DNA of 35,729 nucleotides from a virus, in the IMG/VR virus record IMGVR_UViG_3300045988_155769; one strand, written 5' to 3'. Positions within the stretch are counted from its first letter, which is position 1. The number at the start of each line of letters is the position of its first letter. The notes beneath the pieces are model-generated. The model made no database searches and was not told where the DNA came from. It was given only the letters and a program-made list of their open reading frames with translations. The position numbers and the translations under genes are program-made. This document shows positions 1 through 35,729 of this stretch, one piece after another.

Positions 1-99
1 CTTTTTTTTTGCCTTTAAATCCTCTATGGCATTTCTAATAAATTGAGTTTGAGTTAATCCTTCCTCGGCTAATAATTTATCAAGTTCTTCCTTTTCTTC
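1..99. repeat. Terminal direct repeat, left copy (identical to 35631-35729)
   Basis: Base-by-base identity, read directly. The repeat runs exactly to both window edges. Confidence 0.95.
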
Positions 100-189
100 T
101 TTCTTTAAATTGATTTTAAGTGGTGAGTAGTGTTTCTTTTTATATTCATTAACATACTCATTTTGATTAAATTTCTTTTCTTCTTTCAT
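1..189 (-). CDS. Small ribbon-helix-helix-like DNA-binding protein, truncated by the window edge (64 aa when the ends are joined)
   Basis: ATG at 189 is preceded by AGGGAGGG. Translation is MKEEKKFNQNEYVNEYKKKHYSPLKINLKKEEKEELDKLLAEEGLTQTQFIRNAIEDLKAKKK. Across the circular junction it continues as R then stop (TAG complement at 35625-35627). The strand-helix-helix pattern resembles CopG/Arc. Its own promoter is TTGAAA (227-222), a 16-nt spacer and TATATA (205-200). Confidence 0.5.
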   Translation of the reverse strand, partial: MKEEKKFNQNEYVNEYKKKHYSPLKINLKKEEKEELDKLLAEEGLTQTQFIRNAIEDLKAKKK

Positions 190-257
190 AATCCCTCCCT
201 ATATACTACCATTGCATTATTTTTCAATTTAGTATATAATAATTAGTGAGAGAGGAA

Positions 258-371
258 TTAATCCTCTTTCACTAATAGGATATTTCCGTTTTTGTAGATT
301 ACGGCAAATCCTAATTCATAAAGTTGGTATGCTGTTTCAAGGCTCATATCAACTTTTTTAATTTGTAGCAT
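258..371 (-). CDS. Hypothetical 37-aa protein (MLQIKKVDMSLETAYQLYELGFAVIYKNGNILLVKED)
   Basis: AAGGAGG lies 7 nt upstream of the ATG at 371, and a near-consensus promoter lies upstream. It is missing from the ORF track because it is short. Confidence 0.45.
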   Translation of the reverse strand: MLQIKKVDMSLETAYQLYELGFAVIYKNGNILLVKED

Positions 372-393
372 TCTCTCACCTCCTTACATATTA

Positions 394-422
394 AGTATAT
401 CACATTGGGGGGACAATGTCAA
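394..422 (-). promoter_or_regulatory. Near-consensus SigA-type promoter driving the 37-aa ORF
   Basis: On the minus strand: TTGACA (422-417), a 17-nt spacer, then TGaTATACT (extended -10, hexamer 399-394). Confidence 0.6.
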
Positions 423-460
423 CAAAAAAGTGAAAAAATTATTTTTTTTAAATAAAATTG

Positions 461-484
461 GTAAGGACATTAATGTCCTTACCT
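461..484. terminator. Perfect 24-bp palindrome, likely bidirectional terminator downstream of the integrase gene
   Basis: ggtaaggacatt/aatgtccttacc, flanked by T-rich sequence on both strands. Confidence 0.6.
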
Positions 485-542
485 TTTATGTATGTGCATA
501 AAAATAAATCACCACATGGACATTGAGTGTTATGCACACGAT

Positions 543-1961
543 TTACTTAAAAAAAACATGCCAATTATTTACGGGATCGTCCGCATCTTGAACAATATGA
601 TCAATATATTCATACCAAAATAATCTTTTATTTTCACGTGTAAGCTTATTATATAGATCTAAAATAGTATTAGATTTCAATATTTTTTTATATTTTTCAA
701 GATTTCTTTTTTTAATTGAAACATCAACAGAATCCAGTTCTTGGATTTTTAATTGAGTAGCATTATAGTCATTATCATATTTTTCTTTTGTAATACGACC
801 ATCAAGATAAAGTTCATTAAGACGATCTAATTTATCTTTTAATCGTTCTACTTTATTAACATTTTTATTAATGACTTGTTTTTCTTCGACAGATTCAACA
901 GAAATAACATAATCATTTAACATAACCAGAAAATTAGATATAAGCCATTTTTCCAATTTATCCTCATTTACGGTATGATTATTAGAACATCGACAATCCA
1001 AGAAATGATTGCAGCATTTATAAGTTCCATAGCGAATACGAGTTCCATCAACATGATTCCTACCGGCACTTGATCCTCCCATTCTTCTTCCACAATCATA
1101 ACATCTAATAAGTCCAGAAAAAATAAAGAAATGATCAGAGTGCTTGTTAGGTTTATGATTTTTATTAATTAAATCTATTATTTTTTGATGTCGTTCTTTT
1201 GAAATGTAGGGCTCGCAGTATTCTTCAACTCCACGATAAACACCATGGTACATACTATTTTTAAGCATGTGTTTAACTCTTTCATAAAGTATAGGTCGTT
1301 GTGGGTAATTATCATGTAAATATTGAGTAGTAGCACGAAGAGAAAGTGTTTCCTCAAATTTATCAAACATATCGATAGCCATTTGTGATAGTTCTGGATC
1401 TTTAACAACTCTTTTATTTTGTTTTTCTCCCTCAATTTTATAACCAATTGGAAGAGCACCAGAAATAGGTCGCTTGTTGCGGACCATATTCTCAAAATTA
1501 AATTTAATTCTATCAGATGTTTGATCTGATTCATTTTGTGCAATAGATAATTTAATATTAAGATATAAGCGACCATTAGATGTAGACGTGTTGAATTCTT
1601 CATCAGAACATTCCCAATCAACGTTGTATTTATCTAATAAGTCTTGGATACGATAATAGTCTGCTACATTACGAAACCACCTATCAAGCCGCCAAATGAC
1701 AATCCTATCAATTTTATCAGATTTTACATCATCGAGTAATCGTAATAATTCTTTACGATTGGATATTTTAGTACGTGCTGATTTACCTTCATCGGCATAA
1801 ATATCCACAACTTGATAATTATGTTCTTTTGCCCATTCTATAAGCCTAGATTTTTGACTTTCTATTGAATATCCATGTTTTGCTTGTTCTTCTGTGGATA
1901 CTCTTATATATATAGCAACTCTTATTATTTTATCCTTTACATTCTTAATTATTTTACTCAT
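543..1961 (-). CDS. int: Large serine recombinase (phage integrase)
   Basis: The N-terminal resolvase domain reads VAIYIRVSTEEQ...GYSIESQ, followed by a recombinase domain, a Cys-rich zinc ribbon (CYDCGRRMGG...YKCCNHFLDCRC) and a coiled-coil tail. The ATG at 1961 with GGGAG 8 nt upstream is preferred over the TTG at 1976. Confidence 0.9.
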   Translation of the reverse strand: MSKIIKNVKDKIIRVAIYIRVSTEEQAKHGYSIESQKSRLIEWAKEHNYQVVDIYADEGKSARTKISNRKELLRLLDDVKSDKIDRIVIWRLDRWFRNVADYYRIQDLLDKYNVDWECSDEEFNTSTSNGRLYLNIKLSIAQNESDQTSDRIKFNFENMVRNKRPISGALPIGYKIEGEKQNKRVVKDPELSQMAIDMFDKFEETLSLRATTQYLHDNYPQRPILYERVKHMLKNSMYHGVYRGVEEYCEPYISKERHQKIIDLINKNHKPNKHSDHFFIFSGLIRCYDCGRRMGGSSAGRNHVDGTRIRYGTYKCCNHFLDCRCSNNHTVNEDKLEKWLISNFLVMLNDYVISVESVEEKQVINKNVNKVERLKDKLDRLNELYLDGRITKEKYDNDYNATQLKIQELDSVDVSIKKRNLEKYKKILKSNTILDLYNKLTRENKRLFWYEYIDHIVQDADDPVNNWHVFFK

Positions 1962-1979
1962 TAAAATCACTCCCAATTA

Positions 1980-2008
1980 TTGCGAAATCTTTAAATAAAT
2001 GCTATAAT
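1980..2008 (+). promoter_or_regulatory. Strong plus-strand promoter beside the int start
   Basis: TTGCGA (1980-1985), a 17-nt spacer, then TGcTATAAT (2000-2008). Confidence 0.5.
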
Positions 2009-2009
2009 T

Positions 2010-2068
2010 GAGGTACACAAAAAAGAATTTTCGTGCTAGATTATTTTTTATTTGTGTACCTCTTTTTT
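2010..2068 (+). terminator. Long hairpin with 12-bp perfect arms plus a T-run (terminator or recombinase site)
   Basis: gaggtacacaaa (2010-2021) pairs with tttgtgtacctc (2051-2062), followed by TTTTTT. Confidence 0.45.
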
Positions 2069-2074
2069 GAGGGT

Positions 2075-2108
2075 AGGCTCATTGTTCGCTGCAATGAGTC
2101 TTTTTTTA
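2075..2108 (+). terminator. Rho-independent terminator
   Basis: A 10-bp stem (2075-2084 with 2092-2101, one G.U pair), a 7-nt loop, then TTTTTTT. Confidence 0.6.
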
Positions 2109-2164
2109 TTTTAGTATATAAAAATATACTATATAATATATCCCCGAAAGGGGGAGGTTAAACA

Positions 2165-2251
2165 ATGGATTTTTACTGTTTTTATTTTGAGATTTTGGAT
2201 TTTGGCATTGATCCAATAATATTGCAGTACTACATAGAATATTATTTATAA
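2165..2251 (+). CDS. Hypothetical 28-aa peptide (MDFYCFYFEILDFGIDPIILQYYIEYYL)
   Basis: GGGGGAGG lies 7 nt upstream of the ATG. TATAAT is at 2132-2137. A hairpin with T-run (2236-2262) overlaps the stop codon. The ORF is convergent with the repressor gene. Confidence 0.35.
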   Translation: MDFYCFYFEILDFGIDPIILQYYIEYYL

Positions 2252-2266
2252 TATTCTTTTTTAATA

Positions 2267-2647
2267 TTATTTTTTTCTCATAATAAAATTTTTGTTGGCT
2301 TTTGCAAATTCTATCAGTTTGTTAAAATCTTCCTCCGTCATTTCTTCGTTTTCATTTAAAAAACCTTTTCTTTTCAAGATGTTTTTTAGCAATTCTTGTT
2401 CTTCTTTTTCTGTTAACTTTTTTCTTTCACTTTTCATAGGTACATCAAAACCCATAAGCCAAATCTCATCAACATCAAAGAACTCTGCTAACAATGTTAG
2501 ACTATCTTGCTTTGCTTTATATGTTCCAGAAATCCAATGACTGATTTGTGATTTACTAATACCAGTTTTTTCTGATAGTTCAATAGCCTTTATATTATTA
2601 AGGTCCATTATTTTTTTTAATCGATTAGCAAATGTGTCAACTAACAT
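2267..2647 (-). CDS. cI-like repressor, XRE-family HTH
   Basis: The HTH reads NNIKAIELSEKTGISKSQISHWISG. It is divergent from a Cro-like gene. The ATG at 2647 follows GAGGTG, and the longer track start encodes a hydrophobic artefact. Confidence 0.85.
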   Translation of the reverse strand: MLVDTFANRLKKIMDLNNIKAIELSEKTGISKSQISHWISGTYKAKQDSLTLLAEFFDVDEIWLMGFDVPMKSERKKLTEKEEQELLKNILKRKGFLNENEEMTEEDFNKLIEFAKANKNFIMRKK

Positions 2648-2680
2648 TGTCATCACCTCATAAATTATTATATACAAAAA

Positions 2681-2697
2681 GTTGGGAAAAAACAACA
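2681..2697 (+). promoter_or_regulatory. Operator-like motif copy 1 (gttgggaaaaaacaaca)
   Basis: The GTTGGGAAAA core is repeated four times in the switch region. Confidence 0.5.
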
Positions 2698-2721
2698 TAA
2701 ATTAAAGAGAATATAAAAAAA

Positions 2722-2738
2722 GTTGGGAAAAATTAAAT
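2722..2738 (+). promoter_or_regulatory. Operator-like motif copy 2 (gttgggaaaaattaaat)
   Basis: Same core, just upstream of the -35 of the rightward promoter. Confidence 0.5.
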
Positions 2739-2745
2739 TATTTTG

Positions 2746-2774
2746 TTGACAAGAAAAAAAATTAATGCTAATAT
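2746..2774 (+). promoter_or_regulatory. Rightward early (lytic) promoter
   Basis: TTGACA (2746-2751), a 17-nt spacer, then TAATAT (2769-2774). Confidence 0.65.
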
Positions 2775-2782
2775 TAAACTAG

Positions 2783-2799
2783 GTTGGGAAAACCCAAAC
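2783..2799 (+). promoter_or_regulatory. Operator-like motif copy 3 (gttgggaaaacccaaac)
   Basis: Same core, immediately downstream of the -10. It is near-palindromic (gttggg ... cccaaac). Confidence 0.55.
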
Positions 2800-2816
2800 T
2801 AAATGGAGGTGATAAA

Positions 2817-3077
2817 ATGAAAAGAAATTATGATTATTCCAAATTAAGAGGAAGAATAGTTGAAAAACTAGGATCCATCAAGAAATATGCGGAATTATTG
2901 AAATTATCTGATACGTCTATCTCAAATAAATTGAGCAATAAAACACCATTTAATCAAGACGAAATATTAAAAAGTATTGAATCAGATGTATTAGATATTG
3001 ATGTAACGGAAATCCCTATATATTTTTTTACACAAAAAGTTGGGAAAATCCAAACTGACGAAGAATCAGATTCATAG
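2817..3077 (+). CDS. Cro-like HTH regulator (DUF739-like)
   Basis: GGAGGTGA lies 6 nt upstream of the ATG at 2817. The sequence YSKLRGRIVEKLGSIKKYAELLKLSDTSISNKLSNKTPF resembles the small Gram-positive phage Cro/DUF739 family. Confidence 0.7.
   Translation: MKRNYDYSKLRGRIVEKLGSIKKYAELLKLSDTSISNKLSNKTPFNQDEILKSIESDVLDIDVTEIPIYFFTQKVGKIQTDEESDS
3039..3055 (+). promoter_or_regulatory. Operator-like motif copy 4 (gttgggaaaatccaaac), inside the 3' end of the cro-like gene
   Basis: Same core and flanks as copies 1-3, located 256 bp downstream of copy 3. Confidence 0.4.
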
Positions 3078-3107
3078 TAAATAGCACGAAAATTCTAGGA
3101 GGTAGTT

Positions 3108-3236
3108 ATGAATAGCGAAGAAACTACTAATAAAAATCTTTTAATTGATAAGAGCGAAGATATTATTAAATTTCTAATTAAGTTATATGAAAATCAAGAA
3201 AAAATTAAAATTTCTTATCAATTACAAAAATCATAA
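3108..3236 (+). CDS. Hypothetical 42-aa protein
   Basis: AGGAGG lies 6 nt upstream of the ATG. It translates as MNSEETTNKNLLIDKSEDIIKFLIKLYENQEKIKISYQLQKS and is below the ORF-track cutoff. Confidence 0.45.
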   Translation: MNSEETTNKNLLIDKSEDIIKFLIKLYENQEKIKISYQLQKS

Positions 3237-3288
3237 GGAGGATCATCAATGAAATTAAAAAACAAAAATAAAAATAGGAGGTATCAAA

Positions 3289-3555
3289 GTGTTTAAGATC
3301 ATAATAGGAATTATCATAGGGGCTTTAATAACTTTATTAATTGTAAGCATTCAATATTACTTAAAAACTAATCATTTAAAATTAAAATGGAAAAATTTAT
3401 TTATTGCACTTGGATGTTTAATCATTATTGCATATTTAATTTATAGTTTCATAGGTATGGCAATAGCACCAAAATATACAAAGTCTAACGGCAATGTATG
3501 TAAAGGTTTTAAATATGGAATACAAGTATGTAGTGGTGATATAAATGCCGAATAA
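3289..3555 (+). CDS. Small membrane protein (two predicted TM helices)
   Basis: GTG start after AGGAGG. Hydrophobic segments are IIIGIIIGALITLLIV and LFIALGCLIIIAYLIYSFIGMAI. Confidence 0.6.
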   Translation: MFKIIIGIIIGALITLLIVSIQYYLKTNHLKLKWKNLFIALGCLIIIAYLIYSFIGMAIAPKYTKSNGNVCKGFKYGIQVCSGDINAE

Positions 3556-3670
3556 AAAAAGAATTATGAAAAAAACTTTTGACCCATTTCATAATTCTAT
3601 AATCGTAAATTTAATAAATAAACTTACACCTTTATTTTATCAGATTTTAAGGGGTTAGTAAACAAAGTAA

Positions 3671-4501
3671 ATGAATTGGAGGCGATGTCTTATTAAGAAA
3701 GTAAATAACTATTTTTCTCACGATTTTAATGCGAGAAATGATATTAAATTAAAAAAAGTAATTGCTAATTTAGGAATACAGGGCATTGGACTTTATTGGT
3801 GTATCATCGAATGCTTATACGAGAATGACGGTTATTTGTCATTCGATGATATTGATTTACTATCTTATGAATTAAGAACGGATAAAGATTTAATATTAAA
3901 TTTAATTGAAAATTTTGATTTATTTAAGAAAAATAATAAGAATAAATTTTATTCTCAAAGTGTTTTAAATAGATTAGAAGAAATAGAAAGTAAATCAAGA
4001 AAAAATCGAGAAAATGCTTTGAAACGTTGGAATAAAAACGATACAAACGAAATGCAAACGGAAAGCAATAGCAATGCGACCGCATTACAACCGCAATGCT
4101 ATATAAAAGAAAAGATAATAAAAGAAAATAAAAGAAAAGATAATAATATATTATTAACTACAACAGAAGATAACAATATATATAATTATGTCGAATCTAA
4201 CTTTGGACGATCATTATCACCAATAGAATTAGAGAAAATTGGTCTGTGGTCGTCAGAATACAAAGATGAAATTTTAAAATATGCAATTCAAATAGCAGTT
4301 ATGAATCGTAAAGCAACTTTTGCTTATGTAGAAGGTATTTTAAAAAACTGGAAAGCAAAAGGTTTTGAAACGTTAGATGAAATAAAAGAAAATGATCTAT
4401 ACGGAGTATTTGCGACTCATAAAAAAGAAAAATCTTCAGAGCCAGAAATCGATACGGAAATATTTGATTACAATTGGCTTGAAGATGATGATCATGATTA
4501 A
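3671..4501 (+). CDS. Replication initiation protein, DnaD-domain (Lin1244-like N-terminus)
   Basis: The C-terminal sequence LSPIELEKIGLWSSEYKDEILKYAIQIAVMNRKATFAYVEGILKNWKAKG matches the DnaD/DnaB_2 pattern. The N-terminal YFSHDFNARNDIKL matches the phage replisome-organiser N-domain. The exact start is uncertain. Confidence 0.7.
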   Translation: MNWRRCLIKKVNNYFSHDFNARNDIKLKKVIANLGIQGIGLYWCIIECLYENDGYLSFDDIDLLSYELRTDKDLILNLIENFDLFKKNNKNKFYSQSVLNRLEEIESKSRKNRENALKRWNKNDTNEMQTESNSNATALQPQCYIKEKIIKENKRKDNNILLTTTEDNNIYNYVESNFGRSLSPIELEKIGLWSSEYKDEILKYAIQIAVMNRKATFAYVEGILKNWKAKGFETLDEIKENDLYGVFATHKKEKSSEPEIDTEIFDYNWLEDDDHD

Positions 4502-4616
4502 AATAATCAAGATGGCTATATATAATATCAAAAAATTTTAAAATGTCAAATCTTTTTTCAAAAAAACGTATTTCGTTAAAAGTTCAATGTCTAGTATTGA
4601 AAGAAAGGAAATAATC

Positions 4617-5171
4617 ATGTTTAGAAATTTTAAAGATTGGCTAGTTTTAAAAATCGATTTGATTACAGAGGCTATCGGCATTAAATTTACTAGATATAAA
4701 GGTTTATGGGAACAACAGAACAAAGAAATTGATCTAATGAGATGTTCACATAATAAAGAGATTCAAAGATTAAAAAAACTTGTTGAATCTAAAGATTTAA
4801 TGATTAATAGTAAAAATATTCAAATAGATAATTTAAAAGACGAGAAATCTAAAATAAATGAAAATTATCAGAAATATAAACAAAAAACTAAAGAACAATA
4901 TCTTGATCTTATGAATAAGTATCAGGATTCAACATTAAAAGTTCAAGACTTGATAGCAGAAAAAAGAAAGTTGTCATCAAGTAAAGGGGGATTAAATACA
5001 AAAGTAAGATACCAGGATAAAAGAATTAAACAACTTGAAACAGAAAATGCAAGTATTAAAAAATTAATTCAACAAGTTGTTAAAGAAAGTGGTAGAAAAT
5101 TAACTCCACCAACAATCCAGGAATTACGAAATTACAATTTATACGGAAATAAGAAAGGAAAAAGAAAATGA
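4617..5171 (+). CDS. Hypothetical coiled-coil protein
   Basis: Long K/E/Q-rich heptad-like sequence. The start at 4617 (MFRNFKDW) is preferred to 4587 on RBS spacing. Confidence 0.5.
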   Translation: MFRNFKDWLVLKIDLITEAIGIKFTRYKGLWEQQNKEIDLMRCSHNKEIQRLKKLVESKDLMINSKNIQIDNLKDEKSKINENYQKYKQKTKEQYLDLMNKYQDSTLKVQDLIAEKRKLSSSKGGLNTKVRYQDKRIKQLETENASIKKLIQQVVKESGRKLTPPTIQELRNYNLYGNKKGKRK

Positions 5172-5464
5172 GTAAATTTGAAATAACATCTATCAGAGTT
5201 CATAAACTACCAAAATCAGAAGATAGCAACATAGTAGGTATAGCAAGCATTGTTTTAAATAATGCATTCCTAGTAAATGATATTAGGGTAATTCAGGGAA
5301 AAGAAAAATTATTTTGTGGGATGCCGTCAAGAAGATTAGAAGATAAATCTTTTATGGATATATGCCATCCATTAAATAACGAGGTTAGAAAGTATTTAGA
5401 AAATGCAGTATTAGCAGAATATATCAATGCAGAAGAATTAAAGGAGGATCCAAAGAATGAATAG
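5168..5464 (+). CDS. spoVG: SpoVG-family protein
   Basis: ITSIRVHKL...IVGIASIVLNNAFLVNDIRVIQGKEKLFCGMPSRR...FMDICHPLNNEVRKYLENAVL follows the SpoVG consensus. Confidence 0.75.
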   Translation: MSKFEITSIRVHKLPKSEDSNIVGIASIVLNNAFLVNDIRVIQGKEKLFCGMPSRRLEDKSFMDICHPLNNEVRKYLENAVLAEYINAEELKEDPKNE

Positions 5465-5711
5465 TGATTTCAATAAAGAATTAATTGATACTAATGTTGA
5501 TTTAGAAACATTAAAAGAAGAAATTACTTCAAGAATAAATAAACTTGATGATCCAATGTTTAATGTATCGGTTAAAACTACCGAATTATTGCAAATAACA
5601 GTTGCAACACAAGATAAGACAACAACGTTTGATGTATTCGATGTAACACCAGAAGCAATAGATGTTACATTAAAAAAAATAAATGAATATGTGGAGGGTA
5701 TTAAAAAATGA
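5457..5711 (+). CDS. Hypothetical protein
   Basis: AAGGAGGA RBS, with overlapping gene junctions on both sides. Confidence 0.6.
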   Translation: MNSDFNKELIDTNVDLETLKEEITSRINKLDDPMFNVSVKTTELLQITVATQDKTTTFDVFDVTPEAIDVTLKKINEYVEGIKK

Positions 5712-5998
5712 ATTTTTTAATCGGAATATTAGTATGTATACTTGGTTTCTTACTAGGGAAAAAAAGTGCAAATGATGAAATATTAAAATATTATCAACAG
5801 TCAGTAGAATCGGAAATAAAAGCAGCAAGAGTAAATATGGTAATTAGATCATATAGAAATCAATTATTAAGAGAAGAAACAAAAATTCGTGCTCTATCAA
5901 AGTCAAAACAAGAAATGAATGCTCTTAATTATATTGATGTAAAAGCAAAATTAGAATTAATAAGAAAAATTGAGGAGGATGTCGCAAATGAAATGTAA
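5708..5998 (+). CDS. Hypothetical protein with N-terminal TM helix
   Basis: ATGA overlap start. The N-terminus reads FLIGILVCILGFLLG. Confidence 0.6.
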   Translation: MNFLIGILVCILGFLLGKKSANDEILKYYQQSVESEIKAARVNMVIRSYRNQLLREETKIRALSKSKQEMNALNYIDVKAKLELIRKIEEDVANEM

Positions 5999-6248
5999 GA
6001 AATATGATCAAGCATGGTTTGATAATAAATATATCCAATTACTAAATATGAATTGTGGAACATCAGAAAAGAAATTACAAAAATTGAATAGTTTTATGAA
6101 ACTAGCAAAAGAACATAATATTAAGCCACAAGCTACTAAAGAATCAAAAGTAAAATTCGTAAGGGAAGATTATGGAATACCAAAAACAGAACGTGCAATC
6201 AGAGCGAGAAAAGCAAAACTCAAAAGAAAACAAGAAGCAAGAGTATAA
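5988..6248 (+). CDS. Hypothetical basic protein
   Basis: GAGGAGGA lies 9 nt upstream of the ATG at 5988. Confidence 0.55.
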   Translation: MKCKKYDQAWFDNKYIQLLNMNCGTSEKKLQKLNSFMKLAKEHNIKPQATKESKVKFVREDYGIPKTERAIRARKAKLKRKQEARV

Positions 6249-6396
6249 ATTCAAAGATCAATGTGATGAATGTAATAACTTTGATTATTGCAGAGGCTAT
6301 AACGGTAAAGTTCTATGTAAATCATGCATTGAAAAAGAAACACCAGAATCAAATATCACAATCAAAGGACAATTAACTATATTCGATTTAATATGA
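6172..6396 (+). CDS. Small zinc-ribbon protein
   Basis: CDECNNFDYC...CKSC gives two CxxC pairs. It overlaps the upstream ORF by 77 nt and has no later in-frame start. Confidence 0.5.
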   Translation: MEYQKQNVQSEREKQNSKENKKQEYKFKDQCDECNNFDYCRGYNGKVLCKSCIEKETPESNITIKGQLTIFDLI

Positions 6397-6407
6397 GGTG
6401 ATGATTT

Positions 6408-6734
6408 ATGGATTTTTCCAGGAAAGGCAAAACATCTGTAACAGTTAAAATTTTAGGACTTGATGTTGTTATAGATAAACACTATATCACAATTAAAGAT
6501 TCATCAAAAGTAAAAGATAAAAAATCAATGGAGTCTATCTTGAAAATAGCAAGAAACATGGCACTAAAAAAAGGCTGCCATTATAAAAGAACTAATAAAA
6601 GTTGGATTCAGGAATGGCGAGCACATAATCTGCTTTATAAATTACATTTATTTGAAACTCATACAAAAGATACTGATTTAGAAGAATGCGAGAGTAAATT
6701 TAGATTATTTTGTTATAAAATTCTTGGAAGATAG
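6408..6734 (+). CDS. Hypothetical protein
   Basis: GAGGTGA RBS. No recognisable domain. Confidence 0.6.
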   Translation: MDFSRKGKTSVTVKILGLDVVIDKHYITIKDSSKVKDKKSMESILKIARNMALKKGCHYKRTNKSWIQEWRAHNLLYKLHLFETHTKDTDLEECESKFRLFCYKILGR

Positions 6735-6744
6735 CGGAGGACTT

Positions 6745-7095
6745 ATGAATAAAAAATTAAGAAAGATTATTAATCATTATGGATTAAATAAACAATTAAA
6801 ATACTTTCAAAGTGAGGTATTTGAGTTAAATGAGGCTATTATATCAGAGCGAAATAATGGCTGTTTAGAAAATGTAATTGATAGTGTATTTACAGTATTA
6901 TCACCATTAATGGGAACAAAGCATGTTAACTATAAAAAAGAGCATATAAAAGAGGAAATCGCTGATGTAATGGTTATGTTAAAACAAATTCAACTTTTCT
7001 ATAATTTTTCAACAAATGAAATTCAAGACATTATGAAATCTAAAATTGAAAGACAAATAAAAAGAATCGAGGAGGGTGACAATGGCAAAGAATAA
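6745..7095 (+). CDS. MazG-like nucleotide pyrophosphohydrolase
   Basis: The paired acidic helices (QSEVFELNEAI and IKEEIADVMVMLKQI) fit the all-alpha NTP-PPase pattern. GGAGGA lies upstream of the ATG at 6745. Confidence 0.55.
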   Translation: MNKKLRKIINHYGLNKQLKYFQSEVFELNEAIISERNNGCLENVIDSVFTVLSPLMGTKHVNYKKEHIKEEIADVMVMLKQIQLFYNFSTNEIQDIMKSKIERQIKRIEEGDNGKE

Positions 7096-7354
7096 ATTGG
7101 TAGATCTAAATGATCATCTATTTGCAGAATTAGAACGTCTTGGCGATGAAGATTTAAAAGGCGATGAACTAAAAGAAGAATTGGATCGTGCTAAGGCATT
7201 ATCAGATGTTAGCGAAAAAATAATAAATAATGCAAGTTTAATGCTTAAAGCAATTCATGAGCAAAATGAATATGGTACGGTTTCAAGAGATGTTCCAAAA
7301 ATGTTATTAGGAGTCACTCAAAATGAGGAAGATTTGGAATCAAGAAAAAGATAA
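7082..7354 (+). CDS. Hypothetical acidic protein
   Basis: GGAGGG RBS upstream of the ATG at 7082. Confidence 0.55.
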   Translation: MAKNKLVDLNDHLFAELERLGDEDLKGDELKEELDRAKALSDVSEKIINNASLMLKAIHEQNEYGTVSRDVPKMLLGVTQNEEDLESRKR

Positions 7355-8144
7355 TTATTTAAAAAAAATTCATAAAGGACGTTCTAATCAAGAAATAGCA
7401 GACTTAATGAATATGAAATTTGATACTAATTTTACTAAATTATCAATAAATAGTAGAAAAAGAGTATTAAAACTCATATCGAATTATAAATATATGCCTA
7501 AATATTCGCCAGAAATAATTAATTATATAAAGAAAAATCATAAAGGAAAATCTACGATTGAATTATCTGATGAGGTAAATAAAGTATTTAATATAGATAC
7601 TAATCCCGATAGTATTCAAAACCTTAAAAGCAGGATCAAAAGAACAGAAGGATTTATATTCGAGCCAGCTAAAAACGACGGTTGTATCAAAAAGGGTAAT
7701 ATTCCAATGAATAAAGGTAAAAAGTGGGATGATTACTTATCTAAAGAAAAACAAGAACGTTGTAGAAAAACAACTTATAAAAAAGGAAATAAATCGTCTA
7801 ATGCAGTTGATATTGGCGAAGAACACATGAGATATTCAGGGAGTAAGCCCGATGATTTAGGATATTTATATGTAAAAGTATGCGATGGTAAAGGCAATAA
7901 GAATTGGAAGCCTAAACAACAGATAGTATATGAACAACATTATGGTCCAATACCTCCAAAGCATAAAGTGATATTTGCTGATGGTGATAGATTTAATTTT
8001 AATCCGGATAATTTAATTTTAGTATCTAATTCAGAGGAATTAATCATGAATAAAAGAAAATTAAGATATAAAGATAAAGAATTAACTAGGACAGGATCAA
8101 TAATAGCAAAGGTTATTGATAAAACTAATAAAATCAAAAAATGA
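7323..8144 (+). CDS. HNH_3-like homing-endonuclease-related DNA-binding protein (catalytic His apparently replaced)
   Basis: Two HTH-like N-terminal modules are followed by LGYLYVKV...QQIVYEQHYGPIPPKHKVIFADGDRFNFNPDNLILVS. This aligns with the HNH_3 motif, with F at the His position. Confidence 0.5.
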   Translation: MRKIWNQEKDNYLKKIHKGRSNQEIADLMNMKFDTNFTKLSINSRKRVLKLISNYKYMPKYSPEIINYIKKNHKGKSTIELSDEVNKVFNIDTNPDSIQNLKSRIKRTEGFIFEPAKNDGCIKKGNIPMNKGKKWDDYLSKEKQERCRKTTYKKGNKSSNAVDIGEEHMRYSGSKPDDLGYLYVKVCDGKGNKNWKPKQQIVYEQHYGPIPPKHKVIFADGDRFNFNPDNLILVSNSEELIMNKRKLRYKDKELTRTGSIIAKVIDKTNKIKK

Positions 8145-8335
8145 AAGATTACGAACAGTTATACTATGATTCTCAATATGAGATTAAAAAATTAAAACAG
8201 AGAATCCAAGAATTAGAAAACGATTTAATGCTTGTTAAAAAATCAGATAAGAAAAAATTAGATATAAAAAAAGAAATCTTAAAAGAATTTAAAAATTATA
8301 AAAGCAAAGAGGTGAGTAAAAGTGAGAAAGTATAG
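8141..8335 (+). CDS. Hypothetical coiled-coil protein
   Basis: ATGA overlap start. Confidence 0.5.
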   Translation: MKDYEQLYYDSQYEIKKLKQRIQELENDLMLVKKSDKKKLDIKKEILKEFKNYKSKEVSKSEKV

Positions 8336-8627
8336 CGGTAGTTGGAATGCCGAGGAAATGAAAATCAATTTCAATCAAAAACAATGGCGACAAGATTTAG
8401 CAGCATTTATTAGTAAAAAAAGATATTGGTTTCAAACAAGAGTAAGCAGATCAAGAACTATTGAAAAGAAAACTAACTATAATGACGCAGTTAAAGAATT
8501 TAGTATTTATAATCCACATGGTGGTGAAGAAATTATTAGGTATATGAATAAAAATGAAATAGTTTATACAACCAATGAACAACTATTGTCAGAGTATTAC
8601 GAAACAAAAGGATTTAAAAGAGATTAG
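8322..8627 (+). CDS. Hypothetical protein
   Basis: GTG start 6 nt after GAGGTGA. Confidence 0.55.
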   Translation: MRKYSGSWNAEEMKINFNQKQWRQDLAAFISKKRYWFQTRVSRSRTIEKKTNYNDAVKEFSIYNPHGGEEIIRYMNKNEIVYTTNEQLLSEYYETKGFKRD

Positions 8628-8635
8628 GAGGAATT

Positions 8636-8890
8636 ATGAATTCTGGTAAAGATTTAATCGAGGAATTAAAAAAACGAGGATTTACCGAGAAAATGTATTT
8701 TGAATTAGGTAATTCGTTAATAAAAGAATATAAGGGTAAAGAATATCATTATTCAATTATACTTTCCTTCAAAGGAAATGTATATTTAACAAATTATGAT
8801 GAAAATAATTCAGGAACATTTTGTTTGAATTTAGATAAAGAATTTACGGATGATTTATTATTCATAGTTCCATTTGTAAATAAAGAATAA
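8636..8890 (+). CDS. Hypothetical protein
   Basis: AGGAGGA RBS. Confidence 0.6.
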   Translation: MNSGKDLIEELKKRGFTEKMYFELGNSLIKEYKGKEYHYSIILSFKGNVYLTNYDENNSGTFCLNLDKEFTDDLLFIVPFVNKE

Positions 8891-8918
8891 AAAGGGATTA
8901 TTTTTATAGGAGGATGTT

Positions 8919-10076
8919 ATGGAAATTGTAAATAAAAATATCGAAGAAATCAAAATGTATGAAAATAATCCTAGAAATAATGACGGTGCAGTTGAGTATG
9001 TTGCTAATTCAATAAAAGAGTTTGGATTCAAAGTTCCAATAGTTTTAGATAAAAACAATATTATTGTAGCAGGGCATACTCGATATAAAGCCGCAAAATT
9101 ATTAAATATAACAGAAATACCATGTATTATTGCTGATGATTTAAGTGATGAACAAGTAAAGGCATTTAGATTAATTGATAATAAAGCCGCAGAATTAGCA
9201 TCATGGGATATTGACTTATTAAACCTTGAATTAGAAAACATCAAAGATATAGACATGGAATTATTTGATTTTCAAATAAGCAATATTTTAGATAATGTTG
9301 TCGATGATGAGTATGAGGTAGAATTACCAGAAGATCCAAAAACAAAAAACGGAAATATTTATAAATTAGGAAATCATTATTTGATGTGTGGTGATAGTAC
9401 CAATGCAGAAGATGTTAAAAAATTAATGAATAATCAATTAGCAGATTTAATTGTTACCGATCCACCATACAATGTCAATTACGAGGGAAAAACTGATAAT
9501 AATTTAAAAATTATGAATGACAATATGGAAGATAATCAGTTTTATAGTTTTTTAGAATCAGCATTTATAAATCTATACGATTCAATAAAAGCAGGAGGAT
9601 CCATTTATGTATTTCATGCAGATACAGAAGGATTAAATTTTAGAAAAGCAATGATGAGTTCTGGATTCAAATTAGCAGAGTGTTTAGTATGGGTAAAGAA
9701 TGCATTTGTAATGGGACGTCAAGATTATCATTGGAAACATGAGCCAGTACTATATGGATGGAAGCCAGGAGCAAGTCATTATTTCATAAATGATAGATCA
9801 CAAAGCACAGTATTAGAGTTTGATAAGCCAATAAGAAACGAAGAACATCCTACTATGAAACCTATCGATTTAATTGCTTATTTGATAAATAATTCAAGTA
9901 AAAAAGATGAAATTGTATTGGACCTTTTCGGAGGTAGTGGAACAACGATGATTGCTTGTGAGCAGACTAATAGAAAAGCCTTTATTATGGAATTAGATCC
10001 AAGATATTGCGACGTTATTGTTGATAGATGGGAAAAGTTTACTAATCAGAAAGCCGAACTAATCAACGAGGAATAG
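8919..10076 (+). CDS. ParB-like nuclease domain fused to an N6-adenine (beta-class, N4/N6 family) DNA methyltransferase
   Basis: The N-terminal ParB motif reads GFKVPIVLDKNNIIVAGHTRYKAA. Motif IV is IVTDPPYNV, and the AdoMet motif is LDLFGGSGTTMIACE. Confidence 0.9.
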   Translation: MEIVNKNIEEIKMYENNPRNNDGAVEYVANSIKEFGFKVPIVLDKNNIIVAGHTRYKAAKLLNITEIPCIIADDLSDEQVKAFRLIDNKAAELASWDIDLLNLELENIKDIDMELFDFQISNILDNVVDDEYEVELPEDPKTKNGNIYKLGNHYLMCGDSTNAEDVKKLMNNQLADLIVTDPPYNVNYEGKTDNNLKIMNDNMEDNQFYSFLESAFINLYDSIKAGGSIYVFHADTEGLNFRKAMMSSGFKLAECLVWVKNAFVMGRQDYHWKHEPVLYGWKPGASHYFINDRSQSTVLEFDKPIRNEEHPTMKPIDLIAYLINNSSKKDEIVLDLFGGSGTTMIACEQTNRKAFIMELDPRYCDVIVDRWEKFTNQKAELINEE

Positions 10077-10078
10077 TT

Positions 10079-10372
10079 ATGAATGATAATTTCATAAAAA
10101 AAGATACTTTCGAGAGATTATGTGCATTACAATGTGAATTAAAAGAAATTGCGGGAGCCTTTGGAGTATCAGAAGAACAGGTAAGAGTGTGGTGCAAGAA
10201 TGTTTATCATAATGATTTTGAGGAGGTATATAGAAGGTTATCTAATAAAGGCAAAATATCAATTAGAAATTTACAATTCAAATTAGCAGAAAAAAGTCCG
10301 ACAATGGCTATCTATCTAGGAAAAGTTTATTTGAATCAAGATGATAAAGTGAATCAAGAAAATAAAGATTAG
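10079..10372 (+). CDS. Putative HTH DNA-binding protein
   Basis: CELKEIAGAFGVSEEQVRVWCKN is HTH-like, and the C-terminal ISIRNLQFKLAEKSPTMAIYLGKVYLNQ resembles small phage DNA-binding proteins. Confidence 0.5.
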   Translation: MNDNFIKKDTFERLCALQCELKEIAGAFGVSEEQVRVWCKNVYHNDFEEVYRRLSNKGKISIRNLQFKLAEKSPTMAIYLGKVYLNQDDKVNQENKD

Positions 10373-10385
10373 GAAGGTGAAAAAA

Positions 10386-10580
10386 ATGAAAAATAAAAAA
10401 ATATTAGAAATTGCTACAATAATGATATGTGTCGCTATTTGTTTAGCTTTAATAATATTTTTCTGTACTTTTTTAGAAATGCTAAATGATTATAGATGCT
10501 ATAATTTACCATTAAACGAATTTTTTAAAGATAAGAGATGTGAAAGATACTGGGATATGAAAAAATGGAGTGAAAAATGA
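10386..10580 (+). CDS. Small membrane protein
   Basis: TM segment ILEIATIMICVAICLALIIFFCTF. AGGAAGG lies 9 nt upstream of the ATG at 10386. Confidence 0.5.
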   Translation: MKNKKILEIATIMICVAICLALIIFFCTFLEMLNDYRCYNLPLNEFFKDKRCERYWDMKKWSEK

Positions 10581-10673
10581 TTATGATTTATATTTTAATG
10601 ATTTTGTTAATTATATTAATTTTATTTATTTATAGTTGTTTAAAAATATCTAGTATATGTGAGGATATAGAAA

Positions 10674-10976
10674 ATGAAAAAAATAGTAAATGATAAATTA
10701 TATGATACCAATAAAGCAACAATTATATTTGAATTTAGAAAAAAATTAAAGGGAGAAGACTGTTGGTTTAAAAAAGGATATGCCTTTTATTATTGGACTG
10801 ATGCACAAGTATACAAAACTTCCAAGGGCAATTATTTTTATCATTATAATGCTAAAGAAGAATATAACGAAATTATCGAGCCAACAACACTTGATAATGT
10901 AAAAAAACTAATTAAAATTTTAAATCCAGATAAATATATAGAATTATTTGGTGTAAATGATATTGAGGAGGCATAA
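10674..10976 (+). CDS. Hypothetical protein
   Basis: GAGGA RBS. The ORF is intact and tightly packed. Confidence 0.6.
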   Translation: MKKIVNDKLYDTNKATIIFEFRKKLKGEDCWFKKGYAFYYWTDAQVYKTSKGNYFYHYNAKEEYNEIIEPTTLDNVKKLIKILNPDKYIELFGVNDIEEA

Positions 10977-11188
10977 TGAAAGTAAATGATATTAAATTTG
11001 GAGATATAGTTATATATAGAAATGGTAAAGTAAATAATGTTAATAATCCATATAGATATAATAAATATTTTAATGATAATTTTGAAAATGTATCAAAAGG
11101 TACTGATTTTGATATTATGAGAATTCAAAGATATATAAAAATATTTGGATTTTATAAATTGAAAACAATTTATAGGAGGTACAAATGA
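10976..11188 (+). CDS. Hypothetical protein
   Basis: GAGGAGG RBS with a TAATG junction. Confidence 0.55.
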   Translation: MKVNDIKFGDIVIYRNGKVNNVNNPYRYNKYFNDNFENVSKGTDFDIMRIQRYIKIFGFYKLKTIYRRYK

Positions 11189-11331
11189 AATATTTATTAT
11201 TAGTATATTTAAAAAAAGGGCATACGGAATCTTATTATTCTAATGAACTTAAAGGTTTGAAAGAATATGCAGAATTTAGAAAATTCGATAATTTTAAACT
11301 GTTTGAACTAAAAGAGGTGGAAGAATGTTAA
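11185..11331 (+). CDS. Hypothetical 48-aa protein
   Basis: AGGAGG lies 5 nt upstream of the ATG at 11185, and the stop overlaps the next start (ATGTTAA). It is missing from the ORF track. Confidence 0.5.
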   Translation: MKYLLLVYLKKGHTESYYSNELKGLKEYAEFRKFDNFKLFELKEVEEC

Positions 11332-11579
11332 GCAACGATGAAATGAAATTATTAAATGAAATGAAAGATAATTGTATTAAACAAGCGAATTATGTAGATC
11401 CAAATGCAATGTTAAAATATAATTTATTGACAAAATTAAGTTTTATATCTCAAAAGATAGAAAATATACAAAAAATATTAGTTAATAGTAAAGAATATGC
11501 AATGGCGGTAGCAATGGAATTAAACGATAAGCAAAGTGTATTAATTGAAATTATTAACAAAATTGATAAGGAGGTATAA
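11325..11579 (+). CDS. Hypothetical protein
   Basis: GAGGTGG RBS. Confidence 0.6.
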   Translation: MLSNDEMKLLNEMKDNCIKQANYVDPNAMLKYNLLTKLSFISQKIENIQKILVNSKEYAMAVAMELNDKQSVLIEIINKIDKEV

Positions 11580-11581
11580 AG

Positions 11582-12016
11582 ATGGATGTTGTAGACTTAA
11601 AAACAAAAGTAAAAAATAAAGAAATCAATTTTTTCTTAAATGATGGTTATATTTATTGCAAAAATAATAAAACAGAAGAAATTGCTATTGTTGGAAATTA
11701 TTATTGTGTAGAAGTATCAGCAAAAGAAATAAAGATAATAGACGAGAATCATAATGTAATGCATCTTAATGAAATAAACGAAAAGCCTAATTTGATTTAT
11801 ATTAGCAAAAATACGGATTTAGCATTATTAAAATCATTAGGATTTCATTTATGTAGAGATGGACATTATGTTAAAAGAGTATATTTATGTAATGAAAATG
11901 ATGATAAGAATTTTTATGACATAGATCCAAAAACACGAATATTGAAATTAACTAGATTAGATGGTGATTTAGACGATACAATAATTAAATTAGTAAAGGC
12001 GGGATTTATAAGATGA
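11582..12016 (+). CDS. Hypothetical protein
   Basis: AAGGAGG RBS. Confidence 0.6.
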   Translation: MDVVDLKTKVKNKEINFFLNDGYIYCKNNKTEEIAIVGNYYCVEVSAKEIKIIDENHNVMHLNEINEKPNLIYISKNTDLALLKSLGFHLCRDGHYVKRVYLCNENDDKNFYDIDPKTRILKLTRLDGDLDDTIIKLVKAGFIR

Positions 12017-12249
12017 AATTTACATTCGGTGATATAGTAGTTGTCGATAAAATAGAAATTGGTGTCATTGTTAAGTGTTGGATACACAATGCCGATGCCG
12101 GTAAAGAGTTTAATTACGATGTTTATGTAAGAGAATATAACGGGATTAAAAACTATAAAGAAAATGAAATCGAAAGATATATGGTAAGACATAAGTATTT
12201 ATCAGAAGAAGAACAAGAGTATCAATATAATGCCATAAACGGCTTATAA
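12013..12249 (+). CDS. Hypothetical protein
   Basis: ATGA overlap start. Confidence 0.55.
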   Translation: MKFTFGDIVVVDKIEIGVIVKCWIHNADAGKEFNYDVYVREYNGIKNYKENEIERYMVRHKYLSEEEQEYQYNAINGL

Positions 12250-12401
12250 ATTGACCTCAAAAATATTAAAAAGTATCATAGATATAAAATAGGCATTAAA
12301 GCCTTATAAATACTAGCATTAGACTATATTAGTTAGGTGCAATATAATATAGTACATATCTTGCATCGAATATATAGGGTGAAAAGAGGTGAATATATGG
12401 C

Positions 12402-13259
12402 ATGAATAAAGAAGAATTAAAAACTAAATTAGATGAATTTATCGAAAATATAGAATTAGAAGAATTGGCAGACAAAACAATTCAGAGTTATAGAAATGCA
12501 GTTAATAAGTTTATAGATTATTTGCCTAATGAATTTGAAATCAATAAAAAATTGGTTATGGATTGGAAAAAGAAAATGCAAGAAGATGGATATGCCTTAA
12601 AATCAAGAAATCAATTTATTGTAGTTGTAAATAAGTTCTTATATTATCTAGGTTTAGAAGAATGTGTTGTTAAATTATTTAAAGAACAAGAAAAATCTAA
12701 CTTAGAAGAATATATCGAGCCACAAGAACATAAGCGAATGTTAAGATGGGCTAAAAAATTAAATAATATGGAAGCTTATTATATAATTAAAGTTTTTGCA
12801 ACATCTGGAGCAAGGGTAAGTGAATTAAAATATTTTACTGTTGAAAATTTAGATAGTAATTATATTAAAGGTGCTTATAACAAAGGTAAAGAAAGAATTT
12901 TAATTATGACAAATGAATTAAGGCGAGAATTAAAGCATTATTGCAAAGATAAAAAAATTAAAACAGGTCAAATATTCAGAAGTACAGATGAAAAATTTAT
13001 AAATGATCCTAATAAGATGATAAATGTATCGACAATTTGGCGATGGTTGAAAAAGATAGCACGTGCAGCAAAGATTAATCCTAATAAAATCCATGCACAC
13101 GCATGGCGACATTTATTTGCAAAACAATGTAAAGAAAATGGCATCGATTTAGACGAATTAGCTGATATATTAGGACATAAAAATATAAACACAACGGCTA
13201 TATATACAAAAACCTCAATGAAAGAGAAAAAACAAAAATTAGAAAAAATAAGGTATTAA
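12402..13259 (+). CDS. Tyrosine recombinase (XerC/D-like, phage-integrase family)
   Basis: N-terminal SAM-like domain (TIQSYRNAVNKFIDYL). Catalytic signature is ATSGARVSEL ... HAWRHLFA ... LGHKNINTTAIYT. Confidence 0.85.
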   Translation: MNKEELKTKLDEFIENIELEELADKTIQSYRNAVNKFIDYLPNEFEINKKLVMDWKKKMQEDGYALKSRNQFIVVVNKFLYYLGLEECVVKLFKEQEKSNLEEYIEPQEHKRMLRWAKKLNNMEAYYIIKVFATSGARVSELKYFTVENLDSNYIKGAYNKGKERILIMTNELRRELKHYCKDKKIKTGQIFRSTDEKFINDPNKMINVSTIWRWLKKIARAAKINPNKIHAHAWRHLFAKQCKENGIDLDELADILGHKNINTTAIYTKTSMKEKKQKLEKIRY

Positions 13260-13276
13260 AAATTGGAGGTATTTAT

Positions 13277-13495
13277 ATGAAAGATGAAATAATAGTTATC
13301 GAAAATCAAGCATTTCAATTATTATCAGAAAAAGATGCTATCATAGAACAAATCAAAAAGAATAATGTTGCTAGGAGTATGGTTTCAACAGAGCATTTAA
13401 TTTGTACAATTTCAATTATGAAAATACCAGATGATCAAGAAAGAAAAATTAGATTATTTGAAGAATTAGACAAATTAGCAGGAGTTATGGAATGA
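13277..13495 (+). CDS. Hypothetical protein
   Basis: GGAGG RBS. Confidence 0.6.
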   Translation: MKDEIIVIENQAFQLLSEKDAIIEQIKKNNVARSMVSTEHLICTISIMKIPDDQERKIRLFEELDKLAGVME

Positions 13496-13577
13496 TAATC
13501 TACTTTCTAATAGGTTTCATAATTGGTTATGTTGGCTTAGATCTATATTGCAAATTTAATGAAGAAAAGGTGATAAA

Positions 13578-13850
13578 ATGGAAGGAAAAATGGAGTTCGA
13601 GGAATTCGAAGAAAAATATCAAACATTAACAACAAAAGAACAAGAAAAAGTTGCTATTGAATTAGTAAAAAGTGTTTTGCAAGATAAAGACCAGGTAAAT
13701 TCAACAGTTTTTTCTAAAATGGTAGATATTCATTTAATCCAAAATTATCCAGATACAGAATATTATGAAATAATACCATTACAACGAAATACGATTGTAG
13801 AAAATCGATATTCGTATGAAGAATTTTTAATCAGAAAGAAAAAAGCTTAA
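13578..13850 (+). CDS. Hypothetical acidic protein
   Basis: AAGGTGA RBS. Confidence 0.6.
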   Translation: MEGKMEFEEFEEKYQTLTTKEQEKVAIELVKSVLQDKDQVNSTVFSKMVDIHLIQNYPDTEYYEIIPLQRNTIVENRYSYEEFLIRKKKA

Positions 13851-13909
13851 TAAATATCAAAATAGTAATCATAACTTACATGAATTATAGAAAGTAAGGG
13901 GTGATGCTT

Positions 13910-14356
13910 ATGTATGAAAAATACCACAGAAGTTGGTATTTGATGATTTTATCACAAAGAGATTTAGAAGATTCACAATCAAAATTAGATCAGATAGAAG
14001 AAGAATTAGTCAAAACAACAATATCGATGAAATCAGATATTACAGGAAAAGGTGGTTTTTCTGATAAAATGGCTTCATTGATTGCTAAAAAAGTTGATTT
14101 AGAAGATATTATCAAAGCACAGAGGACTTTATATAATACTCGTAAAAAAAGAATGAAAAAAGATTTAAGAAAACTTAAAGCAAGCGATGATGTTATGGAT
14201 GACATTTATAGACGTAAATTTGTAGACAAAGAAAAAGTAAAAAATATCGCTAGGGGGGTAAACTTTTCGAGAGAATACACTTACGACTTAATATCGAGAA
14301 TTCGCCGTAAAATTGACGAAATTCAAGACGAATTGAGGACAAAAAATAAAAAGTAA
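13910..14356 (+). CDS. Putative late-gene transcriptional activator (sigma-70 region-4-like C-terminal HTH; ArpU/RinA/DUF1492-like position)
   Basis: The C-terminal MDDIYRRKFVDKEKVKNIARGVNFSREYTYDLISRIRRKI resembles a region-4 HTH. It is the last gene before the packaging module, and an activator-type promoter lies immediately downstream. Confidence 0.45.
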   Translation: MYEKYHRSWYLMILSQRDLEDSQSKLDQIEEELVKTTISMKSDITGKGGFSDKMASLIAKKVDLEDIIKAQRTLYNTRKKRMKKDLRKLKASDDVMDDIYRRKFVDKEKVKNIARGVNFSREYTYDLISRIRRKIDEIQDELRTKNKK

Positions 14357-14358
14357 AC

Positions 14359-14392
14359 ATCTTACAAAATCTTACAAAACTTGTGTTATAAT
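14359..14392 (+). promoter_or_regulatory. Candidate late promoter: tandem TCTTACAAAA repeats plus an extended -10
   Basis: atcttacaaaatcttacaaaac is followed by TGtTATAAT (14384-14392). No good -35 is present. Confidence 0.5.
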
Positions 14393-14531
14393 GTTATTGT
14401 GAGATTATTATAAAATGGCTTACATCTGTTAGTTCTTTACTCACAGTTTGGAACTTATAGAGGTTTTGAGTGTTGCACCAATTAAGCAATGCTTTTTTTT
14501 TAATTTTTTTTTGAAAGGTGGTGCGAAAGTT

Positions 14532-14831
14532 ATGAGTAAGAAAGATGCAAAGAATACACCAGCTAAAAAGGATGATTCAATGGTAGAGGTAAGAGTAATC
14601 AACAATTTCCTAGACAAAACAAAAAATAAAAAGTTCATGTCAGTTGATACTGTTTATAAGACAGATAAAGACAGAGCTGATGAATTAGTTAGACTAGGTT
14701 ATGTTGTATATGTTGCCGAAGATCCAAATGCTAATGGTAATGTAGATCCAAATGCTGATGGAAACGAAGATCCAAATGCTGATGGAAACGAAGATCCAAA
14801 TGCTGATGATTCAAATGTCCCAAACGAATAA
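14532..14831 (+). CDS. Hypothetical protein with C-terminal (E/V)DPNA(D/N)GN tandem repeats
   Basis: AAAGGTGG RBS upstream of the ATG at 14532. The track start at 14448 would read through a T-run leader. Confidence 0.65.
   Translation: MSKKDAKNTPAKKDDSMVEVRVINNFLDKTKNKKFMSVDTVYKTDKDRADELVRLGYVVYVAEDPNANGNVDPNADGNEDPNADGNEDPNADDSNVPNE
14718..14813 (+). repeat. Four tandem in-frame copies of a 24-bp unit
   Basis: Units are at 14718, 14742, 14766 and 14790. Units 2 and 3 differ by one base, and copies 1 and 4 are more diverged. Confidence 0.9.
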
Positions 14832-15130
14832 CAGATGATAGTTTCTATCATACAACCGCTTGGAAAAAGAAACGTCTTGAAATATTAAGACGTGATAACT
14901 ATGAGTGTCAACGATGTAAGTCAATGGGTAGAGTTACAACTAATAATCCACATGGCAAAGGGAAGAAGGTCAAGATAGAAGTTCACCACAAGAAAGAACT
15001 TAAAGACTTTCCAGAACTTGCACTTGTAAATAGTAATTTAATTACTTTATGCACGAGATGTCACAATGAAATTCACGAAAGGTTTAAATATCAAGTATCA
15101 AAGAAATTTACTAATGTCGAACGTTGGTAA
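14825..15130 (+). CDS. Terminase-associated HNH endonuclease (start unresolved; frame open from 14810)
   Basis: FYHTTAWKKKRLEILRRDNYECQRCK...VHHKKEL...NLITLCTRCHNEIH matches the packaging-type HNH family. The first in-frame ATG (14924) lies after the first CxxC. There is no ATG, GTG or TTG between 14810 and 14924. Confidence 0.75.
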   Translation, partial: RITDDSFYHTTAWKKKRLEILRRDNYECQRCKSMGRVTTNNPHGKGKKVKIEVHHKKELKDFPELALVNSNLITLCTRCHNEIHERFKYQVSKKFTNVERW

Positions 15131-15242
15131 ATATATCCCCCCGGTCAAAAAATTCACCATCAATTTGGGGGTGAAGTAAACGTGAGGGGGCAGTGACTTT
15201 GGAGGAATTTCAAAAAAATTCATGTGAAGGGGGGTGGTGTAT
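15131..15242. promoter_or_regulatory. Candidate cos (packaging) region
   Basis: In an AT-rich genome, this HNH-TerS intergenic region has C6GG (15137-15144) and G-runs at 15167-15171, 15186-15190 and 15229-15234. It also has a direct repeat tcaaaaaa(a)ttca and the palindrome gaatttcaaaaaaattc. Confidence 0.45.
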
Positions 15243-15611
15243 ATGGCAGCCGCTCAAGAAACTAAAAAATCAAAAAAGAGATTATCCGGTACAAGAGGGA
15301 AAATCTATAAAAGTTTAAAAGAGCAATTAGAACTTGCTGATAATTATAACGATTACACAGAGGATCTATTAAGAGATTACATTACGATGTATGATACCAA
15401 ATGCAAACTCGCCCAGGACATCGAAGATAGAGGTGTATCTTTGGAATATGACAACGGCGGTGGACAAAAAGGTCGTAAGAGCAATCCTAGTATTGATCTT
15501 ATGAATCGTACGAATGCACAAATGCTAAAACTACTTGATGCACTTGGATTAAAGCCGTCAAAGATGCTTACAAAATCGCCAGATGATGGTGATGATGATG
15601 ACGAGTTGTAG
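15243..15611 (+). CDS. terS: Terminase small subunit, P27 family
   Basis: The sequence LLRDYITMYDTKCKLAQDIEDRGVSLEYDNGGGQKGRKSNPSIDLMNRTNAQMLKLLDALGL matches the P27-family pattern. The position upstream of terL supports this. Confidence 0.85.
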   Translation: MAAAQETKKSKKRLSGTRGKIYKSLKEQLELADNYNDYTEDLLRDYITMYDTKCKLAQDIEDRGVSLEYDNGGGQKGRKSNPSIDLMNRTNAQMLKLLDALGLKPSKMLTKSPDDGDDDDEL

Positions 15612-17256
15612 TAATAAGTATGTACAAGAATATTTTGATTTAGTAGAATCTGGTAAGATTATAGTTTGCAACAAAGTCAGACAAAATATTGAGTTAGTTA
15701 AGGCTAAACTCAATGAAGATGTTTACTTTGAAGATGAGAAAATCGAAAAATCGATAAGAGCCATTGAAAAATATTTTTTTAAATTATTTCCGTTCCAAAA
15801 ATACATCTTAGCATGTATTTTTTTACGTTATAAAGCCGATAATAAATTGGTTTTTAAAGAATTTTATCTTAAATTAGGACGTGGAAATGGAAAAAATGGT
15901 TTAATATCCGCTCTTGCTTTTATTCTGATTTCAAATATCAATAATGTTATGAGTTATAATGTTGAAATCATAGCAAATAGTGAAGAACAAGCAATGACAT
16001 CTTTTGAAGATGTTTACAATGTAATTGATGATCCTCACAATGCTAAATTAGCAAGTAAATTTGTTTATACAAAGGAAAAAATCACATTTAAAAAAACACG
16101 ATCAAGGCTAAAATTCTATACATCCAATCCAAAAACTAAAGATGGTGGTCGTCCAGGCTGTTTAATTTTCGATGAGATTCACGCTTACGAAAGTTTTAAG
16201 AATATTGACGTTCATACATCAGGTTTTGGTAAGAAGCCAGATAGTCGTACATTTATGATTACGACTGATGGTAATGTAAGAGATGGAGTTTTAGATTCAT
16301 ACGATGGTGAAGCCGCTTGTGTTTTAGATGGCTCAATACCGAATTCAAGAATGTTCCCGTTCGTATGTGAACTAGATGATCCAGAAGAAGTTGATAATCC
16401 AAAGATGTGGGAAAAGCCATGTCCAGCGATTAACTATTTACCAGAATTAAAACAAGAAATGCTTGATAAATATCAATCAATGCAAATTCGTCCTCACGAA
16501 AGAAATGAATTCATGACTAAAAGAATGAATTTACCACATCGTGATGAAGCAACCGCAGTTGCTAAATGGGAAGATATAGAGGCTACCAATCAAGAAATAC
16601 CAAATTTAGAGAATTATACCGCAGTCGGTGGAATCGACTATGCGGAGGTACGAGATTTTTGTGCAGTAGGACTATTATTCAAGAAAGATAATAAATATAT
16701 CTGGTTACATCATACTTTTATTTGTGGCAAAAGCCCTAATTTAAAGGCTATTAAGTTCGATATTGATTTAGCAATTGATAAAGGCATAGCAGAGATTACT
16801 AATGGAAATACAATAGATCCGGAATTAGTCGTATGTTGGTTTTTAAATGCTCTAAAAAAATATGGAATTAAAAGAATTGCGATGGATAGATTCCGTTATA
16901 ATGTATTAAAAGATACATTTAATAAATACGGTATTTATCCGCAAGACAAAGAACATCCAGACGGACTACTCGTGTTGATAGGTAATGGTTACATTACACA
17001 TAACAAAGTTGCCCCACTAATTGATGAGATATTTGCTAATCACAAAATAATTTATGGCGATGATCCGATGATGAGATGGTACACCAACAATACCTATGTT
17101 GATGTTGATAAAAAAGGTAATAAATCTTATAAAAAAATCGAGCCTAAATTAAGAAAAACAGATGGTTTCATGGCACTTGTTGCAGCAATTAGTATTGAAA
17201 ATGAAATTCCGTTTGATACAAGCGGAGCAGAATTACTTGGTGCAATAACATTTTAG
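15583..17256 (+). CDS. terL: Terminase large subunit (Terminase_1 family)
   Basis: Walker A-like GRGNGKN, Walker B LIFDEIHAYE, and a C-terminal nuclease region. The start lies within a run of ATG codons at 15583-15600. Confidence 0.9.
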   Translation: MMVMMMTSCSNKYVQEYFDLVESGKIIVCNKVRQNIELVKAKLNEDVYFEDEKIEKSIRAIEKYFFKLFPFQKYILACIFLRYKADNKLVFKEFYLKLGRGNGKNGLISALAFILISNINNVMSYNVEIIANSEEQAMTSFEDVYNVIDDPHNAKLASKFVYTKEKITFKKTRSRLKFYTSNPKTKDGGRPGCLIFDEIHAYESFKNIDVHTSGFGKKPDSRTFMITTDGNVRDGVLDSYDGEAACVLDGSIPNSRMFPFVCELDDPEEVDNPKMWEKPCPAINYLPELKQEMLDKYQSMQIRPHERNEFMTKRMNLPHRDEATAVAKWEDIEATNQEIPNLENYTAVGGIDYAEVRDFCAVGLLFKKDNKYIWLHHTFICGKSPNLKAIKFDIDLAIDKGIAEITNGNTIDPELVVCWFLNALKKYGIKRIAMDRFRYNVLKDTFNKYGIYPQDKEHPDGLLVLIGNGYITHNKVAPLIDEIFANHKIIYGDDPMMRWYTNNTYVDVDKKGNKSYKKIEPKLRKTDGFMALVAAISIENEIPFDTSGAELLGAITF

Positions 17257-17271
17257 GAAAGGTGGGATTTT

Positions 17272-18420
17272 ATGGGATTTTTTAATTGGTTAAAATTTGC
17301 TTTTACCAAAGATGGAATCGCCGATTTATCCGAAACCTTTGATTCAGATGTTTTGCTTGAAGTGTATTATAAAGAATTGGCTATATTTAGTGCAATCAAT
17401 CTTATTTCTAAAGGTTTAGCGAATAGTACATTTAAGACTTATCACAAAAACAAAGAAATTAAGAAGGATAATTATTATTTATTTAATATTGAGCCTAATC
17501 CAAATCAAAATGCACAGGAATTCTGGAATCAAGCAATATATAACCTCGTTTATAACAACGATGTTTTAATTATCCAGGCTAATGGATATTTTTATGTTGC
17601 AGATTCATTTATTAAAGGCGATAAAGTGTTATATCCTAATGATTTTACTGATGTTCAAATCGGTACATTAACGATGAGAAAAAAATATTTTCAAAATGAG
17701 GTATTTTATACAAAATTAAATTATCGTAAAGTGTCGGAACTTATTGACGGTTTATATTCTTCTTACGGAAAACTATTATCTCATGCAATGAAAGATTATA
17801 GTAAAAGGGGAGGTATAAAAGGTCAAGTTAAATTATCAACGGCTTTTTCGCAAAGGTTTAATGACCAAGAAAAGTTAAGACAATATATTCACGATAAATT
17901 TAAGAGTTATTTTGATTCTACTAATGCAGTAATGCCAGTTGAAGACGGATTCCAATTTATTGAATCAGATAAATTGAAATCGACAACTAATAGTGAAGAA
18001 ATTAACAAACTTATTGATGAAATATTTTCTATAACAGGAATTGCTTTTAATATTCCAAAAGGTTTACTTATGGGAAATCTAGCAGATTTAAAAAGTTCTA
18101 TCGAGAGTTTTCAAACTTTTTGTTTAGATCCAATATCAAATATGTTTGAAGATGAAATCAATCGTAAATTATATGGAAAAGATGCATATTTATCTGGAAC
18201 ATGTTTAAGAATTGATACATCGTCATTAAAACACATCGACATATTAGAAACGGCATCTAATCAAGAGGCACTTATTAGGAATGGTTATAGTCCTAATGAG
18301 GTAAGAAAAATTGTAAAATTCGATCAGGTAGATGAGGAATGGGCTAATACACACTATATAACTAAAAATTATAGTGCAGATTTAAGCAAAGAAAATGAGA
18401 AAGAAGGTGAACAGGCATGA
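17272..18420 (+). CDS. Portal protein (HK97 family)
   Basis: Size, position after terL and sequence character fit this family. Confidence 0.85.
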   Translation: MGFFNWLKFAFTKDGIADLSETFDSDVLLEVYYKELAIFSAINLISKGLANSTFKTYHKNKEIKKDNYYLFNIEPNPNQNAQEFWNQAIYNLVYNNDVLIIQANGYFYVADSFIKGDKVLYPNDFTDVQIGTLTMRKKYFQNEVFYTKLNYRKVSELIDGLYSSYGKLLSHAMKDYSKRGGIKGQVKLSTAFSQRFNDQEKLRQYIHDKFKSYFDSTNAVMPVEDGFQFIESDKLKSTTNSEEINKLIDEIFSITGIAFNIPKGLLMGNLADLKSSIESFQTFCLDPISNMFEDEINRKLYGKDAYLSGTCLRIDTSSLKHIDILETASNQEALIRNGYSPNEVRKIVKFDQVDEEWANTHYITKNYSADLSKENEKEGEQA

Positions 18421-19145
18421 AACAAACATTTATGAAATTCATAGATAACGAAGAAACCGAAGAAGCAGAATTATTTATCTATGGTGATATAGTAGATTTT
18501 GCTTGGTGGGATGAAGATGTATCAGCAAATGATATTCGTAAAAAACTAGACGAAACAAATGCAAAAACAATCAACGTGCACATCAATTCGTTAGGTGGAG
18601 ATACTTTCACAGGTGTAGCAATTTATAATTTGTTAAGAGAAAAAAGCAAGACATCAAAAATAGTAACGTATGTTGATGCCATTGCCGCTTCCGCAGCATC
18701 TATAATTGCAATGGCAGGTGATGAAATTGTCATGCCAAGTAATACTCTTATGATGATTCATAATTGTTGGACTCTTGGTGTCGGAAATGCTAACGAATTA
18801 AGAAAAGTTGCTTCTGATATGGATAAGATAATGGATGCGGTAATTCAATGTTATTTATCAAAAGTAAAAATAACAGAAGAAGAATTGCGAAACTTACTTG
18901 ATGAGGAAACTTATTTAACCGCTCAAGAAGCATTAGAAAAAGGCTTCTGTGATAAAATTATCGAGCTAAAAGAAGATAGCAAAGAGATTCAACAAAATGC
19001 TCTTTCAAGTCTAGTAAGAATCGTAAAAAATTCAAAAGAAAAATCAAAAGTGGTAAATGAAACAAATTTAATTGTTTCAAATAAAATAGTTGAAAATAAT
19101 AGCAAAGAGGAAAGTGATATTAAATCACTTTTTAATTTGAAGTAA
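18417..19145 (+). CDS. Head maturation protease (ClpP-like, S14)
   Basis: INSLGGDTFTGVAIYNLL ... AASAASIIAMAGD ... MMIHN. Confidence 0.85.
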   Translation: MKQTFMKFIDNEETEEAELFIYGDIVDFAWWDEDVSANDIRKKLDETNAKTINVHINSLGGDTFTGVAIYNLLREKSKTSKIVTYVDAIAASAASIIAMAGDEIVMPSNTLMMIHNCWTLGVGNANELRKVASDMDKIMDAVIQCYLSKVKITEEELRNLLDEETYLTAQEALEKGFCDKIIELKEDSKEIQQNALSSLVRIVKNSKEKSKVVNETNLIVSNKIVENNSKEESDIKSLFNLK

Positions 19146-19159
19146 TTGGAGGGATTTTA

Positions 19160-20275
19160 ATGAAAAACAAGGATTTAGAAACTATTACAAAAGATGAATT
19201 AAAAAGTAAAGCATTAAATGCTATCAGAGAAGGAAAAGCCGAAGAATTCGTGGATGAAATCACAAGTTATTTTAATGTATTAGCAGATGAGGTTAAGGCA
19301 GAATATGAATCAGCAATCGCAAGTAATGACAAAGAAATATTATCAAAAAGAGGTGTTAGAGTATTAACATCAGTCGAGGAAAAATATTATAAATCATTAG
19401 CAAATGCTATGAAAACAAAATCAGCATTAACTGATATTGAAATGCCAAGAACAATTATTGATAGTGTGTTCGATGAATTAGAACATGATCATGAATTGTT
19501 ACAAAAAATTAATTTCCAAAATGTTACAGGTATTACAGAAATCATTGTTCGCAATGGTGATGTAGAAGCAGCATGGTGGGGTGCTTTAACAGATCAAATC
19601 AAAAAACAATTAGCATCAGCATTTAAGAAAATTACAACTGATGCTAAAAAGTTATCAGCATATATTCCTGTTGCTAAAGCACATTTAGATCTTGGACCTA
19701 CATATCTTGATATGTTTGTAAGAAGATTCTTACTAGAATCATTATCAATTGGTCTTGAAAATGCTATTGTTACAGGTGATGGTAAAGATAAGCCAATCGG
19801 TATGGATAGAGACCTAAAAGGTAGTGTTGTAGAAGGTGTATATCCACAAAAAACAGCAAAAGAAATTACTGATTTAGATTTAGTTACATTAGGTGGTTTA
19901 ATGGCTGATTTAACTAATGATGGTAAGAGAAAAGTTGCAAGTGCTTTATTTATCGTTAACCCATACGATTATTATTCTAAAGTATTACCTAAAATTTATT
20001 ATCGTACAGATGATGGACGTTGGGTAAATAATTTACCATTCCCTATCGAATTTGTACAATCATGCGAAGTTGCTAAAGGTAAAGCAGTTATCGGTATTGG
20101 TAAAAAATATTTCCTAGGTTTAGGCTCACAAAACAAAATTGATAAATCAGAAGAATATCATTTCCTAGAAGATGAAACTGTATATCTTGCTAAATTATAT
20201 GGTACAGGTATGCCATTAGATAATACATCATTCATCTATCTTGATATTTCTAAAATTGCAACACCAACTGTTTAA
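19160..20275 (+). CDS. Major capsid protein (HK97 fold)
   Basis: Position after the protease, a 371-aa length and a coiled N-terminal delta-like domain. Confidence 0.85.
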   Translation: MKNKDLETITKDELKSKALNAIREGKAEEFVDEITSYFNVLADEVKAEYESAIASNDKEILSKRGVRVLTSVEEKYYKSLANAMKTKSALTDIEMPRTIIDSVFDELEHDHELLQKINFQNVTGITEIIVRNGDVEAAWWGALTDQIKKQLASAFKKITTDAKKLSAYIPVAKAHLDLGPTYLDMFVRRFLLESLSIGLENAIVTGDGKDKPIGMDRDLKGSVVEGVYPQKTAKEITDLDLVTLGGLMADLTNDGKRKVASALFIVNPYDYYSKVLPKIYYRTDDGRWVNNLPFPIEFVQSCEVAKGKAVIGIGKKYFLGLGSQNKIDKSEEYHFLEDETVYLAKLYGTGMPLDNTSFIYLDISKIATPTV

Positions 20276-20296
20276 TGAAATGCGAGGTGATAGATC

Positions 20297-20614
20297 ATGG
20301 AAAAATCGCTAAAAGAGAAATTTCCATATTTTGAAGAAATCAAAAGACACTTGGCTATCACTTGGGATGATGAGGGCACTAACCTTACAATAAGAGATTA
20401 TATAATTGATGGACAGAATCACCTTAAAACTATTAGTGGTGATTCCGCCATCGATTTTAATACCGATATAGAAGCAAAAAGATTATTAAAAGAATATTGT
20501 AGATACGCCAGAAATTATAGTATTGAAGCATTTAATCATAATTTCCAGGACGATCTATTGAGGTTTCAAATAGCACATGCCGTTGACGATTATGGTAAAA
20601 CACCAGACGTATAA
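20297..20614 (+). CDS. Head-tail connector (gp6-like)
   Basis: Position and size; conserved aromatic and arginine-rich centre. Confidence 0.6.
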   Translation: MEKSLKEKFPYFEEIKRHLAITWDDEGTNLTIRDYIIDGQNHLKTISGDSAIDFNTDIEAKRLLKEYCRYARNYSIEAFNHNFQDDLLRFQIAHAVDDYGKTPDV

Positions 20615-20912
20615 CGATGGTATTTTGAAATATTATTCTTTGACACCAAAATATAATGCTTCTAAAAAGAAAATCGGTGATGAAAAAACTTATAAAGGCA
20701 AATTAAATTATGAATTAGCATATAAAAGGCAGCAAGATTATGACTTTGCAGAATCTAAAAGTAAAAAGCTTGATATGAAAGTAAAGACACCTAAAATTGC
20801 ATTTAATACAGATTATATTATTGAGTTAAATAATGAATTCTATGAGTGTTATTTATGCGAAGATAGTGACAAATTTAGTAATTATCTTTATTTACAGAAG
20901 GTGACATTATGA
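20577..20912 (+). CDS. Head-tail adaptor / head closure protein
   Basis: Position in the connector cluster. The start may be the ATG at 20592. Confidence 0.55.
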   Translation: MPLTIMVKHQTYNDGILKYYSLTPKYNASKKKIGDEKTYKGKLNYELAYKRQQDYDFAESKSKKLDMKVKTPKIAFNTDYIIELNNEFYECYLCEDSDKFSNYLYLQKVTL

Positions 20913-21253
20913 CAGATGAAAAAATAGTTAATAAGTTAATAGAAATCGGATACGAGCCATTTCAATATGATGCGGATCCAGATGAATTAAAAGGCTATAA
21001 CAAATATTGTGTTTATTATCCTCATAGCTTGAGAAAACAAGATAAACACATATTTCATCAAATAATAGAGTTTGTTTTTGTTAATGAAACAGAAGATTTT
21101 GACGAAATAGCAATAATCGACGCGTTGGAAGAAACAGGTCTTTTCTTTGACGATGGTGATTATGGAAGATTAAAAAAAGTTGCAGGTGGCGATATAGTTA
21201 ATTCATTAAATTTAAGGTTTGCACGTCCTAAAAAAAGAAAGTGTGTTTATTAG
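20909..21253 (+). CDS. Head-tail joining / tail completion protein
   Basis: Position; GAAGGTGA RBS. Confidence 0.5.
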   Translation: MTDEKIVNKLIEIGYEPFQYDADPDELKGYNKYCVYYPHSLRKQDKHIFHQIIEFVFVNETEDFDEIAIIDALEETGLFFDDGDYGRLKKVAGGDIVNSLNLRFARPKKRKCVY

Positions 21254-21256
21254 TTA

Positions 21257-21697
21257 ATGGAAACAATATTCAAATTAAAGGATGATGATCTTCAAAAATT
21301 AGTTGATTCTATCATGAAGATTCCAGATCTTGCAGAGAGCATCATGAATGATTATTTACATAATCAAGGTGCTAATATTGTCATTGACAAAATAACAGAA
21401 AGGATGCCAGTAGGTGTCAACAATAACAAAAAATATAAAGGCTATCCTCGAACTCATGCAAAGTATTCGTTAAGTTTAACTTTTACTAAAATGAATTTAG
21501 GATTCGCAATTAAAACATCACGATCACCATTTTTCGGGTATTTATATTTCCCAGCTTTTGGTGAAGGTACATCGAAACACAATGCACCTAACTTATTTTT
21601 TGAAGAAGGAGCAGAAAGTGCAAGAGAGCCAATCGTTGATGAATTAGCAAAATTGCTTGAAGGAAAAATTAAGGAGGGATTAAGCAATGGCAAGTAA
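21257..21697 (+). CDS. Tail-completion protein (HK97 gp10-like)
   Basis: Position immediately before the major tail gene, and size. Confidence 0.5.
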   Translation: METIFKLKDDDLQKLVDSIMKIPDLAESIMNDYLHNQGANIVIDKITERMPVGVNNNKKYKGYPRTHAKYSLSLTFTKMNLGFAIKTSRSPFFGYLYFPAFGEGTSKHNAPNLFFEEGAESAREPIVDELAKLLEGKIKEGLSNGK

Positions 21698-22283
21698 TAC
21701 ATTACAAGTTTTTGATGAATGTAAAATCACAGAAACACATGTTAAATCATACGATCGTAAAACCGGTGCTTTAGCAACAGAAAAGGCTACAAAATTAGGA
21801 TGCACAGGTAAACTAGAAATTTCATCAGAATATAAAACAATAGTTAAAAATTGTGAAGGAGTAGAACAAAAAAGTGTTAAGAAAATTACTAAATTAACAG
21901 GTACTATTTCAGTTCACATGCCTTTAGCAATTGCCAGAACTGTATTTGGCTTAAACAATGAAGGATTAAAACCAGGTGTTTATGGTATTTCTGATACAAC
22001 TAATACACCAGATATGTGCTTAACTACTAAAGCAATTGATTTATTTACTGATGAAGAAAAGTATATTTGTTTACCAAAAATTGCATTCACAACTGGTTTT
22101 GCAAAAACTATTGATAATACATCAGAGGAAGTTGCAGAGGTTGAATTAGAATTCAATGCTTATAAAGATGAAAATAACGAATTCTACTATGAAGCATGTG
22201 CTAGTGAAGTTGATAAGACATCAATTGGTGATAAATGGTTAGAAGAATTTACACCATCAATGGTTAAAGCTCCAACTGCGTAG
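21687..22283 (+). CDS. Major tail protein
   Basis: AAGGAGGG RBS, a strong terminator downstream and position before the chaperone/TMP genes. Confidence 0.75.
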   Translation: MASNTLQVFDECKITETHVKSYDRKTGALATEKATKLGCTGKLEISSEYKTIVKNCEGVEQKSVKKITKLTGTISVHMPLAIARTVFGLNNEGLKPGVYGISDTTNTPDMCLTTKAIDLFTDEEKYICLPKIAFTTGFAKTIDNTSEEVAEVELEFNAYKDENNEFYYEACASEVDKTSIGDKWLEEFTPSMVKAPTA

Positions 22284-22290
22284 TAAGTAG

Positions 22291-22321
22291 AGCCCTACAT
22301 TATGTAGGGCTTATTTTTTTT
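22291..22321 (+). terminator. Rho-independent terminator after the major tail gene
   Basis: agccctaca-tta-tgtagggct (9-bp stem), then a T-run. Confidence 0.85.
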
Positions 22322-22338
22322 AAAAGGAGGTATTTCAG

Positions 22339-22776
22339 ATGCAAGAAAACATTACTAATACAGAATCGGTTGTTAATGAAACACCAATTCAAAACGTAGA
22401 AACAAATGTTGAAAATAAAGAAATATCAAAAGAAGAAATTACGGAAACACCAAAAGTTGAAACAGAAAAATTACCTAAAAGGGCTATTAGATTAGAAGAT
22501 GGCACTATAATCAATAATCTAAAAATCACTTATAAGAATTTATTTGATTTTCAAAATCATTATGAAAATTCAAAGGATTTAATGGAAGCATTAGTTAAGA
22601 AGCAAACCTTTGAGCATGAGGTTATGGTCCAACTAATTTATGTTGGTTATTTAGGGACTAATCCAACTAATAAAATGTCGTATTTTGATTTTATAGATGC
22701 AATTCCTTTTGATTACAAAAGAGATATGACATTATTTAAAGAATTAACAGGATTAAATGCTGATTCAAAAAACTAA
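22339..22776 (+). CDS. Tail assembly chaperone (G-like, frame-0 product)
   Basis: Position between the major tail and tape measure genes. It ends on the slippery A_AAA_AAC. Confidence 0.8.
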   Translation: MQENITNTESVVNETPIQNVETNVENKEISKEEITETPKVETEKLPKRAIRLEDGTIINNLKITYKNLFDFQNHYENSKDLMEALVKKQTFEHEVMVQLIYVGYLGTNPTNKMSYFDFIDAIPFDYKRDMTLFKELTGLNADSKN

Positions 22777-22997
22777 AATTCCAAAAGTCTTTAAGAAAGG
22801 TAACCGCTAATAAGAAAGATAAATATCTTACAGCGACATTAGATATATGTACGATTGCGGATATTTATACACTTTATGTGCTCAATGCGAAAATACCTAG
22901 TGAGGACTTTTGGAATCAAGATATTAACTTTTTAGAATCTGTATATTTTAACAAAATGACATTTAATAAGTGGGAAAACAATCCGAAAGAGAGGTGA
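22339..22997 (+). CDS. Tail assembly chaperone G-T-like -1 frameshift product
   Basis: A_AAA_AAC at 22767-22773 is in the X_XXY_YYZ phase. The -1 frame is then open for 74 codons (LKFQKSLRKV...NNPKER), stopping at 22995-22997, just before the TMP start. Confidence 0.75.
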
Positions 22998-23001
22998 TTT
23001 T

Positions 23002-25815
23002 GTGGCGAGTAAAAAAACCGGAGTAGAATTGGAATTTAGTATTCTCGATGATGGTTTTACTAAATCTATTAGAGAAATGAATACCGCATTATCATCAATG
23101 AAAAAGGAACTTAATCTTGAGAACGAGGTTTTAAAAAATTCTGGTTCAACTGTTAATGACTATAAAAATAAATTACAGACATTAAAAGAACAAGAAGAAT
23201 TATCAAGACAAAAGGTTGAAGAAACTAGAGTAGCATACGAAAAAGTTAAAAATATAATGGGTGAAAATTCAGCAGAGGCAGCAAAGTATAAAAATAAACT
23301 TACTGATGCGGAATTGGAACATCAAAAGATAACAAATGCTATTGATAAAACAGAAAAAGCCTTAGTAGAACAGGAAGAAGCCTTAAAAGATAATGAAAGG
23401 AAAAGTCGAGAATTAAACTCTGCATACGGGACATTAACAACAACTATAAGCGACCAAAAAAGTCGTTTAGAAAGTTTAAAAAGGCAATATATTAGTACCG
23501 TTTTGGAACAGGGAAAAGGCTCTACTCAAGCAAAAAATCTAAAAAGTGAAATTAAAAATTTATCAGCAGAAATAAATAATAACGAATCGAAACTTAATTC
23601 CGCAACTAAAGAGGTTGAGAAATTTGGAGAAGCCGAAGAAGATGCGGGAAAAAAATCAATAACCTTTAAAGATCTAATTAAAGCCAATCTATTAAGTGAC
23701 TTTATTAAATCGGGATTAAAGGAAATTGTTAATCTTGCAAAATCTATTGGAAGTACGTTTGTAAATATAGGAAAGCAAGCTCTTACAAGTTATGCTGATT
23801 ATGAGCAACTAATCGGTGGAGTCGAAACTTTGCTTGGTGCTAAAGGTGCAAAGTCAATTGAAGAATACGCCGAATTAGTAGGTAAATCGGTCGATGATGT
23901 AAGAGGGGAATATGCTAAACTAGAACAATCTCAAAAATTAGTTGTAGCAAATGCAAATAATGCATATAAAACATCTGGATTAAATGCAAATCAATATATG
24001 GAAACAATCACAGGTTTTAGTGCAAGTTTGCTTCAATCATTAGGTGGCGATACCATTGAAGCCGCAAAAGTTGGTGATATGGCAGTTACTGATATGAGCG
24101 ACAATGCTAGTAAAATGGGTACATCAATAGAAAATATCCAAAATGCTTACCAGGGATTTGCTAAACAAAATTATACTATGTTAGATAACTTGAAATTAGG
24201 GTATGGTGGAACTAAAACCGAAATGGAGCGTTTGCTTTCTGATGCCGAGAAACTAACTGGTGTTAAATATGATATTAATAATTTAAGCGATGTATATAAT
24301 GCTATTCATGTTATACAGGGAGAATTAGGAATAACAGGAACAACGGCAAAGGAAGCAATGTTTACTATTTCAGGATCTGCATCAGCAACAAAATCAGCAT
24401 GGAGTAATTTAATTACTGGAATTGCAGATGATAATGCCGATTTCGATCAATTAGTAAATAATTTAATTGATTCATTAATTGGAACAGTAGATGAATCTGG
24501 TGAGAGAGTTGGAGGACTATTGAATAATATTCTTCCAAGAGTAAGCACTATAATTACAGGTATTAGTGATTTAGTTTTATCTTTTATTAATACCGTATTA
24601 CCAGAATTGTTGGCTCAAATAGGTCCAATAATCATTCAATTAATCCCACAATTGATGACAACTATAAATACTATAATTTCATCTATTATTACTTATATTT
24701 CTACTAATGCCACAAGTATATCAAATACAATTGTTACTATCGTCACTCAATTAATTACAATAATTGCGAATAATCTTCCAGGGTTTATTACGGCGATAAT
24801 TCAAATAATCACTGGTCTAGCACAATGTCTTGGGGAGCAATTACCTACATTAATTCCTATTATTATCCAGGGACTTATAGATGCAGTAATGGCTTTACTT
24901 GATAACATTGATCTTATAATAGATGCAGGAATACAACTAATTATTGGTTTAGCAGATGGGCTTATCCAGGCTCTTCCAATTTTAATAGAGAAAATTCCTA
25001 TAATAATTGATAAGCTAATAAATGCAATAGTCAATAATTTACCTAAAATTATTGAAATAGGAATTGTACTTATTATAAAATTAGCAGCAGGATTAATACA
25101 GGCGATTCCACAATTGCTTGCAGCAATTCCTAAAATAATAGGATCATTGATAGATGGTGTTAAAAAATGGTATAGTAATATATTTAATTTAGGAAAAGAA
25201 TTATTAGGCAAATTAATAAGTGGAATAGGTGGTATGCTTGGATCATTAGCAAATAAAGCGAAAGAAATAGGTAGTACTGTAATAAATGGTATTAAAAATG
25301 TTCCAGGTCAAATGCTAAATTGGGGTAAAGATATGATTAGTGGTCTTGCAAATGGAATTAAATCTATGGCTAATAAAGTTAAAGATGCAGTTAGTGGTAT
25401 TGCAAATAAAATCAAAAGTTTCTTGCACTTTTCAAGACCAGATGAAGGTCCATTGAGAGAATATGAAAGTTGGATGCCAGATATGATCAGCGGATTAACA
25501 TCTTCATTAAAAAAGGCTAGTCCAGATTTAATTGAAGAAACAAAGCAAATTGCAAGTTCATTAAATGATGCTATTCATTCGGGTGTATCTACTGATTTGA
25601 AATTTGATACAAGCATGTATAATGCTTATTCTAATGAATCAAATAGACCAACTAATAATATTACTGATACCTCATCATACGATCCAGGACAAGTTGCACC
25701 AATTTATCTAAATATCGAAAACTTTAATAATAACAGAGAACAAGATATTGAAGATTTATCAGAAGAATTAGAATTTTATAGAATGAAAATCAACTATGGA
25801 AAGGGGAATGCTTAA
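23002..25815 (+). CDS. Tape measure protein
   Basis: A 937-aa protein with an N-terminal coiled coil, a central hydrophobic I/L/G-rich region and a GTG start after GAGAGGTGA. Confidence 0.9.
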   Translation: MASKKTGVELEFSILDDGFTKSIREMNTALSSMKKELNLENEVLKNSGSTVNDYKNKLQTLKEQEELSRQKVEETRVAYEKVKNIMGENSAEAAKYKNKLTDAELEHQKITNAIDKTEKALVEQEEALKDNERKSRELNSAYGTLTTTISDQKSRLESLKRQYISTVLEQGKGSTQAKNLKSEIKNLSAEINNNESKLNSATKEVEKFGEAEEDAGKKSITFKDLIKANLLSDFIKSGLKEIVNLAKSIGSTFVNIGKQALTSYADYEQLIGGVETLLGAKGAKSIEEYAELVGKSVDDVRGEYAKLEQSQKLVVANANNAYKTSGLNANQYMETITGFSASLLQSLGGDTIEAAKVGDMAVTDMSDNASKMGTSIENIQNAYQGFAKQNYTMLDNLKLGYGGTKTEMERLLSDAEKLTGVKYDINNLSDVYNAIHVIQGELGITGTTAKEAMFTISGSASATKSAWSNLITGIADDNADFDQLVNNLIDSLIGTVDESGERVGGLLNNILPRVSTIITGISDLVLSFINTVLPELLAQIGPIIIQLIPQLMTTINTIISSIITYISTNATSISNTIVTIVTQLITIIANNLPGFITAIIQIITGLAQCLGEQLPTLIPIIIQGLIDAVMALLDNIDLIIDAGIQLIIGLADGLIQALPILIEKIPIIIDKLINAIVNNLPKIIEIGIVLIIKLAAGLIQAIPQLLAAIPKIIGSLIDGVKKWYSNIFNLGKELLGKLISGIGGMLGSLANKAKEIGSTVINGIKNVPGQMLNWGKDMISGLANGIKSMANKVKDAVSGIANKIKSFLHFSRPDEGPLREYESWMPDMISGLTSSLKKASPDLIEETKQIASSLNDAIHSGVSTDLKFDTSMYNAYSNESNRPTNNITDTSSYDPGQVAPIYLNIENFNNNREQDIEDLSEELEFYRMKINYGKGNA

Positions 25816-26504
25816 TGAATTATTTTATATTTATCAAGAATGGTAAGATGTACGATTCAAGGGACTATGGAATAGGTTGCGGTGGCTTCCCCGATATAGT
25901 TATTCCAAGAAAAAGAATAACAATTGAGTCATTACCTGGAAGGAGTGGATCCTTAACAAGTACAGACGATTGTTATGATAGTTATACAAAAGCCATTGAA
26001 TGTTACATGGAGGACGATGTATATAAAGATTTATCCTGGTTAAGTGGTAGTGGCGAGTTAGTATTATCAAATGAGTTAGAACGTGAATATGATGTGACTT
26101 TGAAAAATAATATTGAATTATCACAAATTGCTACATATTGGCGAAACTTTATTTTAAATTTTGAAGTTCAGCCATTTAAAAAGAGTAGAGATAAAAAGAC
26201 TCTAATCTATCGAGATAAAGAATTTATGTTTAGAATCGGTGGCAATGCGAGGGCATTACCAATTATCTATTTAACAGGTACTGGTGATATTGATTTAACT
26301 ATTAATGGAAAAACATTTAAAATAAAAAATTTAAAAACGACTATTATGATTGATTCCGAGTTACAAGTTGTGATGGAGGGTGAGGAAAATGCTCTTCCTA
26401 AAACAAATGGCGACTTTCCAGAATTAATTCCAGGTCTTAATAAATTTCAAATTACAGGTAATTTATTAAATATTAAGATCAAATATCAGGAAACTTATTT
26501 ATGA
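25815..26504 (+). CDS. Distal tail protein (Dit)
   Basis: Position directly after the TMP, and size. Confidence 0.7.
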   Translation: MNYFIFIKNGKMYDSRDYGIGCGGFPDIVIPRKRITIESLPGRSGSLTSTDDCYDSYTKAIECYMEDDVYKDLSWLSGSGELVLSNELEREYDVTLKNNIELSQIATYWRNFILNFEVQPFKKSRDKKTLIYRDKEFMFRIGGNARALPIIYLTGTGDIDLTINGKTFKIKNLKTTIMIDSELQVVMEGEENALPKTNGDFPELIPGLNKFQITGNLLNIKIKYQETYL

Positions 26505-28312
26505 TAAGAATTTATAAAAATGATTGTGATGATTTTAATAATAATGGTCTTGGTATTCTATCAGACTTTAAAACATCACCTAAGATTAAAGAATCATTAA
26601 ATGGTAGTTTTGAATTATCTTTTGATTATGCCTTAAAAGGGCAAAATGCTGAATATCTTGTTGTAGATAACGTTATCAAGGCACCATACGATAGCAGTTA
26701 TCAGTTATTTAGAATCAAAAAAGTAAAACCTACTTTAACAAAGATAAATGTATATGCGGTGCATATATTTTATGATTTATCAGAAAACTTTTTAATGGAC
26801 GTTGCACCAACTAAAAAGACAGGAGTTAATGCTATTGCTTGGCTTTTAGAAAATGCAATGTTTCCGACAAAGTTTAGTGTAACTGGTGATTTAATTCCAG
26901 ATAATTCGGCAAGATATGTTCGTAAGAATATTGTCGATGCTATTTTAGGAGCCGATAACTGTGTTGTTAAAAGATGGGGTGGAGAAATTGAAAGAGATAA
27001 TTTTAGAATTATCTATCATAAACAAAGAGGTGAAGATAAAGGTGTTTATATCAAACATGGTAAAAATATCAAAGATATTGAAATATCAATTGATTTCACC
27101 TCTGTTATAACTCGTGTAGTCCCACAGGGTGCTAACGAGTTATTATTACCAGAATATTATGTCGATTCACCATTGATTAAAACTTATAGAAATCCAATTG
27201 TTGCTAAATATGAATTTGGCGATATTAAGGTGGATGAAGATACGACAGAAGAACAGGCTTATCAAAAATTAAGAGATGCAGCCAATGAATTATTTACTAA
27301 ACAGGGAATAGATAAGCCATCAATTAGTGTTAGAGTCAATTGGCTAGAACTATCTAAAACAGAAGAATATAGGTATAAATATAGTAATTTTGAGTCTGTA
27401 AGACTTGGTGATACTGTTACAGTACAAGCATTAGGATATGAATATAAAATTCGTGTTATTACAGTTGAATATGATTGCTTATTAAATAGATATACATCTT
27501 TTGAAATTGGTGATCCTAAAGCCGATTATGTATCTAATCAAACTCAAAGTATTACTTATGAGATTCAAAAGAGCACGTCTAGTTTATTAGATCAAGCAAG
27601 ACAAGCAGCAACGGCTTTGATTAATAACGGATTTGGAGGACATGTTAGAATCTATCCAGATAGAATTTTAATAATGGATACCGAAGACGAATCAACAGCA
27701 CGTAATGTTTGGCAATGGAACTTAAATGGATTTGCTCACTCTAAAACGGGAATTAACGGCGATTATGGGACCGCAATAACTATTGATGGTCAAATAGTAG
27801 CCGATAAAATCACATCAGGAACAATGGATGTTCAAAGAATCAATGGACTAGCAACAGAACTTGGAAGAATCAATGCTTCAATAGAATTAAATGAGAATAA
27901 TATTCAAGCATGTGTTAAGGCATCTGATTTCAATCATGATAAGCAGATATTAAATGAAAATATGGAATTATTAAAGCAACAACAATTAGATCTAGTTGCA
28001 ACAAGTGAATCATTATCAATCAATATTAGATCATTGGTTGAAAATGGTATGAATCGATTAAAGAATACTATGTTTGAAATTACAGATGAAGGTATGAGAA
28101 TTGCAAATGATCAAGACGAATTCAATGCTTTATATAATAACAAAGGATCTTATTTATATTCTTATGACAAGTTAGTTGCTAAATATGATAAAGACGGAGG
28201 CGAGAGTCCCGTTTTTGCAGTTACAGAAGAATTTAATATGTTAGGTATTAAATTTGAAAAAGAAATCGAAAATAACGAACAAGTTATTATGGGACATTGG
28301 CAAGGATGGTGA
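26501..28312 (+). CDS. Tail-associated protein (Tal, prophage-tail endopeptidase family)
   Basis: Position after Dit, a 603-aa length and an N-terminus typical of siphovirus Tal proteins. Confidence 0.7.
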   Translation: MIRIYKNDCDDFNNNGLGILSDFKTSPKIKESLNGSFELSFDYALKGQNAEYLVVDNVIKAPYDSSYQLFRIKKVKPTLTKINVYAVHIFYDLSENFLMDVAPTKKTGVNAIAWLLENAMFPTKFSVTGDLIPDNSARYVRKNIVDAILGADNCVVKRWGGEIERDNFRIIYHKQRGEDKGVYIKHGKNIKDIEISIDFTSVITRVVPQGANELLLPEYYVDSPLIKTYRNPIVAKYEFGDIKVDEDTTEEQAYQKLRDAANELFTKQGIDKPSISVRVNWLELSKTEEYRYKYSNFESVRLGDTVTVQALGYEYKIRVITVEYDCLLNRYTSFEIGDPKADYVSNQTQSITYEIQKSTSSLLDQARQAATALINNGFGGHVRIYPDRILIMDTEDESTARNVWQWNLNGFAHSKTGINGDYGTAITIDGQIVADKITSGTMDVQRINGLATELGRINASIELNENNIQACVKASDFNHDKQILNENMELLKQQQLDLVATSESLSINIRSLVENGMNRLKNTMFEITDEGMRIANDQDEFNALYNNKGSYLYSYDKLVAKYDKDGGESPVFAVTEEFNMLGIKFEKEIENNEQVIMGHWQGW

Positions 28313-28318
28313 TAGATA

Positions 28319-29944
28319 GTGAATGGTGGGACAGCAGTATTAGTCAAAAGCGGTAGATCTAACTATGGTAGTGGATTTAACATTAACTTATATGTTTATC
28401 ATAAACAAGTCTATCAAGATATAGCCAATAACTACACTAGAGTCGGTTTAGGAATGTATGTTCAAACACCAGGAACAAATTATACGATTGCATGGACTGA
28501 TTTTGGTTCTTATATTGGAATTAGTGGTGTAGGAACAAATAATTTTTCAGCAGGAGTTAACTACCAAGGTGGAACTATTTGGCTTATTACCAATCAGGAA
28601 TTTAATGTTTATCACAATTCAGATGGTACAAGATGGATAGATATTATATGGTCTTGGGGAGTTAATTCATCTTGGGGACAATTCGTTAAACCTAGTGGTA
28701 GTTTTGGAACAGGATTAAATAGAATACCAAGAACATCATCAGTATCATGTACTGATTTTAATATCGGTAGTGCAGCAACAATAAATATTAATAGAAATTC
28801 AAGTTCATTTACTCATACACTTACTTATTCGTTTGGTAATCAATCAGGAACGATTGCTAATAAAACGGGAGCCACGAGTGTTGGATGGCAAACACCAACA
28901 TCTTTATTCTCACAAATACCAAATACAACAAGTGGATGGGGAACAATAACATGCTATACATATTCAGGTGATACTTTAATAGGTACATCAACTTGTAGAT
29001 TTAATGCTTATGTTGTTAATAGTAATCCTAGTGTATCAGTATCAATAGTTGATGCAAATGCAAAAACGAAGAATTTAACAGGTAATGAAAATAAACTTGT
29101 TAAATATTATAGTAATGCAAAAATTACTATAAATGCGACCGCATTAAACTCATCATCTATCAAAAGTTATTCTATAAAATGTGATGATGGTAAAAATTCT
29201 ACATCATCATCAGCAACATTTAATAAAGTTGAAAGTGGTAAGTTTACAATTGTGGTAACAGATAGTAGAGGACTATCCACGACTCTAAACGTTTCTAAAA
29301 CATTGATAGACTACATTAAGTTAGCCTTTACAGACGTAAAAGTTAAGAGAGAGTCATCTACATCGTCAAAAGTATATTTAACTTATACAGGGCAGTATTT
29401 TAGTAAATCATTTGGTGAATTATTAAATACATTATTAGTTCGTTATAGAACTAGAATAAAAGATGGAACTTGGAGTGCATATAAAGAATTAAATCCAACA
29501 ATTAATGATAAAACTTTTTCACAATCCAATTTCTTAATTGGCAGTGATTTTTCATATCATAATAATTATGAATTTGAAATTGTCGCATCTGATAAATTAA
29601 TAAGTGATAGTGAAACACTTATTAAAAGAGATATTAAAATGGGTGAGGGATTATTTGAAATAAGAAAAGAATTATTTGGTATTCATGGAACATTTGAATC
29701 CGATTCTAAACCGTTAACTCAAAAGGATCTAAATAGTTGTATTTCAAGAACATATTTTGCAACATGTATAAAATGTCATAATACACCAAATAATAGCGAA
29801 TTTGGTTATTTACTTAATATATCGAGAAATGGAACAGATGAAAGAGAATTGTATAACAAACAATTCTTTTTTGATGGGACATCTAACGATATTTATGTAA
29901 GAACTATGAATAATAAGTCCTGGTTAAATTGGATAAAAGTATAG
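28319..29944 (+). CDS. Baseplate / receptor-binding-associated tail protein (DUF859-like N-terminus)
   Basis: GTG start. The N-terminal SGRSNYGSGFNINLYV...YTRVGLGMYV is typical of siphovirus baseplate proteins, and the rest is S/T/N-rich beta sequence. Confidence 0.6.
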   Translation: MNGGTAVLVKSGRSNYGSGFNINLYVYHKQVYQDIANNYTRVGLGMYVQTPGTNYTIAWTDFGSYIGISGVGTNNFSAGVNYQGGTIWLITNQEFNVYHNSDGTRWIDIIWSWGVNSSWGQFVKPSGSFGTGLNRIPRTSSVSCTDFNIGSAATININRNSSSFTHTLTYSFGNQSGTIANKTGATSVGWQTPTSLFSQIPNTTSGWGTITCYTYSGDTLIGTSTCRFNAYVVNSNPSVSVSIVDANAKTKNLTGNENKLVKYYSNAKITINATALNSSSIKSYSIKCDDGKNSTSSSATFNKVESGKFTIVVTDSRGLSTTLNVSKTLIDYIKLAFTDVKVKRESSTSSKVYLTYTGQYFSKSFGELLNTLLVRYRTRIKDGTWSAYKELNPTINDKTFSQSNFLIGSDFSYHNNYEFEIVASDKLISDSETLIKRDIKMGEGLFEIRKELFGIHGTFESDSKPLTQKDLNSCISRTYFATCIKCHNTPNNSEFGYLLNISRNGTDERELYNKQFFFDGTSNDIYVRTMNNKSWLNWIKV

Positions 29945-29955
29945 GAGGATAGAAA

Positions 29956-30294
29956 ATGCTTATAGAATTTCCTAGAGGCGATTATAAATCGTTATCGATA
30001 ACTATTACCGGTTATGCAGGAAAAATTGAGGAGTTGTATTTCACAGTAAAAGAAAATGCGAATTCAAGTAATGTTATCTTGCAAAAGAAAATTGGTGATG
30101 GGATCGAGTATTCAGAAGAAATCAAAAAGTATGTTTTAAAGTTCGAGCCTGGCGATACAGACAAATTAGAAATGAATAAAATATATGGTTTTGATTTTGA
30201 GGTTGTAGCAGAAAAGAAAAAACTAAAGAAAACATTTACAGGGCAATTTCATTTAACAAATGAATATACCCATACGAAAGATGAGGTGGAGTAA
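29956..30294 (+). CDS. Small tail-associated protein (beta-rich)
   Basis: AGGAGGA RBS. The position between tail-fibre genes supports this. Confidence 0.55.
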   Translation: MLIEFPRGDYKSLSITITGYAGKIEELYFTVKENANSSNVILQKKIGDGIEYSEEIKKYVLKFEPGDTDKLEMNKIYGFDFEVVAEKKKLKKTFTGQFHLTNEYTHTKDEVE

Positions 30295-31998
30295 ATGGAA
30301 GATCTTAATTTATCATTCGACGATATAGAGTTTTATAAAGGTACAAGTTTTTATGTTGCGGGTACTTGGAACAACACAACAAAGTATCATAATAACTCTA
30401 GCAGAATCGATGTAGTATCTCATAATGGTAATTCTTACACGGCTTTAAAGGATAATACAAATATAGAGCCCGGAACAGATAACACAGTATGGCAATTGAT
30501 GGCAAAAGCTGGCGATACTGGAACGATTGAGGTTGGGACAGTAGAAACAGTTGCAGCAGGTCAAAAAGCCACAGTAACAAACGTAGGAACGGCTCATAAA
30601 GCAAGATTAAACTTCAAAATACCAAAGGGCGAAGATGGCTCAACAGAAATTACTAATATCGACGAATTAGAAAATTATGTATATTATGGTGTAAGACGTA
30701 GAGTCAATCAAAATAGTTCAAGTGCCTGGGAAAGAACAGGAAGTGGAATTGGTAAAATAGCAAATGCTACTAAAAATGGCGATGCAGTAGTTAATGACTT
30801 TGATAATATTTATCCATGGTCAGATATAATTACTTGTAATGTAGATCCAAGCACAAATGAGGTCAAAGCATTTATTGGTGATCCAACCTTTGATTTTACA
30901 GGTAATAATGGCGAGGTAATGACACGAATTCCAGAGTTTTATTGGAAACGTTATGTAAAAGATGGATACGAATATATCAACATTTCAAGACACCATTTAG
31001 CAGATTATATTAAAAGTCCGGAATTCTTTGTTGGAAGATATGATGCAAGTTATGATGGAACATCGTTACATAGTGTTACTGGTCAAGTTCCAGAGGTACA
31101 AAGAAATATTGCAGCATTTAGATCTTTGGCAAAAGCAAAAGGTGATAAATGGTGTCAAATGGATTATCATTATTTCTTATTGCAAATGCTATATTTAGTA
31201 GAATATGCTGATTATAACTCACAAAGTAAACTTGGTAATGGTATTGTAGGATGTAGAGTTAGTGATGCTGATAAGGCATTAGTTGCAGAGAACAATACAA
31301 ATAGAATTATTATTAATACAAGTGCTGCTAATAGTTTTATTGTAGGTCAGCAAGTGAGCATAGGTACAAGTTCAGCATGGAATTGGACTGTAGCAAAAAA
31401 TAGAACAATTTTAAGCAAAGAGGCTTACAATAGTGGTGGAATAACAGGTACCGCAATAACCTTTGATGGAGATCCAGTAAATATTGCTTTAAATAATGTT
31501 TTATGGACGACAGGACAAAAATCAGGGCAATGTGATAGTTTAGGAATGAAATCAGGATGCTTGAATAATGATAGTAAACATGCTATAATATATCGTGGAA
31601 TCGAGAATATATTCGGTAATATATGGCAATTTGTTGATGGTATTAATATAAAAGAACATCAGTCTTATGTATGTACTAATCCAAGTGAATATGTATCTGA
31701 TACTTTTGCAGCTCCATATAAGAAATTAGGATATGCAAATTCAAACACAAATGGGTATGCGATGTCACTTGGATATGATAAAGAAAATCCTTTATTTGCA
31801 TTAACAACAGAAGTTGGAGGTGCAAGTTCTACTTATATGACTGATTATTATTATCAAAATACAGGAAATAGAATTGCTTTGGTCGGCGGCACTTATAGTA
31901 ATAGTACTAATGCCGGCTTGTGGTATTGGTATATGAGCAATACGTCTGGTAATGCGAGTTGCGGCATCGGGGCTCGTCTTCTTAAATACCAGGATTAA
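30295..31998 (+). CDS. Tail fibre / receptor-binding protein, the DGR target (variable C-terminal lectin-like domain)
   Basis: It carries the VR at codons for IALVGGTYSNSTNAGLWYWYMSNTSGNASCGIGARLL, ending 4 codons before the stop. The N-terminus has fibre-type motifs (GDTGTIEVGTVETVAAGQKATVTNVGT). Confidence 0.85.
   Translation: MEDLNLSFDDIEFYKGTSFYVAGTWNNTTKYHNNSSRIDVVSHNGNSYTALKDNTNIEPGTDNTVWQLMAKAGDTGTIEVGTVETVAAGQKATVTNVGTAHKARLNFKIPKGEDGSTEITNIDELENYVYYGVRRRVNQNSSSAWERTGSGIGKIANATKNGDAVVNDFDNIYPWSDIITCNVDPSTNEVKAFIGDPTFDFTGNNGEVMTRIPEFYWKRYVKDGYEYINISRHHLADYIKSPEFFVGRYDASYDGTSLHSVTGQVPEVQRNIAAFRSLAKAKGDKWCQMDYHYFLLQMLYLVEYADYNSQSKLGNGIVGCRVSDADKALVAENNTNRIIINTSAANSFIVGQQVSIGTSSAWNWTVAKNRTILSKEAYNSGGITGTAITFDGDPVNIALNNVLWTTGQKSGQCDSLGMKSGCLNNDSKHAIIYRGIENIFGNIWQFVDGINIKEHQSYVCTNPSEYVSDTFAAPYKKLGYANSNTNGYAMSLGYDKENPLFALTTEVGGASSTYMTDYYYQNTGNRIALVGGTYSNSTNAGLWYWYMSNTSGNASCGIGARLLKYQD
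31874..31984 (+). repeat. DGR variable repeat (VR)
   Basis: Aligns without gaps to 32122-32232 (offset 248). There are 13 mismatches, all opposite template adenines. Confidence 0.9.
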
Positions 31999-32007
31999 GT
32001 GGGGGAA

Positions 32008-32026
32008 TGGGGGCGACCAGCCCCCA
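32008..32026 (+). promoter_or_regulatory. GC-rich hairpin 10 nt after the target-gene stop
   Basis: tgggggc-gacca-gccccca (7-bp stem). Confidence 0.6.
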
Positions 32027-32034
32027 ATATAAGA

Positions 32035-32050
32035 ATCGACGTAAGTCGAT
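32035..32050 (+). promoter_or_regulatory. Second hairpin with a GNRA-type loop
   Basis: atcgac-gtaa-gtcgat (6-bp stem, GTAA loop). Confidence 0.5.
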
Positions 32051-32121
32051 AAAATGTTTTTTGAAAATTAAAATATAGGGATTTGACATGTAGAGCGTCC
32101 GGTTTCGGTGAGGAGTTCACT

Positions 32122-32232
32122 TTGCTTTGGTCGGCGGCAATTATAATAATAATACTAATGCCGGCTTGTGGTATTGGAATATGAACAATACATCTAGTAA
32201 TACGAATTACAACATCGGGGCTCGTCTACTTA
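32122..32232 (+). repeat. DGR template repeat (TR)
   Basis: It has 34 adenines, 13 of them substituted in the VR. All 77 non-A positions are identical. It reads as 11 AAY codons in the VR frame and has no start codon of its own. Confidence 0.9.
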
Positions 32233-32393
32233 TATGAAAAAATAAATTTTATTACATGTCATCTTCCTTACCACTTGGTAAAAATTAGTCGTTCTGGGCT
32301 GGGCTAGTAGGTTTATCTCTTGAATATAGAATTTCTCGAAAACTCGGCAGACAAATATAAGAATTCCAGAAATATCAGAGGAAAAGATCAAAA
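32122..32393 (+). ncRNA. DGR template RNA (TR plus 161-nt TR-RT spacer)
   Basis: Inferred from DGR architecture. The noncoding spacer between TR and RT contains a small hairpin (ttacc-actt-ggtaa, 32268-32281). The 5' boundary is unknown. Confidence 0.5.
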
Positions 32394-33452
32394 ATGAAAA
32401 GAGTAGGTAATATTTACGAAAAAATAATTCAATTAGGAAATATTGAATCAGCAGTAATGCATGCCGCAAAGGGTAAATCAAAAAGAAAAAACGTGGAGAA
32501 AATATTAGATTCCCCAACTTATTATGCTATGCAAGTTCAAAAGATGCTAAAAGAACACACTTATATTCCATCGCCTTATGTTGAAATGAAAATACTGGAC
32601 GGAGCAAGAAAAAAGGAAAGGATTATATATAAGCCTCAATTCTATCCTGATCAAGTAGTACATTGGGCTTTGATGCTTCAACTGGAGCCAATACTTATGA
32701 AAGGAATGTATGAATTCTGTTGTGCATCAGTTAAAAATAGGGGAATATTGTATGGTAAAAGGCATCTTGATAAGATCCTGGTAGATGATCGTAAATATAC
32801 CAAATATTGCTTGAAACTTGATGTAAAAAAGTTTTATCCATCAATTGATAAGACTATATTAAAACAAAAGTTTAGAAAAAAAATAAAAGATCGAGAAACA
32901 TTATGGCTTATTGATTTAATAATTGATAGTTCTGATGAAGGTGTTCCGATTGGAAATTATACATCACAATGGTTTGCTAACTTTTATTTGAGTGATTTGG
33001 ATCATTTTATTAAAGAAGAATTAAAAGTTAAATACTATGTTCGTTATATGGACGATATGGTGCTATTTTCTAATAATAAAAAGCAATTGCATAAAATAAA
33101 ATTAGCAATCGATGATTTTCTAGCAAAAGAACATTTAAGAATTAAAGAAAATTGGCAATTATTTAAAACAGATAGTCGTCCGTTAGACTTTTTAGGATAT
33201 AGATTTTATCGAGGGTATTCTACTTTAAGAAAAAGTAACTTTTTACGAATCAAAAGGCGAGCAAAGAAAATATCGAAAAAGAAAGAACTTAATTTTCATG
33301 ATGCGGCATCAATGTTATCCTATTCTGGATGGTTGAAACATTGTAATTCATACAATTATCAGCAAAAATACATTAAGCCGTATATCAATTACAATAAATG
33401 TAAGGAGGTCGTTAGTAATGAAAGTAAGAAGCGACAGGCTTCCTCAAAATGA
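32394..33452 (+). CDS. DGR-type reverse transcriptase
   Basis: Motifs are YCLKLDVKKFYPSI, the DGR-specific GVPIGNYTSQWFANFYL (I/LGxxxSQ), the YVRYMDDMVLF (YxDD) motif and LDFLGYRF. The N-terminal NIYEKI...AAKGKSKRKNV is typical of DGR RTs. Confidence 0.92.
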   Translation: MKRVGNIYEKIIQLGNIESAVMHAAKGKSKRKNVEKILDSPTYYAMQVQKMLKEHTYIPSPYVEMKILDGARKKERIIYKPQFYPDQVVHWALMLQLEPILMKGMYEFCCASVKNRGILYGKRHLDKILVDDRKYTKYCLKLDVKKFYPSIDKTILKQKFRKKIKDRETLWLIDLIIDSSDEGVPIGNYTSQWFANFYLSDLDHFIKEELKVKYYVRYMDDMVLFSNNKKQLHKIKLAIDDFLAKEHLRIKENWQLFKTDSRPLDFLGYRFYRGYSTLRKSNFLRIKRRAKKISKKKELNFHDAASMLSYSGWLKHCNSYNYQQKYIKPYINYNKCKEVVSNESKKRQASSK

Positions 33453-33927
33453 TTTTGAAATCAATAATATTCAAGGCAACGAATGCAACGTTGTCTTTTT
33501 TGATACTAAAAATCATAAAGAGGAAAAAGATGAAAATGAAAATATATCATACGAATATGATGCATACAATATCAAAACAACTTATAGGAGCACGTTAGGA
33601 GCAGATATAAGCAAAAATTACGAAAAATGGTACAATTATGCTATCCAGTATGAAAAAGATGTTCTAGCAACAGAAATAAGGGCGAAAAGAAACGAATTAT
33701 TGAATGAAAGCGACAAAGAATTGGCTATTGACAGATTTTCATTTGAATTTCCCGAAGAAATAACAATGTTAAACATCTTACAAGTAATCAAAAGTTTTTT
33801 CTCTGTTTTATCAAGTATAACTAATGGTAAATGGGCTAAATATCGTCAGCAATTAAGAGATATTACTAAACAGGAGGAATTTCCATATAATGTCGAGTTC
33901 CCTAAAAAGCCCACAGATAATGAATAA
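33418..33927 (+). CDS. Tail-fibre assembly chaperone-like protein
   Basis: RAKRNELLNESDKELAIDR and WAKYRQQLRDITKQEEFPYNVEFPKKP resemble the Tfa-type C-terminal signature (W..YR..L......P....P..P). A strong AAGGAGG RBS lies inside the RT 3' end, giving a 35-nt overlap. Confidence 0.5.
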   Translation: MKVRSDRLPQNDFEINNIQGNECNVVFFDTKNHKEEKDENENISYEYDAYNIKTTYRSTLGADISKNYEKWYNYAIQYEKDVLATEIRAKRNELLNESDKELAIDRFSFEFPEEITMLNILQVIKSFFSVLSSITNGKWAKYRQQLRDITKQEEFPYNVEFPKKPTDNE

Positions 33928-34274
33928 TGGATACCATTATTGTAACGGCTATTACGACTGTTGGAGTTGTAATAACAACTCTTATTCAAAGTTCTAATGC
34001 ACGAAAAAAGGATAATATAGAGGCGAAATTAGATAATATCAGAAAACAATTTATTGACAAAATAGATTCATTGAAAGAAAACTTAAATCAAGAAACACTA
34101 GCAAGATGTAAAGCAGATTTAGTTTCATTAATGTCAAAAATTAAAAATGGTTATACCCCAACAGTAGAAGAAAAATTAATATTACATGAATCAAAGAAAA
34201 AGTATAACGATCTAGGTGGAGATAGTTATGTTGATGAAATGTTTGATAATTTAGTGAAAGAAGGTAAGATATAA
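33927..34274 (+). CDS. Membrane-anchored helical protein of the lysis region
   Basis: The N-terminal TM helix is IIVTAITTVGVVITTLI, followed by helical K/E-rich sequence. TAATG junction. Confidence 0.5.
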   Translation: MDTIIVTAITTVGVVITTLIQSSNARKKDNIEAKLDNIRKQFIDKIDSLKENLNQETLARCKADLVSLMSKIKNGYTPTVEEKLILHESKKKYNDLGGDSYVDEMFDNLVKEGKI

Positions 34275-34591
34275 TGGATACTTTTCTAACCTGGGAAGTT
34301 CTACTAACATTTAGTGGGTTAGTAGGAGCAGTCTACATGGTCGTTGAATTCACAAAAGAAATAAAGTTTATAAATAAAATTCCAACTAAATATTGGAGTT
34401 TTTTTATTGCAGCATTTCTAATAATGATGACGAATGTAGTTACAGAATCATTTAATTATAAAGATATAGTTCTTTATCTTTTAAATTCAATAGTAGTTAG
34501 TTTGAGTTCTAACGGCTTAAATGACTTTAACAAGGGCAAATCAAAAGAAACATCAGAAAAACATGAGAATGATATAAAAGAGGGCGAATAA
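34274..34591 (+). CDS. Holin (three predicted TM helices, charged C-tail)
   Basis: TM segments are VLLTFSGLVGAVYMVVEF, YWSFFIAAFLIMMTNVV and IVLYLLNSIVVSL. It lies immediately upstream of the endolysin. Confidence 0.65.
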   Translation: MDTFLTWEVLLTFSGLVGAVYMVVEFTKEIKFINKIPTKYWSFFIAAFLIMMTNVVTESFNYKDIVLYLLNSIVVSLSSNGLNDFNKGKSKETSEKHENDIKEGE

Positions 34592-34601
34592 GCCCTTTTT
34601 T
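34581..34601 (+). terminator. Weak hairpin plus T-run spanning the holin stop codon
   Basis: agggc-gaataa-gccct, then TTTTT. Confidence 0.3.
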
Positions 34602-34623
34602 GTATAGATTGGAGGTTTTATCT

Positions 34624-35598
34624 ATGGAAGATGAAAAAAATGTTGAAATCGTAGAAGAAAATACAGAATTAGAAATCCAAACTACATTTAATGAGGATGG
34701 ATTAGATGTATTAGTCGAAGACGGTACAATAGAAAATGAAAATGCAGAGGAGCCAGAAGGTATTGGAGCCGGCGAAAACTTTTCAATGAGAACAAGTAAG
34801 CCAGGTGCAGGTAATAAGTTCTTTATTACACGAAGCAGAGGCGGATATTCTACATGTATTCAGGGAAGCCCAACAGATAGTAAATGTAATGTACTTGCTA
34901 ACTGTGTAGGATATGCTTGCGGACGTTTCAATGAAATAATTGGAGCAATGAAATATCCATCATTAAATTGTAATGCAGAAAACTTTATTGAAAGAGCAAG
35001 AAATACCTATGGATTAGAAATATCACCAGTTCCTACATTAGGTGGTATTATGGTATGGCAAAAAGGATCTACATTATCAGGTGGTGATGGTGCAGGACAT
35101 GTTGCTATCGTTGAAAAGATTATTGATAGTAATACTATTTATACAAGTGAATCAGGTTATGGATCAAGTGCTTTCTGGAATAGTACAAGAAGCAATAGTA
35201 ATGGTAGATGGGGATTAGGTAGTGGTTATACATTTAGAGGATGTATTGTTAATCCCGCTATTGGTAAAGTAACCGCTCCAACATCTAATAGTGCGAATCC
35301 ATTTCCAGGTGTATCTGATGAGGAACTAGCAAGACGTGTTTGGTCCGGTGAATTTGGAAACGGCACAACTAGACAAGAGAGATTAGGATCAAGATATGCA
35401 GCAGTTCAAGCACTTGTTAATAGAGGTGTAGGAAAGCCAGGAACAACAAGTAATGTACCTTATGCAGGTGTATCTGACGAGGAATTAGCACGTCGTGTTT
35501 GGCGAGGCGAATTTGGAAATGGAGCAACTAGAAGACAAAAACTAGGATCAAGATATGCAGCAGTTCAAGCACTTGTTAATAGAGGTGTAGGTAGATAA
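34624..35598 (+). CDS. Endolysin: CHAP-type amidase/peptidase with two C-terminal Cpl-7-like (CW_7-like) wall-binding repeats
   Basis: Catalytic Cys context is NVLANCVGYACGRF and His context is AGHVAIVEKI. The repeated unit is GVSDEELARRVW.GEFGNG.TR...LGSRYAAVQALVNRGVG. GGAGG lies upstream of the ATG at 34624. Confidence 0.8.
   Translation: MEDEKNVEIVEENTELEIQTTFNEDGLDVLVEDGTIENENAEEPEGIGAGENFSMRTSKPGAGNKFFITRSRGGYSTCIQGSPTDSKCNVLANCVGYACGRFNEIIGAMKYPSLNCNAENFIERARNTYGLEISPVPTLGGIMVWQKGSTLSGGDGAGHVAIVEKIIDSNTIYTSESGYGSSAFWNSTRSNSNGRWGLGSGYTFRGCIVNPAIGKVTAPTSNSANPFPGVSDEELARRVWSGEFGNGTTRQERLGSRYAAVQALVNRGVGKPGTTSNVPYAGVSDEELARRVWRGEFGNGATRRQKLGSRYAAVQALVNRGVGR
35308..35591 (+). repeat. Two copies of a 125-bp coding repeat (35308-35432 and 35467-35591, period 159 bp)
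   Basis: Direct comparison shows the last 49 nt of each copy are identical, and the codons upstream differ mostly at synonymous sites. Confidence 0.9.
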
Positions 35599-35602
35599 GA
35601 AA

Positions 35603-35640
35603 AGAGGTAATGACACAAATGTCACTACCTCTTTTTTTTT
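35603..35640. terminator. Bidirectional rho-independent terminator (endolysin on +, RHH-like gene on -)
   Basis: agaggtaatgaca-caaa-tgtcactacctct (13-bp stem, one mismatch), followed by T9 on the plus strand and a U-rich tail on the minus strand. Confidence 0.8.
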
Positions 35641-35729
35641 GCCTTTAAATCCTCTATGGCATTTCTAATAAATTGAGTTTGAGTTAATCCTTCCTCGGCT
35701 AATAATTTATCAAGTTCTTCCTTTTCTTC
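35631..35729. repeat. Terminal direct repeat, right copy (identical to 1-99)
   Basis: Base-by-base identity, read directly. Confidence 0.95.

Follow-up and report, generated by a model that had tools for sequence, protein, structure and literature searches.

Diversity-generating retroelements (DGRs) share a number of hallmarks. Their reverse transcriptase (RT) features the motif [I/L]GxxxSQ, which replaces QGxxxSP of group II introns, together with YxDD. They contain a repeat pair of template repeat (TR) and variable repeat (VR), in which differences are (almost) restricted to TR adenines. The VR lies within a protein-coding target, mostly at its 3′ end, and the TR is non-coding and located beside the RT gene. 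Transfer is one-way from TR to VR, with the TR staying constant and the VR changing. Target sites typically comprise an IMH-like 3′ constant segment of high GC content and, 3′ of the VR, a GC-rich hairpin or cruciform. The variable proteins display their variable residues on a C-type-lectin (or Ig) fold. Most DGRs, though not all, encode the accessory protein Avd (or HRDC, MSL or CH1), and Avd is required by the DGR of Bordetella phage BPP-1.

The BPP-1 DGR has the order mtd-VR / avd / TR / brt. The order target - TR - RT was termed 'Architecture A1' by Wu et al. (2018; PMC5758913) and accounts for 75 of the 372 DGRs surveyed (29% according to the paper); the same survey found one RT lineage that is entirely without avd. 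DGR targets of phages are typically tail fibres (PMC8144416), and DGRs are known from human-gut phages, including crAss-like phages, Hankyphage and Faecalibacterium prophages (PMC8008677, PMC6199706, PMC11792537, PMC8144416). In the study that discovered the RT-associated RNA motifs (Weinberg et al. 2017; PMC5737381), only RT-10 was assigned to a DGR, and it was speculated that other RT motifs might work in DGRs as well.

The region 30295–33452 of the window (the whole stretch of DNA that was analysed, 35,729 nucleotides) is with high confidence an active DGR of a temperate, low-GC, siphovirus-type gut phage, which rewrites the tip of a tail-fibre gene. The element is a textbook DGR of a well-known system, in a variant without the helper protein Avd. 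The TR and its structured flanking RNA were shown to sit between the tail-fibre gene and the DGR-type RT (Table 1). The locus shares the gut-phage origin and the tail-fibre target with the human-gut phage DGRs mentioned above, but differs in belonging to a temperate siphovirus-type genome of ~35.6 kb (GC 29.5%), for which a DNA-level search of INPHARED found no near relative.

Table 1 Features of the DGR locus and its neighbouring genes
Feature	Position	Strand	Characteristics
Large DUF859 tail protein	28319–29944		Upstream of the target
DGR target gene, tail fibre/receptor-binding-type protein	30295–31998	+	567 aa; PHROG 5302 'tail protein', E = 3.7e-58
VR	31874–31984	+	Encodes residues 528–564 of the target; mutable positions 31891–31966
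3′ constant GC-rich VR segment, IMH-like	31967–31984	+	TCGGGGCTCGTCTTCTTA; VR-specific T at 31980, TR A at 32228
GC-rich hairpin/cruciform	32008–32026	+	TGGGGGC-GACCA-GCCCCCA; DNA fold
Terminator-like hairpin and T-rich tail, after target gene	32035–32050	+	ATCGAC GTAA GTCGAT; consensus scan only
Candidate weak sigma-70-like promoter	32046–32074	+	TCGATA-17-TAAAAT; 9/12 consensus matches
Upstream arm of long-range duplex bracketing the TR	32078–32092	+	GGGA..TGACATGTA; pairs with 32253–32267 in MFE fold
TR	32122–32232	+	Non-coding, intergenic; 34 A; 11 AAY codons in VR frame
TR-side strand of putative template:primer duplex	32229–32235	+	CTTATAT; complementary to 32355–32361; A32228 directly 5′
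Downstream arm of long-range duplex	32253–32267	+	TACATGTCA..TCTTCC; MFE fold
RT-18 RNA (Rfam RF03021), structured TR-RT spacer	32269–32361	+	61.9 bits (gathering score 41.3); full-length model match
DGR reverse transcriptase	32394–33452	+	352 aa, pI 9.75; RVT_1; PHROG 1423, E = 1e-112
Tail-fibre assembly chaperone-like gene	33418–33927	+	Pfam Phage_tail_APC, E = 1.3e-12; PHROG 'tail fiber assembly'

The TR/VR pair and its variation across metagenomes

VR and TR align without gaps over 111 positions, of which 98 are identical and 13 differ. At all 13 differences the TR base is A (32140, 32146, 32152, 32178, 32185, 32192, 32196, 32202, 32206, 32209, 32211, 32212 and 32228), and the changes comprise ten A>G, two A>T and one A>C. 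With 77 non-A positions in the TR, the chance of 13 randomly placed differences hitting nothing but its 34 adenines was calculated to be P = 3.1e-8 (hypergeometric). Read in the VR frame, 7 of the 11 AAY codons of the TR are altered (N>T, S, S, Y, S, S, G). An earlier reading of the sequence alone (the sequence-only reading) had given the same alignment and codon figures, every one of which was reproduced, and had matched the differences to adenine-specific mutagenic retrohoming. The T at 31980, opposite A32228, recurs in 10/10 VRs of this phage and also in L054, a locus of a more distant relative; judged from these sequences, the difference is a fixed TR/VR boundary marker in the 3′ constant segment and not a product of mutagenesis, so that 12 differences are left that look like mutagenesis. 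The TR directly follows the VR after a gap of 137 nt, and another 161 nt separate it from the RT ORF. The window contains no second repeat pair of this kind.

The population test set consisted of ten TR/VR pairs of the same phage from independent metagenomes. In this set, 132 of 133 mismatches were located at TR adenines, the single exception being a T>G in L135, and 32 of the 34 TR adenines varied. The mean pairwise difference was 17.4 nt for the VRs compared to 0.96 nt for the TRs, and the TR was almost constant across the 10 metagenomes plus L140. In this test, which the sequence-only reading had asked for, the polymorphism is almost confined to positions opposite TR adenines, with constant TRs and hypervariable VRs. 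At the level of the compared sequences, randomisation was shown to be limited to TR adenines, and the asymmetry between constant TR and variable VR argues for a transfer direction from TR to VR. All five point changes observed in the TRs (at TR positions 33, 41, 90 and 93) were copied in the cognate VR. Substitutions are unevenly distributed in the ten pairs, with 56% A>G, 26% A>T and 18% A>C, which reflects some mix of RT bias and selection.

The pattern extends to more distant relatives, for which 253 of 261 mismatches in 19 further pairs were found at TR adenines. On the protein level, 15 members of the target cluster vary only at codons with a TR adenine, and adenine-free codons are constant. 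The 90% cluster of the target comprises 205 distinct sequences. VRs were wholly different between genomes that are 97–99% identical in the remaining target gene. Many contigs end within the VR, as is to be expected from within-sample heterogeneity. In sister phages, arrays of 3–10 alternative TR cassettes were observed.

The reverse transcriptase and the target protein

The RT features IGNYTSQ at residues 186–192 (nt 32949–32969) and YMDD at residues 218–221 (nt 33045–33056). Its best relative in the PDB is bRT of the Bordetella phage (8ub7, E = 5.4e-34, residues 2–317), compared to E = 7e-10 for the best group II intron RT. The bRT residues K29, R74, I76, I181, G182, Q187 and D215/D216 are kept in the alignment; their roles, including contacts to the template and the incoming nucleotide, have been described (bioRxiv 10.1101/2023.10.23.563531). 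Based on its motifs and its closest solved relative, the sequence places the enzyme among DGR-type RTs. An identity as group II intron, retron, Abi or DRT enzyme was rejected, with NCBIfam scores far under the cut-offs (group II 80.1 vs 300; Drt3a 75.8 vs 200; retron St85 62.4 vs 235) and RT-18 as the only Rfam match near the RT. Members of these families would be expected to reach the curated cut-off and to come with a context of their own, such as intron RNA domains, msr/msd or a defence effector. Matches in PADLOC represent generic RT similarity.

The target gene closes the series of structural genes in the tail module, with Prophage_tail and DUF859 tail genes before it and the tail-fibre assembly gene after it. 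Its ORF yielded no match in Pfam and NCBIfam. The AF2 model has a pLDDT > 90 for residues 129–567 and low confidence for the N-terminal ~128 aa; the confident C-terminal domain ends in the VR. The top PDB match of the model in Foldseek is TaqVP of Thermus aquaticus (5vf4, E = 1.4e-10, probability 1.00), with Mtd and TvpA among the next. TaqVP is also the sole sequence-level PDB match of the target (query 518–561 to TaqVP 337–380, the C-terminal regions), although identity is only ~14%, the TM-score is 0.32–0.45 and TaqVP comes from a bacterium rather than from a phage tail. In BFVD, 'tail collar fiber' proteins rank at the top, and the model also matches tail fibres of crAss-like phages. In the model, the hypervariable stretch of 20 residues (533–558) lies at the C-terminus of a C-type-lectin-fold tail protein. 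Position and fold suggest that the diversified face binds a host receptor, and continual variation of receptor-binding specificity is the expected biological outcome. The assembly chaperone-like gene overlaps the 3′ end of the RT gene and is kept after the RT in relatives. Its product has a pI of 5.0, is not Avd-like and probably serves the target protein.

These results agree with the sequence-only reading, which had placed the VR at the C-terminus of a tail fibre, predicted a fold of the type found in DGR variable proteins and assumed a DGR-specific RT with IGNYTSQ and YMDD following the TR. Its interpretation of the locus as a DGR is supported by RT type, adenine-only TR/VR differences, tail-protein target and the population test.

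DNA and RNA elements compared to BPP-1

VR and TR have TCGGGGCTCGTCT in common, followed by the fixed T/A marker, and the 3′ constant segment is unchanged in 10/10 VRs. By analogy with the IMH of BPP-1 (PMC3240598, PMC5758913), this segment presumably acts as an IMH-like counterpart. A conserved G5 run (32001–32005) precedes the GC-rich hairpin, which was the best match at the same place in 17 of 21 loci, down to ~28% target identity. In relatives, the hairpin starts 17–25 nt past the VR end and has a stem of 5–8 bp, with compensatory stem variants in L004, L013 and L034. A hairpin resembling the terminator-like structure is also present in relatives. The candidate promoter might start the TR RNA at ~32080.

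The first hairpin of RT-18 (UACC-ACUU-GGUA, 32269–32280) is followed by AAAAA, and the 3′ end of RT-18 (ATATAAG) is complementary to the 3′ end of the TR; the RT gene starts 32 nt further downstream. Of 20 related loci, 18 have RT-18 in this place, and it sits between TR and RT in 19 DGR loci. From this sequence context, the orphan Rfam motif is assignable to Avd-less DGRs, as their spacer RNA. The long-range duplex bracketing the TR covaries over 15–16 loci, with a mean of 9.9 bp for cognate arms compared to 7.6 bp for permuted pairings; none of 20,000 permutations came up to the observed figure. Likewise, none of 20,000 permutations did so for the duplex between the TR 3′ end and the RT-18 3′ end, for which the covarying pairs include CTTATCT/AGATAAG, TCTTGTA/TACAAGA, TCTTAAT/ATTAAGA and TTCTTTAA/TTAAAGAA. 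The covariation suggests that the two duplexes mirror the stop and primer duplexes of BPP-1.

By homology to BPP-1, a transcript from ~32080 would fold such that the two long-range arms form the 'stop' duplex and the 3′ ends of TR and RT-18 form the template:primer duplex. The RT would cis-prime off the spacer RNA around A32228, copy the TR and misincorporate opposite adenines. The resulting cDNA would replace the VR, with the 3′ junction inside the shared GC-rich segment 31967–31979 and guided by the GC-rich hairpin. For cDNA synthesis, priming nucleotide and integration junction, this proposal follows the BPP-1 model.

A search for PF05635-type or other accessory genes in flanking, early and middle genome ORFs (structural-module ORFs 15583–26504 left out) was negative, and the small proteins adjoining the cassette are acidic to neutral (pI 5.0–6.6). 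Since Avd is essential in BPP-1 and was not found here, the RNP must differ in some respect. Accessory-less DGRs are, however, a recognised architecture (PMC5758913), and the missing Avd therefore does not exclude membership. With no Avd in the scanned ORFs, the element is assigned to the known accessory-less 'target-TR-RT' Architecture A1, with which it shares the gene order and the lack of avd, HRDC, MSL and CH1; that survey did not deal with RNA elements of the kind reported for this locus.

Compared to BPP-1, the locus shares a tail-fibre target with C-terminal VR, adenine-specific transfer from TR to VR and an RT that aligns with bRT over its full length, with contact residues and YMDD aspartates kept. 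A GC-rich 3′ constant VR segment followed by a GC hairpin (PMC3240598) and a distal duplex around the TR combined with a TR:spacer duplex at its 3′ end (bioRxiv 10.1101/2023.10.23.563531) are also common to both. It differs in the lack of avd, in the TR directly following the VR, in RT-18 instead of RT-10 as spacer RNA, in the hairpin loop of 5 nt (GRNCA) compared to the 4-nt GRNA tetraloop, and in target sequence and VR class, the target being closer to TaqVP than to Mtd. The likeness to BPP-1 drawn by the sequence-only reading stands for the mutagenesis pattern, with the lack of Avd and the hairpin loop as minor corrections.

Alternative explanations and significance

An ordinary duplication whose copies drifted apart through point mutations or gene conversion, beside an RT that has nothing to do with it (a retron, Abi, DRT or group II intron enzyme), is a virtually negligible explanation. 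The RT does show weak sub-threshold matches to group II, retron and Drt models, which is usual for any RT, but all NCBIfam matches are far under their cut-offs (e.g. 80 bits vs 300 for group II), and among solved relatives bRT leads by a wide margin. The adenine-exclusive asymmetry (P = 3e-8, and 132/133 mismatches across samples) and the presence of DGR-type RNA and hairpin also argue against it. That the element is a fossil, with the adenine pattern recording past activity of a DGR that no longer works in this phage, is very unlikely. The RT ORF is unbroken and keeps its catalytic and template-contacting residues; the hairpin, RT-18 and both RNA duplexes are intact as well. Nearly identical target genes with entirely different VRs, recent TR point mutations already present in the VR and the many contig breaks in the VR, as predicted by within-sample heterogeneity, all point to ongoing activity, although activity of one genome is not measurable from a single assembly and Avd was not found in the scanned ORFs.

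The DGR could also be real and its target not the receptor-binding protein, but another tail-associated or lysogeny-expressed carbohydrate-binding protein, leaving the host range unchanged. The target matches no Pfam or NCBIfam family, its N-terminal 128 residues were modelled poorly, and the upstream DUF859 protein could be the primary receptor-binding protein. We nevertheless regard this as improbable: the gene stands at the end of the structural genes in the tail module, with a tail-fibre assembly chaperone after it; it falls into a PHROG annotated 'tail protein'; tail collar fibre proteins and tail fibres of crAss-like phages are its matches in BFVD; and phage DGRs typically target tail fibres (PMC8144416).

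The element is a clean and evidently active example of a mechanism that is already known, from a gut phage that has not been cultivated, and its main use lies in the annotation of tail fibre, TR, VR, RT and RNA. The phage population would keep re-tuning its receptor-binding tip. Of greater value are two side results, the assignment of RT-18 and the TR cassette arrays. Tentatively, we suggest a DGR lineage that does not depend on Avd. In this lineage, the RNA with RT-18 (stop duplex, hairpin and A-run, TR:spacer primer duplex) may by itself organise cis-primed, adenine-mutagenic reverse transcription, and the same machinery may serve the TR cassette arrays of sister phages, each cassette with its own upstream arm. 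If this is true, one RT could exchange the VR scaffold as well as hypermutate it; functional arrays would add cassette switching to adenine mutagenesis. The compact two-component system of RNA and RT could serve to test Avd-free DGR reverse transcription and is relevant to DGR-based directed-evolution tools.

The phage is associated with MAGs labelled as low-GC Bacilli/'Mollicutes'. On the DNA level, the RT gene shows 67–70% identity over ~290 nt to the RTs of the crAss-like phages cr6_1, cr52_1 and cr60_1.

Adenine-directed variation of the VR

The template repeat (TR) and the variable repeat (VR), the latter located at the 3' end of the gene coding for a 567-aa tail protein (the target), align without gaps. 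As claimed in the sequence-only reading, 98 of 111 positions are identical, while all of the 13 differing positions are adenines in the downstream copy (A>G ten times, A>T twice and A>C once). The TR features 34 adenines, and chance alone would place all 13 differences on adenines with a probability of 3.1e-8. Also in agreement with that reading, the TR contains 11 AAY codons in the frame of the target ORF, seven of which are altered in the VR, and the ORF of the reverse transcriptase (RT) begins 161 nt past the TR and encodes the motifs IGNYTSQ and YMDD. The homology of TR and VR is lost sharply at both ends, and the two copies are the sole such repeat pair within the window.

Only 12 of the 13 differences, however, look mutagenic. 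All VRs examined, that of the related locus L054 (73% identity) among them, have T at position 31980, the counterpart of A32228 in the TR. This site lies within the 3' constant segment, after TCGGGGCTCGTCT, which is common to TR and VR. For both reasons, the difference was not counted as mutagenesis. The fixed A/T at this site behaves instead like the IMH/IMH* distinction of Bordetella phage BPP-1, in which IMH is the constant 3' segment of the VR.

The target cluster at 90% identity comprises 205 distinct sequences. In 15 of its members, the target body varies at few sites, none with more than two alleles, and these are mostly carried by the same few sequences. Residues 533–558 are hypervariable: 20 columns in this stretch show between two and ten states each. 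The set of varying columns coincides with the codons having an adenine in the TR, and the adenine-free codons A540, G541, L542, W543, W545, S551 and G559 are constant. At the DNA level, the window was compared with nine further contigs from independent samples, which were fetched from ENA/Logan by protein identity. TR adenines account for 132 of the 133 mismatches in the ten TR/VR pairs, so that the expected confinement of VR variation to adenines holds in assembled contigs. Variation was seen at 32 of the 34 TR adenines. The mean difference between loci is 0.96 nt for the TRs and 17.4 nt for the VRs. Five point changes in the TR (positions 33, 33, 41, 90 and 93; four loci) are all found in the cognate VR as well, indicating that TR-to-VR copying took place after those mutations arose. 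In the wider family (19 loci at 28–62% target identity), 253 of 261 mismatches are located at adenines of the downstream copy. Judged from the sequences of these contigs, directional copying from TR to VR and adenine-specific randomisation take place in natural populations.

The spectrum at TR adenines leans to G (A>G 74, A>T 34 and A>C 24 of 132 in the window and the nine further loci). This skew lifts the G + C content of the VR to 48%, compared to 38% for the TR and 29.5% for the genome, and may be caused by RT bias or by selection.

A flank-only pattern scan of IMG/VR yielded one contig (L140), which has an identical TR and ends inside the VR; the same scan of JGI metagenomes yielded no match. 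Contigs L001, L005, L021, L023, L024, L026, L027, L028 and L030 also end inside the VR. In contig L138 (4080–4190, protein P0125), VR and TR are collapsed to a chimera with deletion of a 248-nt interval, and at the VR of cluster member P0122 (564 aa) the encoded sequence is that of the unmutated TR. Assembly breaks and collapse are typical of a heterogeneous repeat, and the breaks in the VR, the L138 chimera and P0122 are probably effects of this kind. Genuine VR-TR recombination may be an alternative.

Reverse transcriptase, target protein and accessory proteins

The best solved relative of the RT is 8ub7 chain A (E = 5.4e-34, residues 2–317 against 3–313), followed by a group II intron RT (7e-10). 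Based on its chain numbering, 8ub7 is the RT of the Bordetella phage (bRT), since D215/D216 in YMDD as well as I181, G182 and Q187 in PIGSLTSQ are the residues named in bioRxiv 10.1101/2023.10.23.563531. According to the alignment, the catalytic aspartates and the bRT residues K29, R74, I76, I181, G182 and Q187, which touch the template base and the incoming nucleotide (bioRxiv 10.1101/2023.10.23.563531), are kept in the RT of the window. Comparison with NCBIfam models of group II intron, retron and Drt RTs resulted in scores far under the cut-offs and yielded no match to a DGR-specific RT. PADLOC reported generic RT similarity, again with no DGR-specific RT match. The protein matches PHROG 1423 'Reverse transcriptase' (1e-112). 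By its sequence, the RT is of the DGR type, with an active site predicted to be intact. No near relative of the phage was found in INPHARED, where weak RT similarity was limited to crAss-like phages.

The target has no Pfam or NCBIfam family and matches PHROG 5302 'tail protein' (3.7e-58). Its AF2 model, based on 68 homologues, has pLDDT values > 90 for residues 129–567. In a PDB structure search with this model, chains of 5vf4 (Thermus aquaticus TaqVP) were the only significant matches (E = 1.4e-10, probability 1.00). The next, non-significant matches include variants of Mtd, the BPP-1 target, and TvpA, which we take to be the other solved DGR variable proteins. TaqVP was also returned by sequence search, with the C-terminal regions of both proteins aligned. 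Comparison with predicted viral structures placed 'tail collar fiber' proteins and tail fibres of crAss-like phages at the top. The PHROG, structural and sequence matches support the earlier designation of the target as a tail-fibre protein with a C-type lectin fold, which presumably acts in receptor binding.

No Avd (PF05635, the accessory protein of BPP-1-type DGRs), HRDC or MutS-like protein was found with Pfam among the flanking ORFs and those of the early and middle genome. Small proteins encoded nearby have an acidic to neutral pI (5.0–6.6). Avd proteins are basic (PMC5758913), which argues against a cryptic Avd among these neighbours. Wu et al. (PMC5758913) surveyed 372 DGRs, of which 75 (given as 29%) are accessory-less 'target-TR-RT' cassettes, and noted an RT lineage without avd. 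The architecture of the window DGR is thus a known variant, and tail-fibre DGRs of gut phages are well documented (PMC8144416, PMC8008677, PMC6199706, PMC11792537).

RNA elements and the proposed retrohoming route

A hairpin past the VR is conserved in 17 of 21 related loci, beginning 17–25 nt past the VR end. Its usual form is G5-N3-GGGGGC-GRNCA-GCCCCC, and compensatory stem variants occur in loci L004, L013 and L034. BPP-1 retrohoming requires a GC hairpin/cruciform of such kind, and phage DGR hairpins generally have 7–10-bp GC stems and GRNA tetraloops, 4–34 bp from the VR (PMC3240598). The window hairpin differs from these in its loop of 5 nt. In most loci, a conserved G5 run (GTGGGGGAAT in the window) is located ahead of the GGGGGC stem, giving two G5 tracts per C5 tract. 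The extra run could possibly serve alternative pairing or protein/RNA recognition.

Between TR and RT, the Rfam RNA RT-18 (RF03021) was detected with 61.9 bits (gathering score 41.3). In 18 of 20 related loci, it is located a short distance past the TR. An overlapping sub-threshold match to RT-17 (34.3 bits, gathering score 40.4) suggests that both are related DGR spacer RNAs. The discoverers of the RT motifs linked only RT-10 to a DGR, that of BPP-1, and raised a DGR role of the other motifs as speculation (PMC5737381).

Comparison of 15–16 loci revealed two conserved, covarying long-range duplexes. Duplex (i) brackets the TR and is formed by an arm about 30 nt upstream of it (GGGA..TGACATGTA) and an arm just 5' of RT-18 (TACATGTCA..TCTTCC). 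It is contained in the MFE fold, and other loci feature the pairs TGATATGTA/TACATATCA, ATATAACGCGC/GCGCGTTATAT and TACAGCGTGC/GCACGCTGTA. Duplex (ii) joins the TR 3' end (CTTATAT) with the RT-18 3' end (ATATAAG) and covaries as CTTATCT/AGATAAG, TCTTGTA/TACAAGA, TCTTAAT/ATTAAGA and TTCTTTAA/TTAAAGAA. For each duplex, cognate pairing was above all 20,000 locus-pairing permutations. The TR-specific CUACU of the TR 3' end was also considered as a partner of the UAGUAG loop of RT-18. This option was rejected, because the loop is invariant while the TR ends vary (CTACTTA, CTATCTTA, CCACTTA, CATTCTTA); it is instead the RT-18 3' end that covaries with the TR end.

After the first RT-18 hairpin, UACC-ACUU-GGUA, comes an AAAAA run. 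The window RNA thereby has counterparts of the 'cPRT Stop' duplex of distal sequences in the BPP-1 RNP, of the adjacent stem-loop followed by adenosines and, in duplex (ii), of the template:primer duplex. All three kinds of element are known from the BPP-1 RNP and have been predicted for 207 DGRs that contain Avd. In most of 16 loci, an A is found directly 5' of duplex (ii) on the TR side (A32228 here) and directly after it on the spacer side (A32362 here), making A32228 the likely first templated base.

By homology, transcription would start from ~32080, and the spacer RNA would prime in cis at the TR:RT-18 duplex. cDNA synthesis would cross the TR and end at the bracketing duplex, the 3' junction of integration would fall within the shared GC-rich segment, and receptor specificity would be altered as the outcome. 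What we add here is the putative assignment of RT-18 to the DGR spacer RNA, together with sequence-level evidence that an Avd-less lineage keeps a BPP-1-like RNA architecture. The searched literature does not describe RT-18 in DGRs, which is no proof of novelty.

Cassette arrays in sister loci and genome context

Unlike the window with its single TR, loci of a sister sub-family with ~53–56% target identity (L015–L018, L022, L025, L029, L067, L069 and L071; phages and prophages) contain 2–10 TR-like cassettes of ~111 nt between VR and RT-18/RT, spaced 150–160 nt. Including the VR, this amounts to 3–11 repeat copies per locus. The cassettes have conserved flanks, divergent interiors and a conserved central segment (GGCTTGTGGTATTGG). 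A copy of the upstream arm motif (GGGATTTGRTGTGT) stands ahead of most of them, and a single downstream arm and a single RT-18 follow the last cassette. The VR of L025 is templated by the second cassette (all 13 mismatches at adenines), those of L016 and L017 by the sixth (13/15 and 11/13), that of L069 by the last (11/14) and that of L022 by the first, while the L015 VR is chimeric, derived from two cassettes. These matches point to multi-template DGRs, in which cassette switching is combined with adenine mutagenesis. Divergence among the cassettes of L025 is too high for the arrays to be detected by Tandem Repeats Finder. The searched literature has no description of tandem arrays with alternative TRs, which does not prove novelty.

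Coordinates of features in the window and of cassette arrays in sister loci
Feature	Coordinates	Strand	Remark
Exact 99-nt direct repeat	1-99; 35631-35729		window ends
Large serine recombinase	543-1976	-	adjoins repressor-like gene
Repressor-like gene	2267-2698	-	
~36-nt repeat with AAAAAGTTGGGAAAA, three copies	2660-2695; 2701-2736; 3018-3053		divergent region between repressor-like and DUF739 genes
SpoVG homologue	5168-5464		
HNH endonuclease	7323-8144		
ParB-N-terminal/N6-N4 DNA methylase fusion	8919-10076		
Tyrosine recombinase	12402-13259	+	Phage_integrase and SAM-like N-terminal domain; mid early region, replication/modification module
Four tandem 24-nt units	14717-14832		GAAGATCCAAATGCTGATGGAAAC-like; 3' end of ORF 14448-14831
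Target	30295-31998	+	
VR	31874-31984		
G5 run	32001-32005 (32001-32014 with the GGGGGC stem)		
Hairpin TGGGGGC-GACCA-GCCCCCA	32008-32026		begins 23 nt past VR end
Duplex (i) arms	32078-32092; 32253-32267		
TR	32122-32232		
Duplex (ii) arms	32229-32235; 32355-32361		
RT-17 match	32264-32354		sub-threshold
RT-18	32269-32361		
RT	32394-33452	+	
134-nt direct repeat	35299-35432; 35458-35591		lysin gene
Array in L015	3974-5692		
Array in L016/L017	3941-5231		
Array in L022	3989-5292		
Array in L025	3989-5318		
Array in L029	3989-5461		
Array in L071	4959-5969		
Array in L069	4944-5540		

Because its ends share an exact repeat, the window represents a phage genome of ~35.63 kb, assembled as either a closed circle or a terminally redundant molecule. 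After the small terminase come, in this order, Prophage_tail, DUF859, a 112-aa ORF, target, TR and RT, then a gene resembling tail-fibre assembly chaperones, two genes for small proteins and one for a CHAP+CW_7 lysin. The DGR cassette is therefore flanked by the last tail gene and its chaperone. MAGs carrying related target genes are labelled Mollicutes, Bacilli, Bacillales and Clostridia; many stem from animal or human gut samples, and some of the contigs span 100–400 kb. These features are consistent with a temperate phage, whose hosts would be low-GC gut Firmicutes.

The small genome carries both a serine and a tyrosine recombinase, the latter in a replication and modification module that also holds SpoVG, the HNH endonuclease and the ParB-methylase fusion. 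The three ~36-nt repeats are possibly operator sites. The four tandem 24-nt units encode a D/P/N-rich repeat, and the direct repeat in the lysin gene (85% identity) corresponds to its two CW_7 cell-wall-binding repeats.

What the first reader, a model, noticed from the sequence alone, without database searches (positions are those of the whole stretch)
31999..34274. The DGR lacks a recognisable Avd and is wedged between the fibre gene and a fibre-chaperone-like gene that overlaps the RT
Seen: only 123 bp separate the target stop (31998) from the TR, and only 161 bp separate the TR from the RT. Neither gap holds an ORF on either strand apart from an antisense artefact (32230-32517). The ORF upstream of the target (29956-30294) is beta-rich and not basic. 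Immediately downstream, a 169-aa ORF with a Tfa-like C-terminal signature starts 35 nt inside the RT, behind a strong AAGGAGG. Established: most characterised DGRs need a small basic four-helix-bundle accessory protein (Avd), usually encoded between the target and the TR. A minority have a different accessory protein or none. Inference: either this RT works without Avd, or one of the two downstream ORFs (33418-33927 or 33927-34274) is an unrecognised accessory factor. The cassette may also have been inserted into a pre-existing fibre-chaperone gene pair.
Basis: partly seen in the sequence, partly recalled or inferred. Interest (0 to 1): 0.65.

Follow-up and report, generated by a model that had tools for sequence, protein, structure and literature searches.

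The report
Avd-less phage DGR with RT-18 RNA
This prophage carries a working tail-fibre hypermutation cassette (a diversity-generating retroelement) that has no Avd helper protein, a minimal layout already known from surveys, and the two genes after it are an ordinary fibre chaperone and a lysis-region membrane protein.

Summary
The target gene ends at 31998, the TR lies at 32122-32235 and the RT at 32394-33452. Neither gap holds a credible ORF. No Avd or HRDC protein is detectable anywhere in the window, although the same searches find both next to outgroup RTs.

The gaps are not empty. The VR-TR gap holds a conserved G5/C5 hairpin (32008-32026). The TR-RT gap holds the Rfam RT-18 RNA (32269-32361).

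The element is active. Eleven near-identical prophage copies differ at 35 VR positions, 32 of them TR adenines. Flanking DNA differs at about 1% of positions, and the TR is invariant.

The whole RT clade (LBR48, Arawn, Perkons and over 100 metagenomic loci) has the same compact target-TR-RT layout. This matches the published accessory-free "Architecture A".

ORF 33418-33927 is a PF16778 tail-fibre assembly chaperone. The same kind of gene also follows the RT in a lineage with a weak Avd-like ORF, so it is not an Avd substitute. ORF 33927-34274 occurs in phages without a DGR.

Verdict: a new member of a known kind. The unrecognised-accessory reading is unlikely.

The parts
30295..31998 (+). DGR target gene: a tail fibre / receptor-binding protein (567 aa) with a C-type-lectin-like variable C-terminus
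   Evidence: phrog_5302 tail protein, 3.7e-58. It carries the VR at its 3' end. Homologs sit upstream of the RT in relatives.
31874..31987 (+). Variable repeat (VR)
   Evidence: 88% identical to the TR, with 13 of 14 mismatches at TR adenines. Among 11 copies of the prophage, 35 columns vary and 32 of them lie at TR-A positions.
32008..32026 (+). G5/C5 hairpin (TGGGGGC-GACCA-GCCCCCA) about 20 nt after the VR. It is a likely target-recognition hairpin or cruciform, as in BPP-1.
   Evidence: Present at the same position with compensatory stem changes in at least 25 of 36 related loci. The role is inferred from the BPP-1 work (PMC3240598 title and abstract, listed).
32035..32050 (+). Terminator-like hairpin followed by a T-run, after the target gene
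   Evidence: Consensus scan found 2 sites where shuffles give 0.1. This is a consensus match only.
32122..32235 (+). Template repeat (TR), 35 adenines
   Evidence: It is invariant in all 10 sequences that retain it: the window and 9 of the 10 other contigs.
32269..32361 (+). RT-18 RNA (Rfam RF03021), a structured RNA in the TR-RT spacer
   Evidence: 61.9 bits against a gathering score of 41.3, E 8e-11, full-length match. It lies at the same position in 10 related loci, including LBR48.
32394..33452 (+). DGR reverse transcriptase (352 aa, pI 9.75), with the IGNYTSQ and YMDD motifs
   Evidence: RVT_1 1.6e-15 and phrog_1423 1e-112. The best solved relative is BPP-1 bRT 8ub7_A, 5e-34.
33418..33927 (+). 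Tail-fibre assembly chaperone-like gene (169 aa, pI 5.0). It overlaps the RT 3' end by 35 nt and has its own AAGGAGG.
   Evidence: PF16778 1.3e-12 and phrog_4912 2.3e-15. All 80 database homologs are PF16778. The AF2 model has an N-terminal beta domain plus helices, is not a four-helix bundle, and has no PDB fold match. hhalign against Avd gives probability 0.4%.
33927..34274 (+). Membrane-anchored helical protein (115 aa) at the tail/lysis junction. It is not part of the DGR.
   Evidence: No Pfam match; phrog_13632, function unknown. The model is a TM helix plus three helices with no PDB match. Family members sit before holin genes in phages with no RT. hhalign against Avd gives probability 0.2%.
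32230..32517 (-). Antisense 95-aa ORF, an artefact
   Evidence: No Pfam or PHROG match. It overlaps the RT-18 RNA and the RT start.

Best explanation
This is an active, minimal diversity-generating retroelement made of target, TR and RT, with no Avd or other phage-encoded accessory protein.

Inferred mechanism, by analogy with BPP-1. A transcript covering the TR and the downstream RT-18 RNA is bound by the RT. The structured spacer positions and probably primes cDNA synthesis. Adenines are misread. The cDNA then replaces the VR at the 3' end of the fibre gene, guided by the GC-rich VR end and the G5/C5 hairpin.

Roles of the downstream genes. orf169, which overlaps the RT, is the fibre's Tfa-like assembly chaperone. 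The unit fibre tip-TR-RT-chaperone travels as one module between phages. orf115 belongs to the lysis region.

Shown here: the anatomy, the absence of Avd, the RT-18 match, clade-wide conservation of the layout, and natural VR diversification. Inferred: the priming role of RT-18, self-sufficiency of the RT, and the chaperone function.
For: - A-specific TR/VR mismatches.
- Eleven near-identical prophage copies from different samples differ at 35 of 114 VR columns, 32 of them at TR adenines. About 40 SNP columns occur in about 4000 flanking nt, and the TR is invariant.
- No Avd by Pfam (PF05635, PF22296), by a custom HMM or by hhalign. Positive controls exist in outgroup loci.
- About 35 related loci with clean A-only pairs have gaps of 63-222 nt (VR to TR) and about 90-230 nt (TR to RT). 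The distance from target end to RT is 275-470 nt in most loci with RT-HMM E below 1e-100, and longer where tandem VR/TR-like units intervene.
- Named phages Arawn and Perkons have the same layout.
- RT-18 RNA scores above the Rfam gathering score here and in 10 relatives.
- The hairpin is conserved with compensatory changes.
- orf169 is PF16778 / Tfa-like. 68 of 80 loci with Tfa-like relatives have no RT.
- A PF16778 gene also overlaps the RT end in a different RT lineage (L090-type loci) that has a weak Avd-like ORF.
- The module occurs in both siphovirus-like and Mu-like baseplate contexts.
- Literature: Wu et al. 2018 (PMC5758913) describe Architecture A and an avd-less Lineage 3. Weinberg et al. 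2017 (PMC5737381) place RT-10 in the TR-brt spacer of BPP-1.
Against: - In BPP-1, bRT alone has no RT activity and needs Avd (PMC6182149). Self-sufficiency of this RT is therefore not a given and is untested biochemically.
- A host-encoded factor in trans was not excluded, because the host MAGs were not scanned.
- orf169 is almost never separated from the RT. The conserved 30-50-nt overlap, and the slightly better divergence correlation with the RT than with the target, would also fit a DGR-linked role.
- The one RT-less case (L084) is a deletion derivative at 94-97% nt identity. Retention of orf169 there is weak evidence.
- Arawn and Perkons gave no RT-18 hit at the gathering threshold.
Confidence: 0.75

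Rival explanations
1. orf169, the acidic Tfa-like protein translationally overlapping the RT, is a DGR accessory factor. It might correspond to the 'CH1' class of Wu et al. It would either replace Avd or couple diversification to fibre folding.
For: - It sits immediately after the RT and overlaps it in nearly all loci with RT identity of 62% or more, and in several at about 50%.
- The gene after the RT is almost always small and acidic across the avd-less clade, even where it is not homologous to orf169.
- Its divergence tracks the RT at least as well as the target.
- CH1 is described as 160-169 aa, pI 4.7, and found only in avd-less DGRs. orf169 is 169 aa with pI 5.0.
Against: - It clearly belongs to PF16778 / tail-fibre assembly families.
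- Its C-terminal domain is common after fibre genes in phages without an RT.
- A PF16778 gene also follows the RT in a lineage that has a weak Avd-like ORF.
- The genes after the RT in LBR48, Arawn and Perkons are not homologous to it.
- An acidic protein is an unlikely nucleic-acid cofactor.
- It is intact in the TR/RT-deleted L084.
Confidence: 0.1
2. The RT still needs an Avd-like or other cofactor that is supplied in trans by the host chromosome or by another prophage.
For: bRT is inactive without Avd. Only a few kb of the host contigs around the prophage were examined here.
Against: Wu et al. searched genomes of avd-less DGRs with an avd profile and found none. The clade spans hosts labelled Bacilli/Mollicutes, Clostridia, Melainabacteria and Alphaproteobacteria, and also strictly phage contigs. 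That spread makes a shared host factor unlikely.
Confidence: 0.08
3. The cassette is a decaying DGR that has lost avd and no longer works.
For: Individual decayed copies exist. L175 has a 172-nt deletion that removes the TR. L084 has lost the TR and most of the RT.
Against: The RT ORF is intact, with catalytic and DGR motifs. The VR is hypervariable at TR adenines among near-identical prophages while the TR is invariant. No relative in the clade carries avd, so none has been lost.
Confidence: 0.02
4. An Avd homolog is present in the window but is too divergent to recognise.
For: Avd genes are poorly conserved. Several small early-region ORFs have no annotation.
Against: No hit appeared in the Pfam scan of ORFs of at least 60 aa, or in the custom HMM run without filters on every six-frame segment of at least 30 aa. 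The two nearby candidates are not four-helix bundles and are not basic. The same HMMs pick up even weak Avds in L090-type loci.
Confidence: 0.03

Closest known systems
Architecture A1 (target-TR-RT, no accessory gene) DGRs and the avd-less 'Lineage 3' of Wu et al. 2018 (NAR 46:11; PMC5758913)
   Same: TR-RT core with no avd, HRDC or MSL gene. A single adjacent target with a C-terminal CLec-type VR. Phage-associated. Few non-A substitutions.
   Different: Placement in Lineage 3 was not tested phylogenetically. The link to RT-18 RNA and the conserved RT/Tfa overlap do not appear in the passages of that paper read here.
Bordetella phage BPP-1 DGR (mtd-avd-TR-brt)
   Same: The target is a phage receptor-binding protein with a 3' VR. 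Mutagenesis is adenine-specific. A GC-rich VR end is followed by a hairpin. [quoted passage not shown] The RT aligns with bRT 8ub7 at 5e-34.
   Different: There is no Avd. Only 123 nt lie upstream of the TR, where BPP-1 has the avd coding sequence that contributes to its DGR RNA. The spacer RNA belongs to a different Rfam family (RT-18).
DGR regions of Lactobacillus phage LBR48, Butyrivibrio phages Arawn and Idris, and Psychrobacillus phage Perkons
   Same: They are the closest named RTs (43-52% identity). Arawn and Perkons have the same compact VR-TR-RT spacing and no ORF between target and RT. LBR48 has RT-18 upstream of its RT. The gene after the RT overlaps its 3' end in LBR48 and Perkons.
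   Different: Their downstream genes are not homologous to orf169. Arawn and Perkons gave no RT-18 hit at the gathering threshold.
Tail fibre assembly (Tfa-type) chaperones: Pfam PF16778 Phage_tail_APC and PHROG 4912, 8746 and 188
   Same: orf169 has the C-terminal YRQxLRD...FPYxVxFP signature, is small and acidic, and lies just downstream of the fibre gene.
   Different: It is separated from its fibre by TR-RT and overlaps the RT. It has an N-terminal beta domain found only next to this fibre family. No solved structure matches the whole model.

Membership tests
Diversity-generating retroelement | TR/VR repeat pair whose mismatches are at TR adenines | tested here: met
   13 of 14 mismatches are A to N.
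Diversity-generating retroelement | Adjacent RT of the DGR type (related to bRT; [I/L]GxxxSQ and YMDD motifs) | tested here: met
   RVT_1 and phrog_1423. bRT 8ub7 at 5e-34. IGNYTSQ and YMDD are visible in the translation.
Diversity-generating retroelement | Ongoing diversification of the VR with an invariant TR | tested here: met
   32 of the 35 variable VR columns lie at TR-A positions among 11 copies, and the TR is invariant.
BPP-1-type (Architecture B) Avd-dependent DGR | An avd gene (basic four-helix bundle; PF05635 / PF22296) in the cassette | tested here: not met
   There is no room in the 123-nt and about 160-nt gaps.
HRDC- or MSL-type DGRs (Architectures C and D) | An HRDC or MutS-like accessory gene | tested here: not met
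   No PF00570 or MutS_I hit in the window ORFs. HRDC was detected in the outgroup loci L246 and L250.
Architecture A (Wu et al. 2018) | TR-RT core with no accessory gene and an adjacent target | tested here: met
   The definition was read.
Lineage 3 (Wu et al. 2018) | Placement in that RT clade by phylogeny | not testable with these tools
   The reference RT set and supplementary files are not held. There is only indirect support: about 40% identity to Bacteroides crAss-like RTs.
Rfam RF03021 RT-18 RNA | Covariance-model score above the gathering threshold, located next to an RT gene | tested here: met
   61.9 bits against 41.3, full-length, 33 nt upstream of the RT.
PF16778 Phage_tail_APC / Tfa-like chaperone (orf169) | HMM match above the curated cut-off | tested here: met
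   47.8 bits against 26.6. All 80 homologs carry PF16778.
PF16778 Phage_tail_APC / Tfa-like chaperone (orf169) | Assists folding or assembly of the adjacent fibre | not testable with these tools
   Inferred only from homology and position.
CH1 accessory protein (Wu et al. 2018) | 160-169 aa, acidic (pI about 4.7), flanking avd-less DGRs | tested here: met
   169 aa, pI 4.98, directly after the RT. This is a resemblance only.
CH1 accessory protein (Wu et al. 2018) | Sequence homology to the CH1 family | not testable with these tools
   CH1 sequences are in supplementary data that are not held.
Avd (tested for orf169 and orf115) | Basic pI, four-helix bundle, profile similarity to Avd | tested here: not met
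   pI 5.0 and 6.6. Models. No Avd fold hit. hhalign probability 0.4% and 0.2%.

The most novel reading that the evidence does not exclude
The small acidic Tfa-like protein whose gene overlaps the RT is a dual-purpose factor. It would chaperone the fibre tip and also act as the protein partner of the Avd-less RT, like the uncharacterised 'CH1' class. Together with the RT-18 RNA it would replace Avd.
Probability: 0.1. Interest if true: 0.7.

Novelty: new member of a known kind. Interest (0 to 1): 0.35.

Why it matters
Avd-less DGRs make up roughly a quarter of known DGRs, but none of the papers found here reports a biochemical test of one. The one reconstituted system (BPP-1) strictly needs Avd.

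This locus is a clean and demonstrably active example. It has a compact RNA (TR plus RT-18) and a single protein. That makes it a good candidate for testing how adenine mutagenesis can run without Avd, and for building smaller targeted-mutagenesis tools. It also gives a biological context (an active DGR) to the orphan Rfam motif RT-18.

Beyond that, the finding is ordinary. The architecture and the fibre-chaperone gene are both expected features of phage tail modules.

Tried and rejected
- Megablast of 28300-35729 against GenBank phages found nothing.
- The exact-pattern scan of JGI metagenome contigs for the VR-downstream 40-mer found nothing. The IMG/VR scan returned only the contig already held.
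It was redone with database homologs.
- Fold searches of the orf169 and orf115 models against the PDB gave no significant match, so they say nothing positive about function.
- A profile search of the orf169 family against PDB sequences hit only an uncharacterised NMR structure, 2kz6.
- A correlation of orf169 divergence with target versus RT divergence (13 loci) was inconclusive. It is confounded by physical linkage.
- L084 first looked like an ancestral fibre-chaperone pair without a DGR. This was rejected: it keeps a remnant of the RT 3' end and is a deletion derivative of an L048-like phage.
- The supplementary tables of Wu et al. are not held, so CH1 and Lineage 3 could not be checked.
- The promoter scan in the gaps was no better than shuffled sequence.
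Full report
**Observation**

The window is a complete temperate siphophage of a low-GC Firmicute. It encodes a serine recombinase, terminase, portal, ClpP protease, capsid protein, tape measure, Dit, Tal and a DUF859 tail protein.

At its right end there is a clear DGR. A 114-nt VR (31874-31987) closes ORF 30295-31998, a 567-aa tail protein (phrog_5302, 3.7e-58). A TR lies at 32122-32235. Of 14 mismatches, 13 are TR-A to VR-N, mostly at codon positions 1 and 2. The RT ORF is 32394-33452 (RVT_1 1.6e-15; phrog_1423 1e-112). Its closest solved relative is BPP-1 bRT (8ub7_A, 5e-34).

There are 123 nt from the stop codon to the TR and about 160 nt from the TR to the RT. The only ORFs there are antisense (41 aa and 95 aa). 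The 95-aa ORF has no Pfam or PHROG match. ORF 33418-33927 starts 35 nt inside the RT, behind AAGGAGG. It is a PF16778 Phage_tail_APC / tail-fibre-assembly protein.

**Is Avd really absent?**

Pfam-A holds both PF05635 and the newer PF22296 bAvd model. It gave no hit at E<=0.1 for ORFs of at least 60 aa on both strands; the tape-measure ORF and one antisense ORF nested in it were not submitted to that scan.

As a positive control I examined outgroup DGRs whose RTs are 32-40% identical to this one. The small ORFs abutting those RTs score 1e-17 to 1e-30 on bAvd, and two carry HRDC.

An HMM built from eight of those Avds was run without filters against all 444 six-frame segments of at least 30 aa in the window, a set that includes the two ORFs left out of the Pfam scan. 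The best E was 0.2. The same HMM recovers Avds that were not used to build it.

The two candidate ORFs are not basic (pI 5.0 and 6.6). Their AlphaFold models are not four-helix bundles. orf169 (pLDDT 83) has an N-terminal beta domain followed by helices. orf115 (pLDDT 78) has a TM helix, a long helix and two short helices. Neither model matches any PDB fold. hhalign against the Avd alignment gives probabilities of 0.4% and 0.2%.

**The gaps are not empty**

The TR-RT spacer holds Rfam RF03021, the RT-18 RNA, at 32269-32361. The score is 61.9 bits against a gathering score of 41.3, and the match is full-length. RT-18 lies at the same place in LBR48 and in nine metagenomic relatives.

Weinberg et al. 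(PMC5737381) defined the RT-1 to RT-19 motifs as structures near RT genes. They noted that RT-10 occupies the TR-brt spacer of BPP-1, and they speculated that other RT motifs serve other DGRs. In BPP-1 that spacer is required for cDNA synthesis and supplies the priming 2'-OH at Sp A56 (PMC6182149).

The VR-TR gap holds a G5/C5 hairpin at 32008-32026. It recurs about 20-25 nt after the VR in at least 25 of 36 relatives, with compensatory stem changes. By my own knowledge of the BPP-1 literature (Guo et al. 2011, PMC3240598, listed), this corresponds to the target-recognition hairpin or cruciform. A terminator-like hairpin follows at 32035-32050.

**The layout is a property of the RT clade**

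The nearest named RTs are Lactobacillus phage LBR48 (52%), Psychrobacillus phage Perkons and Butyrivibrio phages Arawn and Idris (43%), and crAss-like phages (about 40%). Arawn and Perkons have the same VR-TR-RT spacing with no gene in between.

In IMG/VR, 246 relatives were found and 80 were fetched. About 35 loci with clean A-only repeat pairs have VR-to-TR gaps of 63-222 nt and TR-to-RT gaps of about 90-230 nt. In GTDB genomes, the distance from target end to RT is 275-470 nt in most loci whose RT scores E below 1e-100 on the clade HMM. It is longer (about 590-1470 nt) in the close relatives whose gap is filled with tandem VR/TR-like units. bAvd and HRDC genes appear only with more distant RTs, where that distance is 550-1450 nt.

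The hosts of the closest relatives are uncultured gut MAGs labelled Bacilli, Mollicutes or Tenericutes.

This matches what Wu et al. 2018 describe (PMC5758913). In their set 74% of DGRs have avd. "Architecture A" (TR-RT with no accessory gene) covers 75 of 372. "Lineage 3 notably lacks avd". No trans-encoded avd was found in those genomes, which suggests Avd-independent homing.

**The element is active**

Ten contigs from independent samples encode exactly the same RT protein. I aligned them with the window over about 4.1 kb. The VR has 35 substitution columns out of 114, and 32 of them fall on TR adenines. The remaining roughly 4000 nt have about 40 SNP columns (about 1%). The TR is identical in every copy that has one.

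Two variants show local decay or slippage. L175 lacks 172 nt (window 32103-32274), which removes the TR and the 5' edge of RT-18. L181 has a 6-nt insertion in the VR.

**The two downstream ORFs**

*orf169.* All 80 database homologs carry PF16778. Hits in named phages are annotated as tail fibre assembly or chaperone proteins.

Full-length homologs sit directly after the RT and overlap its 3' end by 30-50 nt. This holds in nearly all loci with RT identity of at least 62%, and in several at about 50%. The module also appears behind a Mu-gp48-type baseplate, so fibre tip-TR-RT-chaperone moves as a unit.

Four lines of evidence argue against an Avd-replacing role:
- The C-terminal Tfa-like half is widespread after fibre genes in phages with no RT (68 of 80 loci).
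- A PF16778 gene overlaps the RT end in a different RT lineage (L090, L091, L096, L097). That lineage also has a weak Avd-like ORF between VR and TR, and it has RT-2 RNA.
- The genes after the RT in LBR48, Arawn and Perkons are unrelated to orf169.
- orf169 is intact in L084, which lacks the TR and RT.

L084, however, is not an ancestral state. It is 94-97% identical in nucleotides to L048 and keeps a 70-nt remnant of the RT 3' end, so it is a deletion derivative. The divergence correlation test was inconclusive.

One lead remains untestable here. Wu et al.'s uncharacterised "CH1" accessory is 160-169 aa, has pI 4.7 and occurs only in avd-less DGRs. That resembles orf169 in size and charge. 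Across the avd-less clade, the gene after the RT is almost always small and acidic.

*orf115.* The family has no Pfam domain. It occurs between tail genes and holin/endolysin genes in phages with no RT. It is present in only a few of the RT-bearing relatives.

**Conclusion**

The "hidden accessory" reading is unlikely, at about 0.1 for orf169 and negligible for orf115.

The "inserted between fibre and chaperone" picture is reasonable as a description of the gene order. The data show a long-standing four-part module, and do not show a recent insertion.

The architecture is already catalogued, so this is a new member of a known kind. Three things are modestly new:
- direct population evidence that such an Avd-less element is active;
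- the assignment of Rfam RT-18 to the TR-RT spacer of this clade;
- the conserved RT/Tfa overlap.

Noticed in passing
L013:4559-5864, L190:4407-5856, L188:4851-5863, L025:4721-5856 (relatives; not in the window): In close relatives (RT 77-81% identical) the space between target and RT holds a tandem array of 5-8 VR/TR-like units. Each unit is about 113 nt and the period is about 155 nt. The units have conserved arms, but their cores differ at 30-60 positions, not only at adenines. Some units are AAY-rich, others look already diversified. The in-gene VR pairs with the last unit in L190 but with an internal unit in L025. This could be a multi-template 'TR library' or a set of silent cassettes. 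It is unexplained.
   Followed up: partly
L175 (equivalent to window 32103-32274): One otherwise near-identical prophage copy has a 172-nt deletion that removes the whole TR and the 5' edge of the RT-18 RNA. It is presumably a dead DGR with a frozen VR.
   Followed up: partly
L084:4903-5000 compared with L048:5727-7027: A phage 94-97% identical to L048 has lost the TR and about 90% of the RT. It keeps a 70-nt remnant of the RT 3' end, and the fibre and an intact chaperone gene are now adjacent.
   Followed up: yes
L181 (equivalent to window about 31898): A 6-nt in-frame insertion inside the VR in one copy of the prophage.
   Followed up: no
L090:1870-5306 (also L091, L096, L097): A different RT lineage has the canonical order: target (DUF6273), weak Avd-like ORF, TR, RT-2 RNA (RF03077), RT. 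A PF16778 Tfa-like gene overlaps the RT 3' end there too.
   Followed up: partly
window 35299-35432 and 35458-35591: An 85%-identical direct repeat inside the endolysin gene (34600-35598; CHAP plus CW_7). It encodes the two CW_7 cell-wall-binding repeats. Among otherwise identical prophages the lysin varies (324 or 377 aa, or is replaced), which suggests changes in repeat number or module swaps.
   Followed up: no
window 12402-13259 (+) and 543-1976 (-): The phage carries a tyrosine recombinase-like gene (Phage_integrase, 1.7e-22) in the middle of the early region. This is in addition to the serine recombinase at the left end.
   Followed up: no
window 5168-5464 and 8919-10076: The early region encodes a SpoVG homolog (1e-24) and a ParB-N plus N6/N4 DNA methylase fusion.
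   Followed up: no
loci: Across the avd-less RT clade, the ORF immediately after the RT is nearly always small (80-220 aa) and acidic (pI 4.1-5.3), and it overlaps the RT stop. This holds even where it is not homologous to orf169. In Avd-bearing outgroups no such gene is seen.
   Followed up: partly
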